This document shows positions 1 to 64,000 of a stretch of 64,000 bases of DNA, piece by piece. The stretch is from Patescibacteria group bacterium. Its GTDB lineage: Bacteria > Patescibacteriota > Patescibacteriia > Magasanikbacterales > GWA2-37-8. The stretch is taken from contig SCQK01000013.1 of assembly GCA_004321885.1 (NCBI GenBank), forward strand, positions 64,001 through 128,000. The letters are read 5' to 3'. Position 1 is the first letter of the stretch, and each line of letters opens with the position of its first letter. A program made the position numbers and the translations under genes. The notes beneath the pieces are model-generated. The model did no database searches and was not told the origin of the DNA. It saw only the letters and a program-made list of their open reading frames with translations.

Positions 1-596
1 AAGTACCGCAAGCCGTAAAATTTTCTGCCGGCAACAGCCAGATAGGTAAAATTCAGCAAACTGGGAATGGCGTAGGCGATTATCAGCCACATCAGCGGCC
101 AATGCAGAAGCAGGGCGGCCGTGCCCACAATCAGCGTGATGAACTGCGCGGCCACGATGGCGATTGATTCAAAAATCAAATTCTGGCGCGCGCGGAAAAA
201 ACTGTTGAACACCGACTGTAAACTGTCAAAAAACATCGTCACGCCAGAAATGTAAACCAAAAGCCTGGTCTCGGCCGCATACCCCAAAATATTGATAAAA
301 AAAATCGCCAACAAATAAGCGGCGACGCCGAAAAGCGCCTTGGTCCACAATATCGTATTAACGTAATTTTGCGCGTTGCTCGTGTCGCGCGCGACCTCGC
401 GGGTAAGCACCGGTGAAAGCCCGAAATCCGCCACCACGGTAAAAATAGTGGTAAAAGTGAGCGCGAAAAAATATTGTCCGGTATTGGCCGCCCCTAAAAG
501 GCGGGCAACCAAAATAAAATAAAAAAAAGAAATTATTTTTTGAAGCACCGAAGCCGCCGTCAAAAACGTGGTATTTTGCGCGACCGTATAAGACAT
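1..596 (-). CDS. Polysaccharide biosynthesis / oligosaccharide flippase family membrane protein, N-terminal part; the gene runs off the window start
   Basis: Minus-strand translation from ATG (cat at 594-596) gives MSYTVAQNTTFLTAASVLQKIISFFYFILVARLLGAANTGQYFFALTF..., a multi-TM N-terminus typical of Wzx/MOP-type flippases. No stop before position 1. Not in the ORF track because it is unterminated. Confidence 0.5.
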   Translation of the reverse strand, partial: MSYTVAQNTTFLTAASVLQKIISFFYFILVARLLGAANTGQYFFALTFTTIFTVVADFGLSPVLTREVARDTSNAQNYVNTILWTKALFGVAAYLLAIFFINILGYAAETRLLVYISGVTMFFDSLQSVFNSFFRARQNLIFESIAIVAAQFITLIVGTAALLLHWPLMWLIIAYAIPSLLNFTYLAVAGRKFYGLRY

Positions 597-666
597 AGAA
601 CCACTAATCTATATTCACTAATCACACTAATTGATGGCCACTTGTTACAATTTTACAGGAATTTGG

Positions 667-698
667 ACAAAAAAACAACCCCGACTAAGTCGGGGTTG
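667..698 (-). terminator. Rho-independent terminator downstream of rpsI: hairpin CAACCCCGACTAAGTCGGGGTTG followed by a T-run on the minus strand
   Basis: Perfect GC-rich inverted repeat at 676-698 followed (minus strand) by TTTTTTTGT. Same CCCGACTNAGTCGGG palindrome family seen elsewhere in the window. Confidence 0.6.
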
Positions 699-705
699 TG
701 TCGGA

Positions 706-1152
706 TTATCGTTTCGCCCACTGCGGAGCGCGTCTGGCTTTTTTGAGGCCGAATTTCTTCCGTTCTTTCACGCGCGGGTCGCGCGTCAGATACCCATTGG
801 TTTTTAGGGTTTTGCGCAGCTGTTCATCCCATTTGAGCAGGGCCCGCGCGATTCCGAGCTGAACCGCAACCGCCTGCCCTCTTTTGCCGCCGCCCTTAAC
901 TTTTACCGAAACGTCAAAATTCTTTTCTTTGGCAACGGCGCCAAGCGGCGCGACAACTAATTCGCGCTGTTCATATTCGGGAAAATAAATCTCCAACGGC
1001 TTGCCATTGATTGCAACATCTCCTTTTCCCAAACTCAACCGCACGCGCGCCGCGGCTGATTTGCGGCGCCCCACCGCGACGGCGGTTTCGCTTGCGGCAG
1101 GAGCTTTCACTGAAACCGGCCGCGCGCTTTTTTTCGCGGAAACTTTTGGCAT
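706..1152 (-). CDS. rpsI: 30S ribosomal protein S9
   Basis: GRRKSAAARVRL...VKGGGKRGQAVAVQLGIARALL...YLTRDPRVKERKKFGLKKARRAPQWAKR; classic S9 C-terminus. ATG at 1152 chosen; a GTG at 1173 overlapping the rplM stop is an alternative. Confidence 0.9.
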   Translation of the reverse strand: MPKVSAKKSARPVSVKAPAASETAVAVGRRKSAAARVRLSLGKGDVAINGKPLEIYFPEYEQRELVVAPLGAVAKEKNFDVSVKVKGGGKRGQAVAVQLGIARALLKWDEQLRKTLKTNGYLTRDPRVKERKKFGLKKARRAPQWAKR

Positions 1153-1169
1153 AAAACTTTGTTCAACTT

Positions 1170-1529
1170 TCACTTAAAACTAATCCTTTGCAGTCTTAAT
1201 TCCCTCATTTTGTTTTTCGGCAGCATTTTTGACACGGCCAAAATAATCGCTTTTTCCGGCTCGGCGGCCATAACCTCTTTGGCCGGCTTTTCTTTCAAGC
1301 CGCCCGGGTGCATGCTGTGATGCCGGTAAACCTTCTGCTGAATTTTTTTGCCGGAAAAATAAACCTGCCCGGCGTGGAGCACCCTCACGCGGTTATTTTT
1401 ATCCACATGCGGAGCATAATCCGGTTCATTTTTGCCCATCAAAAAGACACTTATTTCGGTGGCCACCCGGCCCACGGCCTTGCCGGCCGCGTCAACCTGA
1501 AATTTTTTGCCCTTAATTTTATTGCTCAT
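1170..1529 (-). CDS. rplM: 50S ribosomal protein L13
   Basis: MSNKIKGKKFQVDAAGKAVGRVATEISVFLMGKNEPDYAPHVD...; L13 family. ATGA overlap with the rplQ stop. Confidence 0.9.
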   Translation of the reverse strand: MSNKIKGKKFQVDAAGKAVGRVATEISVFLMGKNEPDYAPHVDKNNRVRVLHAGQVYFSGKKIQQKVYRHHSMHPGGLKEKPAKEVMAAEPEKAIILAVSKMLPKNKMRELRLQRISFK

Positions 1530-1876
1530 ACAAGCTCAATAATGGCTGCCTGGGCCGCGTCCCCTTTGCGCTCGCCCAAAGCCGTAACGCGCGTGTATCC
1601 GCCGACGCGCTCTTTGTAGCGACTAGCCAGCTCGCTCATCAATTTGCGCGCCGCCCTTGAACCGTAAAGCGCGCCCTCAATTTCGCGGCGCGCGGCCAAA
1701 TTTTGCTTTTTGGACTCGGTAATCAATTTTTCCACCAGCGGCCGCACTGCCTTGGCTTTGGCTTTGGTAGTTTTCACCTTTTCATACAAAATAACGCTAA
1801 CGGCCAAATTGGCGAGCAGTGAACGTCTGGCGGCGGTCTTTCTGTCTAAGGTAACCTTCTTTTTTTGATGACGCAT
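1526..1876 (-). CDS. rplQ: 50S ribosomal protein L17
   Basis: MRHQKKKVTLDRKTAARRSLLANLAVSVILYEKVKTTKAKAKAVRPLVEKLIT... matches the L17 N-terminus (MRHRKSGR...). ATG at 1874-1876; the track's upstream extension uses a TTG. Confidence 0.9.
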   Translation of the reverse strand: MRHQKKKVTLDRKTAARRSLLANLAVSVILYEKVKTTKAKAKAVRPLVEKLITESKKQNLAARREIEGALYGSRAARKLMSELASRYKERVGGYTRVTALGERKGDAAQAAIIELV

Positions 1877-1877
1877 A

Positions 1878-2711
1878 TCATTTCTTGACTTTCTTCTTCT
1901 CAATTTTTTCCTTTTTCACCTTCGCCTTTTTTTCTTTCTTGGGGGTTTCTTTTTTCTCTTCTTTCGCAAGGGCGTCTTTTTCTGTTTTCACTTCGGGAAC
2001 GGCTTCTTCTTCTATCTTGGCGTCGCCGGCCGCAGCCAAAATTATGGAAAAATGGTCCATCACGATTTGCGCGGCCTGCCTGATGGCCTCGTGGGGCGTC
2101 AACGCGCCGTTTGTTTCTATATTCAAAATCAATCTTTCAAAATTGGTGATGTCGCCCACGCGCGTGTATTCCACGCTGTAGCCCACGTCTTTAACCGGGC
2201 TGTAAATGGAATCAATCACGATGGTGCCCAGGTCGTAATGTTTTTTGTCTTTTTCCTCCACCGGCTTGAAGCCGCGCCCGCGGCCCGCGATAATTTCCAT
2301 TTCAAAAACACGCGGGCTGGTGAGATTGGCAATAACCAGGTCCTTGTTCATTATTTCAACATTGGCGTTGGGCTCGATGTCGCCGGCGAGTAGCGGCCCG
2401 GGGCCTTTTTTGGAAAAGGTCAGCACGACCGGCTCTTCACTAAATACTTTCAGCGCCAGCTGTTTTAAGTTCAAAATAATCTGCACTACGTCTTCTTTTG
2501 CGCCTTCCACGGCGCTAAACTCGTGCGCCACGCCCTTGATTTTGAAGGCCTCCACCGCGGCGCCCGGCAGCGAAGACAGCAAAACGCGGCGCAGGGCGTT
2601 ACCCAAAGTGGTGCCATAGCCGAAATAACAAGGTGAAATCAAAAACGCGCCCTTGGTTTTGGTTTCGCCTTCCATAAATTCCACCTTTGACGGTAAAAGT
2701 AAATTTTCCAT
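1878..2711 (-). CDS. rpoA: DNA-directed RNA polymerase alpha subunit, N-terminal domain only; the C-terminal domain is replaced by a Lys/Glu-rich tail
   Basis: MENLLLPSKVEFMEGETKTKGAFLISPCYFGYGTTLGNALRRVLLSSLPGAAV... is the alphaNTD. After about residue 235 the sequence becomes KIEEEAVPEVKTEKDALAKEEKKETPKKEKKAKVKKEKIEKKKVKK with no alphaCTD. ATG at 2709-2711; the track's longer ORF is a spurious 5' extension. Confidence 0.85.
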   Translation of the reverse strand: MENLLLPSKVEFMEGETKTKGAFLISPCYFGYGTTLGNALRRVLLSSLPGAAVEAFKIKGVAHEFSAVEGAKEDVVQIILNLKQLALKVFSEEPVVLTFSKKGPGPLLAGDIEPNANVEIMNKDLVIANLTSPRVFEMEIIAGRGRGFKPVEEKDKKHYDLGTIVIDSIYSPVKDVGYSVEYTRVGDITNFERLILNIETNGALTPHEAIRQAAQIVMDHFSIILAAAGDAKIEEEAVPEVKTEKDALAKEEKKETPKKEKKAKVKKEKIEKKKVKK

Positions 2712-2734
2712 ACTGTTCAAAATTTTACCCCTCC

Positions 2735-2767
2735 TCAATCCTCCCCTTAAATAAGGGGGGGATAAGC
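2735..2767. repeat. Palindromic element, family D (CCCCTCCTCAATCCTCCCCTTAAATAAGGGGGGG), intergenic between rpoA and rpsD
   Basis: Near-identical copy at 34084-34117; nested inverted repeat CCCCTTAA/TTAAGGGG. Confidence 0.6.
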
Positions 2768-2772
2768 AGAGT

Positions 2773-3399
2773 TTATCGCGAATAAAACTCAATGATAGTT
2801 TTGGCGTCAAAACCCGGCTCGGCAATCGTCGGCGCATTCAAAATTTTCGCGCGCAACTGGGACGGTTCCAGCCCCAGCCATCCGGGCGCCTCCAGCTTGG
2901 CCAGTTTTTCTTCCATTTTATCGTAAAGCAGGCTTTTCTTTTTGGATTCTTTAAGCGCGACCATGTCGCCGACCTTCACGCGGTAAGACGGAATATTGAC
3001 CGGACGGCCGTTTACGGACAGATGGCTGTGGCTCACGATTTGCCTGGCCGCGGCCCGGGATTTGCCCAAACCCATTCTAAACGCCACATTATCCAGGCGC
3101 GACTCCAGATAGGAAATCAAAAACTTGCCGGTGTTGCCGGTTTTCTTTGCGGCTTCGGCCACATAATTGGCAAACTGCCTTTCGCGCAGGCCGTACAATC
3201 GCTTGGCTTTTTGCTTCTCAAACAATTGTTTGCCGTAAACCGAGCGCTTGGAGTGCTTTTTGCTCGGCCCGTGCGCGCCCGGCGGATAATTGCGCTTTAC
3301 CATGGTGCATTTCGGCCCAAAACATTTTTCGCCTTTCAGCATCAGTTTAACGCCGGCTCCGCGGCACTGGGCGCATTTTGAATCTAACATTAAAACCAT
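2773..3399 (-). CDS. rpsD: 30S ribosomal protein S4
   Basis: N-terminal zinc-ribbon-like DSKCAQCRGAGVKLMLKGEKCFGPKCTMVKRNYPPGAHG aligns with Thermus-type S4 ([26 protein letters not shown]...). S4 body follows. Start Met approximate. Confidence 0.85.
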   Translation of the reverse strand: MVLMLDSKCAQCRGAGVKLMLKGEKCFGPKCTMVKRNYPPGAHGPSKKHSKRSVYGKQLFEKQKAKRLYGLRERQFANYVAEAAKKTGNTGKFLISYLESRLDNVAFRMGLGKSRAAARQIVSHSHLSVNGRPVNIPSYRVKVGDMVALKESKKKSLLYDKMEEKLAKLEAPGWLGLEPSQLRAKILNAPTIAEPGFDAKTIIEFYSR

Positions 3400-3406
3400 A
3401 AATCGT

Positions 3407-3436
3407 GTCATTCCCCCGACTAAGTCGGGGGAATCC
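3407..3436. repeat. Palindromic element, family A (GTCATTCCCCCGACTAAGTCGGGGGAATCC), intergenic between rpsK and rpsD
   Basis: Outer arms ATTCC/GGAAT enclosing the inner hairpin CCCCCGAC-TAA-GTCGGGGG. Copies at 6030-6060 and 19311-19341 lie in frame in alaS and mnmA. Confidence 0.7.
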
Positions 3437-3450
3437 AATCATGAATAAGT

Positions 3451-3924
3451 TTAAACTCTCCTTCGACCGGGCGGACGGCAGCCGTTATGCGGCATCGGTG
3501 TCACGTCGTTCACGGAAACCACGTTGAACCCGTTGATATGCAAAGCGCGAATAGCGCCCTCGCGCCCGCCGCCGATGCCCTTGACAAAAACATGCAAATC
3601 TTTCACACCAAAATCAGCCACCTTCCCGGCCACGTCTTTCACCACCATGCCGGCCGCATAGGGGGTGGCTTTCTTGGGACCCTTAAAGCCCACTTTTCCG
3701 GCCGATGACCAGCTCAAAATATCCCCGTTCGGATCGGCAATGGAAACAATGGTATTGTTATAGGAAGCCTGAATATACGCGTTGCCGTGCGCCACCTGTC
3801 TGACTGCTTTTTTCTTCTTGGATTTCACGACTTTTTTTGCGCCCGGTTTTATTTCCGCCGCCGGAACAGCCGCAGGCGCGCTATCGGCCGCTTCAATTAT
3901 TTTTGTCGCTTGTTCATCGGTCAT
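3451..3924 (-). CDS. rpsK: 30S ribosomal protein S11
   Basis: ...AHGNAYIQASYNNTIVSIADPNGDILSWSSAGKVGFKGPKKATPYAAGMVVKDVAGKVADFGVKDLHVFVKGIGGGREGAIRAL...; S11 family. Confidence 0.9.
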   Translation of the reverse strand: MTDEQATKIIEAADSAPAAVPAAEIKPGAKKVVKSKKKKAVRQVAHGNAYIQASYNNTIVSIADPNGDILSWSSAGKVGFKGPKKATPYAAGMVVKDVAGKVADFGVKDLHVFVKGIGGGREGAIRALHINGFNVVSVNDVTPMPHNGCRPPGRRRV

Positions 3925-3935
3925 ATCTCAATATA

Positions 3936-4322
3936 TCAAGTCTTTAACCCGGCCGGCTTGCGGCCGCTGCCCATGGTTTTGCGCACGTTGCCGCGCACGG
4001 TGCGGCTGTTGGTTTTGGTGCGCTGTCCGCGAACCGGCAAATGCTTCATGTGCCTGATGCCGCGATAGGCCTTAATGTCTTTCATGCGCTTGATATTGGA
4101 CATCACTTCGCGGCGCAAATCGCCTTCGGTCTTGTATTCTTTTTCCACAATCAAACGAATCTTATCTTCCTGTTCGTTGGTCAAATCCTTGACGCGGATG
4201 TCTTCGCTGATTTTGGCCTTGGCCAAGATTTTTTTCGCGGCCACGGCGCCCACGCCGTAAATATAGGGCAAAGACGCCACGATTCGTTTTTCTTTAGGTA
4301 TATTTATACCGGCGATACGCAT
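3936..4322 (-). CDS. rpsM: 30S ribosomal protein S13
   Basis: [33 protein letters not shown]...[27 protein letters not shown]; ATG at 4320-4322. The track ORF carries an N-terminal extension made of a (TAATTGG)x3 repeat. Confidence 0.9.
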
Positions 4323-4340
4323 AAAATCGTCATTCGTTAT

Positions 4341-4362
4341 TGGTAATTGGTAATTGGTAATT
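4341..4362. repeat. Tandem repeat (TAATTGG)x3 in the rpmJ-rpsM spacer
   Basis: ttggtaattggtaattggtaattgg read directly in the sequence. Confidence 0.6.
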
Positions 4363-4375
4363 GGCCATTTCAACG

Positions 4376-4489
4376 CTATCCCTGTCTTTGTTTATGTTTG
4401 GGATTAAAACAAATAACGCGGATTCTGCCTTTTCGGCGCACTATTTTGCACTTAGCGCAAATTTTCTTTACCGACGTTCGCACTTTCAT
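4376..4489 (-). CDS. rpmJ: 50S ribosomal protein L36
   Basis: [37 protein letters not shown] (37 aa) is canonical L36. The track ORF has a spurious upstream extension. Confidence 0.9.
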
Positions 4490-4612
4490 ACGGAAAACCA
4501 GTGTAAGAAAAACTCCAACCACTGCCGCGATATCCACGCCCGACGGCCCGTGCGCCGGACATTTGGCCGGAAAGCGCACGTCGGTCAAGCTACACCGCAA
4601 TGATTGGAATGT

Positions 4613-4831
4613 TTAAAATCTGTAAGTTATCCTTCCTTTGGTCAAATCGTATGGGGTCATTTCCAGCTTTATCTTATCTCCTATTCCCAGACGAATTTTA
4701 TTGAGCCGCATCTTGCCCGACAGATGAGCTATAATCACCTGGCCGCTTTCCAGTCTGACCTTAAAAGTGGCCGCAGGCAAAAGCTCCTCTACCGTCCCTT
4801 TTACCTCAATTACGTTTTTTTCGTTCGCCAT
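4613..4831 (-). CDS. infA: Translation initiation factor IF-1
   Basis: [72 protein letters not shown]; S1-like IF-1. Confidence 0.9.
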
Positions 4832-4881
4832 TTCCTAAGTTAGTTTTAACGAGATTATCTTACCCCAAAAGACAAAATCCG

Positions 4882-5349
4882 TCAAGGGGCGGCTGGCAAA
4901 TTATCCCCATGATTTCCGCTGTCATTCCCGCCCGCGAGTGGAAATCCATTTGCGTACACCCAGTATTTATACAATAAAAAATTCCAGGCCACGGCCACGG
5001 CAATATTTGCCACGCGCGCCAGGCGATAATCCAGGCCGAATTTTTCGTTAAAAAACCACATCCAGCCAATGGCGATGATGTAATTCAAAAACATTACCAC
5101 CAAAAAACGGGCCGCCTGCGTGGCGGCGCATCCGCGGGCTCCAAAAGACCAGTATTTATTCAGCAAAAAAACATAAGCCACCATAAACACCTGGTTTATG
5201 GCCACGGCCGCAACCGGACGCAGACGGGCATATTCTTTGAGCAAATAAAGCGAGCCGACGTCCAAAAACAAGGCGCTAAGCCCCACCAAAAAATATTTGG
5301 CAAACTGCGCTCGGCTGGCCCACAGTTTTTTTATAATATCTTTTATCAT
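4882..5349 (-). CDS. GtrA-like family membrane protein (putative polysaccharide-synthesis flippase component)
   Basis: MIKDIIKKLWASRAQFAKYFLVGLSALFLDVGSLYLL...YKYWVY fits the GtrA/DPM pattern. ATG at 5347-5349 overlaps the alaS stop (ATGA). Confidence 0.55.
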   Translation of the reverse strand: MIKDIIKKLWASRAQFAKYFLVGLSALFLDVGSLYLLKEYARLRPVAAVAINQVFMVAYVFLLNKYWSFGARGCAATQAARFLVVMFLNYIIAIGWMWFFNEKFGLDYRLARVANIAVAVAWNFLLYKYWVYANGFPLAGGNDSGNHGDNLPAAP

Positions 5350-7202
5350 TCTAATATCGCCTTTATCCTCCGCACGCCGGCGCTCACTGCCTCTTCTTTG
5401 ATAATGCGGAATTTTCCCAGCACACCCGTGTGCTCCACGTGCGGTCCGCCGCATATTTCGCGGCTAAAACATTGCGAGTTCTCGTGGGCTTCAACTTTGG
5501 CTTGCGAGTCGCCCACGGAATAGACCTTGACTTTTTGCCCGTAACGTGCTTCAAACAATCCAATGGCCCCCAATTTTTTGGCCTGTTCCACGCTCATTTC
5601 TTCAAAAACCACCGTATAATCGCGCTTTATGGCATAGTTGACAAGTTCTTCAATTTGTGCTTTCTGATTTTCAGTCAGCTTCTCGGGATGGCTAAAATCA
5701 AAGCGCAAACGCTCGGCCGTAATATTGCTGCCGCGCTGTGTCACATGCTCGCCCAACACCTTGCGCAGGGCGGCGTGGAGCAAATGCGTGGCCGTGTGGT
5801 ATTTTATGGACATCTCGCCGGTATCAGCCAGCCCGCCCTTGAATTTTTGCTCGGCGCCGGCCCGAGAAAGCTCCTGATGCTTTTTCATTTCCTCGTTAAA
5901 TCCTTTGATATCAACACTTAATCCTTTTTCCTCCGCCAATTCTATCGTCAGTTCAATCGGGAAGCCATAACTTTGATACAGGTCAAAAGCATCTTTCGCG
6001 GAAATTATTTTTCCGCCGTCAGTCACATTGTCATTCCCCCGACTAAGTACGGGGGAATCCAGTAACTCCTCAAATTTCGCCATTCCTCGTTCAATCGTAT
6101 TCCTAAATTTACTCTCCTCTTTTGCCATTTCGTTTATCACAAACTCGCGGTTGCGTTCCACTTCCGGATAAACATCGCTAAAAATTTTGATTGTTTCCTC
6201 GGCCATGGCCGAGGAAAAATTTTCTTTTATTCCCAGCAGTCGTCCGTGGCGCACGGCGCGGCGAATCAAACGTCTCACCACATACCCCTGGTCCACGTTG
6301 CTTGGCGCTATCCCCTTGTCATCGCCCATGATCATGGTGGCGGTACGCAAATGGTCGGCGATAACGCGCATTGATTTGGTGACTTCCGCGTTTTCCACGT
6401 ATTCGCGCCCGGAAATCTCTTCAATTTTTTGTATCAAAGGCCAAAAAGTGTCCACCTGAAAAACATCGGCAAAGCCGTTTAAGGCGACCAGCGTGCGCTC
6501 CAGACCCATGCCAGTGTCCACGTTCTTTTGTTTGAGGGGCGCGTAACTACCATCAACCAGTTTATTGTACTCCATGAAAACGTCGTTCCAAATTTCCAGC
6601 CAATTGTCTTCGTCGTTTTCCGGGTTGCTCTTTTTGGGTGGAAGCTCAGACTCCCCCATCCAATAAAACATCTCCGTGTCCGGACCGCACGGCCCGGTGG
6701 CTCCGGCCGGCCCCCACCAATTATTTTCTTTCGGTAAAAAACAAATTTTGTGCTCTGGCACGCCCGCTTCTTTCCAAATTTCGGCCGATTCTTCGTCGCG
6801 CTCGGCTGTTTTGCCTCCCTTAAACACGGACACGGCCAATTTCTTCGGGTCCAGCCCCAGCCATTTTTGGTCCGTTAAAAATTCCCAACTCCACTGTATC
6901 GCTTCCTTTTTAAAATAGTCACCCAGCGACCAGTTGCCGAGCATTTCAAAAAAAGTATCGTGGCGGTTGTCCCCCACTTCGTCAATATCCTGCAAGCGCG
7001 CGCATTTTTGCGCGCTGGCCAAACGCTTGCCCTCGGGATGTTTTTCGCCCAGTAAATACGGCACCAGCGGGTGCATGCCGGCGGTGGTAAACAAAACCGT
7101 CGGATCGTTTTCCGGAACGAGCGAGGCCGACAAAATCACCTTGTGTCCTTTACTGACAAAAAAATCCAAATATTTCTGCCGCAGTTGTTTTGATATGAGC
7201 AT
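5346..7202 (-). CDS. alaS: Alanyl-tRNA synthetase, short form lacking the C-terminal C-Ala domain; contains one in-frame palindromic insert
   Basis: Class II catalytic core (FTTAGMHPLVPYLLG, FFEMLGNWSLGDYFK), editing-domain motifs HTATHLLHAALRKVLGEHVTQRGS and CGGPHVEHTG. 618 aa against about 870 typical. Insert LDSPVLSRGND is encoded by the family A element at 6030-6060. Confidence 0.85.
   Translation of the reverse strand: MLISKQLRQKYLDFFVSKGHKVILSASLVPENDPTVLFTTAGMHPLVPYLLGEKHPEGKRLASAQKCARLQDIDEVGDNRHDTFFEMLGNWSLGDYFKKEAIQWSWEFLTDQKWLGLDPKKLAVSVFKGGKTAERDEESAEIWKEAGVPEHKICFLPKENNWWGPAGATGPCGPDTEMFYWMGESELPPKKSNPENDEDNWLEIWNDVFMEYNKLVDGSYAPLKQKNVDTGMGLERTLVALNGFADVFQVDTFWPLIQKIEEISGREYVENAEVTKSMRVIADHLRTATMIMGDDKGIAPSNVDQGYVVRRLIRRAVRHGRLLGIKENFSSAMAEETIKIFSDVYPEVERNREFVINEMAKEESKFRNTIERGMAKFEELLDSPVLSRGNDNVTDGGKIISAKDAFDLYQSYGFPIELTIELAEEKGLSVDIKGFNEEMKKHQELSRAGAEQKFKGGLADTGEMSIKYHTATHLLHAALRKVLGEHVTQRGSNITAERLRFDFSHPEKLTENQKAQIEELVNYAIKRDYTVVFEEMSVEQAKKLGAIGLFEARYGQKVKVYSVGDSQAKVEAHENSQCFSREICGGPHVEHTGVLGKFRIIKEEAVSAGVRRIKAILE
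6030..6060. repeat. Palindromic element, family A, in frame within alaS
   Basis: gtcattcccccgactaagtacgggggaatcc; the reading frame continues through it. Confidence 0.7.
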
Positions 7203-7219
7203 AGCGATAAAAAAATCGC

Positions 7220-7582
7220 CTACTTTACCAAGCGATTTTTGCCCAACAAATTTAAAATTTTAACAATCTCTTTCTTTAATTTTGGTATATCGTTCTCAAC
7301 GATTTTCCAAACCAGATTAATATCAACTCCAAAATATTCGTGAATGAGGACGTCCCGCGTACCGGCAATTTTTTTCCATTCTACCTGAGGATGCTTCTTT
7401 TTAAAACCAGCTGGCAAGCTTTTGCATGCTTCACCGATTATTTCCAAGCGGCGAATGATCGCGTCTTGAATTGTGGTTGAATCAAAAAAAAATTTTGGCG
7501 TTAATTTCGCCGCATTTTTTTCTATTTCTTCAATACTGGTTAAAATATATTCAAGAAAAAATTCAGGCTGTCTTTTTGCCAT
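7220..7582 (-). CDS. hepT: HepT-like (DUF86) nucleotidyltransferase substrate-binding toxin
   Basis: Rx4HxY motif in RDVLIHEY; size and 20-nt overlap with the upstream MntA-like gene are typical of HepT/MntA pairs. Confidence 0.7.
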   Translation of the reverse strand: MAKRQPEFFLEYILTSIEEIEKNAAKLTPKFFFDSTTIQDAIIRRLEIIGEACKSLPAGFKKKHPQVEWKKIAGTRDVLIHEYFGVDINLVWKIVENDIPKLKKEIVKILNLLGKNRLVK

Positions 7583-7859
7583 AAATTACCTTTTGCCCGC
7601 TCAAAATCGTCTTTCGCAATAACGGGTTGATGCCGCCGTATGAAAGCACGTCTACTCGCAAACCGAGTTTGTCTTCCAGCTCTAATTTTAAACCAACCAA
7701 ATCTAATAATGATTTATTTTTTTGTAATTTTACAAGGAGATCCAAGTCGCTTTTTTTGGTCTGTTCGCCTCGGGCGAAAGACCCAAAAATCGCGGCCTTT
7801 GTCACCCCGTTTTTTTTAAGAATCGGAAAAATTTTTTTGTTTAACGTTTTTAAGGTCAT
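7563..7859 (-). CDS. mntA: MntA-like minimal nucleotidyltransferase antitoxin
   Basis: GSFARGEQTKKSDLDLLV = GSx9-13DxD nucleotidyltransferase motif; ATG at 7857-7859. Confidence 0.7.
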   Translation of the reverse strand: MTLKTLNKKIFPILKKNGVTKAAIFGSFARGEQTKKSDLDLLVKLQKNKSLLDLVGLKLELEDKLGLRVDVLSYGGINPLLRKTILSGQKVIYGKKTA

Positions 7860-7941
7860 AGTTGAAATTATTACCAATTAGACACCAACCCATTAGGAAA
7901 GCTAAATCCATTATTATTCTAACCCTTTTTTGCTTTTTTGT

Positions 7942-9000
7942 CTATTTTTTCTTCAACGTCGTTATCGGCCTACTTTGAGTAATGTATACTGTACCGCTTT
8001 CCATGGCCCATTCAATATCACAAGGGAAACCATAGTGTTGCTCAATTTTCTTGCACACCTTGGCCACTTCAATAATTTCTTTGCCGGTCAGCTTCTGCTT
8101 ACCCCCCTCTTTCTCACTCAACTCAATCCATTTGTTGGAGTCTCTCCCCTTTATAAGGGGAGAGTTAGTGAGGGGTAATTTCGCTTTCACCAACTTCTTC
8201 GTCTGTACTCCAACATTTATATCTACAATACTCATTTCGCTTTTGGAAACAATATAACTGTCGGGTGTAATCTGGCCGCTCACAATCGCTTCGCCCAATC
8301 CAAACCCGGCCTCAATAATCATCTGGTCGGGGTCTTCAGTAACCGGGTGCACAGTAAAGGCGATGCCCGAAATTTCCGACTGCACCATTTTCTGCACCAC
8401 TACCGCGACCGAAACATAATGGTCAATCAGTTTTTTTTCGTGACGATAAAAAATCGCGCGGGGGGTGAAAAGCGAAGACCAGCATTGCTTAACTTTTTCA
8501 ACAACGTTAACGCGCGTGGTGTTCAAATAGGTTTCCAGCTCCCCGGCCCAACTGGCCACGTCGCTGTCCTCGGCCGTAGCGCTGCTTCTCACCGCCACCA
8601 GGTTGTCATCCTGAACTTGTTTCAGGATCCCCGTTCGCCGTCTGTCATTCAGACCCCGCTTAGCGGGGGAGGAATCCCTCCCGCCCAACTCATCAAACGC
8701 CCCCAATATCTCATTCTCCAAATCTTTCGGCATGGGCGTGTCGTGTATCACATCGCGCAAAACATTACTCGCCTTGTCCACGCTGTTGGTGTCTTCGGGA
8801 TCCACGTCAGCCAATCGCGCCTCAATCTCTTCTTTCAATTTCGTTTCCTCAATAAATCTGTCAAACGCGCTCGCCAATACCACAAAACCCGGCGGCACAC
8901 GCAGTTTCGCTTTAGTCATCTCGCCAAGCGAAGCGCCCTTCCCGCCCGCGCTGGCCACATCTTTCTTGGAAATATCCTTAAAAAATTTTATGTGAGGCAT
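7942..9000 (-). CDS. Stand-alone PEP synthase / pyruvate phosphate dikinase N-terminal nucleotide-binding (PPDK_N, ATP-grasp) domain protein; carries three in-frame palindromic inserts
   Basis: VASAGGKGASLGEM, RSSATAEDSDVASWAGELETYLN, AVVVQKMVQSEISGIAFTVHPVT are PPDK_N hallmarks. No phosphohistidine or PEP-binding domain follows. Inserts [32 protein letters not shown] (elements at 8605-8630 and 8644-8680) and NSPLIKGRDSN (8143-8175). Confidence 0.8.
   Translation of the reverse strand: MPHIKFFKDISKKDVASAGGKGASLGEMTKAKLRVPPGFVVLASAFDRFIEETKLKEEIEARLADVDPEDTNSVDKASNVLRDVIHDTPMPKDLENEILGAFDELGGRDSSPAKRGLNDRRRTGILKQVQDDNLVAVRSSATAEDSDVASWAGELETYLNTTRVNVVEKVKQCWSSLFTPRAIFYRHEKKLIDHYVSVAVVVQKMVQSEISGIAFTVHPVTEDPDQMIIEAGFGLGEAIVSGQITPDSYIVSKSEMSIVDINVGVQTKKLVKAKLPLTNSPLIKGRDSNKWIELSEKEGGKQKLTGKEIIEVAKVCKKIEQHYGFPCDIEWAMESGTVYITQSRPITTLKKK
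8143..8175. repeat. Palindromic element, family D (CTCTCCCCTTTATAAGGGGAGAGTTAGTGAGGGG), in frame in the PPDK_N gene
   Basis: Reverse-complement copy at 22373-22405 in the PEP-synthase-like gene, where it encodes SPLYKGRVSEG. Confidence 0.7.
8605..8630. repeat. Palindromic element, family B (GTCATCCTGAACTTGTTTCAGGATCC), in frame in the PPDK_N gene
   Basis: Hairpin ATCCTGAA-CTTGT-TTCAGGAT; further copies at 30589, 31039, 44822, 54761 and inverted variants at 54820 and 55176. Confidence 0.7.
8644..8680. repeat. Palindromic element, family A variant (GTCATTCAGACCCCGCTTAGCGGGGGAGGAATCCCTC), in frame in the PPDK_N gene
   Basis: Similar copy at 43602-43640 in dnaX. Confidence 0.65.
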
Positions 9001-9036
9001 ATTTCAAAAGCAGTCGCTTTGGGCGACTGCCACGAA

Positions 9037-9453
9037 CTATTTAATATATTCACCGATGATCTTCATAAACTTTTTTATATCTCCACTTTCCGCTTTTAGC
9101 TCGGTCAAAAATCGTTTCATGTCAATGTCTTCGTACTTGTGCACTATCCTGTTGCGCAAACCGACTATCGGAGCCAGTTTTAGAGCAAACGCCATGGGCA
9201 AAATTTTATTCTGGCCAAGCGTGATAAATGTGCTTTGATAATCTTCGGGCGCCTGCAAATTTTTCTCGGCGATAATATGCGTGTTGATATCTACCATACA
9301 GTCCACAATGAGCTGAAACAAGCGCTCAATCGCGTGCAATTTCGTCTCATCCTGAATTAAATCAAAAACATCGTCTTCTAAAAGCGCGTCCAACTCTTTC
9401 TGATACCCGCCGATGTCGGTGAGTTTGTTGTAAATAAGCGTTTTGTTGGTCAT
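9037..9453 (-). CDS. hepT: HepT-like (DUF86) toxin, second pair
   Basis: Rx4HxY motif in RNRIVHKY; immediately downstream of a MntA-like gene. ATG at 9451-9453. Confidence 0.65.
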   Translation of the reverse strand: MTNKTLIYNKLTDIGGYQKELDALLEDDVFDLIQDETKLHAIERLFQLIVDCMVDINTHIIAEKNLQAPEDYQSTFITLGQNKILPMAFALKLAPIVGLRNRIVHKYEDIDMKRFLTELKAESGDIKKFMKIIGEYIK

Positions 9454-9462
9454 ACACACAAT

Positions 9463-9864
9463 TTAAGCCAAAAATTTTTGAAGTTGTTTATGCCTTAATT
9501 CATAAAGCGGTTTCGCCTCAACATATCTCTTAAACGCGTACATGCGAAATTTGGCAAACTCGCCGACTTTATCCTCGTATAGAGGAACTCCGTCTCGCCC
9601 TATTTGCAGCATAAGTAACGGCGACGCTCCGCGCGCGTTCACCACTTCCACGTCGCCGCGGCCAAATATATGGCAAAAATTTTCCCGCAACCCGGCTTCT
9701 TCATAATAAGAAATTGGCCCTTTTGTTTTGACGGCAATATCAATGTCGCTGTATTTATGCGTTTTTCCGCGCGCGGCCGAACCAAATAATACGACGAAAT
9801 CAAGACCAGCTTGTTTAGCCGCCTTTTTTATCGCTGTCTTTGTTGTTGAATTTATGACTTTCAT
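9463..9864 (-). CDS. mntA: MntA-like nucleotidyltransferase antitoxin, second pair
   Basis: GSAARGKTHKYSDIDIAV nucleotidyltransferase motif. Confidence 0.7.
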   Translation of the reverse strand: MKVINSTTKTAIKKAAKQAGLDFVVLFGSAARGKTHKYSDIDIAVKTKGPISYYEEAGLRENFCHIFGRGDVEVVNARGASPLLMLQIGRDGVPLYEDKVGEFAKFRMYAFKRYVEAKPLYELRHKQLQKFLA

Positions 9865-9908
9865 GATAAAAGTATAGCATTTTTGCAGTATTTTGCAAAT
9901 TTTTGTCT

Positions 9909-10229
9909 TTAATCAATTTTTCTCACAATTCCCTTCTCCGCGTCCACCTCCACCATATCGCCATTTTTAATCTTCCACAAAATTTCTTCCGAAAGACCGA
10001 CAATCGCCGGTTTGTTATTTTCGCGCGCCACAATAGCCGCGTGAGAAGTTACCCCGCCATGCACTGCCAAAATCGCCTTCACTTTTTTAGCCAGCGCCGC
10101 GTTTGGTTTGACTTGATTCAATAACACAATATTCTCTTCCGTGCAATGAGCAAATTGGTCAGTATGATTAATAATACAAACCAGCCCGCTCGCCTTGCCG
10201 GGACAAGCAGAAATTCCTTTGAATTGCAT
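9909..10229 (-). CDS. Stand-alone PEP-utilizing enzyme mobile (phosphohistidine swivel) domain protein
   Basis: HGGVTSHAAIVARENNKPAIVGL ... GDMVEVDAEKGIVRKI; 106 aa, only the PF00391-type swivel domain. Confidence 0.8.
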   Translation of the reverse strand: MQFKGISACPGKASGLVCIINHTDQFAHCTEENIVLLNQVKPNAALAKKVKAILAVHGGVTSHAAIVARENNKPAIVGLSEEILWKIKNGDMVEVDAEKGIVRKID

Positions 10230-10275
10230 AAATTATAAATAATGGCTTTGTTCTGCCATTATTTTACTCTTACTC

Positions 10276-10304
10276 TTGACAAAAGTCAAAAAATGTGCTA
10301 TATT
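10276..10304 (+). promoter_or_regulatory. Sigma70-type promoter TTGACA-N17-TATATT upstream of the high-GC histidine-phosphatase gene
   Basis: ttgaca (10276-10281), 17-nt spacer, tatatt (10299-10304). About 190-nt AT-rich leader, then RBS AGGAGAG and ATG at 10493. Confidence 0.55.
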
Positions 10305-10492
10305 GTTTTGTTGTGGTTTATTGGAAAATTGCGCTTTATTGCGCTATTTTCCGGCTATAACGTGAGTGTGTTGTTTTTTGAAAATTTGAGGTTTCTTTGG
10401 CCAGAAGTTGAATGCGTAATGCGAATATCTTTTGTTCGTAATGCGCAGTCAACTTCCACGCCCCACCGATGGGGCACACCAAGGAGAGGAAG

Positions 10493-11140
10493 ATGAAGAC
10501 CACGGTGCTGTTCACGAGGCACGAGGACCACAAAGACCAGGTCCTCCTGCCGGACGCGGTCGAGAGAGCGCGCATGCGCGGTCTGCGCCTGCGTGAGAAG
10601 GACTACAAGATCGACCGGGTCAAGGGCTCGCCCCTGCCCCGCGCCGATGCCACCGCCACCGAGATGATGACCGGCTACGGCCAGACCACGGACATCGAGC
10701 GCGAGGCGCGCCTCGGCGACTTCAAATCCGATCCAAGGACGCCGAAGGAGGCGGTGAAGGAGCTCAAGGCGAACGCGGTGGCCAAGCACGGGGATGACTC
10801 CGACTCCAACTTGGCCAAGGAGCTCATCAACACCCCCGCCCTGCACGACCTCCTCTTCGCCCGCGCGAAGGAAGGCGCCGAGGCCCTGCTGGAGATGGCC
10901 GCCGCCAACCCGGGCAAGACCATCCTGGCCGTGAGCCACGGCGTGGCCCGCATGGAGATCGTCCTGCGCTACCTGCGGGGCGTCCGCGACACCGCGCTCC
11001 TGGACATCGTCCCGGAGCTCATCGACCGCGGCGAGGTCATCAAGCTGACCTTCGAGGTCTCGGAAGAGTGGGACGACCTCGCCGAGACGCACCCGGCGCG
11101 GGCCGAGTTCGTCTCGGCCGAGCCCCTCCCGCTCCTCTAA
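10493..11140 (+). CDS. Histidine phosphatase superfamily (phosphoglycerate-mutase-like) protein encoded in a high-GC islet
   Basis: LFTRHEDH (RHG-type motif) near the N-terminus and ILAVSHGVARMEIVL (second catalytic His). RBS ccAAGGAGAGgaagATG. Local GC about 65% against about 40% background; the minus-strand 290-aa ORF is an antisense artefact. Confidence 0.65.
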   Translation: MKTTVLFTRHEDHKDQVLLPDAVERARMRGLRLREKDYKIDRVKGSPLPRADATATEMMTGYGQTTDIEREARLGDFKSDPRTPKEAVKELKANAVAKHGDDSDSNLAKELINTPALHDLLFARAKEGAEALLEMAAANPGKTILAVSHGVARMEIVLRYLRGVRDTALLDIVPELIDRGEVIKLTFEVSEEWDDLAETHPARAEFVSAEPLPLL

Positions 11141-11262
11141 CCCCCCATCTCGCCCGCGTTCCGCGGGCAACTCCAAACACAACTCACTGACACGGCGGTA
11201 CGCATCGCGCGACCGCCCAACTCTCAATGCTTTTCAACGAAAAACATTGAGCGTTACAAAAA

Positions 11263-11293
11263 ATCCTTCGCGTTTACGAAGGATTTTTTGTTT
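11263..11293 (+). terminator. Rho-independent terminator after the high-GC gene: ATCCTTCGCGTTTACGAAGGAT plus T-run
   Basis: Perfect stem TCCTTCG/CGAAGGA followed by TTTTTTGTTTCT. Confidence 0.7.
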
Positions 11294-11319
11294 CTCAATT
11301 TTAATACCAGCGCGCTATT

Positions 11320-12828
11320 TCAAATTCTCCTCACCACCCCTTTATACCCATCCACCTCCAACCAATCCCCATCTTTCACCACCTCGCGCACAAACCTGGT
11401 TTGTATTACTCCCGGAATTTTGGCTTCCCGCGCAAGCGTGGCCGGGTGCGTCGTAATACCATGCCCGCCATCGCAAACCAAACCTGCCGCTTTCATAATA
11501 GCTGTGGAGAAACTGGGTACCACTTGAATACTGACGATAATATCTCCCTTCTGCACTTTATCGCATTCATCGGGATGCAAAATTACACGCGCTGGCCCCT
11601 TGGCGACTCCGGGCGAAACCGGCATACCGGTAAACTCTTTAGCGTTCTTATCTACTTTACAGAAAAGATTAAACAATCTTTCGGCCTGACTTCTCTCAAC
11701 TATCTTCATTGGCTGTCCGCGCCGACAATACCACAACATCAGTTCTATCCTTTCGTTAATATCAAAAGATAATTCTTTTCCTTTGATCAAAGCCGTTCTT
11801 ATCTCTTCTATTTTTAAGTGCCTGACCTGATTCAGACTCAAATAGAATCTGCGGCCAATCTCTTTCAAAACGCTATCAAAATAATACAAAGATTCGGAAA
11901 CGTAGCGCTTGCGCAATTCTTTCAAGTAAGCCACATGGCGCATGGAATTGAAAGAATCTTGTTCTTGCTTGCTGAAGTTCAATCTGGCCAAATATCTCTT
12001 TCTTTCGCTTTCATTTTTAGCCAAGTTACCGACCAATTTCTCATATTCCTTCCTCACATTGAGTATGAGATAGCCGGTCAAACGTTGAACTATCGATCTA
12101 AAATCCAAAACGGAGTCTTCGTAATCACGCGTTACCCAAAAATAATTTCTTTCATGCTTCCTTATAAGATTACTAAGTTTAGAATCTTTTTTAATGGCGT
12201 CTATATCTTTGGTTGTGACCAGAGAAACCCAATGTTTATCGGCTAAAATCCTTAACGCCAATTCAAACAACGCCTTCAATTCAACAGTCGCCACCATGGC
12301 GCTGGGTTCGCGCGTTAAAATGTCCAAAACTACCGCGGCCTTCCTTTTGTCCGCCACTTTGCCTTCCACCATACGTAGCAGGTCGGCGATATAATGGTCT
12401 TCCGTAATCCAAATCCATCCGTACCGAGCGTACACCTCTTTGTATTTTTTTTCATAATCAGCGAAAAATTCGTACAATGTCTGATTGCTTATTCTTTCTA
12501 AATTAGAATTGCCTGCTTTCTTGGCAAAAGCCACTAAACGCGCACCGTAGATATGCTGTTCTTTAATGAACTTGCCGACCAATTTTGAATCATAATGAAT
12601 TTTATCGGACATGTCGCGAGCAACCTCTTCGTAACCCTTCCTACCAATAAACATGTAGTGTACGTTATGCGTGCAAAAATAAAGTACCTCTCCGAGGGCA
12701 AAGCCGACGGCACTTTTCATCTCATTGCAGACAGCCTCCATTGAAAAATAATTAGGAAACGGACTGACGCGTTGGCGTTGAGACTTAAATACCCAGTGGT
12801 CGATATCCGTTGAAAATTTAACTGGCAT
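11320..12828 (-). CDS. Paralog 1: unknown N-terminal domain (about 390 aa) fused to a C-terminal PEP-utilizing swivel domain (variant His loop)
   Basis: C-terminus MPVSPGVAKGPARVILHPDECDKVQKGDIIVSIQVVPSFSTAIMKAAGLVCDGGHGITTHPATLAREAKIPGVIQT...GDWLEVDGYKGVVRRI aligns with the other paralogs. N-terminus has no PPDK_N motifs. Confidence 0.7.
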   Translation of the reverse strand: MPVKFSTDIDHWVFKSQRQRVSPFPNYFSMEAVCNEMKSAVGFALGEVLYFCTHNVHYMFIGRKGYEEVARDMSDKIHYDSKLVGKFIKEQHIYGARLVAFAKKAGNSNLERISNQTLYEFFADYEKKYKEVYARYGWIWITEDHYIADLLRMVEGKVADKRKAAVVLDILTREPSAMVATVELKALFELALRILADKHWVSLVTTKDIDAIKKDSKLSNLIRKHERNYFWVTRDYEDSVLDFRSIVQRLTGYLILNVRKEYEKLVGNLAKNESERKRYLARLNFSKQEQDSFNSMRHVAYLKELRKRYVSESLYYFDSVLKEIGRRFYLSLNQVRHLKIEEIRTALIKGKELSFDINERIELMLWYCRRGQPMKIVERSQAERLFNLFCKVDKNAKEFTGMPVSPGVAKGPARVILHPDECDKVQKGDIIVSIQVVPSFSTAIMKAAGLVCDGGHGITTHPATLAREAKIPGVIQTRFVREVVKDGDWLEVDGYKGVVRRI

Positions 12829-12858
12829 AATTAACTGATAAAAATTTATTCAATTCTT

Positions 12859-14082
12859 TTAAATTTTTCTCACAATCCCTTTCTCCGCGTCCACCTCCAC
12901 CATATCGCCGTCTTTTAAAACCTTAGTCGCGATTTTCGTGCCGATAATACAAGGTATACCTAACTCACGGCTGACGATGGCAGCATGCGCGGTTAACCCT
13001 CCCTCGTCGGTCACGATAGCGGCCGCCTTTTTGACCGCCGTTATCAACGACGGCGTGGTCATGGATGAAACTAAAATATCACCCTTCTGCATCTTGACCT
13101 GATCTTCCCGCGTGATAACAATTTTGACCTTGCCGCGCACCTTTCCCTTGGATGCCACGAAGCCAATAATTTTATCCACCACCGCTGTTTTGTCTTCTTC
13201 AAAATAAAGCTTAAAATAATTCTGCGCCTTTTCGCCGCTTAAAATTTTTAATTTTCTCCGGCTGATCAGCAATATATAAAATTGTTGGCGGCGTTTCATT
13301 TCGCTTTCGGGCATTTTCTTGCCACCCAAATAATCGCGCAAGCTGACCGGATCGTACCAATCCAATTCAGCCAATTCTTTTTCGTTGTTGATGACCTTTC
13401 GCAAATGATCTAATAGCTGATCGTAAAGATAAGACGACACTCTTTCCCCCATTTCGTAAAAGTAAGTGAACCATGATAAAATTTCCGCAAGCTCTTTTTC
13501 TTTGGCGGTTAATTTTAGCCGTCGTGCAAGATCCTCTCTTTTTCTAATCAATCGCGGACTAGAACAATGCAATTGGTTTAATAGCCCGACAACCGCTTTC
13601 GGCACTGATAAAGTTGATAAGACATCGTCCAGCTCGCGCGCCGATACTTTCGCCGCCAGTAATTTTTTCAGCCGCTGTGCAACAGACTGCTCACCCCAGT
13701 AGCTATAGACAATAGCGCCACGCCCATAAGCGTGATATTTCATGAACAAACTGATGTAACTCCTCAAATCTTTGCGGGTCAAATTTTTATTCTCGTACTT
13801 TCTGCCCCAGTTATAACCTTGGATTAGCAACTTAACTATAATGTCACCCAAACGAGAAATATTTTTCCCTTTAAATTCTCGCAGAATAATTTTCTGCTGT
13901 CTTTTTTTGTCCGCGGGGTCAAAGTATAACGAGGTAACTCTGCCGCGGCCGACAATCGGACTTCTGGCTATTTTCGCCCGCCCAAATTTACCAATGCTCT
14001 GCGCATAAGCAATGGTGCGAAATCCGCGATCAAGCAAAGTATTTTCACGTGTTAATTGTTTGACGTATTTGACTTTGGACAT
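12859..14082 (-). CDS. Paralog 2: unknown N-terminal domain (about 300 aa) plus C-terminal PEP-utilizing swivel domain
   Basis: ...GKVKIVITREDQVKMQKGDILVSSMTTPSLITAVKKAAAIVTDEGGLTAHAAIVSRELGIPCIIGTKIATKVLKDGDMVEVDAEKGIVRKI. Confidence 0.75.
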   Translation of the reverse strand: MSKVKYVKQLTRENTLLDRGFRTIAYAQSIGKFGRAKIARSPIVGRGRVTSLYFDPADKKRQQKIILREFKGKNISRLGDIIVKLLIQGYNWGRKYENKNLTRKDLRSYISLFMKYHAYGRGAIVYSYWGEQSVAQRLKKLLAAKVSARELDDVLSTLSVPKAVVGLLNQLHCSSPRLIRKREDLARRLKLTAKEKELAEILSWFTYFYEMGERVSSYLYDQLLDHLRKVINNEKELAELDWYDPVSLRDYLGGKKMPESEMKRRQQFYILLISRRKLKILSGEKAQNYFKLYFEEDKTAVVDKIIGFVASKGKVRGKVKIVITREDQVKMQKGDILVSSMTTPSLITAVKKAAAIVTDEGGLTAHAAIVSRELGIPCIIGTKIATKVLKDGDMVEVDAEKGIVRKI

Positions 14083-14239
14083 AAATTAAAGCTTCCCCAT
14101 AACCCCCTTTAATATAGAACCCCGAAATTTGACAAATAACGTGCACATGTTATACTGATTATGGAATTGATACCGCTTCAAATAGTCCCGTTTATCGGGG
14201 CGTCCCGCAAGGGTAAGGAGCGGTATTTTTGTTTTACTC

Positions 14240-14869
14240 CTATTTCGGCCATCTTTGCACCCAAATCTCTTTGTCTGCCACGTATTTATAATAATTCGTC
14301 CAATCCTTTTTATTTTGAACTTTTCTGCTGACAACGCCGGTGATGTAATCAGCTACCTGCAGCAAATTATTTGATTTTGAACGCTGTTGTTTTAATTTTT
14401 TTATAACTTTCTTCCCGTTCGTATTTAACCGAACGCGCAAATATTTGGCAAGACGGCTGCGAAAATCCGGCGAACCTGACTTATCAAGTATTACTGTGGC
14501 GTTATTCAAATGCGGAAGCGCGTTGTTAAAAACCATCTGGCAGGCGTATTTGTAAAACGATTCTTTGGTGATAAAACCTGGCCCCCACAATTTATTTGGG
14601 TCTTTGTCTATCACGACTGCGAAGTATATAAAGCGATACGGCTGGATGGCCGATAAAAATCTTTCTTTTATCTTATCCGAATTAAAAGAAAAATGAAATT
14701 CAAAATCGGACGGCAAATCAAGCTCTTTTCGCAATAAATTAATCCGTTGGTCGCAAGATAGGGCGTCTTCATTGTCATCAAAAATAACCAAAGAAATTAT
14801 AAAATATCTGCTGGAACCGGATTCTGTTTTACGGCCGGTATCGCCGGCTTCATCTATAAAGACGAGCAT
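14240..14869 (-). CDS. DUF3800 family protein
   Basis: MLVFIDEAGDTG... start and LLQVADYITGVV motif are characteristic of DUF3800; it sits inside the paralog array. Confidence 0.6.
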   Translation of the reverse strand: MLVFIDEAGDTGRKTESGSSRYFIISLVIFDDNEDALSCDQRINLLRKELDLPSDFEFHFSFNSDKIKERFLSAIQPYRFIYFAVVIDKDPNKLWGPGFITKESFYKYACQMVFNNALPHLNNATVILDKSGSPDFRSRLAKYLRVRLNTNGKKVIKKLKQQRSKSNNLLQVADYITGVVSRKVQNKKDWTNYYKYVADKEIWVQRWPK

Positions 14870-14879
14870 AACTGTTAAT

Positions 14880-16361
14880 TCAAATTTTCTTCACAATCCC
14901 CTTTGTCGCATCCACTTCCACCATGTCGCCGTCTCTGAAAACCTTAGTGGCGATTTTCGTGCCAATCACGCAGGGAATACCGAGTTCGCGCGAGACGATA
15001 GCCGCATGGCAGACAATGCCGCCCATATCAGTAACTATCGCCGACGCCTTTTTCATGGCCGCCACGATTTCCGGTATGGTCATTTCCGAAACCAACACAT
15101 TTCCACTTACCATTTTTTTCATATCCTCTATGGTATTTACAATCGTTACTTTCCCTTTGGCCGCGCCCGGAACCGCGGTTTGCCCCCGCAGTTCTTGAAC
15201 TGATAAATCCACTTCTTCCTCACGAGCCATATTCATTTTTGACATTACGTATCTCGCTTCTTCGCCAACAATAAACTTGGATCCATTGGCGTCCACATAT
15301 AGTAAACTATATTTCCAACGTTCATTTAATTCATCCGCGTCGCACTGCCCGCTTCTAATCGCAGAAGGAACTTCTTGTGGCAAAAAATATCGCGCTTGAC
15401 GAATTGAAATAAGCAATCTTTTTGCTACTTCCCGCAGTATTTTATCAAGCGCATAAAATCCTAAAAATTGGTGCTCTTTGCTCCATGCCTTTTGATAAAC
15501 AAGGTCTTTGGTAACGCGAAATAAATGCTTGTGTTTTTCATCAATTTTTAAATTATCAAACCAGGCGTTTTGTTTTTTTTCAGCTTCAAAAAACTGATTT
15601 TTCTGACGCAAAATTTCTTGCTCAATATCGGTCCCAGCTTCTATAATCTCCTGAATATGCTTTACCACATCCTTCTCTGTCCAAGTCGGCCCTTCACAGG
15701 CAAAGGGCAAAAAACAATACTTCCGCGCATGCGCCGCAATTTTTTCCTCCCCAACGGATAATTGAATTTTGCCTTCCACAACTTCCTTCGCCAGCTCATA
15801 AAGTTCCAAATGTTCCTGTGTACCCAAAGCCGGCTTTGTCAGCGTGAGTAAATCAGCCAAAACAAGAACGGCATCTATATCAGGATTAAACTTTTTTAAA
15901 TAGTTCAATAAATATATTCCTAATTGTTCAAACGGAATTTCCAAAAGCCAACTCGGAACACGATATAAGTGTAATTCCGTCTGTAACGGCAACAGTTGTT
16001 CGTAAATTCGCGCGAGTTCTTCGTTGGATAACTTTGATAAATCACTCTCAATAATTTTCCAGGCATAATTTCTAAGCTGCGGTAAAATTTTATCTGATTT
16101 TACATGCATATCATCAATGAGCCGGGGATTTTCCACAATTGCTTCTAAAGTTTTTTTACCGGCCACTATCCATTCATTGCGAATATAGAATAACTTTGTC
16201 GCGCCGTTTTCATACAAAGGAAGGCTGTGTGCCACATCGGCAAGCCCCAGCTTGCTCAATTCGCTTGTCATGGCGCGAAAAGGCGGCTCCAATGTAATGG
16301 GAGGATACTGATACAACTTCTCAATCATTATCCATTCTTTTCTTAACAATTCTTCATTCAT
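14880..16361 (-). CDS. Paralog 3: unknown N-terminal domain (about 390 aa) plus C-terminal PEP-utilizing swivel domain
   Basis: ...GAAKGKVTIVNTIEDMKKMVSGNVLVSEMTIPEIVAAMKKASAIVTDMGGIVCHAAIVSRELGIPCVIGTKIATKVFRDGDMVEVDATKGIVKKI; 4-nt overlap with paralog 4. Confidence 0.75.
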   Translation of the reverse strand: MNEELLRKEWIMIEKLYQYPPITLEPPFRAMTSELSKLGLADVAHSLPLYENGATKLFYIRNEWIVAGKKTLEAIVENPRLIDDMHVKSDKILPQLRNYAWKIIESDLSKLSNEELARIYEQLLPLQTELHLYRVPSWLLEIPFEQLGIYLLNYLKKFNPDIDAVLVLADLLTLTKPALGTQEHLELYELAKEVVEGKIQLSVGEEKIAAHARKYCFLPFACEGPTWTEKDVVKHIQEIIEAGTDIEQEILRQKNQFFEAEKKQNAWFDNLKIDEKHKHLFRVTKDLVYQKAWSKEHQFLGFYALDKILREVAKRLLISIRQARYFLPQEVPSAIRSGQCDADELNERWKYSLLYVDANGSKFIVGEEARYVMSKMNMAREEEVDLSVQELRGQTAVPGAAKGKVTIVNTIEDMKKMVSGNVLVSEMTIPEIVAAMKKASAIVTDMGGIVCHAAIVSRELGIPCVIGTKIATKVFRDGDMVEVDATKGIVKKI

Positions 16362-17836
16362 ATTTTTCTCACAACCCCACTTGTCGCGTCAACCTTCACC
16401 ATATCGCCGTCTTTGAGTACGGAAGTGATTTTTTTCACGCCCACCACGCAGGGAATTTTAAATTCGCGCGCCACAATGGCCGCATGGCAAGTGATGCCGC
16501 CGTCCTCCGTCACGATAGCCGAGGCGCGTTTCATAGCCGGCAACATCGCCGGATAAGTCGTGAGCGCCAACATAATATCTCCTTTTTCCACCTTATCCGC
16601 GTCTGTTAACGATAGAACAACTTTTACTTTGCCTGAAACAAAACCCGGATACGCGGTGGCGCCCTTAAATCCGTCTTCAACATTTAATTTTATTTCTTCA
16701 ATATCCAAGCCGGCTATAATCGCGTCGGCCTCTTTGCCGTAATAATACTTTGTTCCGCTTTCAGTCGCTTCAATCACGCAATGCTTAATTCTCTCATTTA
16801 TTAAATCAATGTCCAATTTGTCACGCAATAGAGCGTTTTCCATTTCGTCCGTCAAAAAATGATTCGCTTGTTTATGCGATATATTCAATCGCTTGGCAAT
16901 TTCTTTGGTGAGCATGTCCAAAACATAGTGCCCATGCCAAATACAATATTTTCTGAGATCCTTAAGCCAAATAATCTCGCGGGCGATGGCGAACAATCGC
17001 GCGAGCTGCGGGGGCAAGTTGATTTCGGAAATTACTTTATTTTGTTCCGCGATGAGTTTCTCGTAGCGTTCTTTTTCTTCTTTGAGCATTTGGTCCGGGT
17101 CAGTTACGCGAGGCAGGGCTTCCTTAACCTGCTCTTCATAATATTTCAAATCATAAGCCGGCCCGATATAGCCGTATGGCGTCCAGCGCCATTTTTGCCA
17201 ATGCTTTGTTATTAATTCTTTGTACTGGATTCCCGCTTTCGCGGGAATGACAACGGCCTTAAGCAACTCCAAAAAATCCAATTGCTCCAACTGGACAAAA
17301 TTCTGTTTAGCCGGAGTGGTAAGCAGAACAAAATATTCTATTGTTTTTACCGGATCATCTATGCCTAAACTTTTTAAATGTTCTCCTAATTTTTGCTTTA
17401 AATACTCCGAAAAAATCATGCCGTCGCTGTCCACAAACCAAGTGGTGGCGATTGATGGAAGATGACCTTGCTCGGTAAGCCATAAAAGCGTTTTGTAGTA
17501 ATCAAAAAGCTCGGCATTGTTTAGCGCGCCAAAATCTTTTCCCACCAAACTTTGAGCGTAATTAAAATAATCCCAATTTAATTTTTCGGTTCGCGCATGC
17601 AATTCCTCTGCCCACTGCGGCTCGGTAATAATTTTTTCCGCAATCCATTTCACCGTCGTTTCTATTACTTCAACCGGCACATACGCCGTATCCCTGTCGT
17701 TTCTATAATCTTGATACCAAACAGTAAATAATTGTTTGCCATTCTTTTTTGGAATATGCGCAAAAATCCCTTGGGGGTAATAGCCCAGCATGTTAAAATT
17801 CACGTCGCGGATATCAAAATTTATTCGCCATTTCAT
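16358..17836 (-). CDS. Paralog 4: unknown N-terminal domain (about 390 aa) plus C-terminal PEP-utilizing swivel domain
   Basis: ...ATAYPGFVSGKVKVVLSLTDADKVEKGDIMLALTTYPAMLPAMKRASAIVTEDGGITCHAAIVAREFKIPCVVGVKKITSVLKDGDMVKVDATSGVVRKI. Confidence 0.75.
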   Translation of the reverse strand: MKWRINFDIRDVNFNMLGYYPQGIFAHIPKKNGKQLFTVWYQDYRNDRDTAYVPVEVIETTVKWIAEKIITEPQWAEELHARTEKLNWDYFNYAQSLVGKDFGALNNAELFDYYKTLLWLTEQGHLPSIATTWFVDSDGMIFSEYLKQKLGEHLKSLGIDDPVKTIEYFVLLTTPAKQNFVQLEQLDFLELLKAVVIPAKAGIQYKELITKHWQKWRWTPYGYIGPAYDLKYYEEQVKEALPRVTDPDQMLKEEKERYEKLIAEQNKVISEINLPPQLARLFAIAREIIWLKDLRKYCIWHGHYVLDMLTKEIAKRLNISHKQANHFLTDEMENALLRDKLDIDLINERIKHCVIEATESGTKYYYGKEADAIIAGLDIEEIKLNVEDGFKGATAYPGFVSGKVKVVLSLTDADKVEKGDIMLALTTYPAMLPAMKRASAIVTEDGGITCHAAIVAREFKIPCVVGVKKITSVLKDGDMVKVDATSGVVRKI

Positions 17837-17838
17837 AT

Positions 17839-18882
17839 TTATCCGAAGTAGTTTTTCACCGCGAATTCAAATTGCTGGACAAATAATTCCTTAAAGTAGC
17901 GCAAACTATTTTGTTCGTAAAATAAAAGCAACGCCTTCTTGTATTCGGCGCTATCAACGCTTCTAAACGACAAAGGACACCAGTCATGCGCCAAGAGAAT
18001 CGCATTGCCCAAAATTCTGCCTGTTCTTTTATTTCCATCCACGAACGGCTGAATATATGAAATCATCGCCGCCGCGATTATGGCCTTGATTATCGGTTGC
18101 TCCTCTGTATTTACCGCGGAAATCATTTTTTCCATCGCTTCTTTTATTTGGAATTGGTTGTCTATCGGCTTATAATTTGTGCCGACAATACCCACTACAA
18201 TCTTCCTGTAATCATCCGTCACGCCCAAATCTTTTATCAACAAAGAATGCAGGGCGCGTATCAGCGCGGCGGTCGGTTTCTTGAATTTATTTTTATTTTT
18301 CAAAACAAAATCAAGCGCGTATTTATGATTCAATATCATCGTCGCCTCCGCTTTAGTGTGCCCTTTCGCCTCTTTCATTTCCTTTAACAATACTTCCGTA
18401 TCCAATAACGAATAAGTATTACCTTCAAGTTCAGATGATTTCCAGCTCAATTCAATCAAAAGTCGCTCTAATTCTTTTTGAGCGACATCGACCGCCATTT
18501 TGTCTGTTTTTTGTTGATACGCCTTGTTGCGCTTTTCTAAATCTTTTAATTCTTCCTTGTTAAACAAGCCGGATAAATGGTCAAAAATTTCCCAGTCAAA
18601 TCTGTATTTTATTTTTCTTTCATCCACCGGAACCGCAAAATAATCCGCGGCATTAACATAACGCAGAAGCGGAGTTTTAATTTTTGACGAATATGTGACA
18701 CTGCGAGCCTTGCCTCTCTTTTCTATCTGTCCGATCGAGAGTAAAATTTCCAATTCACGCAGGATTGTCGGTTTTGACAATCTGTCAAATTTACCCGCTA
18801 ATCCTTTAATAAGTTCGGCCGCTGTTACCTGTTCATTAGCCTGTACAAATTCCAAAATCGCTTTTTGACGTTTTGTAAGCAT
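17839..18882 (-). CDS. Fic/DOC family protein with N-terminal winged-HTH; the core motif is degenerate (QPFVDGNKRTGR instead of HPFxDGNGRxxR)
   Basis: MLTKRQKAILEFVQANEQVTAAELIKGL... (wHTH); ...AAAMISYIQPFVDGNKRTGRILGNAILLAH carries Gln where the catalytic His belongs and Lys in place of the second Gly. Confidence 0.7.
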   Translation of the reverse strand: MLTKRQKAILEFVQANEQVTAAELIKGLAGKFDRLSKPTILRELEILLSIGQIEKRGKARSVTYSSKIKTPLLRYVNAADYFAVPVDERKIKYRFDWEIFDHLSGLFNKEELKDLEKRNKAYQQKTDKMAVDVAQKELERLLIELSWKSSELEGNTYSLLDTEVLLKEMKEAKGHTKAEATMILNHKYALDFVLKNKNKFKKPTAALIRALHSLLIKDLGVTDDYRKIVVGIVGTNYKPIDNQFQIKEAMEKMISAVNTEEQPIIKAIIAAAMISYIQPFVDGNKRTGRILGNAILLAHDWCPLSFRSVDSAEYKKALLLFYEQNSLRYFKELFVQQFEFAVKNYFG

Positions 18883-18984
18883 ATATTATAGGCAGAGCAT
18901 ATAATTTTATCGGCCTCGCAAACCCGAATAGAATCGGGTTTGTCTCGGCCTTAATAAAATTATTGTCTCATTTTTATAGTTTAA

Positions 18985-19003
18985 TTGTATCATAATGATA
19001 CAA
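18985..19003. promoter_or_regulatory. Perfect 19-bp palindrome TTGTATCATAATGATACAA upstream of the Fic gene (candidate operator)
   Basis: Read directly. It lies in the Fic promoter region about 100 nt upstream of its ATG and just downstream of mnmA. Confidence 0.35.
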
Positions 19004-19004
19004 T

Positions 19005-20186
19005 TCAAGCAATCACTCCCCCGCCCAAACATTCACCTTTAAGATAAAATACCGCGAACTGACCCGGGGTGACGGCGCGTTGGGGGTGAGTGAAAGTAAC
19101 TAAAGGGAGGGAAACAGTGCATCTCTGCAAAGGTTGACGGTGACGCAGGCGCACCTGGCATTTTAGCGGGAAATTGGGTGTGTTTCCACTTATCCAATTT
19201 ACGTCTTTGACCCTTGCTTCCATACTGTACAGCATATCGCTTTTCTCGTCGCCGACAATCAGTTCGTTCTTTTTTATATTCTTACCGACAACAAAGAGAG
19301 GCAACGCGCTGGATTCCCCCGTACTTAGTCGGGGGAATGACAAACTGATACGTTGGCCGATGGTGTAAAACGCCAGGCCATCGTGCTGGCCCACGACTTT
19401 ACCCCTCTCTCGCCACCGCCGCGAGGCGGGGCCCCGCCGTGGCGGTGGCTCTCCCCTTGTAAAGGGGAGAGAGAGCACTATGTTCCCGGGTTTGAATTTT
19501 ATCTTTTTCATCAAAAATTCTTTCATCGGCACTTCGCCGATGAAACAAATGCCCATGCTTTCTTCTTTTTCCGCCGTGGGCAAGCCGAATTTTTTTGCCA
19601 GGGCGCGCACCTGTGGTTTGGCATACTCACCGATGGGAAACAAAACGTGGCGCAGTTGTGCTTGAGATAATTGATTCAAAAAATATGTTTGGTCTTTATT
19701 GAGATCTTTTGACTGCAAGAGGTGCAGAACCCCACCCCCCTTTCGTTCCCCCTTTATTAAGGGAGGAAGAAACGCGTAGTGTCCAGTCGCTAATTTATCA
19801 AACCCTAACGCACGGGCTTTATCCAGCCAGGCGCCAAACTTGATGAATTTATTGCACAAAACATCCGGATTGGGCGTGCGGCCGGCCTTGTACTCGCTAT
19901 ACATGTAATCCAAAACATCGCGCTTGTATTTGCGCGTAAAATCCAGCTTCAAAAGTTTAATGCCCAGTTTGGCGGCCACGCGCAAGGCGTCGCGATAATC
20001 GCCGGTCCAACAGCGCGATCCCACCCCCCCTTCGCCCCCCCCTCTGGCATGAGGGGATATTTTCTCATCATAGTTCACCATGAACGCGCCGCTTACGTTA
20101 TATCCTTGCTTAACCAAAAGAGCGGCGGCAACGGACGAATCCACGCCGCCGGACATGGCGACTAAAATTTTTTGCTTTTTTTTCAT
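19005..20186 (-). CDS. mnmA: tRNA-specific 2-thiouridylase MnmA, carrying four in-frame palindromic-element inserts
   Basis: ILVAMSGGVDSSVAAALLVKQGYNV (PP-loop), GRTPNPDVLCN, NKDQTYFL, GLPTAEKEESMGICFIG. Non-homologous inserts ISPHARGGGEGGVGSR, PPLIKGERKGGGV, LPFTRGEPPPRRGPASRRWRERGKVVG and SLSFPRLSTGESSA map onto elements at 20022-20057, 19736-19776, 19395-19475 and 19311-19341. Confidence 0.85.
   Translation of the reverse strand: MKKKQKILVAMSGGVDSSVAAALLVKQGYNVSGAFMVNYDEKISPHARGGGEGGVGSRCWTGDYRDALRVAAKLGIKLLKLDFTRKYKRDVLDYMYSEYKAGRTPNPDVLCNKFIKFGAWLDKARALGFDKLATGHYAFLPPLIKGERKGGGVLHLLQSKDLNKDQTYFLNQLSQAQLRHVLFPIGEYAKPQVRALAKKFGLPTAEKEESMGICFIGEVPMKEFLMKKIKFKPGNIVLSLPFTRGEPPPRRGPASRRWRERGKVVGQHDGLAFYTIGQRISLSFPRLSTGESSALPLFVVGKNIKKNELIVGDEKSDMLYSMEARVKDVNWISGNTPNFPLKCQVRLRHRQPLQRCTVSLPLVTFTHPQRAVTPGQFAVFYLKGECLGGGVIA
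19311..19341. repeat. Palindromic element, family A (reverse orientation), in frame in mnmA
   Basis: ggattcccccgtacttagtcgggggaatgac is the reverse complement of the alaS copy. Confidence 0.7.
19395..19475. repeat. Compound palindromic element, family D type (…CTCTCCCCTTGTAAAGGGGAGAGAG), in frame in mnmA
   Basis: cccctctctcgccaccgccgcgaggcggggccccgccgtggcggtggctctccccttgtaaaggggagagagag; nested inverted repeats. Confidence 0.6.
19736..19776. repeat. Palindromic element, family D type (CCCCCTTTATTAAGGGAGG), in frame in mnmA
   Basis: ccacccccctttcgttccccctttattaagggaggaag. Confidence 0.55.
20022..20057. repeat. Poly-C/poly-G palindromic element in frame in mnmA
   Basis: cccaccccccccttcgccccccccctctggcatgagggg. 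Confidence 0.5.
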
Positions 20187-20200
20187 AACAATATAATACC

Positions 20201-20236
20201 ACACAAAACAAAAACTGCCAGCCTTGCGGCCGGCAG
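20201..20236 (-). terminator. Terminator hairpin CTGCCAGCCTTGCGGCCGGCAG with a minus-strand T-run, downstream of the zinc-ribbon gene
   Basis: Inverted repeat 20215-20236; RC of 20201-20214 is TTTTTGTTTTGTGT. Confidence 0.55.
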
Positions 20237-20253
20237 TTTCTTGTTTGCAGTAA

Positions 20254-20565
20254 TTACCTATCGCGCCTGGCCCGCAGACATTCTCTGCAGTAAACCGGCT
20301 TGTCGCCGGTGGGCTGGAAGGGCAACTCGGTGATCTTGCCTCCGCACTGGGCGCAGGTCAAGTCCACCTGGTACATCTGGCGCGGAGCGCCAAACGAGCG
20401 TCCGCCGCCGCTCGGGCGGGTCTGGCGGTACGCGCGATTGCATTCATTGCAATACACGGGTCTGTCGCCGGACGGCTGGAAGGGCAGCTGTGAAATATGG
20501 GTCCCGCATTTGCCGCAGGAAAGGTCCACATCGTACATCTGCCTAGTGCTGTTGTCAAAAGCCAT
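20254..20565 (-). CDS. Small tandem zinc-ribbon protein (two CxxC-x17-CxxC repeats) in a high-GC islet
   Basis: QMYDVDLSCGKCGTHISQLPFQPSGDRPVYCNECNR and QMYQVDLTCAQCGGKITELPFQPTGDKPVYCRECLR form an internal duplication. Local GC far above background. Confidence 0.55.
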   Translation of the reverse strand: MAFDNSTRQMYDVDLSCGKCGTHISQLPFQPSGDRPVYCNECNRAYRQTRPSGGGRSFGAPRQMYQVDLTCAQCGGKITELPFQPTGDKPVYCRECLRARRDR

Positions 20566-20881
20566 AACTTTGCTGTTTTTGTTCCCAAAATGTGTTTTGA
20601 GATTGTTTTAGTCGACCTATTTTGGGAACTTTGGCCGAAAACCGGCCTTTTTTAACGTTTCCAAAATTTGTTAAATTATATCACAAAAGCCTGATTTTGT
20701 CAATATCCCCCTAATTTTATCCACAACTATTCCACCAGGCGGCTATTGACAAAAAAACTTATTTGTGATACATATCTGGTATCTTACAATCAAGCCCGGA
20801 GAATGTTTGGCATAAGGAGAAGCGTCCCCTCCTTCGCTTCTTTCCTTTTGTCAAACATCTTCCGGGTTTTTTGTTTGCAGA

Positions 20882-20910
20882 TTGACATTTGGATAAAAAT
20901 TTTATACAAT
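20882..20910 (+). promoter_or_regulatory. Sigma70-type promoter TTGACA-N17-TACAAT upstream of the tRNA-Asp locus
   Basis: ttgaca (20882-20887), 17-nt spacer, tacaat (20905-20910); first tRNA-like sequence begins at 20930. Confidence 0.6.
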
Positions 20911-20929
20911 GAAGCCAACAATTTAACTT

Positions 20930-20984
20930 GGGTCGGTAGTTCAACTGGTTAGAGCATCCCGACTGAGTCGGGAAAGTTGCGGGT
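20930..20984 (+). pseudogene. tRNA-Asp-like 5' fragment with the anticodon arm replaced by the palindrome TCCCGACTGAGTCGGGA, truncated in the T-stem by the GIY-YIG ORF
   Basis: GGGTCGGTAGTTCAACTGGTTAGAGCA is identical to positions 1-26 of the intact tRNA-Asp at 21251. Then the 17-nt palindrome, AAGTTGCGGGT, and the sequence diverges into ATGGAGG (start of the GIY-YIG ORF). Confidence 0.6.
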
Positions 20985-21245
20985 ATGGAGGTAATTTTAT
21001 ATTATATTTACAGTAAAAAACTGAATAAATACTACTTAGGAAAAACCAATGATTTGGAGCGACGTTTTATAGAGCATAATAACGGTGAAGAAATTTTTAC
21101 CAGAACTGGTATTCCATGGAAATTAGTTGGATTTATTAAAGCCAGCGCGAAGATAATTAGTAAATTAGAGTATAAACTAAAAAAAGCAAAAAATCCAAAA
21201 TACGTTTATTGGTATTTCAATCAACACGGAACTGTATTGGAATAA
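20985..21245 (+). CDS. Small GIY-YIG nuclease (COG2827/YhbQ-Slx1-like) nested in the tRNA-Asp locus
   Basis: MEVILYYIYSKKLNKYYLGKTNDLERRFIEHNNGEE... matches GIY-x10-YLG-x-T-NDLERR-x3-H-N of the GIY-YIG (URI) domain; 86 aa. Confidence 0.7.
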   Translation: MEVILYYIYSKKLNKYYLGKTNDLERRFIEHNNGEEIFTRTGIPWKLVGFIKASAKIISKLEYKLKKAKNPKYVYWYFNQHGTVLE

Positions 21246-21250
21246 TGAGC

Positions 21251-21324
21251 GGGTCGGTAGTTCAACTGGTTAGAGCACTGCCCTGTCACGGCAGAAGTTG
21301 CGGGTTCGAGTCCCGTCCGACCCG
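21251..21324 (+). tRNA. tRNA-Asp (anticodon GTC)
   Basis: GGGTCGG-TA-GTTC-AACTGGTTA-GAGC-A-CTGCC-CTGTCAC-GGCAG-AAGTT-GCGGG-TTCGAGT-CCCGT-CCGACCC-G. Cloverleaf with U33, A37, anticodon GUC. Confidence 0.85.
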
Positions 21325-21345
21325 CTTATTATTCCATCAAAGCAA

Positions 21346-21406
21346 GCTGGTTAGAGCATCCCGACTGAGTCGGGAAAGTTGCGGGTTCGAGTCCCGTCCG
21401 ACCCGC
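21346..21406 (+). pseudogene. tRNA-Asp-like 3' fragment (D-loop to 3' end) with a palindrome replacing the anticodon arm
   Basis: AGCTGGTTAGAGCA-TCCCGACTGAGTCGGGA-AAGTT-GCGGGTTCGAGTCCCGTCCGACCCGC; lacks acceptor and D-stem 5' strands. Together with the 20930 fragment it reconstructs one variant tRNA. Confidence 0.6.
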
Positions 21407-21412
21407 ATAAAA

Positions 21413-24379
21413 CTATTTAACCGAGAACAAAGTAAACCAGCCGAGCATCTCGTCAAAGGTTTTTTTGTCGCCAGAAATTTCTATGATGTTTTTGGATTTT
21501 TTGAAACCTTGGGGATAAAGCTCCATTAATTTTGTGCCGTCGGCGCGAGTATAAATTTTGGCCGGAATATTTTGCCATACAGTTGTGGTAGACGAACCGG
21601 ACAGAGAACCCCCGGTCGCCTCAGGCGACCTCGGGATGACAGCTGAGGCTATTATAAACCGGCTTAACTTATCGGCCGACTGAAAACGCACCACCTTGTC
21701 CCCGTGCTCCACTGTCCAGGCCGCCGGATATTGCAAAGTAAACCGCGCGAAAGAATCCTCGCTGTACAAACTCTTGGGCTGTTCGCTTTCCCGCTTGCGA
21801 ATCTCGGCCGCCAGCTGTTCCAGCTGCGTTTTCAATTTTCCGGTTTCTTCCACGATGGCTTTTTTCACGTTTTCGTTCACAATCTGATTATTGGGCTGGC
21901 AGGCGTAGCCGCCCAGCGTGGAAAGCAAACCCACCACGCCAAAAATCAACAACAATTTCGTAGCCGCCGCTATTTTTATAATGGCGCCTTTTTTGGCCGA
22001 AACTTTTTTCTCCAGCCCGGCCACCCGCTCGCGCGCCTTTAGCACCGTGTCCGGATTAAGCGAAATGCTGTCTATCCCCTCTTGCACCAAAAAATCGGCG
22101 AACTCGGGATAGTCAGAGGGCGCCTGACCGCAGATGCCCACCTTGCGTCCATACTTGTGCGCCGTGGAAATCACCTGTCGTATCAAAGTTTTTACGGCCT
22201 CGTTTCTTTCATCATACACATGGCTCACCAAAGCGCTGTCGCGATCAACACCTAGGGTCAACTGGGTTAAATCGTTGGAGCCGATGCTAAAGCCGTCAAA
22301 AATCTGGCTGTACTCTTTGGCCAAAATCACGTTGGAAGGAATCTCGCACATCACGTAAACTTTCAAGCCAGACCCCTCACTAACTCTCCCCTTATAAAGG
22401 GGGGAGGAGCTTCCTCGCTCCAATCCGAATTCTTTCATCACAGCCAGCACCTTTTTTCCCTCGGCCACGGTGCGGCAAAACGGCACCATCACGATTATAT
22501 TTTTCAGCCCCCACTCTTCACGCGCCATTTTCAATGCCGCGCATTCCAGCCTAAAACCGGGCTTGTAGGCCGGGTCATAATAGCGCGAAGCCCCGCGCCA
22601 GCCCAGCATGGGGTTTTCTTCTTTGGGCTCGTACAAATGCCCGCCGATAAGCGTGGCGTATTCATTGGTTTTGAAATCAGACAAGCGCACAATAACATCG
22701 CGCGGATAATACGCGGCCGCGATAAAAGCGATGCCCTCGGCCAGCTTGTCCACGCAGTACCGGGCCTTGTCTTTGTAGCCGATGGTCAGCTCGTCAATTT
22801 TGGCTTTCAATTCCCGGTCCGCCAATTTTTTGTAATTTACCAAAGCGAGCGGATGGATTTTTATAAAATTGGTGAAAATAAATTCCTCGCGCGCCAGGCC
22901 CACGCCGTCACTGGGGATATGCGACAAAGCAAAAGCGCTGCCCGGGTCGCCCACGTTCATCATTATTTTGGTGCGGGTTTTGGCAATGGCTTTTATTTCC
23001 TGTTTTTCTATTTCAAAAGGCAGGCGCCCTTTGTACACATAACCGGCCTCGCCCTCGGCGCAGGAAACAGTCACTTCCTGCCCGGGCTTCACAATCTGAC
23101 GCGCCCTGGCCGCGCCCACCAGGCACGGCGTGCCCAGCTCGCGGCTGACAATAGCCGCGTGCGAGGTCTTTCCCCCCTGCTCCGTGACAATGGCCGAGGC
23201 AATGCGCATTATCGGCTCCCAATCCGGGTCCGTAATGCGCGTAATCAAAACTTCGCCTGGCCGAAAGCTCTTCATCTGCCTGGGCGAGTTTATTACCCGC
23301 GCTTTGCCCTGACCGATTTTTTGCCCGATGCTGATTCCCTCCACCAAAACTTTGCCTTTTTGTTTCAAATGGTACTGCTCTATTACATTTATATTGTCGC
23401 GCGAACGCACTGTTTCGCTGCGCGCCTGCACGATATAGAGTTTTCCGCTCCGTCCGTCTTTGGCCCACTCTATATCCATGGGCCGCTGGTAATGCTCTTC
23501 TATTTGCATGCCCCACTTGGCCAGTTGCAAGACTTCGTCCGGGGAAACGCAGAACCGGTGCTGGTCCGGCATTTTTACTGTTTCCTGCCTGGTGCCTGTT
23601 TTTCCGTAAACAAGTTTTACTTCTTTGCTCCCCAGCCGCTTGCTGATGATTGATTTCAATCCGCGCCGAACCCCATCTTTGAAAACAAAAAACTGGTCCG
23701 GTATCACCCGGCCCTTGACCACATATTCGCCCAAGCCATAAGCCGCGTTTATAAGCACCACGCCCTTAAAACCCGACTCGGTGTCCAGAGTGAACATCAC
23801 GCCGCTGGCGCCCAAATCCGAACGCACCATTTCCTGCACGCAAACCGAAAGCGCCACAGCCGCGTGGTCAAAGCCCTTGTCCACGCGATAGGAAATGGCG
23901 CGGTCCGTAAAAAGAGAAGCAATACATTTCTGGCAGGCTAAAATAAGTTCATCGGCGCCGACGACATTCAAATAGGTTTCCTGCTGGCCGGCAAAACTGG
24001 CGTCGGGCAAATCCTCGGCCGTGGCCGACGAACGCACGGCCACTGAACTCTTGCCCAATTCTTTATACGCCGCTTTCAATTCATCTGCTATTATTCCTGG
24101 AAACTCGGCGCTTAAAACCATCTGGCGAATCTTGGCGCCGGCCGCGGCCAGCGATTTCACGTTTTTGCCGTCGGTCTTGTTTAGAATTTCTTTTATTTTT
24201 TTATCCAATTTGTCCTCACGCAAAAAAAGCCGGTAGGCGTCGGCAGTAAGAGCGAACCCGTTTGGCACGGCCACTCCATTGGCAGTCAAATTATTATACA
24301 TCTCGCCCAGCGACGCGGTCTTGCCGCCCACGCTGGGAATGTCTTTGATGCCGAGTTCCTTAAACCAGCGGATATACAT
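21413..24379 (-). CDS. PEP synthase / pyruvate-phosphate-dikinase-like enzyme (PPDK_N + swivel His domain + PEP-utilizing TIM-barrel) with an about 200-aa C-terminal extension containing a TM helix; one in-frame palindromic insert
   Basis: VGGKTASLGEM, VRSSATAEDLPDASFAGQQETYLN, GGKTSHAAIVSRELGTPCLVG, MCEIPSNVILAKEYSQIFDGFSIGSNDLTQLTLGVDRDS, RKVGICGQAPSDYPEFADFLVQEGIDSISL. Then IIKIAAATKLLLIFGVVGLLSTLGGYA (TM) and a further 190 aa. Insert SPLYKGRVSEG comes from the element at 22373-22405. Confidence 0.8.
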   Translation of the reverse strand: MYIRWFKELGIKDIPSVGGKTASLGEMYNNLTANGVAVPNGFALTADAYRLFLREDKLDKKIKEILNKTDGKNVKSLAAAGAKIRQMVLSAEFPGIIADELKAAYKELGKSSVAVRSSATAEDLPDASFAGQQETYLNVVGADELILACQKCIASLFTDRAISYRVDKGFDHAAVALSVCVQEMVRSDLGASGVMFTLDTESGFKGVVLINAAYGLGEYVVKGRVIPDQFFVFKDGVRRGLKSIISKRLGSKEVKLVYGKTGTRQETVKMPDQHRFCVSPDEVLQLAKWGMQIEEHYQRPMDIEWAKDGRSGKLYIVQARSETVRSRDNINVIEQYHLKQKGKVLVEGISIGQKIGQGKARVINSPRQMKSFRPGEVLITRITDPDWEPIMRIASAIVTEQGGKTSHAAIVSRELGTPCLVGAARARQIVKPGQEVTVSCAEGEAGYVYKGRLPFEIEKQEIKAIAKTRTKIMMNVGDPGSAFALSHIPSDGVGLAREEFIFTNFIKIHPLALVNYKKLADRELKAKIDELTIGYKDKARYCVDKLAEGIAFIAAAYYPRDVIVRLSDFKTNEYATLIGGHLYEPKEENPMLGWRGASRYYDPAYKPGFRLECAALKMAREEWGLKNIIVMVPFCRTVAEGKKVLAVMKEFGLERGSSSPLYKGRVSEGSGLKVYVMCEIPSNVILAKEYSQIFDGFSIGSNDLTQLTLGVDRDSALVSHVYDERNEAVKTLIRQVISTAHKYGRKVGICGQAPSDYPEFADFLVQEGIDSISLNPDTVLKARERVAGLEKKVSAKKGAIIKIAAATKLLLIFGVVGLLSTLGGYACQPNNQIVNENVKKAIVEETGKLKTQLEQLAAEIRKRESEQPKSLYSEDSFARFTLQYPAAWTVEHGDKVVRFQSADKLSRFIIASAVIPRSPEATGGSLSGSSTTTVWQNIPAKIYTRADGTKLMELYPQGFKKSKNIIEISGDKKTFDEMLGWFTLFSVK
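22373..22405. repeat. Palindromic element, family D (reverse complement of 8143-8175), in frame in the PEP-synthase-like gene
   Basis: cccctcactaactctccccttataaagggggg. Confidence 0.7.
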
Positions 24380-24419
24380 AATTGAAGTTCAAAGCGTGCG
24401 GTATTATACCACACTTTGA

Positions 24420-27279
<2,860 letters not shown>

Positions 27280-27389
27280 AACTGTTATTTTAACATAAAA
27301 CGGCTGACTTATGCAACTGCCGGCTGACAAAAAAGCCCCCCGACAAGCTCGGGAGGCTTTTGACTAATATTATGGGGTACCCAATAATA

Positions 27390-27827
27390 CTAATCAGCAA
27401 TGCCTGACTGCGATAATGTTACTGTGCCGCTCATGCCGTTCATATTGCCTTCCAGAGTGGCAACCACGCTGTAACTGCTTGAGGCCGTGCTGGTGTAAAC
27501 ATAGTTCTGCCCGGCTTTCGGATCTTTTGGCACAACCGCCATGTATGGGTCGGCACAGCCAGTGGCGGCGAATCCGGCGGAAGATAAACAGACATAGCTG
27601 CCTCCGGTAACGCCCAGGTTCTGGCCAGTGGCCGCGGCCGGATAACCGCTGTTATCGGTGTAGTACAACTCCAGCGCGGTTTGAATCTGTTTAAGGTCGG
27701 ACAAGCGCTTGGAATCGCGCGCTTTTGTTCTGGCGTTTCCCAAAGCGACCACTGCCAAAGTGGACAACAAACCGATGATGGCTACCACGACCAATAACTC
27801 AATCAAAGTAAAACCTTTCTTATTCAT
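27390..27827 (-). CDS. Type IV pilin-like protein (class III signal peptide)
   Basis: MNKKGFTLIELLVVVAIIGLLSTLAVVAL: prepilin cleavage motif G/FTLIE. Confidence 0.8.
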   Translation of the reverse strand: MNKKGFTLIELLVVVAIIGLLSTLAVVALGNARTKARDSKRLSDLKQIQTALELYYTDNSGYPAAATGQNLGVTGGSYVCLSSAGFAATGCADPYMAVVPKDPKAGQNYVYTSTASSSYSVVATLEGNMNGMSGTVTLSQSGIAD

Positions 27828-27871
27828 AAATTCACCCCCTCTCTATGCGTAAAGTTTCTTGACATATCGTA

Positions 27872-28306
27872 TTAATCTTGTATGCCCCCGGGAACCAAAG
27901 TTATCCCGCCGCTTAATCCTTCCATGGTCCCTTCCAAATTGGCGGTGACGGAATAAGTGCTCGAGGCCGCGTTGTAAGTATAAACATAAACCCCGGAATT
28001 TTTGGGGTCTGTGGGCACCCGGCCCATCAGCGCGTTGGCGCATCCAACAGCCGCAAAGCCGGAAGCGTTCAAACAGGCGTAATTGGTTCCTCCGAGAGCA
28101 GCGCTCGCGCCGGCCGGATAGCTATTGTTCTCGTCCTGGTAAAGCTCCAGCGCGGTTTGAATCTGTTTAAGGTCAGACAGACGTTTGCCATCGCGCGCTT
28201 TTATGCGCGCGCCGTTTAGGGCCACCACCGCCAAAGTCGCAAGCAGGCCGATAATGGCGACAACGACCAATAACTCAATCAGTGAAAAACCCTTGCTCTG
28301 TTTCAT
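27872..28306 (-). CDS. Type IV pilin-like protein, tandem paralog
   Basis: MKQSKGFSLIELLVVVAIIGLLATLAVVAL; 53% identical in architecture to the upstream pilin. Confidence 0.8.
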   Translation of the reverse strand: MKQSKGFSLIELLVVVAIIGLLATLAVVALNGARIKARDGKRLSDLKQIQTALELYQDENNSYPAGASAALGGTNYACLNASGFAAVGCANALMGRVPTDPKNSGVYVYTYNAASSTYSVTANLEGTMEGLSGGITLVPGGIQD

Positions 28307-28310
28307 ACCA

Positions 28311-28703
28311 TTATTTTTTAAGTTTCAAAACGCTTCTCACTTTATCCACCACCTCGGACGGCTTAAAATGGATTTTAATCAAGTAGTCAGCCGCGCCCTG
28401 CTCTATACCGCGTTCCACGTCGTCTTTTTGGCCTAAATTCGTGAGTAAAATTACCGGAATATTTTTGACTTCCGGGTCTTTTTTTAGAGCCTCCAAAACC
28501 GCGAAGCCGTCCATTTTTGGAAGCAAAATATCCAGCAAAATAATGTCGGGCTTTTTTTTCTTCGCGTCGGCCAGGCCTTTTTCCCCGTTGTTTGAAACAA
28601 AAATCTTAAAACCCTCCATTTCAAATTTTTTCTGGTAAATGCCCGCTAAAAATACGTCATCCTCCACGAGCAGAACCACTGTCTCCTTTGGATTTTTTAG
28701 CAT
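28311..28703 (-). CDS. Stand-alone response-regulator receiver (CheY-like) domain protein
   Basis: VLLVEDDVFLAGIY...PDIILLDILLPKMDGFAVLEALKKD...IPVILLTNLGQ...ADYLIK; Asp phospho-acceptor pocket. Confidence 0.8.
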   Translation of the reverse strand: MLKNPKETVVLLVEDDVFLAGIYQKKFEMEGFKIFVSNNGEKGLADAKKKKPDIILLDILLPKMDGFAVLEALKKDPEVKNIPVILLTNLGQKDDVERGIEQGAADYLIKIHFKPSEVVDKVRSVLKLKK

Positions 28704-28745
28704 ATTTTTAATTATACGATTTGAAATTTGCGACTAACGCGTTCA

Positions 28746-29906
28746 TTATACCATATTTCTCAACGCGAGGCCAATAGCCACGGACATGCGCGGCCCGATG
28801 TCTTGCAAAATCGGCCGCAAGCTGTCTTGGTGCACCACTCGCGCCCACGGGTCCCCCACATAGCATTTTGTCTTGAACTTGTCCGCGATGATTTTAGCCA
28901 GATAGGGCAAACCAGCCATGCCGCCCGTCAGAATAATTTTTTCCGGACGCTTGTTTTCATTGCCGGTCTGGCGCAAATATAATTCAAAGCTCACTTCTAC
29001 TTCTTTTATTATCGGTTCAATGACCGCGCCGAACATTTCCAAAAGTTTGGCTGATAAATTCACGCCGCTGCGCGGCTGGGAAACAAAATCAAACAAGTCG
29101 CGCTTAATCTGCTCGGTACCGCCCTCGTCTATCCCCAGCGCGTTGCGCAAAATTTTGTCTATTTTCACTCCGCCCGCGTCTATGGTCTGGTGCGTTACCG
29201 GATAAGCCGAGTCAACGATAAAAAAATTGGTGCGCTCGGCCCCGATGTCTATCAGCATGCAAACGGCCTGGTCCCGCCAAACCAGCGAACGGGTGAGCGC
29301 GGCCGACTCGGGTTCCAGCGCCGATAGCGCGATGCCCGCCTTTTGAAAAACTCTGGTGTAAAAGCTGATAAGCTGGTGCGGCACCGCGTTGATGAGCACG
29401 CGCTGAATTTTCTGCTCTTCGTCCGCGGAGATTATTTCGTGCTCAATAGCCACTTCTTCCAGCGGAATGGGCACGAATTTTTTTATCTCGGCGCGTAAAA
29501 TGCGGTCCAGCTCTTCTTTTTTCACCAAAGGCAAAGTGACCACCGCGTGAAAGACCGATGAAACCGGCAGGCTGACCACCGCGCTTTTGGAAACCACGCG
29601 GCTGGCCCGGCACACGGCCGCGATTTTGGCCGCGTATTCTTTTATTTTTTCTTCGCTGAAATTTTCGGCCTTGGCCGCCGTGGCTTCGGCGGAAGCCACA
29701 CCCGCCTCGGCTCCGATTTTCTTTTTCAGCAATTCACTCACCGCGTCTTCTTTGGCCGTGCTTATCTGGTGCACGTCTTGCGACTGCGAAGTCAGGCCAT
29801 AGGTAAAAAGCACCGGCCTTTTTTTCTCCTGGCGCAATTCCGCTAACTTAATGCCGCCCGCTCCGATGTCTATGCCTAAAAACGATTTCGGCTTGAAGAA
29901 AAACAT
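28746..29906 (-). CDS. pilM: Type IV pilus assembly ATPase-like protein PilM (actin-like fold)
   Basis: FLGIDIGAGGIKLAELRQ... start and overall length; ATG at 29904-29906 (the track start is GTG). Confidence 0.7.
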   Translation of the reverse strand: MFFFKPKSFLGIDIGAGGIKLAELRQEKKRPVLFTYGLTSQSQDVHQISTAKEDAVSELLKKKIGAEAGVASAEATAAKAENFSEEKIKEYAAKIAAVCRASRVVSKSAVVSLPVSSVFHAVVTLPLVKKEELDRILRAEIKKFVPIPLEEVAIEHEIISADEEQKIQRVLINAVPHQLISFYTRVFQKAGIALSALEPESAALTRSLVWRDQAVCMLIDIGAERTNFFIVDSAYPVTHQTIDAGGVKIDKILRNALGIDEGGTEQIKRDLFDFVSQPRSGVNLSAKLLEMFGAVIEPIIKEVEVSFELYLRQTGNENKRPEKIILTGGMAGLPYLAKIIADKFKTKCYVGDPWARVVHQDSLRPILQDIGPRMSVAIGLALRNMV

Positions 29907-29990
29907 ACGGTAATAGTATAGCACATTTTTCCGCTGTTCGTAAGAAGGCCTGTTGATAAGTGGGCGCGAATAGAGTAAAATAAAAGCACT

Positions 29991-31385
29991 ATGCTACAAC
30001 TTTTCAATACCCTGATCAGAAAAACAGAAGAATTCGTCCCGCTCAAAAAAGGCCGCGCAGGCCTCTACACCTGCGGCCCCACTGTCTACAACTACGCGCA
30101 CATCGGCAATTTGCGCGCTTATGTTTTTGAAGATGTGCTCAAGCGAGTTTTGCTCTACGACAAATACAAGGTGAAGCACGTGATGAATATCACCGACGTT
30201 GGGCATTTGACCGATGACGGCGACGCGGGCGAAGACAAGATGGAAAAAGGGGCGCGACGCGAGGGCAAGACCGCCTGGGAAATCGCGAAATTTTACGAAA
30301 ATGCTTTTAAGAACGACTTGAAAAATTTGAACATTTTGCCGGCCGACAAATATCCGCGCGCCACCGAGCACATCAAAAACCAAATCGCTTTGATAAAAAA
30401 ATTAGAGGCGAAAGGATTTACTTACCGCACGAGCGATGGCGTGTATTTTGACACTTCAAAGTTGTCGGATTACGGCAAGCTGGCGCTTTTGGGCAAACAG
30501 GAATTGATGGCCGGAGCGCGGGTGGAGATGGGAGAAAAAAAACACGCGACTGATTTCGCGCTGTGGAAGTTGAGCGCCTCGCAGGGCGGTCATCCTGAAC
30601 TTGTTTCAGGATCCCCAAAACGCCAAATGGAATGGCCTTCGCCCTGGGGCATCGGTTTTCCTGGCTGGCATATAGAGTGCTCGGCCATGTCAGTAAAATA
30701 TTTGGGCCAGCCGTTTGATATCCACTGCGGCGGAGTTGACCATATTCCGGTGCATCACACCAACGAAATAGCGCAAAGCGAAGCGGCCGGCGGCAAACCC
30801 CTGGCGAATTATTGGTTGCACGGAGAGTTTTTGATAACCGGTACGGAAAAAATGGCCAAATCGGAAAACAACTTTTTGACTTTGGCGAAATTGAAAGAAA
30901 AAGGCATCTCTCCCCTGGCCTATCGTTATTTCCTGTTGCAGACGCATTACCGCAAACAACTGAACTTTTCCTGGGAGGCGCTCTCCGCCGCGCAAAAGGG
31001 CTTGGAGCATTTGTATGACTTAATCCCTGTGTCCAATAGTCATCCTGAACTTGTTTCAGGATCTCCGCTCGCTCAACGATTCCAAGAAGCCATCAACAAC
31101 GACCTGGACACTCCGGCCGCTCTGGCTCTGGTCTGGGATGCCCTGCGCGCCAAAACAATTTCCAAAAAACAACTTTTGGATTTTGACAAGGTTCTCGGTC
31201 TTGGTCTGAACAAAGTGAAAAAAGAAAAAATCAAAATCCCGGCCGAAGTTCAGAAGCTGATCAAGGAGCGCGAAACCGCCCGCACGGCCAAGAACTGGGC
31301 CGAATCCGACCGTTTGCGCCGTGAAATAGAGGCCGCCGGTTTTACGGTTGAAGACACGCCGGATGGGCAGAAGGTGAGGAAATAA
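29991..31385 (+). CDS. cysS: Cysteinyl-tRNA synthetase with two in-frame family B palindromic inserts
   Basis: [21 protein letters not shown] (HIGH), KMAKSENN (KMSKS), anticodon-binding C-terminus; duplicated insert HPELVSGSP at 30589-30614 and 31039-31063. Confidence 0.9.
30589..30614. repeat. Palindromic element, family B, in frame in cysS
   Basis: gtcatcctgaacttgtttcaggatcc. Confidence 0.7.
31039..31063. repeat. Palindromic element, family B, in frame in cysS (second copy)
   Basis: gtcatcctgaacttgtttcaggatc. Confidence 0.7.
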
Positions 31386-31388
31386 AAT

Positions 31389-31631
31389 ATGTCTAAATAT
31401 TTGACTGAATTAGATATTACAAGACCTGAGTATTTAGGTAACACAAATTGGCAATTAAAAGATCTTAACGAAATTACAATACTTTTTGGTAAAAATGGTT
31501 CTGGAAAAAGTAAACTGCTACGTACTCTACGCGATAGCAACAAAACTGTCTTTCATTATACATCACCAGAAAGAGCTGGTGACATAACTCACAATGTTGG
31601 TATCATGCAAGAGGAGCTAAACGGAGAATAG
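31389..31631 (+). pseudogene. N-terminal fragment (80 aa) of a P-loop AAA ATPase (AAA_15/21, OLD/abortive-infection-like); truncated
   Basis: ...ITILFGKNGSGKSKLLRTL... Walker A; stop after 80 aa and no continuation in frame. Confidence 0.5.
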
Positions 31632-31768
31632 CCACTCATAGCACCACCTTACTTTCCGCACTCGGTTATCACGACGAAGATAAAACTAGTATTATTTACA
31701 TCAACAATTCCGTAGCAGAACAACCAGCAAAAAAATTTGATAAAGAACACACTCAAATTAGTTACCTG

Positions 31769-32197
31769 ATGCTGGTTGTTACGCTGGCCGTGCTGGCGCT
31801 TTTCGCCTGTGCTTATATTTCGGCTCGGGCAGAACCCCCCTCGTACTACTCCGGCACAAATTTTGCCGCCACCGCCATGATGACATTAATCGTACTTATT
31901 CTTGCTTCCTTGGTGTCGCTCCAAGTAATTATTGATGAAAAATATTTACGAATTAAATTTGGCTACGGTATTTATAAAAAAAGGTTTTTACTTGATGATA
32001 TTGTGTCCGCTAAAACCGTAAAGAATCATTGGTATTATGGCTGGGGAATCAAGGTGTGGTTTTGGCCCAAGATGTGGATTTACAATGTTTCCGGTTTTGA
32101 CGCGATTGAAATAAAACTGAAAAATGGTAAAACGTACAGAATAGGCACGGATGAACCTGAAAAATTGGAGCAGACAATTTTTAATTCGATTAAATAA
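31769..32197 (+). CDS. Small membrane protein with bacterial PH-like C-terminal domain
   Basis: Two predicted TM helices (LVVTLAVLALFACAYI, MMTLIVLILASLVSLQVII), then ...AIEIKLKNGKTYRIGTDEPEKLEQTI. Confidence 0.45.
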   Translation: MLVVTLAVLALFACAYISARAEPPSYYSGTNFAATAMMTLIVLILASLVSLQVIIDEKYLRIKFGYGIYKKRFLLDDIVSAKTVKNHWYYGWGIKVWFWPKMWIYNVSGFDAIEIKLKNGKTYRIGTDEPEKLEQTIFNSIK

Positions 32198-32285
32198 CGA
32201 GGAACGGCAAAATTCTGAACTCAAGCGCCGCCACGCTCTCACTCCACAATACTTAGTTTCTATCTCTTGACAACATATAAACTAG

Positions 32286-32678
32286 AATGGGGGATAGTTT
32301 ACATCTTCTTATCAACAATAACTCTATGGACGACATCGCCTTCTCTGCAATGACGGAAGAAAATGAGATTGACTTTTTGCGCGATAAATCATCTCACAAA
32401 TACGTATACGACAAAACTACGATTGATTCGCTTAAAAAACGTTTCGCGTTAGAGGATAGTTAGAGAAATTCTTGTTGATCTGAATTTCCAAAAACAAGGT
32501 TTCGGAAAGCAACTGATGAGTATGTGCGTAGAACACGCGAGGGATAAAGGGGCCGTGGGCGTGGTGACTGAAACGGCTTTTGACAATATTCCCATGCAAA
32601 AACTGTGTGAAAAACTGGGTTTTAAAAAATGGGAAAATCCGCAATGGAAAAAAGGCATAACTTACAAATTAGTATTCA
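32286..32678 (+). pseudogene. GNAT acetyltransferase remnant, frameshifted and without a start codon
   Basis: Frame at 32440-32678 encodes ...VDLNFQKQGFGKQLMSMCVEHARDKGAVGVVTETAFDNIPMQKLCEKLGFKK (GNAT motif A/B) but opens after a stop. A separate 59-aa ORF at 32286-32465 may be the N-terminal piece. Confidence 0.45.
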
Positions 32679-32987
32679 ATTAGATATGCGTGAGTATGTT
32701 TTCAGAAAATACATCCCTGAATATCGGGCTTTTTACGCTTCAGAAAAGAAAAAAATAATAAAAGCTCTTGGCCCAACAACAAAAATTGAACACGTAGGTT
32801 CAACGGCTGTTCCCGATCTTGGGGGTAAAGGTATTCTTGATATTGTCGTGGGTATCCCAAAATCAAAAAAGAGGCGGTAAAAAAAGCCCTTGGCGATGGT
32901 GAAAAATACAGAAAATATAAAGAGGAATTTATTCAAAATATTTTGAGGATGAAGCCAATCAACATATTCAACGGGAGTTCGAAATAA
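32629..32987 (+). pseudogene. GrpB (UPF0157) family remnant, frameshifted
   Basis: IEHVGSTAVPDLGGKGILDIVVGIP is the GrpB signature. ORF stops at 83 aa; a C-terminal-like segment continues in another frame. Confidence 0.45.
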
Positions 32988-32990
32988 ATT

Positions 32991-33683
32991 ATGCCCGACC
33001 CATCCCAATTCACCGGCGACAAAAAAGTGGGGCAAAACTCACTGTTTAGCGCTCCGGAAAAAAAGTTCATAAACTGGGCCGCGCCAAAAGTGCCGGCTCG
33101 GATCAAAAGCCATCACCTCACCTACTCCACCATTGTTTGGAGTTTGGGTATAATTTTATTCGGCTATTTGGCGCAAGACGACCTCAACTGGCTGTGGGGA
33201 GCAAGCGCCATGATTTTATTGCAATGGCTCACGGATGTGCTGGACGGGGCGGTTGGCAGACGCAGAAACAAGGGGTTGGTCAAGTGGGGCTATTACATGG
33301 ACCATTTTCTGGACTATATTTTTCTCTGCTCGGTGCTTATCGGCTATTCGTTTTTCCTAAACGACTACTTGGACAATTCGCTGTTCTTTATTTTGGCGGT
33401 TTTCGGCGGCTTCATGGTCAATTCCTACTTGTCGTTCGCGGCCACAGGCGAATTCCGCATTACCTACCTCAAAATCGGCCCCACCGAGATGCGACTGGTG
33501 TTTATTATCGTCAACACCCTGCTTGTGATTTTCGGAAAAACTTACATGGCGCGCGCTCTTCCCTACGTGCTCGCTTTTTCCGCGGCCGGATTGTGGCTGG
33601 TGGTGTACAGAACCCAGAAAATGATTTGGAAAAAGGACATGGAAGCCAAAAATCCTAACGCAATTGAATCGTCTGGGCGGTGA
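32991..33683 (+). CDS. CDP-alcohol phosphatidyltransferase family protein
   Basis: DVLDGAVGRRRNKGLVKWGYYMDHFLDYI = D-x2-DG-x2-AR...G-x3-D-x3-D signature; multi-TM. Confidence 0.75.
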   Translation: MPDPSQFTGDKKVGQNSLFSAPEKKFINWAAPKVPARIKSHHLTYSTIVWSLGIILFGYLAQDDLNWLWGASAMILLQWLTDVLDGAVGRRRNKGLVKWGYYMDHFLDYIFLCSVLIGYSFFLNDYLDNSLFFILAVFGGFMVNSYLSFAATGEFRITYLKIGPTEMRLVFIIVNTLLVIFGKTYMARALPYVLAFSAAGLWLVVYRTQKMIWKKDMEAKNPNAIESSGR

Positions 33684-34071
33684 TACTGCCGTCCGAATTA
33701 GCCGCGCCGCCGGCCACGACATTCTCCCCCACCTTCAAATCATCAGCCGATCCGTCGGCTGATTTTGTTATTTGCGTGGAAGTGGAAAAAAATACTATTT
33801 TTGAACCGCCGTCGCGTAATTTAAGAGTAAGACTTTTGTCGTCTTTGGAGATAACTTCACCGGTCACGAAACCGGCGCCGCCGTCAAAACCCTGCCCTTG
33901 TCCGTTTCTTCTTGCCGCGCCTCCCTGGCCTTGCCCGCCTTGGACAAATCTCTGAAAATTATTTTGCCTGTTGGCGGCGACTTGGCTTTGGTTGAATTTC
34001 ATTCCGCCATAAAACGAACCGCCTCCGACCGCTATTAAAACGATGATAAATACCGGCAACATTTTTTTCAT
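33655..34071 (-). CDS. Membrane-anchored Gly/Gln-rich secreted protein upstream of the ABC permease
   Basis: MKKMLPVFIIVLIAVGGGSFYGG signal/anchor, then low-complexity GGQGQGG region. Confidence 0.45.
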   Translation of the reverse strand: MKKMLPVFIIVLIAVGGGSFYGGMKFNQSQVAANRQNNFQRFVQGGQGQGGAARRNGQGQGFDGGAGFVTGEVISKDDKSLTLKLRDGGSKIVFFSTSTQITKSADGSADDLKVGENVVAGGAANSDGSITAQTIQLR

Positions 34072-34083
34072 ATAAATTAATTA

Positions 34084-34117
34084 CCCCTCCTTAATCCTCC
34101 CCTTAATAAGGGGGGGG
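34084..34117. repeat. Palindromic element, family D (copy of 2735-2767)
   Basis: cccctccttaatcctccccttaataagggggggg. Confidence 0.6.
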
Positions 34118-34123
34118 AAATTG

Positions 34124-35347
34124 TTATTCGTAACGCAAAGCGTCTATCGGGTTAAGGGCCGCCGCACGCCTGGCCGGATAATAGCCAAAGATTATGCCGA
34201 TGGCGGCGGAAACGCCGAAAGCCAACAAGATCGAAAACAGCGAAACTTTAGTCTGCAAAATACCCAGCCGGGTGACGCCGAATGAGATCAGCCAACCCAA
34301 AATTACGCCGATCAGACCGCCCAAAAAAGTAAGCGCCACGGCCTCGGTTAAAAACTGAAAATTTATCTCATTGCGCTTGGCGCCGATGGCTTTGCGCAAA
34401 CCGATTTCCCTGGTTCTTTCCGTTACCGTGGTTAACATCATATTCATAATGCCGATGCCTCCCACCACCAGCGAGATGCCGGCCACGGCGGCCAAAAGGA
34501 TCGTAAACGTCTGGGTAACGCTGGAAGCGGCGGCTACGATGTCGGCCTGGTTTAGGGTGTTGAAATCTGCCAATTGCGGATCGGAAATATTATGTCTGTT
34601 CAGCAACAAGCCGGTAATCTCTTGCTGTATTTCGGCCATTGATTGTGAATCTTTGGCTTGCACGCTGATGGTGGTAACGTAAGAATCACCGGCCAAAAAT
34701 TTTTGCGCCGTGCTGATGGGAATAAAAATCATGTCATCCTGACTGCCAAAACCGCCTCCGCCTTTTGTCCTGGTGATGCCGATAATCTTAAACTCTATGC
34801 CCCTGACGCGTATTACCTGTCCCACGGCCTGCACGCCCTCGCCAAACAAGTCATCGCGCGCCGTGGGCCCGAGCACCGCCACTTTGGACAGCCCGCGCAA
34901 GTGCTGTTCGGATATAAAATCTCCCTGGTCTATCTGTATATTTCGCACAGCCGGATAAGCGGGCACGGTGCCAACTACCGAGGTGTTGGTGTTCTTGCCT
35001 TTGGCCGTTACCTGATAACGGCCGGATATCTCGGGAGCGACCGCCTGGGCCAGGGTGATTTCTTTGATGATGGCGTCGGCATCGGCCTGGGTGAGAGTGC
35101 GGGCCGAGCCGCGCCCGGCGCTAACCTGAAAACCCGGCCCTCTCTGCGCCCCGGGCATTACCAAAATCAAATTGGAGCCGATTGATTGAATACTGTTTTG
35201 AATAGTGCCTTTGGCTCCTTCACCGATGGCGATCATGGCTATCACCGAGCTGATACCGATGACAATGCCCAGAATGGTCAAAAACGACCGCGCTTTGTTG
35301 GCGGAAAGGGCCATATATGTTTCCTGCATCATGTCGCTTGTTTTCAT
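34124..35347 (-). CDS. ABC transporter permease, FtsX/MacB family
   Basis: N-terminal TM, large periplasmic domain, C-terminal FtsX-like 3-TM bundle (...LTFLGGLIGVILGWLISFGV...). Confidence 0.8.
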   Translation of the reverse strand: MKTSDMMQETYMALSANKARSFLTILGIVIGISSVIAMIAIGEGAKGTIQNSIQSIGSNLILVMPGAQRGPGFQVSAGRGSARTLTQADADAIIKEITLAQAVAPEISGRYQVTAKGKNTNTSVVGTVPAYPAVRNIQIDQGDFISEQHLRGLSKVAVLGPTARDDLFGEGVQAVGQVIRVRGIEFKIIGITRTKGGGGFGSQDDMIFIPISTAQKFLAGDSYVTTISVQAKDSQSMAEIQQEITGLLLNRHNISDPQLADFNTLNQADIVAAASSVTQTFTILLAAVAGISLVVGGIGIMNMMLTTVTERTREIGLRKAIGAKRNEINFQFLTEAVALTFLGGLIGVILGWLISFGVTRLGILQTKVSLFSILLAFGVSAAIGIIFGYYPARRAAALNPIDALRYE

Positions 35348-36039
35348 ACTCGTGTTTTAGCGTCGTTCACCAATTCGCCGTCTCTGATGGAAATAACCCT
35401 GCCGGCGTGCTGCGCCACTTCTCGTTCATGGGTGATCAAAACGATAGTCCGACCCTGTTCTTGATTCAATTTTTGAAATGTTTCCAGAACGATTTTTCCG
35501 GTTTTGGTATCCAAATTGCCGGTGGGCTCATCGGCTAAAATCAAAACCGGATTGTTGACCAGGGCCCGGGCAATGGCCACGCGCTGTACCTGCCCGCCCG
35601 ACAATTGATTGGGGCGGTGTTCAAAACGGCTTTCTTCCAAACCGGCCGCTTTCAGAGCCAAAGTGGCGCGCTCCTCCCTTTCCTTCTCTTCCACTTCGGC
35701 GTAGACGAGCGGCAACATTACGTTTCTTATCACCGTGGCCCTGGGCAAAAGATTAAATTGCTGGAAGACAAAACCGATTTTATTTTTGCGCAAATCAGCC
35801 AGTTCATCCTCGGAAAAATCAGCCACGTTTTTGTCGTTAAAAAAATACGCGCCGGAAGTGGGGTTGTCCAAGGCCCCCAAAATATGCATAAGCGTGGACT
35901 TGCCCGAACCGGAAGGGCCCATAATAGCGACAAACTCGCCGTCTTCTATCTTGAAACTAACGCCTTTTAGAGCCTGAAATTGACCGCCATCGCCGCTAAT
36001 GTAGGTTTTTACGACATTCTTAACCTCTAACATAATCAA
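35344..36039 (-). CDS. ABC transporter ATP-binding protein (MacB/LolD-like)
   Basis: [15 protein letters not shown] (Walker A), [15 protein letters not shown] (signature), [11 protein letters not shown] (Walker B). Confidence 0.9.
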
Positions 36040-37856
36040 CGGGTTTGCATCCGGAAAGTGCCGCCGCCCGCCCCTCCCGCGCCCCGATTGCCGCCTCCAC
36101 CAAACAAACTGGGGGCCTGCTGGCTTGGCGCGGCGGCCGTCTGGGTGATGGTTCTTGAAACCACCAAATCACCTTCCTTCAGTCCGCTTATAATTTCAAT
36201 GGAAGTATCGTTGGAAATGCCTGTCTCCACGTTTTGCCGGCGCGGCGGCGCAGCCGATATAACGCCCTGATTGCCGCCCGCCTGCGACACGCCGTCTAAA
36301 ATTTCCACGTAACTGGCATCGCCTTGCGTTTTTACGGCGGCCGAGGGAATTAGCAAAACATCTTGTTTCACGTCGGTGATTATGGAAGCCGAAACGCTCA
36401 TGCCCGGCTTGACTTGTTTGTCCTGCGTATCAAAAACGATTTTCACGTTATAGGTGACCACTCCCTGCGTTACCGTTCCAAGCGCATCAATTTCCGCAAC
36501 CTTGCCCGTCATATTCAAACCCTCTATGGCGTCAAACGTCAAAGTGGTTTTTTGACTCGGCTTGACTTTGGCCGCGTCAACCTCGTTTAAAGAAATCTCG
36601 GCCAGCTTCTGTTTGGTAATCAACGTGGCGGCCGCGACTCCGGCTGAAAGAGAATCGCCTTTTTTTACGGTCACCGAAGCCACCACCCCGTCAAACGGGG
36701 CGCGCACCGCGTAATCGGCCAGCTTTTCCCGGGCATCAGTCAAGGCATTCACGCGCTGGGCCACTGCCAGCTCCTGGGATTTTATATCCAACGGATCCGC
36801 CCCCCCCTTTAAGTCGGCCAGCGACAATGTCTTTTCCGTGATGGCGCGGTCGGCGCTGACAATACTATTTTTGGCGCTGTCTATGGCCTGCTTCGCCGAT
36901 AACAAATTCGCCAGCTGGTTGTTGACCTTGGCGGTGAAAGAATCAAGCGATGTCTGGTGGGTGGACACGGCCGCCGGAATCGTGATTCTAATCTGTGATT
37001 GGGCCTGTATCATGGCGTTTTGCGCCGCGTCCACAAAATCATTCATATTTTTCACCGCGTCGGCTATCAGCTTGGCTGTTTCATAAGTTTCAAAAATAAT
37101 ATTTTCCAAAGTGGAAGTGGAAGAGACGCGCGAAGACAATTTGTAGGCGTCAAAGGTAGTATTAAAATCAATGCGCGCCTTGTCATAAGAATTCACCGCG
37201 TCATTTTTATAGCTAACGTATTTGGGATAATTGGCATAATCGTATTGCGCCGACTGCTCCAGATACCAGTTTATGTTTGACTTGGTCGCGTCAAAAGTTT
37301 TGCCGTAAATCATGTCCTCCAATCCCGTCATTGTGGCGGGCAAATCCAAAAAAGCGGCGGCCACGTCATTGTAGCCGTCATCGTAAGACTTGTCTAAATC
37401 GCTTTGGGCCGTGACTTTCGCTTCCCTGGATTGTTCCAAGTCATTTTCCGCCTGCAAAACAGACAGCGGATCAGCCGCCTTTTTCAATTTATTCAAAGAC
37501 AATTTGGCCGAAGTTAGATTTGACTGGGCGTCACGCACGGCTTTCAAGGCGTCCTTGGCGTTAAGCGAAACCAAAATCGCGCCGGCCTTCACTTCTTGCC
37601 CCTGTTTTACCGCCACGTAAAGAACATCGCCCGATGCTTTTGCTTTGGCATCGGCCTGGTTGGACGCCGCTATCTGCCCGCTGCCGGTAATGGAATTTAT
37701 CAACGTTCCTCTTTCCGCGGCCGCCAAAACATATCTAATTTCCGTTTTACCGCCGGCCGCGGCTTTAATGATATAGTAACCTCCGAACGCGAGCGCGATT
37801 ATTATCAGCCCGAAAATTATTTTATGATTTTTCACGAATTGTAAAATTTTTCGCAT
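36036..37856 (-). CDS. Periplasmic adaptor (HlyD/MacA-like membrane fusion protein) with long coiled-coil and Gly-rich C-terminal tail
   Basis: N-terminal TM, extensive coiled-coil, beta-barrel/lipoyl-like motifs, C-terminus GGGGNRGAGGAGGG; translationally coupled to the ABC ATPase. Confidence 0.7.
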   Translation of the reverse strand: MRKILQFVKNHKIIFGLIIIALAFGGYYIIKAAAGGKTEIRYVLAAAERGTLINSITGSGQIAASNQADAKAKASGDVLYVAVKQGQEVKAGAILVSLNAKDALKAVRDAQSNLTSAKLSLNKLKKAADPLSVLQAENDLEQSREAKVTAQSDLDKSYDDGYNDVAAAFLDLPATMTGLEDMIYGKTFDATKSNINWYLEQSAQYDYANYPKYVSYKNDAVNSYDKARIDFNTTFDAYKLSSRVSSTSTLENIIFETYETAKLIADAVKNMNDFVDAAQNAMIQAQSQIRITIPAAVSTHQTSLDSFTAKVNNQLANLLSAKQAIDSAKNSIVSADRAITEKTLSLADLKGGADPLDIKSQELAVAQRVNALTDAREKLADYAVRAPFDGVVASVTVKKGDSLSAGVAAATLITKQKLAEISLNEVDAAKVKPSQKTTLTFDAIEGLNMTGKVAEIDALGTVTQGVVTYNVKIVFDTQDKQVKPGMSVSASIITDVKQDVLLIPSAAVKTQGDASYVEILDGVSQAGGNQGVISAAPPRRQNVETGISNDTSIEIISGLKEGDLVVSRTITQTAAAPSQQAPSLFGGGGNRGAGGAGGGTFRMQTR

Positions 37857-37857
37857 A

Positions 37858-38328
37858 CTAAGGCATAACCCTGATAAATTTCGCTTCTATCTGGCCAACG
37901 TCATTGGGCGAGCCGATGACCACGATATAACTGTCAACTTTCAAATCCCCGGGCTTGACCAAATCGCGAAAAAAACGGATGGCGGTGTTGTCTTTAAGCA
38001 AAACTATCTTTTCCATGCCTTCGCGACTTTTAATCACCAACTGCTTATCTTCAATTTTAATGATTTGCCCGAAAACGCCGTTGGCATTCATAAAATCTCG
38101 GCTTCCTATGACGTTCATCATGCCCATAAAGCCCGTTCTCGGACCGCCGAAATTGCGATGGTAATTATCGCTCCAGCGGTAAGAAAAGCCGGCTTTTCTG
38201 GCGCCGACAAACACGCCAGCTTGAAAAACAAAAAGCAGTAAAAGCAGGCAGCCGACGGACAAGACGGCGATGATAAACGATTTTGACGCCAAAAAGCTAC
38301 TTTTGATATTGATATTTTTGTTCTCCAT
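37858..38328 (-). CDS. Hypothetical membrane-anchored protein
   Basis: TM segment FIIAVLSVGCLLLLLFVF, then soluble domain; no recognisable motif. Confidence 0.4.
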   Translation of the reverse strand: MENKNINIKSSFLASKSFIIAVLSVGCLLLLLFVFQAGVFVGARKAGFSYRWSDNYHRNFGGPRTGFMGMMNVIGSRDFMNANGVFGQIIKIEDKQLVIKSREGMEKIVLLKDNTAIRFFRDLVKPGDLKVDSYIVVIGSPNDVGQIEAKFIRVMP

Positions 38329-38716
38329 AAATTATGATGCCGCGCACGAACAGCCTTAGCGATATTAAAAGCGCCAAAACCGCGGCGAGCAAAATTATTA
38401 AACCCATCACCGGCAATGATTCAAGCAAAGACCAGGCAAAATCCTGCCAATAGGCGTAGACCGAGCCAAAATCGGAAAATAACAGGGAAAAAAACTTAAA
38501 AAATCCGGATTCGGCAAAACCGCGCCCGGCCAGACGCAGGGCGCCCACCAGCGCGACCGCCGAACACAACGTACTGGCGAAAAAAATTACCAGTTTCCGC
38601 CTTAAAGCCAAAAATACCCGCTCTTTTTGAATGCGGTTCATTACTTTATCCAAAAGTTCCTCAGCCGGCCGGGGCGAACTTATATTGGTAAACAATTTTT
38701 CAAAATCTTGGCGCAT
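38297..38716 (-). CDS. Hypothetical membrane protein downstream of the ECF sigma factor (possible anti-sigma factor)
   Basis: Position immediately 3' of the sigma-70 ECF gene, single central TM; the function call is inference only. Confidence 0.35.
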   Translation of the reverse strand: MRQDFEKLFTNISSPRPAEELLDKVMNRIQKERVFLALRRKLVIFFASTLCSAVALVGALRLAGRGFAESGFFKFFSLLFSDFGSVYAYWQDFAWSLLESLPVMGLIILLAAVLALLISLRLFVRGIIIYGEQKYQYQK

Positions 38717-38778
38717 ATTATTCGCCTTAAAAAAAGACCTCTGCTAACTAATACGCACGGGGTCCTTGTTTTGGTGCG

Positions 38779-39345
38779 CTAATCCGCCCGCAAAAGCTTT
38801 TTTAGGGCTACCAGCGCGCGCAAATGGCGGCTTTTTACGGTGTTAAGCGGTTCGTCCAAAGTTTCGGCGATTTCTTGAAAAGTAAGATGGTCGTTGTAAT
38901 GAAGAAACAGCACATCGCGGTAAGCCGGGGCCAATGAAGCCACGGCCCGGGCCAATTCCTCCGCTAAATTTTTCCGCTCGTACAGCTCCGCGGGCAATGG
39001 CGACGGATCGGCTAATGTCTCTTCAAACCTCTCCGCTTCTTCAGCGCCCGAGTCCAATTGAGAAAAAACCGGCATCTTTTTTTTGCGTAAAAAATCAACG
39101 GCCGTATTATGGGCGATTCTGAAAATCCACGGTTTGAAACTTTTTGTTTGGTCAAATTTCTTCAAATTGCGCCAACATTTGACAAAAGTTTCTTGGGCCG
39201 CGTCTTCGGCATCGGGCGCGTTGCCAAGCCGCCTGTATAAAAAAGCGTAAATCGGCCCCAGCCAGCGGGAAAACAAAAACTCCAGCGCCTTTTGGTCGCC
39301 GCTTAAATATTCGGCCACGAGTTGTGGGTCGGACAATTCTTGCAC
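38779..39345 (-). CDS. RNA polymerase sigma-70 family (ECF-type) sigma factor
   Basis: Region 2 (AAQETFVKCWRNLKKFDQTKSFKPWIFRIAHNTAVDFLRKKK) and region 4 (HLTFQEIAETLDEPLNTVKSRHLRAL). Start placed at GTG 39345 (…LVQELSDPQLVAEY…). The track ORF extends over the divergent promoter and is too long. Confidence 0.7.
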   Translation of the reverse strand: MQELSDPQLVAEYLSGDQKALEFLFSRWLGPIYAFLYRRLGNAPDAEDAAQETFVKCWRNLKKFDQTKSFKPWIFRIAHNTAVDFLRKKKMPVFSQLDSGAEEAERFEETLADPSPLPAELYERKNLAEELARAVASLAPAYRDVLFLHYNDHLTFQEIAETLDEPLNTVKSRHLRALVALKKLLRAD

Positions 39346-39394
39346 AAGATAAAGTATATCATTATTTTTGAAAATGTGGTATAATATTGTCGCT

Positions 39395-39898
39395 ATGCCA
39401 GACATAAGCGAGGAGAAACCGTTAGCGGCAGTTGAAGAGAAACCAGCCACTGAAAACGAAACCGAAACGCCCCAGGCGGACCCGGCCGTTGTTGAAGTTG
39501 AGCAAGCGCCGGAAACGGACGAAAAGAAGCCTGAAGCAGAGCCGGCAAGAACCGAGGCTGTCTCCAAGCCGCGTTTTTCGCCTTTCAAAAAACCCGCTCT
39601 GCATTTGCCTCAAAGCCGAGACGAGGTCACGATGAAGATTGAAAAAATTTTAGAGGACGGCTTGAATGAACCATACCAACGCCTGTCGCCCATCGCGCGC
39701 AAGGAATTCAAACTCAAAGGCGAGCAGACCGCGGCCAAAATCCGCGAGCTGATGAGAAGCGCGCGCGTGAAAGCGAAAAAAATCTTGCGCCTGATTTTGG
39801 AGTGGCTAAAAATGCTGCCCGGCATAAACAAATTTTTTCTGGAACAGGAAGCGAAGATAAAAACGGATAAGATAATGGCGCTCAAGAGGGTTTCTTAA
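39395..39898 (+). CDS. Hypothetical acidic/Pro-rich protein upstream of the VirB4-like ATPase
   Basis: MPDISEEKPLAAVEEKPATENETETPQADP... then helical C-terminal half. Extended -10 (TGgTATAAT) 9 nt upstream gives a near-leaderless transcript. Confidence 0.45.
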   Translation: MPDISEEKPLAAVEEKPATENETETPQADPAVVEVEQAPETDEKKPEAEPARTEAVSKPRFSPFKKPALHLPQSRDEVTMKIEKILEDGLNEPYQRLSPIARKEFKLKGEQTAAKIRELMRSARVKAKKILRLILEWLKMLPGINKFFLEQEAKIKTDKIMALKRVS

Positions 39899-39900
39899 CT

Positions 39901-42447
39901 ATGTTTGAAGAACTCCGCCCCATTCTTGATTTCCTCTCCCAAAATAAAGCATTCATGCTTGTACTCCCCTACCTCGGCGGAGCGTTCGCGCTTTGGATTT
40001 TTTTGAAAATCCTACGTTCGGCATTTCACGCCGGCGGACAAAACAGCCGCGCCTATCACAAAGCCGTCCTTGTCATCAAAGTGCCCAAAGAAAAAAAACA
40101 CGAGGGCCAGCAAAACACCACGGCCGCCGAAGACAACATCACTCAAATCCGCGAGCAAATCGCCATTGCCGAAACACTCTTCTCGGCCATCGCCGGCCTG
40201 CGCCGCGAAAAAAGTTTTTTCCGCTGGCTAATCGGGCGCAACGACCACCTATCGTTTGAAATCGCGGTCATTGACAGCAAAATAAATTTCTACGTGGCCG
40301 TGCCCGAAAAATTAAAAAACTTCGCCGAACAGCAAATCCACGCCCAATACCCACACGCCGAAATATTGGAAGAGCCCGATTACAACATCTTTAAGCCGCA
40401 AAGCCATATTTTGGGCGCCAGCTTGTGGTTCAAATACCGCTCGGCTTTTCCGTTCAAGACCTACAAAAAAATTGACAGCGACCCCCTGCTTGCTTTGCTG
40501 AATCCGCTAAGTAAAATTTTGGACAACGAGGGCGCGCTTATCCAATACATCGTGCGGCCGGCCTCGCCCAAATGGCGACGCCAGGGCGTGCACATGATTC
40601 GCGACATTAAAGAGGGACAGAAATTTGAATACGTGGCCCGGCGCGGAAAAATTTTACGCTCCCTGATGCGTTGGAAAAAAGCGATTTTCCCCAAACGGCC
40701 AGACCCTTCCAAACAAACCAGCGTAGCCGAACCTTATCACTTGACTCAAATGGAAGAAGAGATGGTGAAGTCAATGGAAGAAAAGCTCTCCCACGGCGGG
40801 CTGGAGATTACGATTCGCGTCGTCAGCTCGGCCGACAATAAAGAAAAGGCCCAGCTCAATTTGGAAAATATCTTGAACGCGTACAGCCAATACAATATAT
40901 ATAGGTATGGCAACTCGTTTGGCGCGGCCGTGCCCCGCCGGCCCGGCGCCCTGATACGCGATTCCATTTTCCGCAACTTTGACGACAAGCGCTATATGGT
41001 GGCGGCCACTGATGAAATGGCCAGCTTTTGGCACTTGCCCAACCCGCACACCGAGACCCCGCACATCAACTGGCTGGGGGCGCGCAAGGCTCCGCCGCCG
41101 GTCAACATGCCGAAAGAAGGCGTAATACTGGGCCGGGCTGTTTACCGAACCGAGGAAACCATTGTGCGCAGCCAGCGAACCGACCGCCGCCGTCATCTGT
41201 ACACCATCGGCAAATCCGGCGTAGGCAAATCCAACCTGATACAAAATATGGCCGTTCAAGACGTGCAAAACGGGGAAGGTATCTGCATCATAGACCCGCA
41301 CGGGGATTTCGTGGAATACGTTTTACAACACGTACCCAAAGAACGCGCCGACGACGTGATATATTTTAATCCGGCAGATATTGAGCGTCCGATCGGTTTG
41401 AACATGCTGGAAGTGCGCACCGAAGAGCAAAAGGATTTCGCCACCCAGGAAATGATTTCTATTTTTTACAAATTAGTCACGGACCCGGCCATGATCGGCC
41501 CCATGTTTGAACATAACATGCGCAATGTGATGCTGACCCTGATGTCGGACCTGGAAAACCCGGGCACCATCGCCGAAATTCCGCGCATGTTCACCGACGA
41601 TGAATTCGTGAAGGGCTGGAAGAAAAAATTGACCGACCCCATGGTCTTGGCTTTTTGGGAAAAAGAAATGGCCAAGACCTCGGACTTTCACAAATCCGAA
41701 ATGCTCGGGTATTTAATTTCCAAAGTCGGCCGCTTTGTGGAAAATGCCATGATACGCAATATCATCGGCCAGTCGCATTCGGGTTTTAATTTCCGCGAAG
41801 TGATGGACAGTAAAAAAATTCTGCTGGTGAATTTATCCAAAGGTTTAGTGGGAGAAATAAACTCAAACCTTTTAGGTCTGATTATCGTATCCAAACTGCA
41901 AATGGCCGCTCTGGAGCGCGCCTCCATGCCCGAAGAACAGCGCCATGATTTTTACTTATATATGGACGAGTTTCAAAATTTTATTACCGATTCCATCGCC
42001 ACGATTTTGTCCGAAGCGCGAAAATACCGCCTGTGCCTGGTGATGGCGCACCAATATTTGAAACAGCTGGAAGACAACAAGGGCAAGACCGCGGTGCGCG
42101 ACGCGGTGCTGGGCAACGCCGGCACCATCGCCGCTTTCCGCATGGGCGTGGAAGATGCCGAGGTGCTGGTGAAAGAATTCACGCCGGTCTTTAACGCGTA
42201 CGACTTGGTAAATATAGAACAATACACGGCCTATGTAAAATTGCTTATTGACAACACGGCCGCGAAACCGTTTAATATGATGACCTACCCCCCCACCCCG
42301 GGCAACAAGGAACTGGCCGCGGCCATCAAAGAGCTGTCGCGCCTGAAATACGGCCGGCCGCGCGAAATAGTGGAAGCCGAGATAATTGAACGGGCACAAC
42401 TGTCCGCGATAGGGGGGAAAGCCGAGTTAAGCGAAGCGTCGCTCTAG
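39901..42447 (+). CDS. VirB4/TrbE/TraC-superfamily (DUF87-type) P-loop ATPase with N-terminal TM and membrane-proximal domain
   Basis: N-terminal TM (FMLVLPYLGGAFALWIFLKIL); Walker A TIGKSGVGKSNLIQNM at about residue 430; Walker B-like FYLYMDEFQNFIT about 250 aa later; 848 aa. The N-terminal 400 aa are homologous to the separate ORF at 48700-50118. Confidence 0.6.
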   Translation: MFEELRPILDFLSQNKAFMLVLPYLGGAFALWIFLKILRSAFHAGGQNSRAYHKAVLVIKVPKEKKHEGQQNTTAAEDNITQIREQIAIAETLFSAIAGLRREKSFFRWLIGRNDHLSFEIAVIDSKINFYVAVPEKLKNFAEQQIHAQYPHAEILEEPDYNIFKPQSHILGASLWFKYRSAFPFKTYKKIDSDPLLALLNPLSKILDNEGALIQYIVRPASPKWRRQGVHMIRDIKEGQKFEYVARRGKILRSLMRWKKAIFPKRPDPSKQTSVAEPYHLTQMEEEMVKSMEEKLSHGGLEITIRVVSSADNKEKAQLNLENILNAYSQYNIYRYGNSFGAAVPRRPGALIRDSIFRNFDDKRYMVAATDEMASFWHLPNPHTETPHINWLGARKAPPPVNMPKEGVILGRAVYRTEETIVRSQRTDRRRHLYTIGKSGVGKSNLIQNMAVQDVQNGEGICIIDPHGDFVEYVLQHVPKERADDVIYFNPADIERPIGLNMLEVRTEEQKDFATQEMISIFYKLVTDPAMIGPMFEHNMRNVMLTLMSDLENPGTIAEIPRMFTDDEFVKGWKKKLTDPMVLAFWEKEMAKTSDFHKSEMLGYLISKVGRFVENAMIRNIIGQSHSGFNFREVMDSKKILLVNLSKGLVGEINSNLLGLIIVSKLQMAALERASMPEEQRHDFYLYMDEFQNFITDSIATILSEARKYRLCLVMAHQYLKQLEDNKGKTAVRDAVLGNAGTIAAFRMGVEDAEVLVKEFTPVFNAYDLVNIEQYTAYVKLLIDNTAAKPFNMMTYPPTPGNKELAAAIKELSRLKYGRPREIVEAEIIERAQLSAIGGKAELSEASL

Positions 42448-42448
42448 T

Positions 42449-42475
42449 GTCATTCCGGCCCCCGAGCCGGAATCC
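42449..42475. repeat. Palindromic element, family A variant (GTCATTCCGGCCCCCGAGCCGGAATCC), intergenic before dnaX
   Basis: Read directly; inner hairpin CCGGC-CCCCGA-GCCGG. Confidence 0.6.
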
Positions 42476-42481
42476 AGTAAC

Positions 42482-43987
42482 ATGTCCACCCTCTACCGCC
42501 TCTACCGCCCGCAGAAGTTCGCCGACGTGACGGGCCAAGAGCACATCATCCAAACCATAACCAACGAGATATGCGCCGCTAAAACGGCGCATGCTTATCT
42601 ATTCTCGGGCCCGCGCGGCACCGGCAAGACCACCCTGGCCCGTCTGCTGGCTAAGGCCGTGAACTGCCAAAACCGCAAAGATGGGGAATCTGAACCGTGC
42701 AATGAGTGCCCATCTTGCGCGGAAATTTCCGCCAGCCGCAATATAGACGTAATGGAAATAGACGCGGCCTCGCATACGGGCGTGGAAAATGTGCGCGAAA
42801 ATATCATAGACAGCGCGCAATTTCAGCCCACCAAATCCAAATACAAAATTTTCATCATAGACGAGGTGCACATGCTTTCCACTCCGGCTTTCAACGCCCT
42901 GCTCAAAACCCTGGAAGAGCCGCCGGCGCACGTGATTTTCGTGCTGGCCACCACCGAACTGCAAAAACTGCCGGCTACCATTGTATCGCGCTGTCAACGT
43001 TTTACCTTCAAAAAAATCGGCTTTGACCAGATGATGAGCAAACTTTTGAAAATCTGCAAAGACCAGGACGTAAAGGTGGACAAAAAAGTGCTGGAGCGGG
43101 TGATAAACAAAAGCGACGGCTGTATGCGCGACGCTGAATCCCTGCTTGGTCAAATTTTAACGTTGAATCAAAAAAATATCGGGCCCGAAGACGCGGAAAT
43201 GATTTTGCCCACGTCCAATGCGCGACAGATTTTGAATTTCGTGGATGCAATTTTGAACCGCGACGTTAAAAGCGCCGTGGCTCTGATAAACGAACTGGTT
43301 TCCGACGGCGTGAATCTGGAGCAATTCGCCTATGACGCGCTGGAAATTTTGCGCCTGCTGATGATTTTGCAATACGACCCAACCAAGGAAATTTTGGATT
43401 ACAGCGACGAAGACGCCAAACTGATTAAAAAAATGACCAAACAGGCGCCGGCCGAGCAGATTATAAAATTAACGGACGCGCTGATGGCGCGCCGAGCGCA
43501 AATTAAATCCGCGCCTATTCCCCAGCTGCCCCTGGAGCTCTTCGCCGTGGAATTCTCAAACTGTCATTCCGGACTTGATACGGAATCCATCGCCGCCAAC
43601 TGTCATTCTGAGGCCCCGCTTAGCGGGGACGGAGAATCCCTCTCGCCATCTATCACGCAAAAAATCAAAACCACTCTGGACGAAATTAAAAACAAGTGGC
43701 ACGATATAACTGCCGGCCTCACCGAACAAAATCACTCACTCGGCTTTATCCTGAAAATGGGCGAACCGGCCAGAATGGAAGGAAATGAACTGTATTTGCG
43801 CGTGCCATTTTCCCTGCACAAAGAAAAAATTGAAGAGCAAAAAACCAAAAAATTGATAGAGGGCGCGATGACAGACGCCTTTGGGGAAAAAATTTGCCTG
43901 ATTTGCGAGGTGACGCAGGCGCAAAATGATGATGGCGAAATCACCCAGCTCGCGAGTGAATTTGGGGGTGAAGTTGTCTCACTCTAA
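42482..43987 (+). CDS. dnaX: DNA polymerase III subunit gamma/tau with two in-frame palindromic inserts near the C-terminus
   Basis: GPRGTGKTTLARLLAKAVNC (Walker A), zinc module CNECPSCAEISASRNIDVMEIDAAS, Walker B KIFIIDEVHMLS, sensor SRCQRF; inserts CHSGLDTESIAANCHSEAPLSGDGESLS from elements at 43563-43588 and 43602-43640. Confidence 0.9.
   Translation: MSTLYRLYRPQKFADVTGQEHIIQTITNEICAAKTAHAYLFSGPRGTGKTTLARLLAKAVNCQNRKDGESEPCNECPSCAEISASRNIDVMEIDAASHTGVENVRENIIDSAQFQPTKSKYKIFIIDEVHMLSTPAFNALLKTLEEPPAHVIFVLATTELQKLPATIVSRCQRFTFKKIGFDQMMSKLLKICKDQDVKVDKKVLERVINKSDGCMRDAESLLGQILTLNQKNIGPEDAEMILPTSNARQILNFVDAILNRDVKSAVALINELVSDGVNLEQFAYDALEILRLLMILQYDPTKEILDYSDEDAKLIKKMTKQAPAEQIIKLTDALMARRAQIKSAPIPQLPLELFAVEFSNCHSGLDTESIAANCHSEAPLSGDGESLSPSITQKIKTTLDEIKNKWHDITAGLTEQNHSLGFILKMGEPARMEGNELYLRVPFSLHKEKIEEQKTKKLIEGAMTDAFGEKICLICEVTQAQNDDGEITQLASEFGGEVVSL
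43563..43640. repeat. Two adjacent family A palindromic elements (GTCATTCCGGACTTGATACGGAATCC and GTCATTCTGAGGCCCCGCTTAGCGGGGACGGAGAATCCC) in frame in dnaX
   Basis: Read directly; the ORF remains open through both. Confidence 0.65.
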
Positions 43988-43997
43988 CCATCCCCAC

Positions 43998-44831
43998 ATG
44001 AAAATAATTATAATATCTTTATTACTAATCCTTGCTCCGGTCGCAGTTTCGTCAAAAACTCTAGTCAACCTTAACGTGCCCTTTACTCCGGAAACACCGG
44101 ACAATGTTTGGACAGCGCCCTGGAAAGACGCCTGCGAAGAGGCCAGTATCGTGATGGTCAGCCAATATTATTTAGGCAAACAAAACGCGCTCATACCAAA
44201 AGCGGCCGCCAAGGCGCTGATGCAAAAATATTTTACGATAGAAAACAAAATTTTTGGCTGGAACGCCAACACCGACGCGGCGCATACGGCTAAACTCATA
44301 AACGAGCACTCAAAAATTTTTGCCGCGGAAATAAAAAACAATCCGACGTTGGCAGAAATTAAAGCCGAGGTACAGGCCGGCCGGCCGGTAATTGCCGCCT
44401 TAAACGCTCTTGCGTTGACAAAAATCAACGACCATTTGCGCTTCCGCCGCAACGGCTCGTATTATCACATGCTGGTCATAGTGGGCTATGACGATGAAAC
44501 GAACGAGTTTATCGTGAACGATAACGGCGATTACAGCGGACTTGACCATCGCTACAGTTATGATATTATAATGGACTCTTTGCGCGATTACAGCTACAAA
44601 ACGCACAAGGCGAACGGCCCGGCGCGGGCGTTATTTACTTATCGCAAAATGCTGGCCAAAACCGCGACCAGCAACCGAATTTATTGGATAGAAAAAAATG
44701 TGAAACAATACGTCACCCACCCGGCCGTATTCAAACAACGCGGTTGGAGATGGGCCAACGTGCAGGTGGTGGAAAAAAGTGTGTTGGATGGGTTGACCAG
44801 CGGCACGCCAATCGCGCCATTGTCATCCTGA
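43998..44831 (+). CDS. Secreted peptidase C39-like (papain-fold cysteine peptidase, BtrH-like) protein; the stop codon is supplied by a family B palindromic element
   Basis: Signal peptide MKIIIISLLLILAPVAVSS; CEEASIVMVSQYY (catalytic Cys) and YYHMLVIVGYDDE...VNDNG (His). The ORF ends ...PLSS* where TGA lies inside gtcatccTGA of the element at 44822-44846. Confidence 0.6.
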   Translation: MKIIIISLLLILAPVAVSSKTLVNLNVPFTPETPDNVWTAPWKDACEEASIVMVSQYYLGKQNALIPKAAAKALMQKYFTIENKIFGWNANTDAAHTAKLINEHSKIFAAEIKNNPTLAEIKAEVQAGRPVIAALNALALTKINDHLRFRRNGSYYHMLVIVGYDDETNEFIVNDNGDYSGLDHRYSYDIIMDSLRDYSYKTHKANGPARALFTYRKMLAKTATSNRIYWIEKNVKQYVTHPAVFKQRGWRWANVQVVEKSVLDGLTSGTPIAPLSS

Positions 44832-44846
44832 ATTTATTTCAGGATC
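44822..44846. repeat. Palindromic element, family B variant (GTCATCCTGAATTTATTTCAGGATC)
   Basis: Read directly; provides the peptidase stop codon. Confidence 0.65.
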
Positions 44847-44860
44847 TCCAACCCGTAACC

Positions 44861-44931
44861 TCCGAGGTCGTCTAATGGCAGGACTCGAGACTCTGAATCT
44901 CGATATCTAGGTTCGAATCCTAGCCTCGGAA
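44861..44931 (+). tRNA. tRNA-Gln (anticodon CTG)
   Basis: TCCGAGG-TC-GTC-TAATGGCAG-GAC-T-CGAGA-CTCTGAA-TCTCG-ATAT-CTAGG-TTCGAAT-CCTAG-CCTCGGA-A; anticodon loop CUCUGAA. Confidence 0.75.
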
Positions 44932-44933
44932 CA

Positions 44934-45644
44934 ATGAAGATCGTCATTGTAATTCCCACATACAACGAAAGGAAGAACATCTCCAAACTAACCGAGAAAA
45001 TTTTTGCTTTGCGAATTGACGGGCTGGAAATGATCGTAGTGGACGACGGCTCGCCCGACGGAACCGGCGACAAGGTAAAAAAATTGGGCGAACGATTTCC
45101 GGTGACCCTGCTGGCGCGCGAAAAAAAACGCGGACTCGGTTCGGCTTACCTCGCCGGATTCAAGAAAGCCCTGGAAATGGGGGCTGATTTTATTTTTGAA
45201 ATGGACGCGGATTTGTCGCACGACCCCGACGACGTGCCAAGATTACTGGAGCCGTGCCTGGACGGCGCCGATTTGGCCATCGGCTCGCGCCGGGTGGCCG
45301 GCGGAAAGATTATCGGATGGGGCTGGGCGCGCAAATTCATGAGCGCCGGAGCCATGCGGCTGTCGCGCCTGATACTTCAATTAAAAAACAAAGACGTTAC
45401 CTCCGGCTTCAGATGTTGGCGCCGCGAAGCGCTTTTAAGAATTGACTTGGACAAAATCAAAAGCAACGGCTACGCTTTTCAGGAAGAAATACTCTGGCGC
45501 GCCCAGCAGGCGGGCCTGAAAATTGCCGAGGTACCGGTAATTTTTGTTGACCGCGAAGAAGGCAAATCCAAACTGGGCTGGAGAGAGGTATTGGAATTTT
45601 TTAAAGTAATGCTGTCATTGCGAGCGAAGCGAAGCAATCCCTAA
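44934..45644 (+). CDS. GT2 family glycosyltransferase (polyprenol-phosphate / dolichyl-phosphate mannosyltransferase-like)
   Basis: IVIPTYNERKNI, MIVVDDGSPDGT, FEMDADLSHDP (DxD). The last 9 codons and the stop come from the family C element at 45614-45692. Confidence 0.8.
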   Translation: MKIVIVIPTYNERKNISKLTEKIFALRIDGLEMIVVDDGSPDGTGDKVKKLGERFPVTLLAREKKRGLGSAYLAGFKKALEMGADFIFEMDADLSHDPDDVPRLLEPCLDGADLAIGSRRVAGGKIIGWGWARKFMSAGAMRLSRLILQLKNKDVTSGFRCWRREALLRIDLDKIKSNGYAFQEEILWRAQQAGLKIAEVPVIFVDREEGKSKLGWREVLEFFKVMLSLRAKRSNP

Positions 45645-45692
45645 CACAAATGATTGGGATTGCTTCGGCGCTATGCGCCGCCTCGCAATGAC
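45614..45692. repeat. Palindromic element, family C (GTCATTGCGAGCGAAGCGAAGCAATCCC…GGGATTGCTTCGGCG…CGCCTCGCAATGAC), between and overlapping the 3' ends of the GT2 and dus genes
   Basis: 79-bp nested palindrome with perfect outer arms GTCATTGCGAG/CTCGCAATGAC. Related copies at 45860-45939, 51238-51287 and 53855-53936. Confidence 0.7.
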
Positions 45693-46648
45693 AATAACAA
45701 CTCGTCAAAGGTTTTCACCCTCATTAATTTCATTTTTAATTCCTTCACTCCGGGAACGCCTTTGAAATAATAGGCGAGGTGTTTGCGAAAAGTTACCATA
45801 CTTCCTTCGCCGTAGCGCTCTAAATGCAGTTGCGCATGGCGGAGAATGACGTTTAAAATGTCATCGCGAGGAGACTGCAGGCCGACGAAGCAATCCCCTG
45901 CTTTATCAGATGGGGTTGCTTCGCTACGCTCGCAATGACAACGGAAAATCCACGGGTTGCCAAGCGCCCCGCGGCCTATCATCACGCCGTCCGCGCCAGT
46001 AATTTCCAAACACCGGCGGATGTCTTCGGACGAATTTATATCACCATTGGCCAGCGCCGGAATCTTTAACAACTTTTTCACGCGGCCAATCATTTCCCAG
46101 TTCGCTTTGCCGCTGTAGCCCTGCGTCTTGGTGCGGCCGTGAATCGTGAGTAAATCAGCGCCGGCCGCTTCCAATTTAGGCGCGAACTCCAAAATTTCTT
46201 CCTCTCTCCCCCACCCCAGCCGCGTCTTCACGGAAATCGGCGCGCCCAAATCCGCTTTTTTTAATTCTGCCACGATTTTTACCGCTCGCTCGTGGTCTTT
46301 CATCAAAGCCGCGCCCGAATTGACTTTGCCGGTTAATTTCGGCACCGGACAGCCCATATTAATGTCAATCCCGTCGGGTTTAAATTTTTCAACTAAAATC
46401 TCCGCGGCCTGACGCACTTGTTTGGGCTCGGCGCCGAACAATTGCAAAACAATCGGCCTTTCAATCGCGTCAAACTCGCACATTTTCAAGGTCTTGGCGT
46501 TGCCGCGGCAAATCGCCTCGGCGCTCACCATTTCCCGAAAAATCACGAAATCCGGGCCTGAAACCTCGCGGCAAACGCGACAAAACGGCCCGTCGGTCAT
46601 ATCGGCCATGGGCGCGAGCGCGACAATAGATCGTTCATCCATCCACAT
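45671..46648 (-). CDS. dus: tRNA-dihydrouridine synthase (Dus family) with an in-frame family C insert
   Basis: LAPMADMTDGPFCRV, QLFGAEPKQ, DINMGCP, TIHGRTK, GVMIGRGALGNPWIF; insert RCHCERSEATPSDKAGDCFVGLQSPRDD from the element at 45860-45939. Start at ATG 46646-46648; the upstream track extension is a high-GC antisense artefact. Confidence 0.8.
   Translation of the reverse strand: MWMDERSIVALAPMADMTDGPFCRVCREVSGPDFVIFREMVSAEAICRGNAKTLKMCEFDAIERPIVLQLFGAEPKQVRQAAEILVEKFKPDGIDINMGCPVPKLTGKVNSGAALMKDHERAVKIVAELKKADLGAPISVKTRLGWGREEEILEFAPKLEAAGADLLTIHGRTKTQGYSGKANWEMIGRVKKLLKIPALANGDINSSEDIRRCLEITGADGVMIGRGALGNPWIFRCHCERSEATPSDKAGDCFVGLQSPRDDILNVILRHAQLHLERYGEGSMVTFRKHLAYYFKGVPGVKELKMKLMRVKTFDELLLSLRGGA
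45860..45939. repeat. Palindromic element, family C, in frame in dus
   Basis: gtcatcgcgaggagactgcaggccgacgaagcaatcccctgctttatcagatggggttgcttcgctacgctcgcaatgac. Confidence 0.7.
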
Positions 46649-46650
46649 AG

Positions 46651-46688
46651 TAAAAATTAAGGGCCTCCGCGAAGACGCGAGGAGGCCC
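46651..46688 (-). terminator. Terminator hairpin GGGCCTCCGCGAAGACGCGAGGAGGCCC plus T-run, downstream of the high-GC islet gene and 3 nt from the dus start codon
   Basis: Perfect 8-bp GC stem. The minus-strand continuation is TTAATTTTTAC. Confidence 0.6.
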
Positions 46689-46709
46689 ATCTTGCGTCGA
46701 CGCGCCTCC

Positions 46710-47312
46710 TCATCGCGCCGACGAGAACTGATAAACCAAACCCGGATTCTGATACTTCCCCGACGGGTCGCGGTAGCCGAGCTCGCTCCGGCCAGCCTTG
46801 GCGAGCGTCTCGGCAAAGAGATCGACGACAACCTCCTCGCCGCCCTCACCGGCAACCACCACCCAGGTGTAGCCAAATCCGAGGCCCGGCAGCATCTTGC
46901 CGCACGCCCTGGCCTGCAACCCCGCCTCCATCAGCAAGACAAACAGATAGGCGTGATAGTACCGGCAGCACGCTATGGCATGGCTGAGCGCGAATGACAG
47001 TTTGGCCTGCTCCGGCGAGGGCGAGAACACGAATCTGTGATACGTCTGGCGCGCATCCTCGTCCAGCTTCGTGTCGTTAGCCAGAACCACCGCGTTATGC
47101 GGCAACGCGGCGAGCACGAGGGTCTTTACCGCCGCAAGTCGCGCGCCGATGCCCTGCGGAGAGCTGGCTTGTTCCCGCGCCAGCCGCAGATGACATCCTA
47201 TGAAGCGGTACTCGTCATCCATCTGCACGTCGAAGATGTTCTCTCCCACCCACTGTCGCCTCGCCTCAACGACCTGGGGCTTCCCGTTGTCTGCCTGCCC
47301 GTTGTCTGACAT
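46710..47312 (-). CDS. Hypothetical 200-aa protein encoded in a high-GC islet
   Basis: RBS aacAGGAGAGAGAGaacATG on the minus strand; GC about 65%; no recognisable family (MSDNGQADNGKPQVVEARRQWVGENIFDVQMDDEYRF...). Confidence 0.5.
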   Translation of the reverse strand: MSDNGQADNGKPQVVEARRQWVGENIFDVQMDDEYRFIGCHLRLAREQASSPQGIGARLAAVKTLVLAALPHNAVVLANDTKLDEDARQTYHRFVFSPSPEQAKLSFALSHAIACCRYYHAYLFVLLMEAGLQARACGKMLPGLGFGYTWVVVAGEGGEEVVVDLFAETLAKAGRSELGYRDPSGKYQNPGLVYQFSSAR

Positions 47313-47454
47313 GTTCTCTCTCTCCTGTTTTTGCTAACAAAATAATGCCCAAAAAATCGTTTTCTGTCAACAATTGCGTAATTTCATTTCTCGGGTTATA
47401 ATATCCGAAAGATTTGACATAAGCAAGCTATCCGCCTTGCGCCATTAAACCAAT

Positions 47455-48030
47455 ATGAAAAAAATCATCGCCGTAGCCGCAGTCATCATAGTCGCCGCCG
47501 GCCTCTGGTACGGTTTTACACTTAACAGTAAGAAGCAAACCAACAGTTCCAACGACTATCAAAAATACGAAAACACCGCTTACGGTTTTAGTTTGGAATA
47601 CCCGAAAACCTGGCACGCGACCGGAGCAAGCGCCACTTCCACGGTTATCAGTTTCAACGACACGGCGCCCAGCGAACCTGTGGAGGGCGCAGAGACGACC
47701 TCATCAGCCGTGATAGACATCATGATAATAGAAAACTACGACAACATCAGCTTGGGGGAATGGACTGACTTGTCTTTGGGGCTGGGGCCGGAACTGAACA
47801 TTTTGAGCGAAGAAACAATTGAAGCAAACAATACAAAATTTTTGGTGAAAACTTTTACGCCCCTGAAATTGCCCGAGGCCGCGCCGACCGCGGCGGCTTT
47901 TACCGCCTTGAATGATGAAAAATATTTCGCGCAAATTAACTACATGGGCGAAGAGCCGAATTTTACCGCCGGCATGAAACATTTCAAGCATTTACTGTCC
48001 AGTTTTCAGTTGACTTCGGCCGCGCCGTAG
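47455..48030 (+). CDS. Secreted hypothetical protein (signal/anchor plus about 165-aa domain)
   Basis: MKKIIAVAAVIIVAAGLWYGF signal-anchor; FSLEYPKTW-type beta-rich domain common in small secreted proteins; no specific family assignable. Confidence 0.45.
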   Translation: MKKIIAVAAVIIVAAGLWYGFTLNSKKQTNSSNDYQKYENTAYGFSLEYPKTWHATGASATSTVISFNDTAPSEPVEGAETTSSAVIDIMIIENYDNISLGEWTDLSLGLGPELNILSEETIEANNTKFLVKTFTPLKLPEAAPTAAAFTALNDEKYFAQINYMGEEPNFTAGMKHFKHLLSSFQLTSAAP

Positions 48031-48061
48031 GATATAATGCAATAACTAAAAAATTTCAGAT

Positions 48062-48697
48062 ATGCGAACTTCCCTTCCATTTACCCATCGCCAGCTCTCC
48101 CCTTCGCCGCCTTCGCGGCATGAGAAAGGGGAGAGGGGGACGACTGCAATATTGCCAGCTATATTGCTCATCGCGTTTGGCATTGCGGCGAGATTTTTGC
48201 CCCATCCGGCGAACTTTACTCCCATCGGCGCCATTGCTATTTTTGGCGGACTGTATCTGCCCAAAAAACTTTCTGTTTGGCTGCCTCTCTCGGCCATGCT
48301 TATCAGCGATATTTTTATCGGCTTTTATTCATTGCCGATTATGGCCAGCGTGTACGTCGGCTTTATGTTCGCCAATCTGCTATCCTTGACAGCGCGGGGC
48401 AAACTCGCATATACAAAAACCGCCTTTGGGCGGTTTGGGACTATTGCCGGCGCCACGGCGCTAAGTTCAGCCATTTTTTACCTCTTGACAAACGCGGCGG
48501 TTTGGGCATTCGGCTCTATGTATCCGCACAATTTCACCGGCCTTTTGGAATCATACTACCTGGCTCTCCCCTTCTTCCGAAACAGCCTGGCGGGCGACGT
48601 TTTCTTCACTTTCGTTTTAGTAGGCGGGATGGAGTTGCTAAAACATACGTTAAGGGATTCCTCCGCTCTCCGCCGGCTGGCGAATCGATCGGAATGA
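48062..48697 (+). CDS. Integral membrane protein (possible ECF-transporter S-component-like); the N-terminal region contains an in-frame family D palindromic element
   Basis: Five or six hydrophobic segments (ILPAILLIAFGIAARF, FTPIGAIAIFGGLYL, ...). The element at 48104-48138 encodes LSPSPPSRHEKGERG. The true start may lie downstream. Confidence 0.4.
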   Translation: MRTSLPFTHRQLSPSPPSRHEKGERGTTAILPAILLIAFGIAARFLPHPANFTPIGAIAIFGGLYLPKKLSVWLPLSAMLISDIFIGFYSLPIMASVYVGFMFANLLSLTARGKLAYTKTAFGRFGTIAGATALSSAIFYLLTNAAVWAFGSMYPHNFTGLLESYYLALPFFRNSLAGDVFFTFVLVGGMELLKHTLRDSSALRRLANRSE

Positions 48698-48699
48698 CA

Positions 48700-50118
48700 T
48701 TATCCATACGGTAACTCCTCTGGCTCTGGCGGTTCTTCTTTTCTCTCTTCTTCCACAGCAGGCCCGACAGGCAAATCCAAATCAATGGGCAAGCCAAACG
48801 GCGGCTCCGAGCGCTTGGTGGCGGATTTCTGCAACAACGGGGTCTTCACACTCGGCAACGGGAAGTGCCACAAAGTGGCCAGCTCTTCTATGTTCAAAAT
48901 ATAGGGCGTGCCGTACACTTTAATCTTGCGCTTCTTAAACGCGTTCACGAATTTGCGTTTTTTCCAAACCACTATAAGCTTCTTAAACGCGTAGTAGGCC
49001 TTGGTCACCACGTAGGGCGTGAGCTGGTTGCGGTTGACCATGCTAAATTGCTTTAGCGAGCCGACATAGCCGTCCAAGCACCGCGAGGGATTGAAAACTT
49101 CCTTGCGCGCCACATACAGGGCGCGTATTTTTGTCTTAAAGCCGACCTTGGCGATTTTGTCTTCCACGGCCTGCACCGTATTTTTCAGGCCCGGCGGCAA
49201 TTCGCTCACTTTGCCGGCCACGACCTCTTCCCTTTTGACTTCTTTTTCCTTTGGTTCAAAGTTCCAATTCCACACGTCCATGAGCATCTCAAACAGCTTG
49301 GCCGGCAAACCCAAAATGCCGCCCAGAATGCCGGCCTTGGCCGGGGCTTTTTTTTGCGCGATGATTTCCTTTACCAGACTGATGCCGGCGGCCTGCCAGG
49401 TATCGGCCACTGGCTCAATCACGATTTGCGTGAAAAAATTCTCGCCCGCCCCGAGTCGCGTGAAATTTTCCAGCACCGCGGCCATAGGGTCGTTGAACAT
49501 GGCGTCTTTGGTCACGCTGTGCTCAAACTCGGGATAGGTGCGGATGGGGTAGGCATTGTGGCCGGCTAAAGTGAATTCCACGCCGAAGACGTCTTCCGCG
49601 TCATTGGGAAATTTTGTCGGAATGACGCCGACATAATCCTCTATTTCCGTGATTTCGGCCGTCGGGTATTGGGCGTAAATGGCCGCTTCCACCACGTCGC
49701 GAAATTCTTGCTCGGTATAAATTAAAAATTGAATATAGCCGGCCATGGAAATAATCTCAAAGCTGAACCACTTTTGTTTTTTGCCCAGCCAAAATTTTTC
49801 GCCGACATTGGGCCCGACCAGCGCGCCCGACAGGTGCGAAAAAAGCTGTTCCACGGCCTTGGGGCTTTGAATCACCTCTTGCGGAATCTCAATGGCCAGC
49901 ACGAGCCATTTCCATTTGCTTGTGTAAAGCCCCTGCCGATACCACAGCCACAGCTCCTGCCCCATGTAGAAAAAAATTAAGAGCAAAATAGCCCAGCCGA
50001 TGATGCCAAACAGGGCCAAAATTATTTTTCCGCTGGACCACGTAAGCAATTGGTCCCAAAACGAAAAATTTAGATTGAATGAGACTCCGCCAAAAGGCGA
50101 CTCCATGCCAGTGGGCAT
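48700..50118 (-). CDS. Membrane protein paralogous to the N-terminal (non-ATPase) domain of the VirB4-like ATPase at 39901-42447
   Basis: AIYAQYPTAEITEIEDY vs QIHAQYPHAEILEEPDY; ATLWHFPLPSVKTPLLQKSATKRSEPPFGLP vs ASFWHLPNPHTETPHINWLGARKAPPPVNMP; no Walker motifs; 472 aa. Confidence 0.55.
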   Translation of the reverse strand: MPTGMESPFGGVSFNLNFSFWDQLLTWSSGKIILALFGIIGWAILLLIFFYMGQELWLWYRQGLYTSKWKWLVLAIEIPQEVIQSPKAVEQLFSHLSGALVGPNVGEKFWLGKKQKWFSFEIISMAGYIQFLIYTEQEFRDVVEAAIYAQYPTAEITEIEDYVGVIPTKFPNDAEDVFGVEFTLAGHNAYPIRTYPEFEHSVTKDAMFNDPMAAVLENFTRLGAGENFFTQIVIEPVADTWQAAGISLVKEIIAQKKAPAKAGILGGILGLPAKLFEMLMDVWNWNFEPKEKEVKREEVVAGKVSELPPGLKNTVQAVEDKIAKVGFKTKIRALYVARKEVFNPSRCLDGYVGSLKQFSMVNRNQLTPYVVTKAYYAFKKLIVVWKKRKFVNAFKKRKIKVYGTPYILNIEELATLWHFPLPSVKTPLLQKSATKRSEPPFGLPIDLDLPVGPAVEEERKEEPPEPEELPYG

Positions 50119-50119
50119 A

Positions 50120-50281
50120 TCATTTATTTATAAACCGGTACACGCCGCCATAGATAATCAAAACCCCTAACACTGTCCACCACCAGCCAAACAAACCCGA
50201 AACATAGCCGGCGTAATAGGCAATAACGCAAATGATGGTGGCAATAGCCGCCACCATGTGACGCACGAGATTATCGGTCAT
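50120..50281 (-). CDS. Small two-TM protein (53 aa) immediately upstream of 48700-50118 (VirB3-like position)
   Basis: MTDNLVRHMVAAIATIICVIAYYAGYVSGLFGWWWTVLGVLIIYGGVYRFINK. The stop is 1 nt from the downstream ATG. Below the ORF-track length cut-off. Confidence 0.35.
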   Translation of the reverse strand: MTDNLVRHMVAAIATIICVIAYYAGYVSGLFGWWWTVLGVLIIYGGVYRFINK

Positions 50282-50306
50282 AGATAATAATTACCACGTT
50301 AGTATA

Positions 50307-51221
50307 TCACACAACCGCCCGCCTTTGCCATTTTTCCGCCAGCACCAGCAGAGGGGCGGCGATAAAAATGGAAGAATACGCCCCGCTGGCAAAACCAATA
50401 AGCAGGGCCAGGGCGAAGTAATGGATAGAAGCGCCGCCAAAGAGATAAAGGGCGATAAGGGCGAACAAAGTGGTAACGGTCGTGTTGATAGAGCGCATTA
50501 AAGTCTGGTTCAGACCGTTGTTAACCACCTCGGCAAAGTCTTCGTTGCGCCGGCGCAATAAATTTTCCCTGATGCGGTCGTAGACCACGATGGTGTCGTG
50601 CACGGAAAAACCCAGCACGGTTAAGAGAGCCACCACGAAAGCAATATCCACCTCCACGCCCCAGCCATGCCCCAAAACCGAAAAAATACCCATCACCAAA
50701 AAGACGTCATGCACCACCGCGATTATGGCCAACAGGCCGTATTTCCAGCTGGCCACGGGCCGCGACACCTTGCGAAAGGCATAGGCGATATACAATATAA
50801 TGCCCAGGTTGACGAAGATAATGGCCCACACCGCCCGCGTGCGCAATTGCTTGCTTACGGCCGAGCCGATTGTTTCAAAACTAATTTCCTTCACCGTGTT
50901 TTCTTTGGTCTGAAAATTTTGCGTCAAGCGCTTTAGCGCCTCCTGATGTTTTTCTTCGCTCAAAAATTCGGTGCGGATAATAATGCTGTCTTCGCCGACG
51001 TTTTGAACTTGAACATTTTTCAAATCCACTTCGGCAAAAACTTTTTGCACATCAGCGGCCGGCGGCCGGTTGCGGCTAAACGATATTTCCAACAGAGAAC
51101 CGCCGGTAAAGTCAATGCCCGGCTTTAGCCCCCACATAAATATCAAAACAAAGGCGGCCACAGTTACCAGTCCGCTGAAACTAAGCAGTACCTTGGAATA
51201 CTTTATGAATGGTATGGTCAT
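50307..51221 (-). CDS. secF: Protein translocase subunit SecF
   Basis: MTIPFIKYSKVLLSFSGLVTVAAFVLIFMWGLKPGIDFTGGS...; SecD/F family C-terminal 6-TM bundle. Confidence 0.85.
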   Translation of the reverse strand: MTIPFIKYSKVLLSFSGLVTVAAFVLIFMWGLKPGIDFTGGSLLEISFSRNRPPAADVQKVFAEVDLKNVQVQNVGEDSIIIRTEFLSEEKHQEALKRLTQNFQTKENTVKEISFETIGSAVSKQLRTRAVWAIIFVNLGIILYIAYAFRKVSRPVASWKYGLLAIIAVVHDVFLVMGIFSVLGHGWGVEVDIAFVVALLTVLGFSVHDTIVVYDRIRENLLRRRNEDFAEVVNNGLNQTLMRSINTTVTTLFALIALYLFGGASIHYFALALLIGFASGAYSSIFIAAPLLVLAEKWQRRAVV

Positions 51222-51230
51222 AGTGAAAAA

Positions 51231-53333
51231 TTATGTATGGGATTGCTTCCCGCCAGAGGCGGGCAGGCGCTCTTCGCTCGCAATGACATTTTTTTTATGC
51301 CCCAAAAACATCCAATTGCCATACTCATTGAACCAGCGGAAAACAATGCGGATATTGATGCGGGTAACGGTAATGGCCGTAAACATGGAGACCAACGTGC
51401 CGATGGCCAACGTGACGGCAAAGCCCTGCACAAACCCGGTGCCAAACCATATAAGGAATCCGCAACTGATAAGGGTGGTGATATTGCTGTCGCGAATGGA
51501 CGGCCAGGCGCGCGCGAACGACTCCTCGGCCGCCGACAGCAAACTGCGGCCATTGCGTAATTCTTCTTTCATGCGCTCAAACACCAGCACATTGGCGTCT
51601 ACGGCCATACCGATAGACAAAATAAAGCCGGCAATGCCCGACAAGGTTAAAGTTACTCCGATAATCTTAAAGATGGCCAAACTTAAAAGGGCGTAGACGA
51701 GCAGAGAAACATTGGCCAACAAGCCGGGAAAGCGATAATAGCCAATCATGAAAAGCAAAACTAAAATCAAACCAACAATGCCGGCGAAAAAACTTTTACG
51801 CAGATACTCGGAACCCAAAGTGGCGTCCACTTTCTGCTGGCTGATGAGGTCTACGGCCACGGGCAAAGCGCCGGCGTTGAGGCGCTGGGACAAAAGCCGC
51901 GCTTCGCCGAGCGTGAAACTGCCCGAGATGACGGCCGAGCCGCTGGTGATGGCTTCGTTCACGCGCGGAATGCTAATGGGCTCACCGTCCAAAAATATGG
52001 CCACGTTCTTGCCCACATTGCGCGTGGTGATATCGCCGAACAATTTTGTGCCTTCTTCGTTGAATTGCAGATTGACCTGCACTTGTCCGGACTGATTATC
52101 CTGGGTTACCTCGGCGCGCTTGAGCTGCTTGCCCGACAAGCCCGAGCTTTTCCATTCCTCGGCCGGCGGCACGACATCGGAAGCCTGTTTAGTCTTCACG
52201 TACACGCGGGCCACCTCATATTCCCTGGACGGCTTTTCATCTTTTTTGTAAATAATGTGAAAACCGAATTTTGTTTCCACCGCATTGGACACAGCGCCCT
52301 TGGGCATCGCGCCCGCCGCCTCTTCAAACTCCGGCACCATTTGGCCCTTCTTAAACCAGCCCAGCTCTTCGCCGCGCACTTCCAATTTTTTATCCGGAGA
52401 ATATTGCTGTACCAACTGGGCAAAATTGGCGGGCGACGCCTGGGCTTTTATTTCACCGGCTCTTTGGCGGGCCTGGTCTTTGTTCAATTTGCTTTCACAC
52501 CCTTCGGCGCCGGCATAACAAACCAACAAGTGCGACGCGTTTATCATTTTTTCGCCGTCGCGGCCGGAGAGCCGTTTTACCACGTTCAAGCCGTCAAAAC
52601 TTTTCACCAGGGTTTTGCCCGCCTGGCCGTCTTTGGCTTTCTCGGCCCAAGCAAAAATTTCCGGATAAATTTCTTTGGTAATAAATCCCAGATTGCCGCC
52701 CTTGTCTTTGCTGGCCTGGTCTTCGGAATATTGGGCCGCGATTTTGCCGAAATCGGCCCCGGGTTTTAGGGCCGCGGTTAGAGCTGTTTTGGCTTTTTTA
52801 TCGGCCGCGCTGTTAAAAACGTCCAGGTCTTTTTTTTCTTGGGGTGTCAAATCGCGGGCCGGGTCGTGATTTTCTTCCTTAAATTCCAGTATCGGAGTTT
52901 CGCCAATCATTTTGATGGCCTGATTGACATCGGTAACGCCGGGCAATTCCACAATCACGCGATAATCGCCGCCGACCTTGGTGGTTTGCACCAATGGCTC
53001 GGCCACGCCCAGGCCCCCGCGCACGCGCCGCTCTATCACGTCGCGCACGCCTTCCACGGCGTCGCCGCGGTCGCCTTCGGGAATGGTTTCTGTTTTGGCC
53101 TGATAAACCAAATGCGCGCCGCCCTGCAAATCCAGGCCCAGATTAAAGCCCTTATCCGGCAAGCGGGGCAAACCGATGTTGGCCGCGTTGTTGAGCCAGT
53201 CTATGCCGCGGTTGGCGAACGCCGGCAAAACAATAAGCAGGGTGGCAATGGCCAAAGCGACCACGCCGGCCGCGTGCCATTTTAATTTTTTCGCCGACGA
53301 AACCTTGTTGGAAATTTTTACTGCCATAAACAC
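51231..53333 (-). CDS. secD: Protein translocase subunit SecD with an inserted parvulin-type (PpiC-like) peptidyl-prolyl isomerase domain; C-terminal tail and stop supplied by a family C element
   Basis: SecD N-terminus and DLQGGAHLVYQ, C-terminal TM bundle. Middle segment ...INASHLLVCYAGAEG...GEELGWFKKGQMVPEFEEAAGAMPKGAVSNAVETKFGFHIIYK resembles the parvulin rotamase fold. Last residues …ASEERLPASGGKQSHT* are read from 51238-51287. Confidence 0.8.
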   Translation of the reverse strand: MFMAVKISNKVSSAKKLKWHAAGVVALAIATLLIVLPAFANRGIDWLNNAANIGLPRLPDKGFNLGLDLQGGAHLVYQAKTETIPEGDRGDAVEGVRDVIERRVRGGLGVAEPLVQTTKVGGDYRVIVELPGVTDVNQAIKMIGETPILEFKEENHDPARDLTPQEKKDLDVFNSAADKKAKTALTAALKPGADFGKIAAQYSEDQASKDKGGNLGFITKEIYPEIFAWAEKAKDGQAGKTLVKSFDGLNVVKRLSGRDGEKMINASHLLVCYAGAEGCESKLNKDQARQRAGEIKAQASPANFAQLVQQYSPDKKLEVRGEELGWFKKGQMVPEFEEAAGAMPKGAVSNAVETKFGFHIIYKKDEKPSREYEVARVYVKTKQASDVVPPAEEWKSSGLSGKQLKRAEVTQDNQSGQVQVNLQFNEEGTKLFGDITTRNVGKNVAIFLDGEPISIPRVNEAITSGSAVISGSFTLGEARLLSQRLNAGALPVAVDLISQQKVDATLGSEYLRKSFFAGIVGLILVLLFMIGYYRFPGLLANVSLLVYALLSLAIFKIIGVTLTLSGIAGFILSIGMAVDANVLVFERMKEELRNGRSLLSAAEESFARAWPSIRDSNITTLISCGFLIWFGTGFVQGFAVTLAIGTLVSMFTAITVTRINIRIVFRWFNEYGNWMFLGHKKNVIASEERLPASGGKQSHT
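51238..51287. repeat. Palindromic element, family C (half-copy: GGGATTGCTTCCCGCCAGAGGCGGGCAGGCGCTCTTCGCTCGCAATGAC)
   Basis: Shares GATTGCTTCG and CGCTCGCAATGAC with the 45614 and 53855 copies. Confidence 0.6.
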
Positions 53334-53342
53334 AATTATTAT

Positions 53343-53367
53343 GTCATTCCGGGCTTGACCCGGAATC
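53343..53367. repeat. Palindromic element, family A variant (GTCATTCCGGGCTTGACCCGGAATC), downstream of tRNA-Val
   Basis: Read directly. Confidence 0.6.
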
Positions 53368-53387
53368 TATTTCCGTGTGGACGGTGC

Positions 53388-53460
53388 AGGACTCGGACCT
53401 GCGGCCCTTGCGATGTAAACGCAATGCTCTACCAACTGAGCTAACCGTCCGTCCGCATCT
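53388..53460 (-). tRNA. tRNA-Val (anticodon TAC)
   Basis: RC: GGACGGT-TA-GCTC-AGTTGGTA-GAGC-A-TTGCG-TTTACAT-CGCAA-GGGCC-GCAGG-TCCGAGT-CCTGC-ACCGTCC-A. Confidence 0.8.
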
Positions 53461-53505
53461 CGGCTATGATTTTACCCCTTTTTGCCTTTTTTGGCAAGAA
53501 CCATT

Positions 53506-53530
53506 GTCATTCCTGCGCAAGTAGGAATCC
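53506..53530. repeat. Palindromic element, family A variant (GTCATTCCTGCGCAAGTAGGAATCC), upstream of tRNA-Val
   Basis: Read directly. Confidence 0.6.
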
Positions 53531-53537
53531 ACAATCA

Positions 53538-53840
53538 TTACGATTCGTCCAAAATTATCTTTTCTTTGAATCCTCCCCTGTCTTCGGCCTTGGTGGCGCG
53601 TATTTTTTCCAGCTCAACGGCGTCATAACCCTTGAAATCGCGCATGGAATTGAGAACTTCGTAAAGGTCGCCCAAATCATGTGGCGATTCCGAGGAAAAA
53701 AACTCTCCCAGCTCCTCCAGCAGTTTTTCCTTCAACTTTTTCCAGTATTCCTCACTGCCGGCGATATGGTACACCGCCTGTCCGCCTTTGGCTTTGATGA
53801 TTTCGGGAATCTTGTCCCGCACGAGTTTATTGTATTTCAT
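53538..53840 (-). CDS. MazG-like / HisE-like nucleoside-triphosphate pyrophosphohydrolase domain protein
   Basis: MKYNKLVRDKIPEII...EEYWKKLKEKLLEELGEF...DLGDLYEVL pattern of MazG-like all-alpha NTP-PPases (PF12643-like). Confidence 0.55.
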   Translation of the reverse strand: MKYNKLVRDKIPEIIKAKGGQAVYHIAGSEEYWKKLKEKLLEELGEFFSSESPHDLGDLYEVLNSMRDFKGYDAVELEKIRATKAEDRGGFKEKIILDES

Positions 53841-53854
53841 ATAATCTAATCGCT

Positions 53855-53936
53855 GTCATTGCGAGCGAGCCACAAGCGAGCGCGGCAATCCCTTCCGTGT
53901 TTGGGATTGCTTCGCCCCTTCGGGGCTCGCAATGAC
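53855..53936. repeat. Palindromic element, family C (GTCATTGCGAGCGAGCCACAAGCGAGCGCGGCAATCCC…GGGATTGCTTCGCCCCTTCGGGGCTCGCAATGAC)
   Basis: 82-bp nested palindrome between the MazG-like gene and the NUDIX fragment. Confidence 0.7.
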
Positions 53937-53967
53937 ATTTAAGTTTCAAAATAATTTTTACCTGTTT

Positions 53968-54195
53968 TTATCGCTTCCAACATGAAACGAACTTCAAATT
54001 TCCTATTTCAACGCCCAGTTCCTCCGTCGCTTCTCGTTTCACCGTTTCCATGGGGCTTTCTCCAAACTCCACGTGTCCGCCGATGGAACCATAACAACCG
54101 TCCGCGTGCGCGCCCTTGCGTTTGGCGAGCAAGGTCTTGCCATCTTTTATTATCACCGCCCCGGCGCCCACTTTGATTATTTTATCTTCCGACAT
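53968..54195 (-). pseudogene. NUDIX hydrolase, truncated to 76 aa just after the Nudix box
   Basis: MSEDKIIKVGAGAVIIKDGKTLLAKRKGAHADGCYGSIGGHVEFGESPMETVKREATEELGVEIGNLKF... (Nudix box GGHVEFGESPMETVKREATEELGV). The ORF stops about 55 aa short of a normal NUDIX fold, directly abutting the family C element. Confidence 0.55.
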
Positions 54196-54261
54196 AATTG
54201 AAACTTCGAACTTCTGATTATTTGACTTAAAAATATGATTATGGTAGGGTGTTTTTGCCGT

Positions 54262-54512
54262 CAGAGAGTGCTCGAAGGCCCTACTCCGGAAGACGTCCCG
54301 GAGCCAGGAGGAGAAGCCGTCCCACCATTCCATGCCGCCGGCCACAGTCCGGCCGCGAGGTGCGCGCGCTCCGCTTCCAAAGGGGCATCTCGAAAACTGT
54401 GCCGGGGTGGTTTGGCGTCTTTGCGCCAGATTGCACCCCACATGGACAGCGTCCTCCTACGGGGAGGACTATGGTTGCTTAGCGCCATCAACCCTCTCTG
54501 ACGGCGCTTTTT
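54262..54512 (+). ncRNA. Candidate structured non-coding RNA of unknown class: about 250 nt, about 65% GC, closed by 12-bp inverted repeat GCCGUCAGAGAG…CUCUCUGACGGC, ending in a T9 run
   Basis: GC spike with no coherent ORF (all six frames give short Arg-rich ORFs). Multiple local hairpins (CUCCGGAAGACGUCCCGGAG; GGCGUCUUUGCGCC; CCUCCUACGGGGAGG). GCGCCAUCAACCCUCUCUGACGGCGC plus U9 on the + strand resembles an intrinsic terminator. The CAGUCCGG…GUGCCGGGG segment is reminiscent of SRP-RNA/RNase-P P4-like strands but no family signature is complete. Confidence 0.35.
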
Positions 54513-54514
54513 TT

Positions 54515-54733
54515 TTATTTGTATTTCTTCAACAACTCATCTAATTTTTTCATGATTGGCGCGCGCCAGTCGTCAATCATTTGCGTCCTGATAAATTTTA
54601 CCATTTTTTTGTCTTCCGCCGTCATCTTTTTACTCTCAAGTTCGTAAATTTTTCCCAAAATAAAATAATCTCTATCTTCCTTCAAAACATAACGTTTTTT
54701 GTCAATCGGACGAATTTTTGGTAATTTGTTCAT
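54515..54733 (-). CDS. Small hypothetical protein (72 aa)
   Basis: MNKLPKIRPIDKKRYVLKEDRDYFILGKIYELESKKMTAEDKKMVKFIRTQMIDDWRAPIMKKLDELLKKYK. The track's upstream extension is read through family B elements and is probably not coding. Confidence 0.4.
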   Translation of the reverse strand: MNKLPKIRPIDKKRYVLKEDRDYFILGKIYELESKKMTAEDKKMVKFIRTQMIDDWRAPIMKKLDELLKKYK

Positions 54734-54760
54734 ACTACACAATTCGTTGTGGCAACAATC

Positions 54761-54786
54761 GTCATCCTGAACTTGTTTCAGGATCC
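54761..54786. repeat. Palindromic element, family B (GTCATCCTGAACTTGTTTCAGGATCC)
   Basis: Read directly; 30 nt from the inverted-orientation copy at 54820. Confidence 0.7.
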
Positions 54787-54819
54787 CCACTGTCCAATTC
54801 GCCGACTCGCTCGATCGGA

Positions 54820-54844
54820 GATGCCGAAACAAGTTCGGCATGAC
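54820..54844. repeat. Palindromic element, family B, inverted orientation (GATGCCGAAACAAGTTCGGCATGAC); left flank of the GIY-YIG gene
   Basis: Loop ACAAG is the RC of family B CTTGT; stem ATGCCGAA/TTCGGCAT. Confidence 0.65.
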
Positions 54845-54865
54845 AGTGACGCGGCTGGAAACTTA

Positions 54866-55159
54866 TCACTCCCATTCGTCGCTCAAGTCTTTCAAAGTGG
54901 GATTAAGTCCTTTTACTAAATTTATTTTCCACTGACGATGCCAATTTTTGATTTGTTTCTCTCTGTTAATTGCGTCACGTGGATCCAAAAAAACTTCGTA
55001 ATAAACTAACTTTTTCAGATTATACTGTTTTGTAAATCCCTCATTGATTCCATTTTTATGTTCTTCAAGCCGACGTTCTAGATTGTTCGTTATACCTACA
55101 TATAAAACCGTGTTGATGATGTTTGTTAAAATATACACATAAAATGTTTTCCCCTCCAT
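54866..55159 (-). CDS. Small GIY-YIG nuclease (COG2827/YhbQ-Slx1-like), second copy, flanked by family B elements
   Basis: MEGKTFYVYILTNIINTVLYVGITNNLERRLEEHKNG...; GIY-YIG (URI) core; 97 aa. Confidence 0.7.
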   Translation of the reverse strand: MEGKTFYVYILTNIINTVLYVGITNNLERRLEEHKNGINEGFTKQYNLKKLVYYEVFLDPRDAINREKQIKNWHRQWKINLVKGLNPTLKDLSDEWE

Positions 55160-55175
55160 ACGATTTGCGATTGGA

Positions 55176-55200
55176 GATGCTGAAATAAATTCAGCATGAC
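55176..55200. repeat. Palindromic element, family B, inverted orientation (GATGCTGAAATAAATTCAGCATGAC); right flank of the GIY-YIG gene
   Basis: Same orientation as the 54820 copy, so the two form direct repeats around the nuclease ORF. Confidence 0.65.
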
Positions 55201-55201
55201 A

Positions 55202-58045
55202 TTACTGGCCGTGACAGCGCTTGTATTTCTTCCCGCTGCCGCAAGGGCAAGGGTCGTTGCGGCCCACCACTTTGCCGGCCTCGTCGCGCACTTTTTTCCC
55301 GGCCGGCGCGGCGCCGTTGTCGCTGGTCTTGCTGGCCCCGCTAAACATCAGATTCCCCGCCTGCATCACCGACGGCGCTATCTGTATTCCCAAATTTACT
55401 TTATAAACCAAATACACCACTTCTTTTTGAATGTAATTAAGCAGTTCGTTGAACATCCGGTAGGTTTCTTTTTTGTATTCCACCAGCGGGTCGTGCTGGG
55501 CATAGCCGCGCAGGCCAATGCCGGTGCGCAAATAATCCACGGCCACCAAATGTTCCACCCACAGATTGTCTATGGCGCGCAGCAATACTTGTTTTTCTAT
55601 CTCGGCCATCATCTCGGGCGGGGCTTGTTTGACCAGCAGTTCCTCGTATTTATACTTGGCCGTTTCTATCAAAAATTCTATGAGTTGCGTCCTAATCGTA
55701 ACATCATCAACCCGCCCGCCCACCGGCGGGGCGCCAAATTCTCCGATTTTTTTCTTTTCATCGTCAGACAGCGGGAAAATGGTCGTCATTGTTTCGGCAA
55801 TTTCTTTCACATTCCAGTCACTGCGGTCTTCGGCGTTGGTATGGAACGAAACCACCTCTTCAATTTCCTGTTCTATCATTTCCAAAATCATGACGCGCAA
55901 ATTTTTTACCCCCTCTTTCGTCTCCCCCTTATCAAGGGGGAGAGAAGCGGTGGACGTCTCCGCCATATCACGAGAGAGAGAAGCGGTTGATTCAAAAGCG
56001 CGCAATACCTCGCGCCGTTTGCCGTAAATCACCTCGCGGTGCTTGTTGAGCACGTCATCGTACTCCAGCAAATGTTTGCGCGTGTCAAAATGCAAACCCT
56101 CCACTTTGCGCTGGGCGCTTTCTATAATGCGCGTAATCATCCCCTGCTCTATGGGCATGTCATCTGGCACTTTAAGGGCGTTCATTACCCCGCGTATTCT
56201 GTCGCCGGCAAAAATACGCATCAGGTCGTCTTCGGTGGAAAGGAAAAATTGCGACTGCCCCGGGTCGCCCTGGCGCCCGCTGCGGCCGCGCAACTGGTTG
56301 TCTATACGCCGGCTCTCGTGGCGCTCGGTGCCCAGCACAAACAAACCGCCGGCCGCGCGCACGCGCCCGGCTTCTTCGGGTACAGGCGGATTACCGCCCA
56401 AAATTATATCCACTCCCCTGCCGGCCATGTTGGTGGCCAGGGTCACGCGCCCGGGCTGGCCGGCCTGCGCGATTATCTCGCCCTCGCGCTCATGATTCTT
56501 GGCGTTTAGAATTTCATGCGCTATTCCCTCTCTTTGCAAATGCAAACTCAAGGCCTCGTTTTTCTCCACTGATACCGTGCCTATCAAAACCGGCTGGCCC
56601 TTGGCCTGTAATTCTTTTACCATCTGGGCGATGGCCTTGTGCTTGGCCTCTTCGGTTTTATAAATCCTGTCCGGAAAATTCGTGCGCTGGCTGGGTTTGT
56701 TCGGCGGAATTACCACCACTTCCAGTTTGTAAATTTTGCCGAACTCTTCGGCCTCGGTGACGGCCGTGCCGGTCATGCCCGACAGCTTTTCGTACAAACG
56801 GAAATAATTTTGAAAAGTAACCGTGGCCATGGTCTGACTTTCATGTTGAATGACCACGTTTTCTTTGGCTTCTATGGCCTGATGCAAGCCCTCGCTATAG
56901 CGGCGGCCCGGCATTTTGCGGCCGGTAAATTCGTCCACTATGAGCACCTCGCTGTTTTCCACGATATAGTCGCGGTCGCGCAAGAAAAGCGTCTGCGCCC
57001 GCAAAGCCTGCTCCACGTGGTGCACGGTACGCACCCCGCCCTCGGCGTAAATATTGTCCACGCCCAGCCATTTTTCCATTTTAGCGATGCCGGCTTCGGA
57101 AAGCGTGGCCGAGCGCATTTTTTCGTCTATGTTAAAGTCCTCGTTTTCTTTCAAGCGGCGCACCAGCTCGGCGAATTTGTAATACATGTCGGCCGCTTTT
57201 TCGGCCGGCGCGGAAATAATCAAGGGGGTGCGGGCTTCGTCTATTAAAATGGAGTCAACCTCGTCCACGATGGCGTAAAAAAACGGCCGCTGTACCATCT
57301 CGCTCAAATTTTGCACCATGTTGTCGCGCAAATAATCAAAGCCATATTCGTTGTTGGTGCCATAAGTGACGTCGCAGCCGTAGGCCTCTTGGCGCGAGCA
57401 GGGTTCCAAAAATTCCGTTTCCACTTTGTACATTCCTTTGGCGTCGCGTTCTTTGTCTGCTTCACTGCCCTCCTGTAACCCCACCCCCTGCCACCACACC
57501 AAAGATTTTGGTGTGGTGGCCTGCCCATCCCCTAATAGGGGAGGGGTTTTTGCGTAGCGAAAAGAAACACCAAGCTGTTGAATCACGCCCACGCTCAATC
57601 CCAAAGCATCATATATCTGCCCCATCCACACAGCGTCGCGTTTGGCCAAATAATCATTCACAGTCACCACGTGCACTCCCCTGCCGGCCAAGCCGTTTAG
57701 ATACACAGGCAAGGTAGCCACCAGGGTTTTGCCCTCGCCAGTGCCCATCTCAGCGATAGCGCCGCTATGCAAAGCCATGCCGCCCTTTAGCTGGACGTCA
57801 AAATGGCGCATACCAGTCAAACGTTTTGATGTTTCGCGCACCACGGCAAACGCCTCGGGCAAAATATCGTCCAGGGTGGCGCCGTCGGCCAAACGCTTTT
57901 TGAACTCATCGGTTTTGCCCCGCAACTGTTCCAAACTCAAAGACGCCATCCCGCTTTCCAGGGCATTGATTCTTTCCACGAGCGGCTTGTATCCGGCAAT
58001 CACTTTCGCATTCGGGTCGCCAAAAATTCTGCTAAAAAAAGACAT
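55202..58045 (-). CDS. secA: Preprotein translocase ATPase SecA with in-frame palindromic inserts
   Basis: MSFFSRIFGDPNAKVIAGYKPLVERINALE, GEGKTLVATLPVYLNGLAGRGVHVVTVNDYLAKRD, HQAIEAKE, TNMAGRGVDIILGG, C-terminal zinc motif CPCGSGKKYKRCHG; inserts PPLLGDGQATTPKSLVWWQGVG (57481-57546) and ASLPLDKGETKE (55921-55944). ATG at 58043-58045. Confidence 0.9.
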   Translation of the reverse strand: MSFFSRIFGDPNAKVIAGYKPLVERINALESGMASLSLEQLRGKTDEFKKRLADGATLDDILPEAFAVVRETSKRLTGMRHFDVQLKGGMALHSGAIAEMGTGEGKTLVATLPVYLNGLAGRGVHVVTVNDYLAKRDAVWMGQIYDALGLSVGVIQQLGVSFRYAKTPPLLGDGQATTPKSLVWWQGVGLQEGSEADKERDAKGMYKVETEFLEPCSRQEAYGCDVTYGTNNEYGFDYLRDNMVQNLSEMVQRPFFYAIVDEVDSILIDEARTPLIISAPAEKAADMYYKFAELVRRLKENEDFNIDEKMRSATLSEAGIAKMEKWLGVDNIYAEGGVRTVHHVEQALRAQTLFLRDRDYIVENSEVLIVDEFTGRKMPGRRYSEGLHQAIEAKENVVIQHESQTMATVTFQNYFRLYEKLSGMTGTAVTEAEEFGKIYKLEVVVIPPNKPSQRTNFPDRIYKTEEAKHKAIAQMVKELQAKGQPVLIGTVSVEKNEALSLHLQREGIAHEILNAKNHEREGEIIAQAGQPGRVTLATNMAGRGVDIILGGNPPVPEEAGRVRAAGGLFVLGTERHESRRIDNQLRGRSGRQGDPGQSQFFLSTEDDLMRIFAGDRIRGVMNALKVPDDMPIEQGMITRIIESAQRKVEGLHFDTRKHLLEYDDVLNKHREVIYGKRREVLRAFESTASLSRDMAETSTASLPLDKGETKEGVKNLRVMILEMIEQEIEEVVSFHTNAEDRSDWNVKEIAETMTTIFPLSDDEKKKIGEFGAPPVGGRVDDVTIRTQLIEFLIETAKYKYEELLVKQAPPEMMAEIEKQVLLRAIDNLWVEHLVAVDYLRTGIGLRGYAQHDPLVEYKKETYRMFNELLNYIQKEVVYLVYKVNLGIQIAPSVMQAGNLMFSGASKTSDNGAAPAGKKVRDEAGKVVGRNDPCPCGSGKKYKRCHGQ
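57481..57546. repeat. Two adjacent palindromes in frame in secA: GCCACCACACCAAAGATTTTGGTGTGGTGGC and CCATCCCCTAATAGGGGAGGGG
   Basis: Read directly; 11-bp and 7-bp perfect stems. Confidence 0.6.
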
Positions 58046-58176
58046 AGAACCACTAATCTTTTTCGCTAATCTCACTAATCGCGAACGCCGTAATTCTATC
58101 ATATTTACGCGGAAAAGCAAGGGGTCGCGCGGTACACTGGCTCGCGCGATGAACAAATTTATGCTATAATATCCCC

Positions 58177-59898
58177 ATGGCCGAAAACATCTTTTTGCAA
58201 ATAAGCCTGCTGTTGGCCCTCACGGTGGGCGCGGCTTTCATTCTGCGCCTCCTGCGCCAGCCCCTGATTATCGCTTACCTGGCCGTGGGCGTGCTGGCCG
58301 GCCCCATGTTTTTCAATCTGCTCAAAGGCGGGGCAAATGTTTACGACGCGTTCGCCAAAATCGGCGTGGTGCTTTTGCTGTTTGTCGTGGGCCTCAATCT
58401 CAATCTCGGCTATCTCAAAAAAATCGGCAAAGTGGCCATCATCACCGGCCTGGCCCAGGTTACGCTCACCGCTCTCATCGGCATGGCCATCTTGCAGGCG
58501 CTCAAATTTTCCCTGCTCTCTTCCATCTATCTGGCCGTCGCCATCACCTTTTCTTCCACCATCATCATCACCAAGCTGCTCAATGAAAAAAAACACACTG
58601 AAAGCATGTACGGCCGCTATGTCATCGGCCTGATGCTGATGCAGGATTTTGTCGCCATTATTATAATGATGATTCTGGGCATCACCCGCCAGCAGGCCGA
58701 ATTTTCCGCCGGCGCGCCCCTGGCCCTGAAAATTATTTTTCTGGCTGGCTTTATTCTGGCTCTAACAAAATACATTGCCCCCGCCATCTTAAAACGCGTG
58801 GCCGACTCCGGGGAATTTTTGTTTGTCTTTACCCTGGCCTGGTGCCTGGGCATCGCCAGCATCACCTATTGGCTGGGCTTTCCGGTGGAAGTCGGGGCCA
58901 TCATCGCCGGCCTCACCCTGGGCTCAACGCCCTATCAGCCAGAAATTTCCAGCCGCGTCAAACCATTGCGCGATTTTTTCATTGTTTTGTTTTTCATCAT
59001 TCTGGGCGGCAGTTTGGAGCTAAACAATTTGCGCGCTTCCCTCGCGCCCGGCCTCATTCTTTCGCTTTATATCCTCATTGGCAACCCGCTCATTCTTTAC
59101 ATCCTTTATCGCCTGCACAAATTCAACCGTCGCAACAGCTTTTTATCGGCCCTTACCGCGGCCCAGGTGAGCGAGTTCGGCTTTATATTGCTTTACACCG
59201 GCGCCGGCATCGGCCACCTGGGGAAAAACGAGATTCCTGTTTTTACTCTGGTTGCCTTAATCACAATCTTCATTTCTTCCTACCTTATTACTTACAATGA
59301 AAGAATTTATCATTTTTTGAAGCCGTTTTTTGCCCTGTTCGGCAAAGACAACCGAACGCAAAAAGAAGACGATGCCGCCTCTTATGATGTCTGGGTCTTC
59401 GGCTATCATCGCATCGGCTGGAAGGTTTGCGAAGCATTGATTGAAAAAAAGATTAAATTCGCGGTGGTGGATTACAATCCGGAAATTATTTCCAAATTAA
59501 AAAAACGCGGGGTGCCCAGTTATTTCGGCGATGCCTCGGATATAGAATTTTTAGACGCCTTGCCTCTGGGCGAGGCTAAACTTATTATTTCCACTTTGCC
59601 CACGGTAGAAGACCAGCGCGCCCTGATAGCGCATGTAAAGCACAACGGCAAAATTAGACGCGGGCGGGCGCGCCAGGCCCCGTTTTTCATCGCCAGCTTG
59701 TACGACGACGCCTACCTACAGGAGCTGTATGAAATGGGCGCGGATTATGTGATGATGCCGCATCTGCTGGGCGGCCAGCGCATTTACGATGTTTTGAAAC
59801 GCGGGCATTGGGCCAAAGAAGGCTTGAAAAAATTAAGGCAGTACCAAAAAGACGAGCATAATTCGCGCTTTGAGGCGCTGGGCGCCCGCCATTGTTAA
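58177..59898 (+). CDS. Monovalent cation:proton antiporter-2 (Kef/CPA2-type) with C-terminal RCK/TrkA-N domain
   Basis: 12-13 TM helices (…GVLAGPMFFNLLKGGANVYDAFAKIGVVLLLFVVGL…), then VFGYHRIGWKVCEALIEKKIKFAVVDYNPE (Rossmann GxGxxG-like RCK). Extended -10 TGcTATAAT 6 nt before the ATG. Confidence 0.8.
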   Translation: MAENIFLQISLLLALTVGAAFILRLLRQPLIIAYLAVGVLAGPMFFNLLKGGANVYDAFAKIGVVLLLFVVGLNLNLGYLKKIGKVAIITGLAQVTLTALIGMAILQALKFSLLSSIYLAVAITFSSTIIITKLLNEKKHTESMYGRYVIGLMLMQDFVAIIIMMILGITRQQAEFSAGAPLALKIIFLAGFILALTKYIAPAILKRVADSGEFLFVFTLAWCLGIASITYWLGFPVEVGAIIAGLTLGSTPYQPEISSRVKPLRDFFIVLFFIILGGSLELNNLRASLAPGLILSLYILIGNPLILYILYRLHKFNRRNSFLSALTAAQVSEFGFILLYTGAGIGHLGKNEIPVFTLVALITIFISSYLITYNERIYHFLKPFFALFGKDNRTQKEDDAASYDVWVFGYHRIGWKVCEALIEKKIKFAVVDYNPEIISKLKKRGVPSYFGDASDIEFLDALPLGEAKLIISTLPTVEDQRALIAHVKHNGKIRRGRARQAPFFIASLYDDAYLQELYEMGADYVMMPHLLGGQRIYDVLKRGHWAKEGLKKLRQYQKDEHNSRFEALGARHC

Positions 59899-59958
59899 GT
59901 TTTGAATATTAAAAACTCGCACACGAAAACATAGAAAAAGATATCCACAGCCCCGCGC

Positions 59959-59987
59959 TTGACACTAAGCGGGGTGTAAAGTATCAT
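59959..59987 (+). promoter_or_regulatory. Sigma70-type promoter TTGACA-N17-TATCAT embedded in the palindrome CCCCGCGCTTGACACTAAGCGGGG, upstream of the high-GC islet gene
   Basis: ttgaca 59959-59964; tatcat 59982-59987; about 110-nt GC-rich leader with hairpins; RBS cAAGGAGAGacggATG. Confidence 0.55.
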
Positions 59988-60101
59988 ATACCGGCTTCGG
60001 AAAGTGGTAACGGGCCCATCCGTCGGTTGACGGAGAATTAGGGCTACGTGCCAATCCTCTAAAGCCCTCGCATGAGCGAGGCAACGAACAAGGAGAGACG
60101 G

Positions 60102-60485
60102 ATGGAAACCAAGACGCAGAAGGGGAACCTCGCCGTGCCCGTCATCGCCCCCGACACGGACCAGCTCCAAAAGGCAATCTTCACGCACGAGCCCACCCCG
60201 ATCGTCTACAAGAACGAGAAGGGCGAGCTGGTGCGCTGCTGGGCGGCCTTCAACGCCGTCCACGCCGAGACCGCCGACAAGAGCGTGTTCGTGCTGCGGG
60301 GCAAGATCGTGGCCGGCGACGCGAACTTCCTGCGCGCGCACGAGAACGCGGTGCGCCGGAACTACGAGGCGTCCCTCATCTACAAGCTCGGGCAGGACTA
60401 CGCCCAGCTGGAGATGTGGGACAAGTCCGGCAAGGACGAGATCCCGCCGGGCACGTTCTCGAGCGACGACCACCGCGCGCGATAG
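60102..60485 (+). CDS. Hypothetical 127-aa protein in a high-GC islet
   Basis: METKTQKGNLAVPVIAPDTDQLQKAIFTHEPTPIVYKNEKGELVRCWAAFNAVHAETADKSVFVLRGKIVAGDANFLRAHENAVRRNYEASLIYKLGQDYAQLEMWDK...; strong GC3 bias; AGGAGAG RBS. The minus-strand 265-aa ORF is an antisense artefact. Confidence 0.5.
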   Translation: METKTQKGNLAVPVIAPDTDQLQKAIFTHEPTPIVYKNEKGELVRCWAAFNAVHAETADKSVFVLRGKIVAGDANFLRAHENAVRRNYEASLIYKLGQDYAQLEMWDKSGKDEIPPGTFSSDDHRAR

Positions 60486-60639
60486 CGCCACCGACAGAAC
60501 CACGGCGCTAACCGCAACCGCACATTCCCACCAGTCGTCCCCTCCCCAATTCGGGACGCATCTCACAGTAGACTGTGAACCCCATCGCGACACGCGTCGC
60601 GGTAGCGCGGTTCCCTCTGCGAGACACAACACAAGAGGC

Positions 60640-60669
60640 CCGACCCAGCAACAGCAGGTCGGTCTTTTT
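60640..60669 (+). terminator. Terminator CCGACCCAGCAACAGCAGGTCGG plus TCTTTTT ending the high-GC islet
   Basis: 6-bp GC stem and T-run, read directly. Confidence 0.55.
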
Positions 60670-60675
60670 CGTTTA

Positions 60676-60699
60676 CAAAAAACCCCGCTCATTGCGGGG
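60676..60699 (-). terminator. Terminator hairpin CCCCGCAATGAGCGGGG plus T-run (minus strand) after the 60736-61377 gene
   Basis: RC reads ccccgcaatgagcggggttttttgtaaac. Confidence 0.55.
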
Positions 60700-60735
60700 T
60701 CTATAGCTTTATAACTTGATAACTTTCTACTTCAA

Positions 60736-61377
60736 TCACGGTTCCACCAAAATCTGCGCCGCGCCGCCGCCATCGCACGTGATGAAGAACTTGCCCACAT
60801 ACTTGGCCGTGGCAATGGCGAAACCGTATTTGGGCACATAGTACGACTGCTTGCCGAAAGCAACGGTGTGCGCCTTGGCATCGCGGTTGTCCAGCATAAA
60901 CTGCTTGCCTTTTTTCATGGTCAAAGACCCGGGCGTGCCTTTGCATTTATAAAACTGATAATAATACCCGGATTTGCGATAGATACTTAAAGCCTTAGTG
61001 TAACTTAATGTGGCCGAAGGGCTGACGCCTGTTTTAGCGCCAGTACCCGTAACACCACCTGTGCCTGGCACCGTGGATGCGGCGGTAGTGGCGGTAGTGG
61101 CGGTTTTATCCGTGGACGGCTGTTCCCCTGCCTCGGTAGTGGTCGCGGTCTGCTCTTCGCCCGGCGCCGGACTGACGGCCGGTTTCTTGCCCCATTTATT
61201 CCAGGCCAGCAAAGCCACCACAATCGCCACAATCACGATAATTGTGGGCAGATTGCCTTTTTTGTCCGCCGGCGGCGCTTCGGGCGCCGACTGCCCGCCT
61301 GTTGGCGGGTTTCCCGCTCCGCCAACTGGCGGATTGGTATTTTGGTTGTCCATAAAGTCAAAAATTACATTACTCAC
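60736..61377 (-). CDS. Hypothetical membrane-anchored protein with Pro/Thr/Gly-rich linker
   Basis: TM anchor LPTIIVIVAIVVALLAW, low-complexity TATTATTAASTVPGTGGVTGTGAKTG, C-terminal about 90-aa domain. Confidence 0.4.
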   Translation of the reverse strand: MSNVIFDFMDNQNTNPPVGGAGNPPTGGQSAPEAPPADKKGNLPTIIVIVAIVVALLAWNKWGKKPAVSPAPGEEQTATTTEAGEQPSTDKTATTATTAASTVPGTGGVTGTGAKTGVSPSATLSYTKALSIYRKSGYYYQFYKCKGTPGSLTMKKGKQFMLDNRDAKAHTVAFGKQSYYVPKYGFAIATAKYVGKFFITCDGGGAAQILVEP

Positions 61378-61451
61378 ACTTTCCCTCCGCTATCATCAAT
61401 ATACCCCAACCCGCTCAAAAAGTCAACGATTGCGGGATCCCCGCCGCGTTT

Positions 61452-61489
61452 ACAAAAAATCCCCGACTTAGCCGGGAATTTTTTACTTG
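61452..61489 (-). terminator. Hairpin AAATCCCCGACTTAGCCGGGAATTT with flanking A/T runs, downstream of tRNA-Trp
   Basis: Palindrome family E variant; T-run on the minus strand. Confidence 0.45.
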
Positions 61490-61560
61490 CAGGGGCTGAG
61501 GGAATCGGACCCCCAACTTCTCTTTTGGAGAGAGGTGTTATACCACTTAACTAAGCCCCC
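61490..61560 (-). tRNA. tRNA-Trp (anticodon CCA)
   Basis: RC: GGGGGCT-TA-GTTA-AGTGGTAT-AAC-A-CCTCT-CTCCAAA-AGAGA-AGTT-GGGGG-TCCGATT-CCCTC-AGCCCCT-G; anticodon loop CUCCAAA. Confidence 0.75.
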
Positions 61561-61577
61561 GAGAGGGGCGGCTCTTA

Positions 61578-61733
61578 TTATTTCGTCTCTTTGTGCATGG
61601 TATGTTTTTTGCAATGCCGGCAGAATTTTTTCATCTCCAAGCGGTTTTTGAGAGTTTTTTTGTTGCGGGTGCTGAAATAATTCGCGCGCTTGCATTGCGA
61701 GCATTCCAACTTGGCCAAATTATCTTGAGACAT
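61578..61733 (-). CDS. rpmG: 50S ribosomal protein L33
   Basis: [51 protein letters not shown] (51 aa) fits C-x2-C…NY-x2-T-x-NK…L-x2-KK-x-C-x2-C-x-KHT-x-H-KETK; below the ORF-track cut-off. Confidence 0.8.
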
Positions 61734-61797
61734 AATAAAATATTAGGCTTGGTGGAGTGTAGCACACTTCACGCGAATTGTCAAAATTATTTCCCTC

Positions 61798-61825
61798 TTG
61801 ACAACTCATACACAGGAGGTATGAT
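61798..61825 (+). promoter_or_regulatory. Sigma70-type promoter TTGACA-N16-TATGAT driving a + strand GC-rich non-coding region
   Basis: ttgaca 61798-61803; tatgat 61820-61825. A divergent minus-strand TTGACA-N17-TACACT (61756-61784) sits upstream of rpmG. Confidence 0.5.
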
Positions 61826-62046
61826 AAAAGTAGACGAACCTTTTATTTCATACTGTATGGGGACGCGAAAGTGCGGGCGCGCCTAGGCTAACCGAGGCGC
61901 CTCTTTACAAGGAACCGCTGGCTGAAAAACAACCGGTTCGGGGCAAGAGTCCCGAAACAAGCGCTTGGCGCACGGATTGTTTTTCAACCCCAGGTCGGCT
62001 GGGTCTGCCCGCAGTGTAGAGTTAAAAACAGTCCCGACTTAGTCGG
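61826..62046 (+). ncRNA. Candidate small RNA (about 220 nt, GC-rich) between a consensus promoter and a bidirectional terminator
   Basis: Hairpins GGCGCGCC…GGCGCC, GGAACCG…CGGUUC, GGGG…CCCC; ends at ACAGUCCCGACUUAGUCGGGACUGU plus UUUU (62018-62046). Only a 21-codon ORF is present. Class undetermined; the strand call rests on the promoter. Confidence 0.3.
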
Positions 62047-62051
62047 GACTG

Positions 62052-62323
62052 TTTTGGCGCGAGCCGATGAGCGGATTTGAACCGCTGACCACCTCCTTCG
62101 CTTATACTTTATATTGCTATAAAGACTAGACTGTATCTTTGGCTTATCCTTTACCGGACTTAGCCACCCTTGTCAGTCGTTCGCCCGCGATTAGCGGGAC
62201 GGTCTTGTCCCAATTTATTTAGGGATATTAACCGTTATTCGGGATTCACCACGATGTTTCCATCGTGATGGGCGAGGCTTGCGGCTCACCATGGAGGTGC
62301 TCTACCAACTGAGCTACATCGGC
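62052..62323 (-). tRNA. tRNA-Thr (anticodon GGT) interrupted by a 199-nt group I intron in the anticodon loop
   Basis: 5' exon GCCGATG-TA-GCTC-AGTTGGTA-GAGC-A-CCTCC-ATGGT (62288-62323). 3' exon AA-GGAGG-TGGTC-AGCGG-TTCAAAT-CCGCT-CATCGGC-T (62052-62088). Joined anticodon loop AUGGUAA gives GGU. Position equals E. coli thrT in thrU-tyrU-glyT-thrT. Confidence 0.6.
62089..62287 (-). ncRNA. Group I intron (199 nt) in tRNA-Thr(GGU), inserted after U36
   Basis: 5' exon ends in U that can pair with a G in the intron (P1); the intron ends in G. GNRA-capped hairpins (GAGCC-GCAA-GCCUC; CACGAUGG-AAA-CAUCGUG); core-like elements AAUUGGGACAAG (P-like), UAAUCGCGGGCG (Q-like), ACGACUGACA (R-like), AAGAUACAGUCUAGUC (S-like, compare AAGAUAUAGUCC) in canonical order. 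Confidence 0.5.
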
Positions 62324-62328
62324 ATTTT

Positions 62329-62988
62329 CTAATTTTTTTTATTTTCCAAAATCCTCATTAATTCATCTCTCATTTTTTTATTATGGTAATAAACTGTTAA
62401 AACTCCATGTCTACTTTTTTCGCGATAAGTACCTTTTCTAACAGACATTGTTATCGTGCTTTTGTAAAATTGATTTTTATTTACCTTTATTTGCCCCTTC
62501 CAAAACCTTAGCGCTTCAGTCACTGAAATGTCATTGAATAACTGAAGGCTAAACTTAAGGTCTTTTCTTCTAATGGAAAAAAATTTAACTAAAAAGTCAA
62601 TAAATTTCTTGACCAATCTTGGGTCAGTATTTCCCAACCTAACTGTGCATTTATCCGCTTTTGTTCCCTCCCCCCAGTATAACCCAAGTCCAAAACCATA
62701 TAAAATTCCCTCTTTTAATGTATGTGGATACTTTATGACAAATGGATCACCGTTTGGGTTATTTTTTTTGTAAATAGCTTCACTGATAGATCTACACGTA
62801 ATCGAATATTTTTCCATCCAATAACGTATTTTATTTACTGAACATTCGAAAATATTGGCAATTTCTTGTGCCGACTTTCCCTGATTTTGATATAATTTTT
62901 GCAAAACACCTTTGCTTATCATATCACAAATTATATCATAGCCGACTGAATAGTACAAGTAACCCCAAGTAGATAATATGGTTGTCAA
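62329..62988 (-). CDS. HTH plus LAGLIDADG-like protein (possible free-standing homing endonuclease) lying between the two intron-containing tRNA genes, in the position of glyT
   Basis: N-terminal HTH (QGKSAQEIANIFECSVNKIRYWMEKY); central ILYGFGLGLYWGEGTK resembles a single LAGLIDADG motif (LxGFxDGDG); 219 aa. Confidence 0.4.
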   Translation of the reverse strand: MTTILSTWGYLYYSVGYDIICDMISKGVLQKLYQNQGKSAQEIANIFECSVNKIRYWMEKYSITCRSISEAIYKKNNPNGDPFVIKYPHTLKEGILYGFGLGLYWGEGTKADKCTVRLGNTDPRLVKKFIDFLVKFFSIRRKDLKFSLQLFNDISVTEALRFWKGQIKVNKNQFYKSTITMSVRKGTYREKSRHGVLTVYYHNKKMRDELMRILENKKN

Positions 62989-62997
62989 TGAACCTTG

Positions 62998-63292
62998 TGG
63001 GTGGAGTAGGATTCGAACCTACGAAGGCAGAGCCAGCAGATTTCATTTATCCAAAAGTTTCCTTCTAGCATGGACTATATCTTTATCCTATCCGCCAATC
63101 TGGCCGATAGGATACTCTGGTATCTAGTCTCTACGGCGCCCCCGACTTTGCCGGGGTTCCCACGGTATTAGCATGCCCGCCAGTTGGCGGATTTAGCTTT
63201 CACCGTTATCCCAGAGAGTTCATCCTAAAGTTACCTTTAGGAGCTGCGTTTCAACACAGTCTGCTCCAGTTGACCACTTTGGTATCCACCCA
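62998..63292 (-). tRNA. tRNA-Tyr (anticodon GTA) interrupted by a 213-nt group I intron in the anticodon loop
   Basis: 5' exon GGGTGGA-TA-CCAA-AGTGGTCAA-CTGG-A-GCAGA-CTGT (63257-63292), closely matching E. coli tRNA-Tyr (…CCAAAGGGAGCAGACUGUAAAUCUGC…). 3' exon AAA-TCTGC-TGGCTCTGCCTTC (long variable arm)-GTAGG-TTCGAAT-CCTAC-TCCACCC-A (62998-63043). Joined loop CUGUAAA. Confidence 0.65.
63044..63256 (-). ncRNA. Group I intron (213 nt) in tRNA-Tyr(GUA), inserted between anticodon positions 35 and 36
   Basis: Exon CUGU pairs with intron GCAG (U·G at the splice site). The intron ends …AAAUG. Contains CGUAGAGACUAGAUA (R element, AGAGACUA) and AAAGAUAUAGUCCAUG (exact S element AAGAUAUAGUCC), plus AAAUCCGCCAACUGGCGGGC (P/Q-like). 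Confidence 0.6.
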
Positions 63293-63311
63293 TCTTCTTA
63301 AATTTTCTTGA

Positions 63312-63383
63312 GCCGCCTCAGGGATTCGGACCCTGGACCTACGGTTTACAAAACCGTTGCTCTACCGCTGAGCTAAGGCGGCA
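63312..63383 (-). tRNA. tRNA-Thr (anticodon TGT)
   Basis: RC: GCCGCCT-TA-GCTC-AGCGGTA-GAGC-A-ACGGT-TTTGTAA-ACCGT-AGGTC-CAGGG-TCCGAAT-CCCTG-AGGCGGC-T; equivalent of E. coli thrU. Confidence 0.8.
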
Positions 63384-63443
63384 ATTATACCGCTGCCTGC
63401 CCGCCTTTGGCGGGAGCTAAGGCGGTGTCTGCGCGCGTTTGAC

Positions 63444-64000
63444 TCAAGCGGCTACTGCCCTAGTCACCTCTGGCGACCGCACTTCCATTTTTTTTATTCT
63501 TTCCCTAAAACCATCCAATTTGTTGTTGTCGGGATTGACCATCCGCAAACCATTCATTCCCTTCTCAGCCAGCTCTTTGTCGCCGCATATTATAGCAATT
63601 TCCGTCATTAAGTCAAGGTACTTGGGGTTTTGCGGTTCCAATTCCGCGGCCGCCACTATGGCCTCGCGCGCGGTTTTGGGCTGATTCACTCGCAAGAGCA
63701 GTTCGGCGATGTGGTAATAGCGCGGGGAAAAAGAATCATTAAGCAAAACCGCCTGCTGATAATACCCAATCGCTTCTTCCAAATCACCCTGGCTCTCGGC
63801 GATTTCGGCCAGCTTCACCAAAACGCTGTCATCATCAGGCTCCAGTTGAAGCAAAAAGCGATATGTCTGCCGCGCCTCCTCCAAAGAATTCTTAGCCGCG
63901 TAAGTGTCGCCCAATCCTCGGTAAGCGGAGGCGGCTTTGGGGTCAACTTTAACCGCGGAAATAAACAAATTTTCCGCTTTTTCAAAATCTCCTAATTTTA
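63444..64000 (-). CDS. TPR-repeat protein, probably extending beyond the window end
   Basis: …AASAYRGLGDTYAAKNSLEEARQTYRFLLQLEPDDDSVLVKLAEIAESQGDLEEAIGYYQQAVLLND… shows 34-residue TPR periodicity. The track start at 63968 is a TTG and the frame stays open upstream. Confidence 0.5.
   Translation of the reverse strand, partial: KLGDFEKAENLFISAVKVDPKAASAYRGLGDTYAAKNSLEEARQTYRFLLQLEPDDDSVLVKLAEIAESQGDLEEAIGYYQQAVLLNDSFSPRYYHIAELLLRVNQPKTAREAIVAAAELEPQNPKYLDLMTEIAIICGDKELAEKGMNGLRMVNPDNNKLDGFRERIKKMEVRSPEVTRAVAA

Follow-up and report, generated by a model that had tools for sequence, protein, structure and literature searches.

A GIY-YIG nuclease gene and a complete tRNA-Asp between palindrome-bearing remnants of a tRNA-Asp gene: a candidate selfish cassette in Patescibacteria

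Organization of the split tRNA-Asp locus

The window analysed here is a 64,000-nucleotide stretch of a contig from a Patescibacteria group bacterium (SCQK01000013.1, positions 64,001 to 128,000). In it we find, in this order, a consensus promoter, a 5' piece of a tRNA-Asp gene, an open reading frame (ORF) for a GIY-YIG nuclease domain, an intact tRNA-Asp(GUC) and a 3' piece of a tRNA-Asp gene (Table 1). An initial annotation had proposed this layout, and its promoter, 5' piece, ORF and intact tRNA were all recovered at the same positions, as was the shared 17-nt palindrome standing in place of the anticodon arm in both pieces. The 3' piece was also recovered with its end at 21406, while its start moves from the proposed 21346 to 21347.

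Table 1. Features of the tRNA-Asp locus (positions in the window).
Feature	Position	Strand	Remarks
Sigma-70-type promoter, TTGACA-17-TACAAT	20882-20910	+	11/12 consensus positions
5' remnant of resident tRNA-Asp, positions 1-54	20930-20984	+	Palindrome replaces anticodon arm
Direct repeat copy 1, 40 nt (12 nt + 17-nt palindrome + 11 nt)	20945-20984	+	Exact identity with 21347-21386
Palindrome/hairpin TCCCGACTGAGTCGGGA, copy 1	20957-20973		7-bp stem, 3-nt loop, -10.1 kcal/mol
GIY-YIG nuclease-domain ORF, 86 aa	20985-21245	+	Pfam PF01541, E=1e-9
5' arm of 12-bp tRNA-Asp acceptor-helix extension, GGAATAATGAGC	21239-21250	+	Overlaps ORF stop codon
Intact tRNA-Asp(GUC), predicted functional copy	21251-21324	+	ARAGORN; Rfam tRNA, 66.8 bits
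3' arm of acceptor-helix extension, GCTTATTATTCC	21325-21336	+	Pairs with 21239-21250
3' remnant of resident tRNA-Asp, D-loop to 3' end, same palindrome	21347-21406	+	Contains repeat copy 2
Direct repeat copy 2, 40 nt	21347-21386	+	Identical to 20945-20984
Palindrome/hairpin TCCCGACTGAGTCGGGA, copy 2	21359-21375		Inside 3' remnant
PEP-utilising enzyme gene, convergent with the locus	21413-24379	minus	Stop codon 6 nt from 3' remnant end

The 5' remnant breaks after GCGGGT, in the T-loop after T54, and abuts the start codon of the ORF, whose stop codon lies 5 nt from the inner tRNA-Asp. The exact 40-nt repeat found in both remnants brackets a unit with a repeat period of 402 bp. This unit encodes no tyrosine or serine recombinase, its sole ORF being the GIY-YIG ORF. 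Formally, a circle bearing the 40-mer once and integrated by a single crossover would describe it as well. The promoter would drive the 5' remnant, the ORF and the tRNA-Asp in one transcript. The 12-bp extension of the acceptor helix of the inner tRNA keeps its pairing with a different sequence in two related loci (L001 and L047), and is missing from the empty sites described below.

When the two remnants are joined in silico, the product agrees with tRNA-Asp at 59 of 74 positions, all mismatches falling in the 17-nt anticodon arm, and a cloverleaf is predicted. The proposal that the fragments rebuild one variant tRNA is correct to this extent. The seven-nucleotide anticodon loop assigned to it is not: the predicted arm is a 7-bp stem closed by a 3-nt loop, with an energy of -10.1 kcal/mol versus -3.5 for the real tRNA-Asp arm. 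ARAGORN forces the joined sequence into a 'tRNA-Ser(tga)' with C at position 33, and a seven-nucleotide loop with U33 is not obtained, C33 persisting even when a 5-bp stem is forced. Moreover, the variant is not contiguous. It consists of two overlapping pieces 402 bp apart that yield a cloverleaf only after joining, and ARAGORN and Rfam list only the inner tRNA, leaving both remnants uncalled. We found no evidence that the palindrome-armed tRNA is a functional oddity, and rejected a suppressor or odd decoder on account of C33, the 3-nt loop, the lack of a contiguous gene and the decay of the 5' parts of palindrome-bearing copies in relatives. The splitting of a tRNA gene by a segment carrying the GIY-YIG gene and a tRNA-Asp stands; the pre-existing variant gene supposed to have been split is not supported, since no uninterrupted variant occurs among the tRNA-Asp-pattern matches and GIY-YIG loci examined.

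A group I intron in the tRNA gene was also rejected. The Rfam search of positions 20700-21600 gave no Intron_gpI match that would indicate a ribozyme core, even at E<=10, and the flanks overlap by 40 nt. As for occlusion of the start codon by the 5' remnant and its hairpin, we make no claim, the predicted fold of the 5' leader being no more stable than those of shuffled sequences (z = -1.46).

The GIY-YIG protein

The match of the ORF product to PF01541 spans residues 4-73 and exceeds the superfamily threshold (39 bits for a cut-off of 22.6). By inspection, the catalytic motifs YYIY, YLGKT, RR..EHN and E62 align with the family and with the UPF0213 protein BH0048, which is also the nearest solved structure (1zg2), at a weak E=0.018. 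By these similarities the protein belongs to the GIY-YIG nuclease superfamily, as a catalytic domain only, of the UPF0213/YhbQ-like kind. No separate DNA-binding module of the I-TevI or SegB kind was detected in this 86-aa single-domain protein, and its N-terminal match to grpIintron_endo is weak (18.7 bits for a cut-off of 56). NCBIfam, PHROGs and PADLOC gave weak generic endonuclease matches only; among the PADLOC defence-system models this was a single 12-bit match to a generic homing-endonuclease model.

With E<=1e-3 as the limit, the family comprises 1227 clusters (50% identity). A word-indexed homology search returned two proteins only, and an exact-sequence search of public contigs for the ORF gave no match; genomic context was thus drawn from a Magasanikbacteria homologue, which shares 60% identity with the window ORF and lies in the same architecture, and from pattern scans.

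States of the tRNA-Asp site in Patescibacteria

Empty tRNA-Asp sites, with an equivalent promoter at the same spacing, were found in L096, L108, L110, L125, L138 and L148. The outer copy of the window begins 19 nt past the consensus promoter, like the single tRNA-Asp of L108, L110, L125, L138 and L148. As its promoter spacing matches that of the empty relatives, we take the outer copy to stand where the resident tRNA-Asp gene was. The inner tRNA-Asp does not differ in sequence from the tRNA-Asp of the empty sites.

Full elements are present in the window, L001 and L137. Elsewhere the ORF is partly deleted (L070) or frameshifted (L057), only its first and last codons are left (L132), and it has gone from L073, L162 and L047, where the remnants are kept. 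The ORF is thus present at some homologous tRNA-Asp sites and absent from others, across different species rather than within one population, and both the degenerating and the lost copies expected of a homing cycle were observed, the ORF relative in L032, which is truncated, being another degenerating one. Decay or loss of the ORF with retention of the remnants is typical of selfish genes.

Recurrence of the module in other genomes

We compared the locus with 33 loci in other genomes, chosen by protein similarity to the ORF. A tRNA on the same strand lies within about 120 nt of the ORF in 29 of them and within about 450 nt in 31. Eleven tRNA types occur beside the related ORFs in addition to Asp, twelve with it, and the hosts belong to Bacteroidota, Patescibacteria, Planctomycetota and Ignavibacteria; cultivable Bacteroidota among them include Algoriphagus, Winogradskyella and Flavobacterium sasangense (L013, L022, L038). 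In at least 27 of the 33 loci, a copy or piece of the adjacent tRNA bears a GC-rich palindrome at a loop position, namely in the D-loop, the anticodon loop or arm, the variable region or the T-loop. Of the 40 palindrome matches that a pattern scan of the 33 loci gave, 32 fall no more than about 450 nt from the start of the ORF; the background rate is about 1 per 60 kb. Rfam searches, run at E<=10 on the locus and at the gathering threshold on 20 related loci, listed only tRNAs and one unrelated Flavo-1: the remnants and hairpins match no known RNA motif and no group I intron. A full-text literature search found no account of a GIY-YIG gene tied to hairpin-bearing tRNA remnants. A module of nuclease, tRNA and hairpin-marked remnant thus recurs in several phyla and is, as far as we found, apparently undescribed; the arrangement first noticed in the window is one instance of it. 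The palindrome can no longer be regarded as a separate, earlier alteration of the tRNA gene, because a cognate palindrome in the ORF-adjacent tRNA-derived sequence is constant across phyla.

The complete layout of the window also occurs in Magasanikbacteria (L001-L007) and, with tRNA-Pro, in Planctomycetota (L009). In each of these loci the 5' remnant breaks at the T-stem/T-loop; remnants breaking at the same position as in the window are found in L001, L137 and L162, and in L009 for tRNA-Pro. The 3' remnants of L001, L047 and L162 are homologous to that of the window. An exact 40-nt repeat can mislead short-read assemblers into collapsed or chimeric repeats, and misassembly had been considered at the outset. 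This explanation has a negligible probability, since the same architecture is found in independent assemblies from six Magasanikbacteria metagenomes (L001-L006) and in other genomes with diverged sequence. A PEP-utilising enzyme gene lies near the tRNA-Asp and ORF in both the window and Magasanikbacteria, and this synteny makes a long vertical residence, rather than frequent mobility, possible.

The acceptor stems of the outer remnant and the inner tRNA differ in L001 (GGGTCGG versus GGACCGG), L047 and L132, so the inner tRNA did not arise by simple local copying. This bears on the possibility of coincidental junk, in which a decayed local tandem duplication of tRNA-Asp, independent RPE-like palindromes and an unrelated GIY-YIG gene would have come together by chance. 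tRNA loci are indeed hot spots for rearrangement, and palindromic elements in this genome are inserted even within protein-coding ORFs. However, the association of ORF, tRNA and hairpin-bearing remnant recurs with a fixed geometry in more than 30 genomes, with 12 tRNA types (including Asp) and in 4 phyla, and to the divergent acceptor stems is added a palindrome type that tracks the ORF clade (see below). Chance is thus a very improbable explanation.

A function at the RNA level would explain other aspects of the comparison. In that case the tRNA-derived pieces and hairpins would have a role within the transcript: they could direct its processing or stabilize it, control translation of the ORF, or provide the protein with a partner RNA or an antidote. 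The protein would then act in RNA or tRNA metabolism rather than in mobility. The hairpins always occupy tRNA loop positions, so that the flanking stems are preserved, the ORF and tRNA share a strand in every case and are evidently transcribed together, and the acceptor-helix extension of the inner tRNA is kept by covariation. In L013, L019, L022, L025 and L028, truncated copies with hairpins are repeated in tandem upstream, an arrangement that recalls type III antitoxin repeats. In addition, a prokaryotic Slx1-like GIY-YIG domain fused to a TrmH-type tRNA methyltransferase has been published, for which the authors suggest a role in RNA metabolism (PMC1564403). On the other hand, many remnants are unable to fold as tRNA, their acceptor 5' strand being lost or mutated (L019, L035) or 3' pieces alone being left (L012, L037, L039). 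Clades differ in whether the hairpin precedes or follows the ORF, and the loop bases of the hairpin are not conserved. The 5' leader folds no better than shuffled sequence and the ORF is lost while remnants stay, as for selfish genes. On balance, we consider an RNA-level function to be quite improbable.

The palindrome and its distribution

Within the window, the exact 17-mer TCCCGACTGAGTCGGGA is confined to the two remnants, so that its description as a dispersed palindrome applies only to its relatives. Relatives with up to 3 mismatches, sharing the core CCCGAC-TNA-GTCGGG, lie at 679, 3414, 61461 and 62032, and 12 strand-matches were observed where 0.03 are expected. Further family members, with ATTCC...GGAAT flanks, are found within ORFs at 6033 and 19313. 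Most relatives elsewhere in the window resemble terminator hairpins, with an A-run and a T-run. The core is also dispersed in L151, a Magasanikbacteria contig with a sister element, and is rare in the other loci.

At the Patescibacteria tRNA-Asp-pattern loci L047, L070, L073 and L137, the stem of the palindrome is invariant and its loop is variable; the stem is unchanged across loci whose ORFs share just 55-60% identity, and both orientations of the loop occur (TGA, TCA). Stem variants with compensatory changes were found (TTCCGA..TCGGAA, TCGCGA..TCGCGA). An asymmetry of G-U versus A-C pairs in the hairpin stems could have told an RNA-level from a DNA-level role, but imperfect stems are too few for this comparison. 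The type of palindrome goes with the ORF clade, and ORF clades go with the tRNA type; in L070, one remnant holds the palindromes of two clades. Palindromic repair scars of the P-nucleotide kind were rejected as the origin of the hairpins, their sequence being conserved across loci and not copied from local flanks. The ORF-side junction lies 8-12 nt from the hairpin, and in the window this holds on both sides, as seen from the composition of the repeat (12 + 17 + 11 nt). Given this spacing and the match between palindrome type and ORF clade, the palindrome may be a recognition element of the nuclease.

These data could also reflect a nuclease that mobilizes palindromes in the manner of REP/RAYT systems. 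Its true substrate would be the GC palindrome folded in DNA into a hairpin or cruciform, the palindrome family would be spread or maintained, tRNA genes would be a favoured niche, and the remnants would be by-products of a cut about 10 nt away from the hairpin and a subsequent duplication. The dispersed core in the window and L151, the compensatory stem variants, the co-variation of palindrome type with ORF clade and the position of the junctions all agree with such an activity. So does a second GIY-YIG ORF of the window (54866-55159, minus strand), which has no adjoining tRNA and is flanked on both sides by a different palindrome family; both GIY-YIG ORFs of the window are thus flanked by palindromes. 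The dispersal observed covers these 64 kb and L151. However, many copies are terminator-like, those of the window outside the remnants resembling ordinary terminators for the most part, and in the 3-kb loci of Bacteroidota the palindrome is nearly confined to the ORF-adjacent tRNA remnant, with no visible dispersal. We know of no GIY-YIG enzyme acting as a hairpin transposase, and this explanation appears unlikely. A broader and still doubtful proposal is that small GIY-YIG proteins and short GC palindromes form an unrecognized nuclease/hairpin partnership, analogous to RAYT/REP on a different fold. The enzymes would cut about one helical turn from their cognate hairpin, planting palindromes and cassettes in tRNA loop positions, and elsewhere, across Bacteroidota, Patescibacteria and Planctomycetota, and one lineage would evade lethality at a single-copy tRNA gene by means of a spare tRNA.

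A probable selfish cassette in a tRNA gene

The explanation that we favour, with a probability of roughly 0.55, is that the locus is a selfish cassette, similar to a homing endonuclease, which resides in a tRNA gene, disrupts the resident tRNA and supplies a replacement. The cassette would consist of the free-standing GIY-YIG gene and a complete replacement tRNA-Asp lodged within the resident tRNA-Asp gene, whose halves would persist as flanking remnants with a 40-nt overlap and a cognate GC palindrome in each. The nuclease would break a tRNA gene that holds no cassette, at this locus inside the T-loop or close to it, and repair from the occupied allele would copy the cassette, the tRNA-derived remnants acting as homology arms, while the intact tRNA carried along would keep the host viable. 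The tRNA promoter would give low-level expression of the ORF within the tRNA precursor, from which the ORF would be trimmed by processing of the RNase P/RNase III type at the extended acceptor helix. The palindrome would be either the recognition element of the nuclease or an insertion by which the remnants lose the target and recombination deleting the ORF is restrained.

Some observations count against such a cassette. The 86-aa protein is a catalytic domain with no recognisable specificity module, and no relative of the ORF was found in the phage records searched. A clean break-and-repair event alone accounts neither for the 40-nt overlap of the remnants nor for the conserved palindrome inside them. 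The inner tRNA has the very sequence of the presumed target, which does not bar self-cleavage, a point covered only by the analogy with phage T4 SegB discussed below. Immunity through acceptor-stem differences was rejected, as the window, L070, L137 and L162 have the same acceptor stem in the inner and outer copies.

If the favoured explanation is true, it gives a biological context to more than 1,200 clusters (50% identity) of 'GIY-YIG nuclease family protein' genes, to which annotation usually assigns no function. On cellular chromosomes such genes would live as parasites of tRNA genes, and a cognate palindrome in tRNA-derived repeats would be their DNA signature; pseudo-tRNA calls and tRNA fragments beside them would be explained, providing a rule for annotation pipelines. 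The SegB paradigm would extend from phage to bacteria whose tRNA genes are single-copy and which such an element can occupy only if it provides a substitute gene, making it a minimal case of a selfish element becoming indispensable to its host. The data also point to horizontal movement of tRNA genes with such cassettes. If the hairpin is recognized and DNA is cut at a fixed distance from it, the 86-aa enzyme would be among the smallest site-directed nucleases and a candidate tool.

Comparison with known systems

In its palindromes, the module resembles REP/RAYT systems (REPINs) and the Rickettsia palindromic elements, which are also short and GC-rich, occur inside genes as well and are dispersed, the dispersal of the cognate palindrome having been examined here in 64 kb. 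It shares with REP/RAYT a single nuclease gene between cognate palindromes, and the palindrome seems to co-evolve with the protein. RAYTs are relatives of HUH/Y1 transposases, whereas the protein of the window is a GIY-YIG nuclease, with no HUH/Y1 transposase-like gene. To our knowledge, RAYTs have no link to tRNA genes and carry no replacement gene. In size and single-domain organization the protein is closest to the stand-alone UPF0213/YhbQ/Slx1-like proteins (1zg2, 1ywl), its best structure matches, although weak ones; we know of no report linking this family to tRNA genes or palindromes in genomes.

Integrative elements that target tRNA genes, such as tyrosine-integrase islands and the archaeal pNOB8-type model (PMC3293823), also insert into a tRNA gene, restore a functional tRNA and leave a displaced tRNA fragment as a direct repeat at their far end. 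In contrast, the unit of the window is only 402 bp long with no integrase or recombinase, supplies a complete tRNA instead of a 3' part, and has repeats holding a palindrome that replaces a tRNA arm. The group I introns of Patescibacteria tRNA-Asp and tRNA-Asn genes are self-splicing, interrupt position 35/36 and mostly lack endonuclease genes (PMC13011429). They share with our locus the phylum, the tRNA and the fact that annotation tools overlook the interrupted gene, but the window has its break at position 54, a 40-nt overlap of the flanks and a second complete tRNA.

By analogy, the closest known relative in behaviour would be phage T4 SegB, a GIY-YIG homing endonuclease encoded in a tRNA cluster and co-transcribed with the tRNA genes (PMC2330249). 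SegB recognizes the tRNA-gene T-loop motif GGTTCRANTCC, drives the co-inheritance of neighbouring tRNA genes and can cut tRNA genes of its own carrier genome; a hairpin at the 5' end and processing of the tRNA precursor at the stop codon of the ORF are believed to keep its expression low (PMC2330249). SegB and T5 F-Tfl are free-standing GIY-YIG homing endonucleases of tRNA gene clusters (PMC2330249). The gene at our locus likewise lies among tRNA sequences; there the break in the resident gene falls in the T-loop, and 5 nt separate the stop codon of the ORF from the inner tRNA. At its C-terminus SegB carries a DNA-binding region that includes a NUMOD3 motif, and its authors suggested an I-TevI-like two-domain organization (PMC2330249), whereas the protein described here is an 86-aa catalytic domain only. 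Nor does SegB have a counterpart to the conserved GC palindrome of the tRNA remnants. Finally, SegB belongs to a phage, whereas the element described here resides in cellular chromosomes, where it splits its target tRNA gene and brings a whole replacement.

Anatomy of the tRNA-Asp locus

In this stretch of Patescibacteria DNA, the initial annotation described positions 20882-21406 as a promoter, a 5′ tRNA piece, a GIY-YIG ORF, a tRNA-Asp and a 3′ tRNA piece, and this layout was borne out (see table). In the 5′ remnant, the 17-nt anticodon arm reads TCCCGACTGAGTCGGGA. The two remnants have in common an exact direct repeat of 40 nt (20945-20984 and 21347-21386), in which the 17-nt palindrome follows 12 nt and precedes 11 nt; the repeated unit thus measures 402 bp. 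Joining the remnants in silico gives a variant tRNA that folds as a cloverleaf and is identical to tRNA-Asp at 59 of 74 positions, all mismatches lying in the anticodon arm. This arm has a 7-bp stem and a loop of only 3 nt, and would have C33, with a folding energy of −10.1 kcal/mol versus −3.5 kcal/mol for the real arm. Such an arm does not support the earlier suggestion that the palindrome-armed tRNA is a functional oddity. A group I intron was excluded at the locus by an Rfam search. The group I introns of Patescibacteria tRNA-Asp genes sit at position 35/36 (PMC13011429), unlike the interruption in the window.

Features of the locus and of related loci (positions without a locus name refer to the window; L001, Magasanikbacteria locus; L013-L028, other GIY-YIG loci; L073 and L132, loci from the tRNA-Asp pattern scan)
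Feature	Position	Strand	Remarks
Promoter TTGACA-17-TACAAT	20882-20910	+	near-consensus
5′ remnant, 55 nt	20930-20984	+	tRNA-Asp position 1 to T54 except anticodon arm; 19 nt past promoter
GIY-YIG ORF, 86 codons	20985-21245	+	starts at the base directly after 5′ remnant; Pfam PF01541, E=1e-9
Intact (inner) tRNA-Asp(GUC)	21251-21324	+	5 nt past ORF stop; ARAGORN; Rfam 66.8 bits
3′ remnant, 60 nt	21347-21406	+	D-loop to tRNA-Asp 3′ end, same palindrome; 22-nt spacer after inner tRNA
Acceptor-helix extension arms	21239-21250 / 21325-21336; L001 3263-3274 / 3350-3361		also in L047
Long hairpin, ~85 nt	20797-20876; L001 1464-1548		adjoins tRNA-Asp locus
Weak promoter-like site of long hairpin	20763-20790		
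PEP-utilising enzyme gene	21413-24379	-	PPDK_N, mobile and C domains; stop codon 6 nt from 3′ remnant end
Second GIY-YIG ORF, 97 aa	54866-55159	-	PF01541, E=1.2e-19; canonical, UPF0213-like
Palindromic flanks of second ORF	54765-54847; 55177-55205		TGTCATGCYGAA-loop-TTCRGCATCTCC and GGATCCTGAAACAAGTTCAGGATGAC
Palindrome core CCCGAC-TNA-GTCGGG	679; 3414; 61461; 62032		
ATTCC...GGAAT around same core	3410; 6033; 19313		
Perfect GC-rich palindromes in long ORFs	6033-6058; 8142-8164; 17229-17248; 19313-19338; 19449-19471; 25938-25957; 55921-55943		
ORFs hosting palindromes	mnmA 19005-20204; 5346-7202; 7942-9000; 16358-17836; secA-like ORF		
Two or three tandem truncated hairpin-bearing tRNA copies 5′ of intact tRNA	L013 1160-1350; L019 1260-1350; L022 981-1330; L025 35-200; L028 1124-1360		same ~40-60-nt spacer after each copy
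Extra tRNA-Asp 3′ fragments	L073 900-1140	reverse	both orientations, among other hairpins, downstream of tRNA-Asp
Upstream tRNA-Asp copy	L132 285-405	reverse	normal anticodon arm

The acceptor helix of the inner tRNA-Asp is lengthened by 10-12 bp (12 bp in the window), with pairing of the discriminator base. Pairing is kept with differing sequences in the window, L001 and L047, i.e. the helix covaries, and the extension is missing at empty tRNA-Asp loci; it could serve as a stalk in processing or belong to a terminator. At its C-terminus, the neighbouring PEP-utilising enzyme is extended by about 200 non-homologous residues, a hydrophobic segment among them; a homologous gene is also found near the Magasanikbacteria element. 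On the other side, the long hairpin is kept in at least 12 distinct loci of the tRNA-Asp pattern scan (L001, L047, L055, L058, L060, L070, L071, L075, L077, L131, L132 and L152), directly after rplT wherever the flanking gene was inspected. Its outer stem covaries, its anti-Shine-Dalgarno-like apical loop CCCCCUCCUUCG is invariant and it ends on a T-run; no match was found in Rfam.

Recurrence of the module in other genomes

A homology search yielded a sole close homologue of the window ORF, 60% identical, from Candidatus Magasanikbacteria and present on contigs of six metagenomes. Its locus shows the same layout, with a 5′ remnant (GCGGGTCGGTA ... GTTGCGAGT), the ORF, an intact tRNA-Asp and a 3′ remnant running from the D-loop to the end CCGACCCGC; both remnants carry TCCCGAC-type hairpins and additional insertions. 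An assembly error is excluded, as independent assemblies have the same architecture.

The protein family of the ORF comprises 1227 clusters at 50% identity (E≤1e-3). A degenerate-pattern scan for loci of relatives, with one genome per species, gave 33 loci with ORF identities of 33-60%, mostly from Bacteroidota but also from Moranbacteria, Dojkabacteria, another Patescibacteria genome, Planctomycetota and Ignavibacteria. In 29 of them the ORF has a same-strand tRNA gene no more than about 120 nt away, and in 31 no more than about 450 nt away; the tRNA types concerned are His, Pro, Lys, Ser, Leu, Ala, Val, Met, Phe, Asn and Asp. At least 27 of the 33 loci contain a second copy or fragment of the same tRNA bearing a GC palindrome, either across the ORF or in upstream tandem. 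In 758 kb of unrelated loci, such palindromes have a background density of about 1 per 60 kb. Since the module recurs, a coincidence of unrelated junk is very unlikely. Units of ORF and remnant occur in tandem in L030, L034 and L037.

The palindrome always lies in the D-loop, anticodon loop, variable region or T-loop of the tRNA-derived sequence, or replaces a whole arm. Its sequence depends on the group: TCCCGA-N(3-10)-TCGGGA in Bacteroidota, with compensatory variants (TTCCGA..TCGGAA, TCGCGA..TCGCGA); two 15-nt hairpins, TGCGCC-NNN-GGCGCA and CCCGCC-NNN-GGCGGG, in the Patescibacteria tRNA-Ser clade; and TGGCGCC-NNN-GCGCCA in the Planctomycetota locus. In the ORF tree, genes cluster by tRNA type and palindrome type. 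One clade unites the Asp elements of the window, L007 and L137, and its sister is the Planctomycetota tRNA-Pro element.

Three layouts were distinguished. Type I (tRNA, terminator, ORF, hairpin-bearing remnant, terminator) is that of most Bacteroidota, where the palindrome generally starts 237-313 nt past the ORF start, just beyond the stop codon. Type II (5′ remnant with one or more hairpins, ORF, intact tRNA) is found in L011, L020, L021, L023, L033 and L137, and type III, with both remnants, in the window, L001-L007 and L009. The tRNA homology extending from the hairpin to the ORF-side junction is 8-12 nt long in 10 of 10 measured type II and III junctions; among type I loci, nine have 9-13 nt of it and eight a longer stretch. 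The window junctions keep 11 nt on one side of the palindrome and 12 nt on the other, which is why the 40-nt repeat is centred on it.

Empty, full and decaying tRNA-Asp sites

The pattern CTGGTTAGAGCA-N17-AAGTTGCGGGT, which fits the real arm as well as the variant one, was used to scan metagenomes and retrieved at least 120 loci, sorted into four groups. Among the matches listed, empty sites (L096, L108, L110, L125, L138, L148) have a single tRNA-Asp, identical to the inner copy of the window, 10-25 nt past a consensus promoter. Full elements among these matches are L151, which is the Magasanikbacteria locus, and L137, whose ORF is 55-60% identical and extends into the tRNA, and whose 5′ remnant holds two hairpins. 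Decaying elements retain only the last ~20 ORF codons (L070) or have an ORF of the Ser-type clade with a frameshift (L057). ORF-less loci have a 28-nt spacer resembling the first and last ORF codons (L132), both remnants with ~20-25 nt at the expected place of the ORF (L073, L162), or tRNA-Asp and the 3′ remnant only (L047).

The hairpin stem TCCCGAC/GTCGGGA hardly varies among these loci, and neither do its tRNA-like flanks, in contrast to the ORFs, which are only 55-60% identical; the loop is TGA, TCA, TTA or TCC. The case for a possible RNA-level role of the remnants is weakened by these unconserved loops, by the decay of the 5′ parts of the remnants and by the hairpin standing on either side of the ORF depending on the clade.

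The outer remnant and the inner tRNA do not share an acceptor stem in L001, L047 and L132: the stem is of the GGGTCGG or GGGCTGG type in the former and GGACCGG or GGGCTGG in the latter, and all these variants are found in other lineages as normal tRNA-Asp acceptors. The inner tRNA and the remnants of these loci therefore have separate histories. A single remnant of L070 combines the TCCCGAC hairpin with the Ser-clade double hairpin, which suggests that this site was visited in succession by two element lineages. The fragments downstream of tRNA-Asp in L073 are a graveyard of repeated events. The upstream copy in L132 carries three unrelated hairpins in its variable region and T-loop (GATTTCACTTGGTGAAATC, CCCTGTCATTCGACAGGG, GCCATATCGTATGATATGGC), a third hairpin repertoire.

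Palindromes elsewhere in the window

The exact 17-mer occurs only in the two remnants. Its core gives 12 strand-matches in the 64-kb window versus 0.03 expected, and most dispersed copies are flanked by an A-run and a T-run, resembling bidirectional terminators. Calling the palindrome dispersed was thus fair insofar as related copies are spread over the window, but these are relatives and not identical copies. A scan for perfect hairpins revealed several palindrome families. Those within long ORFs belong to two or three families (GTCATTCC[core]GGAATGAC; CTCTCCCCTT-NNN-AAGGGGAGAG) and look like Rickettsia-type palindromic elements in being inserted within coding sequence. The mnmA palindrome at 19449-19471 is apparently read in frame as 'SLPFTRGE'. 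The PEP-utilising enzyme ORF encodes the similar peptide 'SPLYKGR'; no palindrome was located there.

The main rival explanation is a general partnership between GIY-YIG nucleases and palindromes. The second GIY-YIG ORF points to it: directly downstream of a secA-like gene and with no adjacent tRNA, it has palindromes of another family to its left and right.

A putative selfish cassette at tRNA genes

The outer, hairpin-bearing copy occupies the same place as the tRNA in empty sites, and hence would be the former resident tRNA-Asp. This partly supports the earlier proposal that a block of GIY-YIG gene and tRNA-Asp was inserted, the ORF and inner tRNA constituting the putative cassette. Judging from sequence comparison, a homing-endonuclease-like selfish gene would be expected to give rise to such a range of sites, from empty and full to decayed and remnant-only, and to inner and outer copies that differ in origin, as seen here. 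In many Patescibacteria tRNA genes are single-copy, so that an element breaking one must supply a replacement; the need to replace the broken resident gene would explain why the cassette carries a whole tRNA. Lying on both sides of the cassette, the remnants consist of tRNA sequence, the one homology to a new genome available to an incoming element; they would thus act as homology arms in repair-mediated copying of the cassette.

We argue that the palindrome may be recognised by the protein, or mark its binding site in the target; this prediction is based on the conserved sequence, the co-variation with ORF clade and the fixed distance from the junctions. Within the remnants, it would block re-cleavage and shorten the uninterrupted homology able to delete the ORF. 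The 40-nt overlap is not accounted for by a clean break and repair. Staggered cuts made on each side of the hairpin, about 10 nt away from it, could yield such an overlap, as could single-crossover integration of a 402-bp circle.

Comparison with known systems

The window element can be assigned, on sequence grounds, to a known kind, the free-standing GIY-YIG elements of homing type that reside at tRNA genes. Three traits appear to be new: the minimal single-domain putative nuclease, the replacement tRNA carried by the cassette and the cognate palindrome within tRNA-derived flanking repeats. We found no published account, in open-access papers and preprints, of a link between GIY-YIG genes and hairpin-bearing tRNA remnants.

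By analogy, the closest experimentally studied case would be SegB of phage T4, a GIY-YIG endonuclease whose gene lies within a tRNA cluster (PMC2330249). SegB recognises tRNA genes by the T-loop motif GGTTCRANTCC, and its cuts fall close to the 3′ ends of these genes, leading to nearly 100% inheritance of itself and neighbouring tRNA genes; T4's own tRNA genes are also cleavable, and the restraints proposed are a hairpin at the translation start and tRNA-precursor processing beside the stop codon (PMC2330249). Likewise, in the window, the resident tRNA gene is broken in the T-loop and the ORF is on the predicted tRNA transcript, with a stable hairpin 11 nt 5′ of its start codon, a stop codon 5 nt from the RNase P site and the acceptor-helix extension as a plausible processing stalk.

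Follow-up and report, generated by a model that had tools for sequence, protein, structure and literature searches.

A coupling-protein-type ATPase and a stand-alone paralog of its N-terminal domain in a Patescibacteria genome

Canonical type IV coupling proteins (T4CPs) usually possess two transmembrane (TM) helices. A 2025 survey put the number of coupling-protein homologs at about two per Patescibacteria genome, found them almost never beside virB4 and concluded that their exaptation "cannot be ruled out" (PMC12102498). Patescibacteria also abound in TrsD, a stand-alone protein of the pGO1-type Gram-positive T4SS that bears a remote similarity to the N-terminus of VirB4 (PMC12102498). We analyzed a 64-kb stretch of DNA from a tiny-genome (CPR) bacterium, hereafter the window, which encodes a motor ATPase of the coupling-protein type that is anchored in the membrane and very highly conserved (ORF A), and a second protein related to its N-terminal part (ORF B). 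We favor, with fair though far from full confidence, the interpretation that ORF A and ORF B represent two ancient paralogous versions of one membrane-anchored hexameric motor of the T4CP lineage, which carries a DUF8128 domain predicted to share its fold with the N-terminal domain (NTD) of VirB4, has ORF B as the subunit of its split version and likely acts on DNA.

Architecture and family of ORF A

39901-42447, plus strand: ORF A, 848 aa, with a TM helix, a DUF8128 domain and a coupling-protein-type ATPase

ORF A starts with a single predicted TM helix (residues ~17-38), continues with DUF8128 (~55-404) and ends with the ATPase domain (405-848). Besides the N-terminal anchor, it retains intact Walker A (GKSGVGKS, 437-444) and Walker B (YLYMDE, 685-690) motifs, separated by 248 residues that include an all-helical insert (~500-636). 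This layout agrees with the earlier note, which had described an 848-aa protein with a TM helix, a domain of ~400 aa and Walker motifs ~250 aa apart. The TM helix has a flanking charge of -1 at its N-terminal side and +3 at its C-terminal side, suggesting an N-out/C-in topology.

The same note had placed the protein among VirB4/DUF87-type ATPases. In Pfam, four coupling-protein/DUF87 models exceed their gathering scores on the ATPase domain, including TrwB_AAD_bind (46.7 bits, cut-off 20.5), T4SS-DNA_transf (33.8, cut-off 20.1) and TraG-D_C (28.5, cut-off 22). In NCBIfam, TraD and the CD1115 family (VirD4-like) gave the top matches, both far below the equivalog cut-offs (SXT_TraD, 46 bits vs 366; CD1115, 36 vs 250), and a PDB search with the profile of the domain retrieved TrwB (5.5e-8) and DotL (2.1e-5), with VirB4 absent from the matches. 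The VirB4 models of Pfam (PF03135 and PF12846, that is CagE_TrbE_VirB and AAA_10) gave no match at E<0.1, and ORF A scored only 12.8 bits against the TraC-F-type model of NCBIfam (cut-off 567) and 18.7 against VirB4_plasma (cut-off 590). HerA- and FtsK-specific models and the corresponding accessory domains (HAS barrel; FtsK alpha/beta/gamma) were likewise not found in ORF A. Judged by these profiles, the ATPase domain classifies as a T4CP (TrwB/VirD4/TraD) and not as a VirB4. The broader placement within the VirB4/VirD4 branch of DUF87-type ATPases is thus supported, whereas membership in VirB4 itself is not.

Homologs outside CPR point in the same direction. On a Bacillus subtilis plasmid and on an Embleya plasmid, the second, relaxase-adjacent ATPase is a homolog that covers ~80% of ORF A, including most of the N-domain, and both plasmids have a true VirB4 in addition (AAA_10 match of 285 bits on the Bacillus plasmid). 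Together with the T4CP models and the TrwB and DotL matches in the PDB, this coexistence speaks against a VirB4 identity for ORF A. The tblastn E-values of the plasmid and phage homologs range from 2e-22 to 1e-54, and the PHROG match to phrog_5156 (Bacillus phage G gp156) reaches 4e-83. When the profile of ORF B was compared through hhalign, it aligned with the N-part of the plasmid protein (probability 96.8%, E 2.8e-10) and with gp156 (probability 97.9%). DUF8128 is not CPR-specific, as plasmids of Gram-positive bacteria and of archaea and a jumbo phage also carry it.

ORF B, its split-version relatives and the mini-ORF

48700-50118, minus strand: ORF B, 472 aa, a stand-alone DUF8128 protein with a VirB4-NTD-like domain and without ATPase domain
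50120-50281, minus strand: two-TM mini-protein of 53 aa, with its stop 1 nt before the ATG of ORF B

ORF B has one TM helix (~32-54), no P-loop and a conserved C-terminal motif (EELATLWHFPLPSVKTP...EPP...LP). BLASTP aligns residues 19-404 of ORF A with 46-444 of ORF B (E=5e-22, 22% identity) across the motifs IHAQYPHAEILEEPDY/IYAQYPTAEITEIEDY and WHLPNP/WHFPLP. On this alignment ORF B is a paralog of only the N-part of ORF A, as the earlier note had recognized. The homology gains independent support because both sides carry DUF8128 (PF26449), found on the NCBI protein identical to ORF A (P0121) and on 120 out of 120 ORF B homologs among the matches listed, as precomputed annotation of these proteins rather than direct scoring of the window sequences. 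In AlphaFold models, DUF8128 is predicted to adopt the VirB4 NTD fold (nine TrwK chains matched in Foldseek at probabilities of 0.92-1.0). The model of ORF A is of poor quality in its ATPase part (mean pLDDT of 61). Comparing DUF8128 with the bona fide VirB4 N-domain at the sequence level returned no detectable similarity. If the predicted fold is correct, this domain of unknown function would be a structural link between two families of T4SS ATPases.

Among the 72 related CPR loci with sufficient downstream sequence, 39 have a separate coupling-type ATPase gene directly after the ORF B ortholog, mostly with a gap of less than 15 nt. The encoded proteins (516-773 aa) contain TrwB_AAD_bind, DUF87, TraG-D_C and zf_Tbcl_2, the last forming a treble-clef zinc finger at the C-terminal end. 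They share 42-49% identity with the ATPase domain of ORF A and 60-77% among CPR lineages, and nucleotide-salvage genes often lie downstream of them. ORF B itself is 37-44% identical to the ATPase-paired orthologs, compared with only 22% to the N-part of ORF A. Since orthologs of ORF B mostly precede their own ATPase gene, ORF B represents the N-subunit in a split paralog of ORF A. The partner gene is missing at the ORF B locus analyzed here, as it is throughout this clade. A duplicated membrane module had been proposed before; a homologous membrane-anchored N-module is indeed present in both proteins, but N-subunit of the split paralog is the better description of ORF B.

The 53-codon, two-TM ORF noted earlier in front of ORF B has orthologs of the same length at the same position in 36 of 78 related loci (profile of 27 orthologs), and by this conservation it is a real gene. 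It is uncalled in the JGI record examined. Its conservation is restricted to a Magasanikbacteria-related clade and about half of the ORF B loci lack it, the DUF8128 gene being far more widespread. The label VirB3-like had come from position, as the ORF lies directly 5' of a gene for a VirB4-like N-domain. This holds for ORF B (1-nt spacer) and not for ORF A, and family searches did not bear the label out. The mini-ORF of the window has no significant family match (only a sub-threshold YgaP-like_TM, E 0.009); among its 27 orthologs VirB3 was never matched and PrgI once (E 0.095), while TrbC/VirB2 appeared below threshold in three (best E 0.038), and the PDB profile search did not find TrwM/VirB3.

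The window also contains pilus genes:

26482-27279, strand opposite to ORF A: prepilin peptidase
27390-27827 and 27872-28306, strand opposite to ORF A: two pilins
28746-29906, strand opposite to ORF A: PilM

These could be taken, together with a VirB4-type ORF A, a VirB3 mini-ORF and ORF B, as parts of one pilus or T4SS-like apparatus. Their presence, the predicted fold of the N-domain, the conserved mini-ORF next to ORF B and the sub-threshold matches of its orthologs (3/27 to TrbC/VirB2, 1/27 to PrgI) would fit such an apparatus. However, ORF A matches T4CP and not VirB4 models, its homologs coexist with true VirB4s, and the mini-ORF lacks a significant VirB3 match, precedes ORF B instead of the ATPase and is missing in about half of the B loci. 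Moreover, the pilus genes lie 10-13 kb from ORF A, beyond cysS, a MacAB-type ABC exporter with an HlyD-like protein and an ECF sigma factor, so that ~10 kb of unrelated genes intervene. They are type IV pilus genes, and type IV pili use PilB/PilT-type ATPases. The earlier note was right about their presence, but they are unlinked to either ORF, the conserved neighbors being dnaX for ORF A and secDF for ORF B. The family tests largely refute the single-apparatus explanation, which we regard as highly improbable.

Housekeeping neighborhoods and conservation

39368-39898, plus strand: conserved ORF of up to 176 aa with uncertain start (ORF list), ending 2 nt before the ATG of ORF A
42482-43987, plus strand: dnaX (DNA polymerase III tau/gamma; Pfam), 34 nt 3' of ORF A
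50307-51221, minus strand: secF (Pfam), directly upstream of the mini-ORF and ORF B
51231-53333, minus strand: secD with an inserted parvulin PPIase domain (Pfam), upstream of the mini-ORF and ORF B

Both ORFs are located in housekeeping operons, ORF A with dnaX and ORF B with secDF. The order of ORF A and dnaX is kept in five loci (L001, L005, L012, L044 and L061). The ORF preceding ORF A has an acidic and variable N-part and a conserved C-terminal region of ~95 aa; L001-L004 have a 165-aa gene at this position, tblastn detected 56-61% identity in L001, L003 and L012, and family searches returned no match. A peptidase C39-like protein and an ECF sigma factor are further neighbors of ORF A.

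On the other strand, secD, secF, the mini-ORF and ORF B probably form one operon. In 34 out of 67 loci, secF lies on the same strand within 600 nt upstream of the ORF B ortholog, and in 47 within 2.5 kb. This co-oriented and nearly contiguous arrangement, together with the fact that some T4CPs recruit protein substrates, would be consistent with ORF A and ORF B acting with SecDF/SecA in protein export or membrane-protein biogenesis, with a motor that moves polypeptides and not DNA. In 35 loci, however, the gene directly upstream of ORF B instead encodes a Sigma70_r4+HARE-HTH protein, and since the loci all belong to related CPR lineages, the secDF and dnaX neighbors could reflect inherited synteny in a single CPR class instead of a functional link. 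The zinc finger of the split ATPase and the nucleotide-salvage genes downstream of it also argue against a role in export, which we consider improbable.

ORF A is more conserved than SecA. In the compared loci, the identity of its ATPase domain is 82-87%, against 68-71% for SecA, 61-64% for SecD and 47-53% for DnaX. Such conservation is unusual for coupling proteins and weighs against ORF A being the coupling protein of a Patescibacteria T4SS encoded elsewhere, a role in which it would recruit DNA or protein to that channel for delivery to the host cell, with ORF B as an accessory N-domain subunit. ORF A does belong to the T4CP family, and genes for the relaxase, VirB4, PrgI and TcpD/E adjoin its homologs on plasmids. 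Coupling-protein genes are also often away from virB4, and T4SSs are widespread in Patescibacteria (PMC12102498). Against this, only 148 out of 5,713 Patescibacteria T4CP homologs are near virB4, and relaxases are rare (PMC12102498). Neither a relaxase nor a T4SS channel gene was found among the examined genes of the 64-kb window, and no VirB3, VirB6 or VirB8 neighbor is present in it. In Southlakia epibionticum, the T4CP homolog is not essential for epibiotic growth, yet the T4SS genes are (PMC12102498). A role as T4SS coupling protein is therefore a serious but rather unlikely explanation.

Proposed motor and comparison with known systems

In our favored reading of two paralogous versions of one motor, ORF A is the fused version, with anchor, DUF8128 and ATPase in one chain, and ORF B the DUF8128 subunit of the split version. 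Both belong to a subfamily in which a cytoplasmic DUF8128 of ~350 aa separates the anchor from the ATPase. As in coupling proteins and VirB4, this N-domain may dock the motor at the membrane and organize the oligomer, while the ATPase ring may pump a polymer at the cytoplasmic membrane. ORF B could join the assembly of ORF A through contacts between N-domains, in the way VirB4 protomers pair, or alternatively serve an ATPase encoded elsewhere. In our judgment, the machine is most likely a membrane-anchored DNA translocase, and the pumped polymer is most likely DNA (in uptake, export or segregation) rather than a pilus substrate.

More tentatively, and with more doubt than trust, we propose that pairs of DUF8128 and coupling-type ATPase may be an exapted conjugation motor, now a T4SS-independent core housekeeping translocase of CPR, and that this subfamily may keep the ancestral two-domain architecture that gave rise to VirB4 and canonical coupling proteins. 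Possible roles would be the import or segregation of DNA in bacteria that depend on scavenged nucleotides. The dispensability of the Southlakia homolog sits uneasily with such a core role. In any case, the orphan coupling-protein homologs of Patescibacteria acquire an anatomy, in fused and split forms both built on DUF8128, which makes concrete experiments feasible in the genetically tractable Saccharibacteria.

Like the T4CPs (TrwB of R388, VirD4, TraD and DotL), ORF A has an N-terminal membrane anchor, Walker motifs spaced by ~250 residues that include an all-helical insert, and full-length homologs adjacent to relaxases on plasmids. Unlike TrwB, it has one TM helix and a DUF8128 domain of ~350 aa before the ATPase, and it differs from T4CPs in being chromosomal, in a dnaX operon, more conserved than SecA and devoid of relaxase or T4SS channel genes in its vicinity. 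With VirB4 (TrwK of R388; PDB 7o42, 8rtd) it shares a two-domain plan of ~800-850 aa in total, in which a membrane-associated N-domain precedes an ATPase from the same superfamily, but its ATPase matches no VirB4 model and VirB3, VirB6 and VirB8 are not among its neighbors. ORF B and the ATPase downstream of its orthologs resemble TrsD and TrsE in gene logic only, as an N-domain-only protein beside its cognate ATPase; the partner of TrsD is a VirB4, whereas that of ORF B is a coupling-type ATPase, and none adjoins ORF B here. Also related are the relaxase-adjacent ATPases of Bacillus and actinomycete plasmids (annotated as 'DUF87 domain-containing') and phage G gp156, which share the DUF8128-like N-part and the coupling-type ATPase over ~80-85% of ORF A. 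These homologs reside on mobile elements, next to a relaxase and a separate VirB4, whereas the CPR genes are single-copy, chromosomal and surrounded by housekeeping genes and, in contrast to the plasmid and phage homologs, also exist as split pairs.

ORF A, its ATPase class and its gene neighborhood

The window derives from a Candidatus Magasanikbacteria (CPR/Patescibacteria) chromosome. Three features define ORF A, the gene for a helix-anchored DUF8128 protein with an ATPase domain, and its surroundings:

26482-29906, strand opposite to A: prepilin peptidase, two pilins, response regulator and PilM
39368-39898, + strand: conserved ORF (176 aa or shorter) that ends 2 nt before A
39901-42447, + strand: ORF A, 848 aa

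An NCBI protein matches the product of A with 100% identity, and the best homologs of A come from Magasanikbacteria. The product has a single hydrophobic helix (residues 17-38), whose flanking charges suggest an N-out/C-in topology, followed by a region of approximately 370 residues, a Walker A motif (GKSGVGKS, 437-444) and a Walker B motif (YLYMDE, 685-690). Four Pfam models matched A above their gathering scores, namely TrwB_AAD_bind (46.7 bits), T4SS-DNA_transf (33.8), DUF87 (31.8) and TraG-D_C (28.5), and the Pfam VirB4 models CagE_TrbE_VirB and AAA_10 gave no match. The top NCBIfam matches were TraD and a VirD4-like family; the VirB4 and TraC models scored on the P-loop only. When compared to the PDB, the single sequence of A retrieved the coupling protein TrwB. 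A profile of 25 ATPase domains retrieved TrwB (5.5e-8), DotL (2.1e-5) and then HerA-like helicases, and VirB4 was never among its matches. Judged from these comparisons, the ATPase of A is of the coupling-protein type and not, as the earlier note had proposed, a VirB4. We also considered that A and its stand-alone paralog B might be part of a defense system. PADLOC returned a generic mad8 match of the ATPase and weak HerA matches, with no match for B or the small ORFs, and we rejected this reading because there is no defense context.

Both A and B lie among housekeeping genes (dnaX and secDF, respectively). The gene dnaX starts 34 nt downstream of A, and the order of upstream ORF, A and dnaX is found also in five other lineages. 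The upstream ORF has an acidic, low-complexity N-terminal part and approximately 95 conserved C-terminal residues (56-61% identity in loci L001, L003 and L012; counterpart in L001 at 9501-9998). It matched no family, and its longest reading overlaps a divergent ECF sigma-factor ORF (38779-39588), which leaves uncertain where either of them starts. The end of dnaX is overlapped by 62 nt by a gene for a Peptidase_C39_2-like protein with a signal-anchor-like N-terminus (43926-44831, + strand), which occupies the same position in L001-L004.

The ATPase domain of A is highly conserved, being 82-87% identical where SecA is 68-71%, SecD 61-64% and DnaX 47-53% identical. The best 120 listed homologs of A share 72-80% identity with it. 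The pilus genes reported to be nearby are indeed present, but they encode a type IV pilus, 10-13 kb from A and on the other strand, and cysS, a MacAB/HlyD-type exporter and the ECF sigma/anti-sigma region lie in between. Elsewhere, the window hosts a cluster of PEP-utilizing-enzyme fragments (7942-17836 and 21413-24379). This comprises a stand-alone PPDK_N protein (7942-9000), four tandem paralogs of 407-502 aa (11320-12828, 12859-14082, 14880-16361 and 16358-17836), matched by Pfam only via the C-terminal PEP-utilizers mobile domain, and a full-length PPDK/PEP-synthase-like gene (21413-24379). The cluster is broken by a DUF3800 gene (14240-14869), and a Fic gene (17839-18882) comes after it.

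ORF B, the shared N-terminal domain and the mini-ORF

The second locus consists of two genes on the minus strand:

48700-50118, - strand: ORF B, 472 aa, with one helix (32-54) and without P-loop
50120-50281, - strand: 53-codon ORF (mini-ORF), with its stop 1 nt before the ATG of B

BLASTP aligned residues 19-404 of A with residues 46-444 of B (E = 5e-22, 22% identity), covering both motifs quoted in the earlier note, whose sequence observations (ORFs A and B, the shared motifs and the 53-codon ORF) were correct in every particular. The shared domain is PF26449 (DUF8128), which is the precomputed annotation of the protein identical to A and of all listed homologs of B; a search of the accessible literature for DUF8128/PF26449 found no papers. 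At 50% identity, the stand-alone B family falls into 1841 clusters. B retains all residues that do not vary within the family and, by this sequence criterion, is under purifying selection.

As the note had suggested, the structure of the shared domain was predicted, and the predicted fold resembles the N-terminal domain of VirB4. Modeling of B from 42 sequences gave a pLDDT of 78.7 and a pTM of 0.71, and the first nine Foldseek matches were chains of TrwK, the VirB4 of R388 (probabilities 0.92-1.0). Since TrwK was the sole P-loop ATPase among the structural matches of B, and 4ag5, a structure of the VirB4 C-terminal domain, was matched only with the model of full-length A, the match is to the N-domain of TrwK. 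Comparison of DUF8128 with the PDB by phmmer and by profile search gave no sequence match to solved structures, and with hhalign, the probability of a match to a true VirB4 from a plasmid was 1.3%. The link between DUF8128 and VirB4 is therefore structural only: a VirB4 N-domain fold is a predicted similarity and not proven homology.

The 53-aa protein encoded by the mini-ORF is kept, at constant length and position, in 36 out of 78 loci, 8 of which also have the separate ATPase gene described below. Its consensus is MSDxxxRHxxAxxxTxxxxxxxxxGYxSGxxGWWWTxxxxxIxYxxI. The VirB3, PrgI and pilin models tried on it gave no significant match; matches were scattered and below threshold, as is typical of two-TM hairpins. 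The proposed likeness to VirB3 thus comes down to an analogy of position. In 35 more distant loci without the mini-ORF, the gene directly 5' of the B ortholog encodes a protein of 367-411 aa with an N-terminal Sigma70_r4 domain and a HARE-HTH domain (for example, L076 6695-7798; loci in L043-L084). The arrangement, one of three genes, is conserved.

B and the mini-ORF follow secD and secF on the same strand, with secF no more than 600 nt upstream in 34 out of 67 loci. In SecD itself (51231-53333, - strand), a parvulin-type PPIase domain (Rotamase_3, 2e-32, residues approximately 253-364) is inserted after SecD_1st and ahead of the P1 head, an architecture shared with L001 and L003. This amounts to a foldase fused to the export machinery.

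Fused, split and orphan forms in related CPR lineages

A scan with the B alignment, restricted to one genome per species, identified 80 loci, all from related CPR lineages (Magasanikbacteria, Uhrbacteria, Falkowbacteria, Kerfeldbacteria, Buchananbacteria and unnamed Patescibacteria). Many species-representative records with a CPR-type locus (secDF, DUF8128 and a coupling-type ATPase) carry the title 'uncultured Gammaproteobacteria bacterium' (L006-L083), and single ones name Candidatus Binatia or Acutalibacteraceae. The taxonomy given in these titles seems to be a placeholder or an incorrect assignment.

Considering the 72 loci with at least 1.5 kb 3' of the B ortholog, 39 have a separate ATPase gene of 516-773 aa next on the same strand, usually less than 15 nt away or overlapping (loci in L023-L084; for example, L040 9521-11572, from chromosome OZ246400.1, named 'CxxC-x17-CxxC domain-containing protein' by JGI). 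This split ATPase contains TrwB_AAD_bind, DUF87 and TraG-D_C, together with a treble-clef zinc finger (zf_Tbcl_2) at its C-terminus. Across CPR lineages, its sequence identity is 60-77%, and its ATPase region is 42-49% identical to that of A. Its N-terminus aligns with the portion of A beyond the DUF8128 domain, which indicates that A corresponds to a B-like protein and a split ATPase joined end to end. In-frame read-through from B into the downstream ATPase was rejected because approximately one third of the pairs are in frame, as chance predicts. The genes found downstream of the split pair are for housekeeping and nucleotide salvage, with no further T4SS genes among them. In a substantial minority of loci, the pair is followed by a nucleoside/AMP phosphorylase (8 loci), a ribose-1,5-bisphosphate isomerase (5) or a thymidine kinase (3).

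B shares 37-44% identity with the orthologs that are paired with an ATPase, and only 22% with the N-terminal part of A. It is therefore an ortholog of the N-subunit of the split system and not a recent copy of the N-terminus of A, which fits better than the duplicated membrane module proposed before. The two systems coexist, as L044 (Uhrbacteria), L061 and L079 carry, 6-8 kb upstream of a split pair, a fused A-type gene with dnaX after it. In the clade of the window (approximately 33 loci), no ATPase gene lies 3' of B; instead, the next gene is dus or encodes a DUF6580 protein. In the window, a convergent DUF6580 gene follows B at a distance of 2 nt. A pseudogene remnant or second ATPase copy downstream of B was also considered, and tblastn of the window found neither. 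Among the best 120 of more than 8000 matches to a partner ATPase from Magasanikbacteria, none lies on a contig with an orphan B.

Relatives on phages and plasmids, and comparison with known systems

The A-type architecture is detectable also outside CPR. Residues 101-832 of A match the PHROG family phrog_5156 (4e-83), whose N-terminal part is matched by B and C-terminal part by the split ATPase. With tblastn, gp156 of Bacillus phage G matched 85% of A (4e-42), and shorter matches were found in SP-10-like and other Bacillus phages. In phage G (L085, NC_023719.1, 4243-8385), gp156, composed of a DUF8128-like domain and a coupling-type ATPase, directly follows the VirB4-like gp155 (AAA_10/P-loop_TraG); a jumbo phage thus carries a conjugation-type ATPase pair. 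Matches were also found in 459 plasmid records, mostly of Bacillus and Streptomyces, but also of Clostridium, Sulfolobus and haloarchaea. The profile of stand-alone B aligned by hhalign with gp156 (97.9% probability) and with the N-terminal part of the Bacillus plasmid protein (96.8% probability, E 2.8e-10), the latter alignment covering the ILNIEEL..FP motif. On B. subtilis plasmid NRS6116_2, a 913-aa homolog of A is followed by a replication-relaxation (relaxase) gene and, a few genes on, by TcpD, TcpE and a separate 854-aa VirB4 (285 bits on AAA_10). The order on an Embleya plasmid is PrgI, XF1762, VirB4 (643 aa), an 812-aa A homolog, relaxase and NlpC/P60. Adjacency to a relaxase and the presence of a true VirB4 alongside indicate that on conjugative elements this architecture is that of the coupling protein.

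TrwB is a hexameric, membrane-anchored, DNA-dependent ATPase. The N-domains of VirB4 embed in the membrane, hold protomers together as dimers and serve as binding sites for VirB3 and VirB8 (PMC12857230). By analogy, the DUF8128 domain would hold the motor at the membrane and organize the oligomer, and the ATPase ring would translocate a polymer. DNA is the favored substrate, given the relaxases next to which the plasmid homologs work, the zinc finger at the end of the split ATPase, the linkage of A to dnaX and the nucleotide-salvage genes that follow some split pairs. In this genome, B probably either joins the assembly of A or has its ATPase encoded elsewhere.

Work on Patescibacteria left open the possibility that their coupling-protein homologs were exapted, found the Southlakia homolog not to be essential, and reported that no T4SS component is more abundant in this phylum than TrsD, a protein that stands alone and is related to the N-terminus of VirB4 (PMC12102498). 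That study does not describe the N-terminal domain of the coupling-protein homologs or a split form, and the main text of the Southlakia paper does not mention VirD4, VirB4 or FtsK. The annotation of A as a coupling-type protein and DUF8128 as a cataloged domain are already known. As far as the searchable literature shows, the prediction that DUF8128 folds like the VirB4 N-domain, the pair of paralogs in fused and split form with an orphan B in the clade of the window, and the conservation level and housekeeping context of these genes are new.

What the first reader, a model, noticed from the sequence alone, without database searches (positions are those of the whole stretch)
46651..47330. High-GC islet 3: unknown 200-aa protein whose terminator abuts the dus start codon
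The minus-strand ORF 46710-47312 has RBS AGGAGAGAGAG and about 65% GC. It ends in the hairpin GGGCCTCCGCGAAGACGCGAGGAGGCCC (46661-46688), only 3 nt from the dus ATG. The native dus promoter must therefore have been displaced or read through. That is consistent with insertion of foreign DNA directly in front of a housekeeping gene. The product has no recognisable family.
Basis: partly seen in the sequence, partly recalled or inferred. Interest (0 to 1): 0.55.

Follow-up and report, generated by a model that had tools for sequence, protein, structure and literature searches.

The report
Inserted orphan gene upstream of dus
A GC-rich 200-codon gene wedged directly in front of the tRNA-modification gene dus in a Patescibacteria genome is real, was probably inserted in this lineage, and encodes a very rare protein with a transglutaminase/papain-like fold; this is interesting locally but not extraordinary.

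Summary
The ORF (46710-47312, minus strand), its Shine-Dalgarno sequence and the hairpin 46661-46688 are all present. GC is 62-63%, not 65%. The hairpin stem ends 12 nt from the conserved dus ATG (46648), not 3 nt; only the T-run ends 3 nt away.

The ORF is a real gene:
- It has coding-type GC periodicity.
- About 15 homologues exist at 25-45% identity among roughly 15 billion proteins.
- AlphaFold2 on a 12-sequence alignment gives pLDDT 91.

None of 42 dus loci from relatives (Dus at most 68% identical) carries the gene. Five relatives have a promoter 6-8 nt before the dus ATG; the window has none. Here dus must depend on the promoter upstream of the inserted gene and on read-through of the hairpin. 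A mutually exclusive, equally stable hairpin spans the stop codon.

Family members are about 10 GC points above their host DNA in four genomes, at different loci. Insertion is supported. Donor, vehicle and protein function are unknown. Interest is modest.

The parts
47342..47370 (-). Sigma-70-like promoter TTGACA-17 nt-CATTAT. The -10 hexamer ends 29 nt before the ORF's ATG. It is the only promoter-like site on this strand between 47370 and the dus start.
   Evidence: (10 of 12 matches). The site lies in 35% GC DNA.
47313..47326 (-). Shine-Dalgarno region AGGAGAGAGAGAAC. The GGAG core is at 47325-47322, 9 nt before the ATG. This marks the 5' edge of the GC-rich segment.
   Evidence: Sequence. 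GC step from 35.2% to 62.9%.
46710..47312 (-). Gene for a 200-aa cytoplasmic protein (NCBI EPN28_03490). It has a transglutaminase/papain-like fold with the CCRYYH motif (Cys115, Cys116, Arg117), GYTW (Tyr148 at the canonical His position) and VVVD (Asp164).
46679..46712 (-). Alternative hairpin A. It pairs the stop codon TGA plus the SD-like GAGGAGG (46711-46705) with GCCUCCUC, which is the 5' arm of the terminator. Free energy is -22.7 kcal/mol. It cannot coexist with hairpin B.
   Evidence: inverted repeat I6; hairpin A appears in the MFE fold of 46640-46715.
46661..46688 (-). Terminator-like hairpin B: an 8-bp GC-rich stem, a 2-nt bulge, a 3-bp stem and a 4-nt loop. Free energy is -20.1 kcal/mol.
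   Evidence: (I14).
46649..46660 (-). U-rich tract TTAATTTTTACT between hairpin B and the dus ATG. There is no SD and no -10/-35 pair here.
   Evidence: best promoter match in the 90 nt upstream of dus is 5 of 12.
45671..46648 (-). dus (tRNA-dihydrouridine synthase, 325 aa), starting MWMDERS. Several relatives start with the same MW. An alternative in-frame ATG at 46690 would add 14 residues (MGLLASSRRPLIFT) that no relative has.
   Evidence: (PF01207, E = 6.5e-80).

Best explanation
The feature is a single-gene, promoter-less, GC-rich segment of about 666 bp (46661-47326). It carries a strong Shine-Dalgarno sequence, a 200-codon ORF and a GC-rich hairpin. It lies between the divergent promoter region and the start codon of dus in a Patescibacteria (Magasanikbacteria-like) genome. 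It was most likely gained in this lineage by horizontal transfer or recombination.

The gene is transcribed from the sigma-70-like promoter at 47370-47342. dus has no promoter of its own here. In several relatives dus appears to be expressed as a leaderless mRNA from a promoter 6-8 nt before the ATG. In the window dus is therefore the second cistron, and its transcription depends on polymerase passing hairpin B (46688-46661).

An equally stable alternative hairpin A (46712-46679) sequesters the 5' arm of B, and in prefix folds it forms before B is complete. Read-through should therefore be frequent. A ribosome terminating at the ORF's stop codon, which lies inside hairpin A, would favour B.

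The product is a soluble protein of the transglutaminase/papain-like fold and belongs to a very small family found in Patescibacteria-like contigs. It keeps a nucleophile-type Cys115 at a helix N-terminus, next to the invariant Arg117, and Asp164. It has Tyr148 where the superfamily has the catalytic His. It is therefore either a non-canonical cysteine-dependent amidase, peptidase or acyl-transferase, or a non-catalytic binding module.

Shown: the sequence anatomy, the homologues, the fold, the absence of the gene from relatives' dus loci, the lack of a dus promoter-like site, and the two competing RNA folds. Inferred: the insertion event, read-through transcription, any attenuation, and any enzymatic activity.
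For: Real gene:
- GC1/2/3 of .657/.433/.781 is a coding pattern.
- A full-library HMMER search found 7 homologues at 33-45% identity. Profile searches found more.
- AF2 on the 12-sequence alignment gave pLDDT 91.4 and pTM 0.89, against 41 for the single sequence.

Fold:
- The Foldseek top hits are 3kd4, 3isr and 6g49 at E of about 1e-3.
- Family members give weak Pfam hits to Transglut_core (P0006 residues 72-153 to profile positions 20-108 of 108) and to EDR1_CTR1_ARMC3_pept.
- Cys115 immediately precedes helix 116-129. The strands 134-140, 147-154 and 160-163 follow in the superfamily's order.

Insertion:
- No family member occurs in 42 dus loci.
- GT2 lies next to dus in L002, L003, L005, L006 and L008; dnaX also matched in L002, L005 and L008.
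- The neighbours upstream of dus vary among relatives: DUF4430 proteins or tyrosine recombinases.
- The gene's GC and GC3 are outliers.
- Family genes are 9-12 GC points above host DNA in the window, L020, L027 and L055, at unrelated loci.
- A second assembly is identical across both junctions.

dus expression:
- Nine of 19 relatives' Dus proteins start with MW, as at window 46648; others start MxW.
- TTGAxx-17-TAxxxT ends 6-8 nt before the ATG in L002, L003, L008, L031 and L040. The best match in the window is 5 of 12.
- There is no other minus-strand promoter-like site in the ORF.

RNA:
- Hairpin B is -20.1 kcal/mol and hairpin A is -22.7 kcal/mol. In context the two folds are -32.4 and -32.0 kcal/mol.
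- Hairpin A forms in prefix folds as soon as position 46680 is included. Masking the stop-codon region gives hairpin B.
Against: - The closest relatives available have Dus only 68% identical or less. The absence of the gene therefore does not date or prove an insertion, and the boundaries cannot be set by alignment.
- No integrase, transposase, tRNA target, target-site duplication or attC-like site flanks the segment.
- Codon choice conditional on the amino acid is not an outlier (z = -1.3). The GC3 excess (.78 against a maximum of .66) is much milder than in the window's two other islets (.95).
- Two distant family members have host-like GC.
- The canonical catalytic His is absent. In the second subfamily the Asp is absent as well, so enzyme activity is uncertain. 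Model coordinates could not be inspected.
- The attenuator reading rests on energy calculations for one sequence (z = -2.5; 2 of 200 shuffles fold as well). No covariation test was possible.
- Expression was not measured.
Confidence: 0.6

Rival explanations
1. The gene is an old, vertically inherited resident of this lineage. Its high GC reflects its Ala/Gly/Arg-rich composition and its codon preferences, not foreign origin. Relatives have simply lost it or moved it elsewhere.
For: - All family members with enough genomic context lie in Patescibacteria-like or similar small-genome contigs.
- The promoter region is native-like, AT-rich DNA.
- The codon log-likelihood under the window's own usage is unremarkable (z = -1.3).
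- P0004 and P0008 have host-like GC.
Against: - The gene is absent from all 42 relatives' dus loci, while the downstream synteny is kept.
- GC3 of .78 exceeds that of every long ORF in the window outside the three islets.
- The same offset of about +10 GC recurs in three other hosts at different loci.
- dus has lost the promoter arrangement seen in relatives.
Confidence: 0.2
2. The hairpin is not a terminator. dus starts at the upstream ATG 46690 and uses the SD-like GAGGAGG that overlaps the ORF's stop codon. The two genes then form a tight, translationally linked operon, and the hairpin is simply coding sequence for a 14-residue N-terminal extension.
For: - The gene call on the Logan contig starts dus there, 19 nt after the ORF's stop, giving 339 aa.
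- The frame is open from 46690 into dus.
- GAGGAGG lies at 46711-46705.
Against: - No relative has the extension. Nine of 19 start exactly at MW and others at MxW.
- The SD-to-ATG spacing is 14 nt, which is long.
- The ATG is paired in hairpin A, and its G is in the stem of hairpin B.
- A -20 kcal/mol stem followed by UUAAUUUUU has the classical form of an intrinsic terminator.
Confidence: 0.2
3. The segment is an assembly chimera: GC-rich reads from another organism were joined into a Patescibacteria contig.
For: The source is a metagenome-assembled genome, and there are three sharp GC-rich islets within 64 kb.
Against: - A second assembler produced a contig with 0 mismatches over 45614-51268, spanning both junctions.
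- Each islet is a complete gene set precisely between native genes.
- The homologues are themselves in Patescibacteria-like contigs.
- Both assemblies come from the same run, so this check is not fully independent.
Confidence: 0.03

Closest known systems
Transglutaminase-like cysteine peptidase superfamily (Pfam Transglut_core PF01841 and relatives; structures such as S. pyogenes TglA 9crn, BDI_1141 3kd4, P. aeruginosa TgpA 6g4h)
   Same: - The alpha/beta core is the same: the Cys lies at the N-terminus of a helix and is followed by three strands.
- The motif order matches, namely C..(Y/F)..LF..LL...G..AR, then xxW on the next strand, then D on the following strand. The comparison with the PF01841 consensus is from my own knowledge of that consensus.
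- Family members give weak Pfam matches to the core.
   Different: - The window protein gives no HMM hit. Relatives score 14-15 bits against a cut-off of 23.
- Tyr148 sits where the catalytic His belongs. In the second subfamily the Asp is Ser.
- An invariant Arg two residues after the Cys is the family's hallmark.
- Sequence identity to the structural hits is 8-15%.
CPR-C4, a cysteine protease conserved in the Candidate Phyla Radiation (PDB 7ob6/7pjo; PMC9108980)
   Same: - It is also a small soluble protein that was first annotated as hypothetical.
   Different: - CPR-C4 has a Cys-His-Leu(carbonyl) triad and is widely conserved in the CPR (PMC9108980).
- This family lacks the His, has about 16 members in all, and shows no sequence similarity to CPR-C4.
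LapG / bacterial transglutaminase-like cysteine proteinases (BTLCP; 4fgo)
   Different: - LapG is periplasmic, calcium-dependent and has a Cys-His-Asp triad (established knowledge).
- This protein has a hydrophilic N-terminus with no signal peptide, and it has no His at the equivalent position.
Small genomic islet acquired by horizontal transfer next to a housekeeping gene, with the downstream gene brought under the incoming gene's transcription
   Same: - Compositional step at the edges of the segment.
- Absent from relatives.
- A single accessory gene followed by a hairpin.
- The downstream gene is left without its own promoter.
   Different: - No integrase, tRNA target, direct repeats or IS ends.
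- The segment carries no promoter-like site; the only one upstream lies in AT-rich DNA outside it.
Translation-coupled transcription attenuators (leader-peptide type, e.g. trp and pyrBI)
   Same: Two mutually exclusive hairpins, with the first overlapping the end of an ORF and the second being a terminator with a U-tract.
   Different: - The upstream ORF is a full-length 200-codon gene, not a leader peptide.
- There are no regulatory codons and no conservation or covariation evidence.
- The comparison rests on a thermodynamic prediction only.

Membership tests
Pfam Transglut_core (PF01841) / transglutaminase-like superfamily | A profile-HMM match at or above the curated gathering score | tested here: not met
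   The window protein matches no Pfam family even at E up to 10. P0002 scores 14.7 bits and P0006 scores 14.3 bits, against a cut-off of 23.
Pfam Transglut_core (PF01841) / transglutaminase-like superfamily | A papain-like alpha/beta core with the nucleophile Cys at the N-terminus of a helix | tested here: met
   [not shown]
Pfam Transglut_core (PF01841) / transglutaminase-like superfamily | A Cys-His-Asp catalytic triad | tested here: not met
   Cys115 is present in all but one of the family members that cover the motif (Ser in P0003). The strand position of the His is Tyr148 (GYTW) in subfamily 1 and lies in TVYN in subfamily 2. Asp164 is kept in subfamily 1 but is Ser in subfamily 2. The mapping rests on motif order and a partial Pfam alignment. 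Model coordinates could not be inspected.
BTLCP / LapG-type periplasmic proteases | A signal peptide with periplasmic location, plus a Cys-His-Asp triad | tested here: not met
   The N-terminal 30 residues are hydrophilic (mean Kyte-Doolittle score -0.99) and there is no signal-like segment. The His is absent.
CPR-C4 / vasohibin-like proteases | A Cys-His-Leu(carbonyl) triad and sequence membership of the CPR-C4 family (PMC9108980) | tested here: not met
   [not shown]
Rho-independent (intrinsic) terminator | A GC-rich stem-loop immediately followed by a U-tract, placed after a stop codon | tested here: met
   The stem is 8 bp plus 3 bp with a 2-nt bulge, at -20.1 kcal/mol, and is followed by UUAAUUUUU. 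It starts 21 nt after the stop codon. The simple scan missed it because of the bulge.
Rho-independent (intrinsic) terminator | It actually terminates transcription | not testable with these tools
   This needs Term-seq, RNA-seq or in-vitro transcription. A competing hairpin of equal stability exists.
Horizontally acquired genomic islet | Composition deviates from the host genome | tested here: met
   GC is 62.9% against a window mean of 48.9%. GC3 is .78 against a mean of .56, sd .08 and maximum .66 over the window's long ORFs. The conditional codon log-likelihood is not an outlier.
Horizontally acquired genomic islet | Absent at the same locus in related genomes | tested here: met
   None of 42 dus loci carries a family member. 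The relatives are distant, with Dus at most 68% identical.
Horizontally acquired genomic islet | Mobility signatures: integrase or transposase, a tRNA target, flanking direct repeats | tested here: not met
   There are no convincing flanking repeats. The nearest tRNA is 1.7 kb away, beyond dus and GT2. The neighbouring genes are a weak PsbP-like match, DUF6580 and DUF8128.
Integron gene cassette | A promoter-less ORF followed by an attC site with RYYYAAC and GTTRRRY cores, in an array next to intI | tested here: not met
   Neither core motif occurs at either end of the segment. The segment is a single unit, and no integrase-like gene is among its neighbours.

The most novel reading that the evidence does not exclude
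The CCRY family may be a horizontally mobile, fast-evolving conflict gene of Patescibacteria, such as a toxin, effector or defence component. It would use a non-canonical cysteine centre (Cys-Arg/Tyr instead of Cys-His-Asp) on a transglutaminase fold.

In this genome its insertion may also have placed the housekeeping gene dus under a translation-coupled attenuator formed by the two competing hairpins at 46712-46661.

Hints in favour:
- The family is very rare.
- It lies at different loci in different hosts.
- It shows a recurrent excess of about +10 GC.
- At one fixed locus (rpsF-pilB) the alleles are only 39% identical, while the flanking proteins are 80-91% identical.
Probability: 0.12. Interest if true: 0.55.

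Novelty: new variant of a known kind. Interest (0 to 1): 0.3.

Why it matters
The protein adds an undescribed, very small family to the transglutaminase/papain-like superfamily, and this family keeps the nucleophile Cys but not the catalytic His. If it is active, it would broaden the catalytic repertoire of that fold. If it is inactive, it is another case of the fold being reused as a binding module.

The locus is also a clean natural example of an incoming gene capturing the transcription of an essential-type neighbour, dus, whose own promoter-like site next to the start codon (leaderless type, as seen in relatives) is no longer there. This shows how gene gain can rewire expression in the reduced genomes of Patescibacteria.

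Neither point overturns current understanding. The value is mainly for annotation, and as one data point, with the window's two other GC-rich islets, on gene flow into these genomes.

Tried and rejected
- **HMM libraries.** Pfam, NCBIfam, PADLOC and PHROGs gave nothing significant for the window protein.
- **PDB by sequence.** A profile search of PDB sequences returned only spurious designed-repeat hits.
- **Single-sequence AF2.** It was useless, with pLDDT 41.
- **AFDB Foldseek.** The library was unavailable.
- **Phages, plasmids and viruses.** tblastn against phages and plasmids gave no match. A scan of IMG/VR viral contigs with family motifs found no relative, and the first attempt failed because the alignment was too diverse. 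The BFVD fold search returned only weak hits, several to the same superfamily. A phage or plasmid vehicle is therefore unsupported.
- **Closer relatives.** The genome and metagenome scans with Dus found none above 68% identity, so the insertion boundaries could not be fixed by alignment.
- **Promoter remnants.** Aligning the promoter regions of relatives with the window showed T-rich resemblances at two places: CGATTTTTTGGGC upstream of the ORF, and CTTAATTTTTAC just before dus, both resembling CTTGATTTTTT in relatives. I judged these too short and too AT-rich to call a remnant or a target duplication.
- **Flanking repeats and attC cores.** None were found.
- **Rfam.** The window contains only tRNAs.
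- **Spurious ORF.** Rejected on the homologues, the fold and the codon-position GC. The plus-strand ORFs 46422-46997 and 47037-47309 are shadows.
- **Conserved gene neighbourhood.** None was found. Family members sit next to rpsF/pilB, RpfB-like/ksgA, GNAT/DAHP synthase, MCRA and TsaD genes.

Full report
**1. What is in the sequence**

The minus-strand ORF 46710-47312 (200 aa, ATG start) is present as described. It is preceded by AGGAGAGAGAGAAC, with the GGAG core 9 nt from the ATG. Further upstream lies a promoter-like TTGACA-17-CATTAT at 47370-47342, which is the only such site on that strand in the region.

It is unique in the window and has a free energy of -20.1 kcal/mol as RNA. It is followed by TTAATTTTTACT and then the ATG of dus at 46648.

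Two details need correcting:
- The stem is 12 nt from that ATG, not 3 nt. Only the T-run ends 3 nt away.
- GC is 62.4% for the ORF and 62.9% for 46661-47326. Only one 200-nt window reaches 65.5%.

The compositional step is nevertheless real. The 128 nt upstream are 35% GC, dus is 52.5% and the window mean is 48.9%. The ORF's GC3 (.78) exceeds the .66 maximum among the window's 54 longest non-overlapping ORFs (mean .56, sd .08).

**2. Is it a gene?**

Yes, on three lines of evidence:
- The codon-position GC (.657/.433/.781) is a coding pattern. The overlapping plus-strand ORFs do not show it.
- The word-indexed search of 5.8 billion clusters found only the protein itself (NCBI EPN28_03490, Patescibacteria group bacterium). 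The exhaustive HMMER search of 1.84 billion representatives then found seven homologues at 33-45% identity. Profile searches raised the family to about 16.
- AlphaFold2 improved from pLDDT 41 on the single sequence to 91.4 (pTM 0.89) with a 12-sequence alignment.

**3. What the protein is**

No HMM library recognises it. The alignment shows a hallmark PLSxAL....(A/G)CCRY..ALFF.L motif. In the window's subfamily this continues as ARACGK..PG.GFGYTWVVV....G..VVVDLF.E and DPSGKY.

Fold searches agree on the superfamily:
- Foldseek agreed, with 3kd4, 3isr and 6g49 at E of about 1e-3.
- Family members give sub-threshold Pfam matches to Transglut_core. P0006 residues 72-153 match profile positions 20-108 of 108, ending at its VVVD. 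P0004 matches EDR1_CTR1_ARMC3_pept.

In the model Cys115 sits immediately before helix 116-129. Strands 134-140, 147-154 and 160-163 follow in the order of the superfamily. By that order the catalytic His position is Tyr148, the Trp two residues later is kept, and the Asp position is Asp164. In the second subfamily the corresponding residues lie in TVYN and the Asp is replaced by Ser.

Arg117 is conserved in every member that covers the motif, and Cys115 in all but one. The protein has a hydrophilic N-terminus and no signal peptide.

I therefore place it in the superfamily by fold. It is not a member of any described family, and its catalytic competence is open.

**4. Is it an insertion?**

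Dus proteins of relatives were collected from one genome per species (16 loci) and from metagenomes (26 loci). The best are 60-68% identical and are Magasanikbacteria-like.
- GT2 lies next to dus in five relatives, and dnaX also matched in three of them.
- No locus contains a family member.
- What lies upstream of dus varies. In L002 and L040 it is a divergently transcribed DUF4430 protein. In L005 and L006 it is a tyrosine recombinase whose stop overlaps the dus start.

The region upstream of dus is thus a synteny breakpoint in this group, and the window's arrangement is unique among the sampled genomes.

A Logan assembly of run SRR8426592 reproduces window 45614-51268 with no mismatch, which covers both junctions. 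This makes a chimera unlikely, though both assemblies come from the same reads.

There are caveats:
- No close relative is available.
- No mobility gene, tRNA target, flanking repeat or attC core is present.
- Codon choice conditional on the amino acid is not an outlier (z = -1.3).

**5. The family elsewhere**

Members sit in unrelated neighbourhoods, with no conserved partner:
- between rpsF and pilB (P0002, P0006)
- next to an RpfB-like gene and ksgA (P0004)
- after a GNAT gene (P0008)
- next to MCRA (P0012)
- next to TsaD (P0005)

GC of the family gene against the rest of its contig:

| Locus | Gene GC | Rest of contig |
|---|---|---|
| Window | .624 | about .50 |
| L020 (P0002) | .545 | .433 |
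| L027 (P0006) | .510 | .407 |
| L055 (P0005) | .438 | .347 |
| L018 (P0004) | .350 | .374 |
| L019 (P0008) | .490 | .515 |
| L054 (P0012) | .530 | .497 |

In four hosts the gene is 9-12 GC points above the surrounding DNA. In the other three it is host-like.

In L020 and L027 the flanking RpsF and PilB proteins are 80% and 91% identical. The family proteins at the same position are only 39% identical, and the whole promoter-to-terminator cassette has diverged except for the core motif. This fits a weakly constrained, fast-evolving or replaceable accessory gene. No phage, plasmid or viral-contig relative was found.

**6. Consequences for dus**

Relatives start Dus with MW(I/F/Y) 10-12 residues before LAPMAD, which matches the window's ATG at 46648. 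In L002, L003, L008, L031 and L040 a TTGAxx-17-TAxxxT pair ends 6-8 nt before that ATG, which implies a leaderless mRNA. This is an inference from consensus matches.

In the window the best match in the 90 nt before dus is 5 of 12, and no other promoter-like site lies within the ORF. The segment itself carries no promoter-like site; the only one upstream of the ORF lies in AT-rich DNA outside it, and dus should be transcribed from that site by read-through.

Folding 46720-46645 shows two mutually exclusive structures:
- Hairpin A (46712-46679) pairs the stop codon and the SD-like GAGGAGG with the 5' arm of the terminator. Its free energy is -22.7 kcal/mol.
- Hairpin B is the terminator itself, at -20.1 kcal/mol.

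In context the two folds are isoenergetic, at -32.0 and -32.4 kcal/mol. Hairpin A forms first in prefix folds, and masking the stop-codon region leaves hairpin B. This has the geometry of a translation-sensitive attenuator. It rests on one sequence (z = -2.5), and I give it low weight.

An in-frame ATG at 46690 is used as the dus start by the automatic gene call. The 14-residue extension it would add is found in no relative. The SD spacing is 14 nt, and the ATG is base-paired in both folds. I therefore prefer the conserved start at 46648.

**7. Verdict**

The feature is a lineage-specific, GC-rich, single-gene segment set directly in front of dus that carries no promoter-like site of its own; the only such site upstream of dus now lies beyond the inserted ORF. 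The product is not without relatives. It founds a tiny, unannotated branch of the transglutaminase/papain-like superfamily that lacks the canonical His.

The donor, the vehicle and the function remain unknown. This is a new variant of known kinds of thing: a small horizontally acquired islet and a transglutaminase-fold protein. It is of modest interest.

Noticed in passing
window 10469-11140 (+), with flanks 10278-11290: A second GC-rich islet holds a 223-aa histidine-phosphatase-family gene (PF00300, E = 6.7e-8). GC is 67.7% and GC3 is .946, far more extreme than in the finding. It has the SD AAGGAGAGG. By eye, a TTGACA...TATATT promoter-like site lies about 190 nt upstream, and about 90 nt of GC-rich 3' UTR precede an AT-rich hairpin. 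There was no plasmid match by tblastn.
   Followed up: partly
window 60072-60485 (+); the likely start is 60102: A third GC-rich islet holds a 137-aa (or 127-aa) ORF with GC3 of .957. It has no Pfam match and no phage match. It has the SD AAGGAGAGA, and by eye a TTGACA-N17-TATCAT promoter-like site about 100-130 nt upstream and about 170 nt of GC-rich 3' UTR. Together with the finding this makes three such islets in 64 kb.
   Followed up: partly
window 11320-18882; also 7220-7582 and 62329-62988: A block of seven co-directional ORFs has GC of .39-.44 and GC3 of .42-.50, clearly below the rest of the window (about .50 and .60). Two isolated ORFs have GC of .35 and .315. The window is compositionally mosaic in both directions.
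   Followed up: no
L005 4162-4998 and L006 4177-4998 (loci of relatives): In some relatives a tyrosine recombinase (Phage_integrase plus SAM-like N-terminal domain, E down to 1e-45) sits immediately upstream of dus, and its stop overlaps the dus start by 4 nt. That is the position occupied by the orphan gene in the window. L004 and L030 have similar DNA in the 70 nt before dus.
   Followed up: partly
L002, L003, L008, L031 and L040, the 40 nt before dus: Good TTGAxx-17-TAxxxT pairs end 6-8 nt before the dus ATG with no Shine-Dalgarno sequence. This suggests that dus is expressed as a leaderless mRNA in these Magasanikbacteria-like genomes.
   Followed up: partly
L020 9900-10640 compared with L027 690-1440: At the orthologous rpsF-pilB locus of two related groundwater genomes, the family gene with its promoter and terminator has diverged to 39% protein identity. 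The flanking RpsF and PilB proteins are 80% and 91% identical. In L027 the ATG of the called ORF is preceded by an SD and a GTG that run into a stop after 6 codons, which hints at decay or a shifted start.
   Followed up: partly
L003, L004 and L005 (record titles): Three MAG records titled 'uncultured Gammaproteobacteria bacterium' carry Dus proteins 55-62% identical to the window's. L003 and L005 also keep the neighbouring GT2 gene, and L005 dnaX as well. Their taxonomic labels look doubtful.
   Followed up: no
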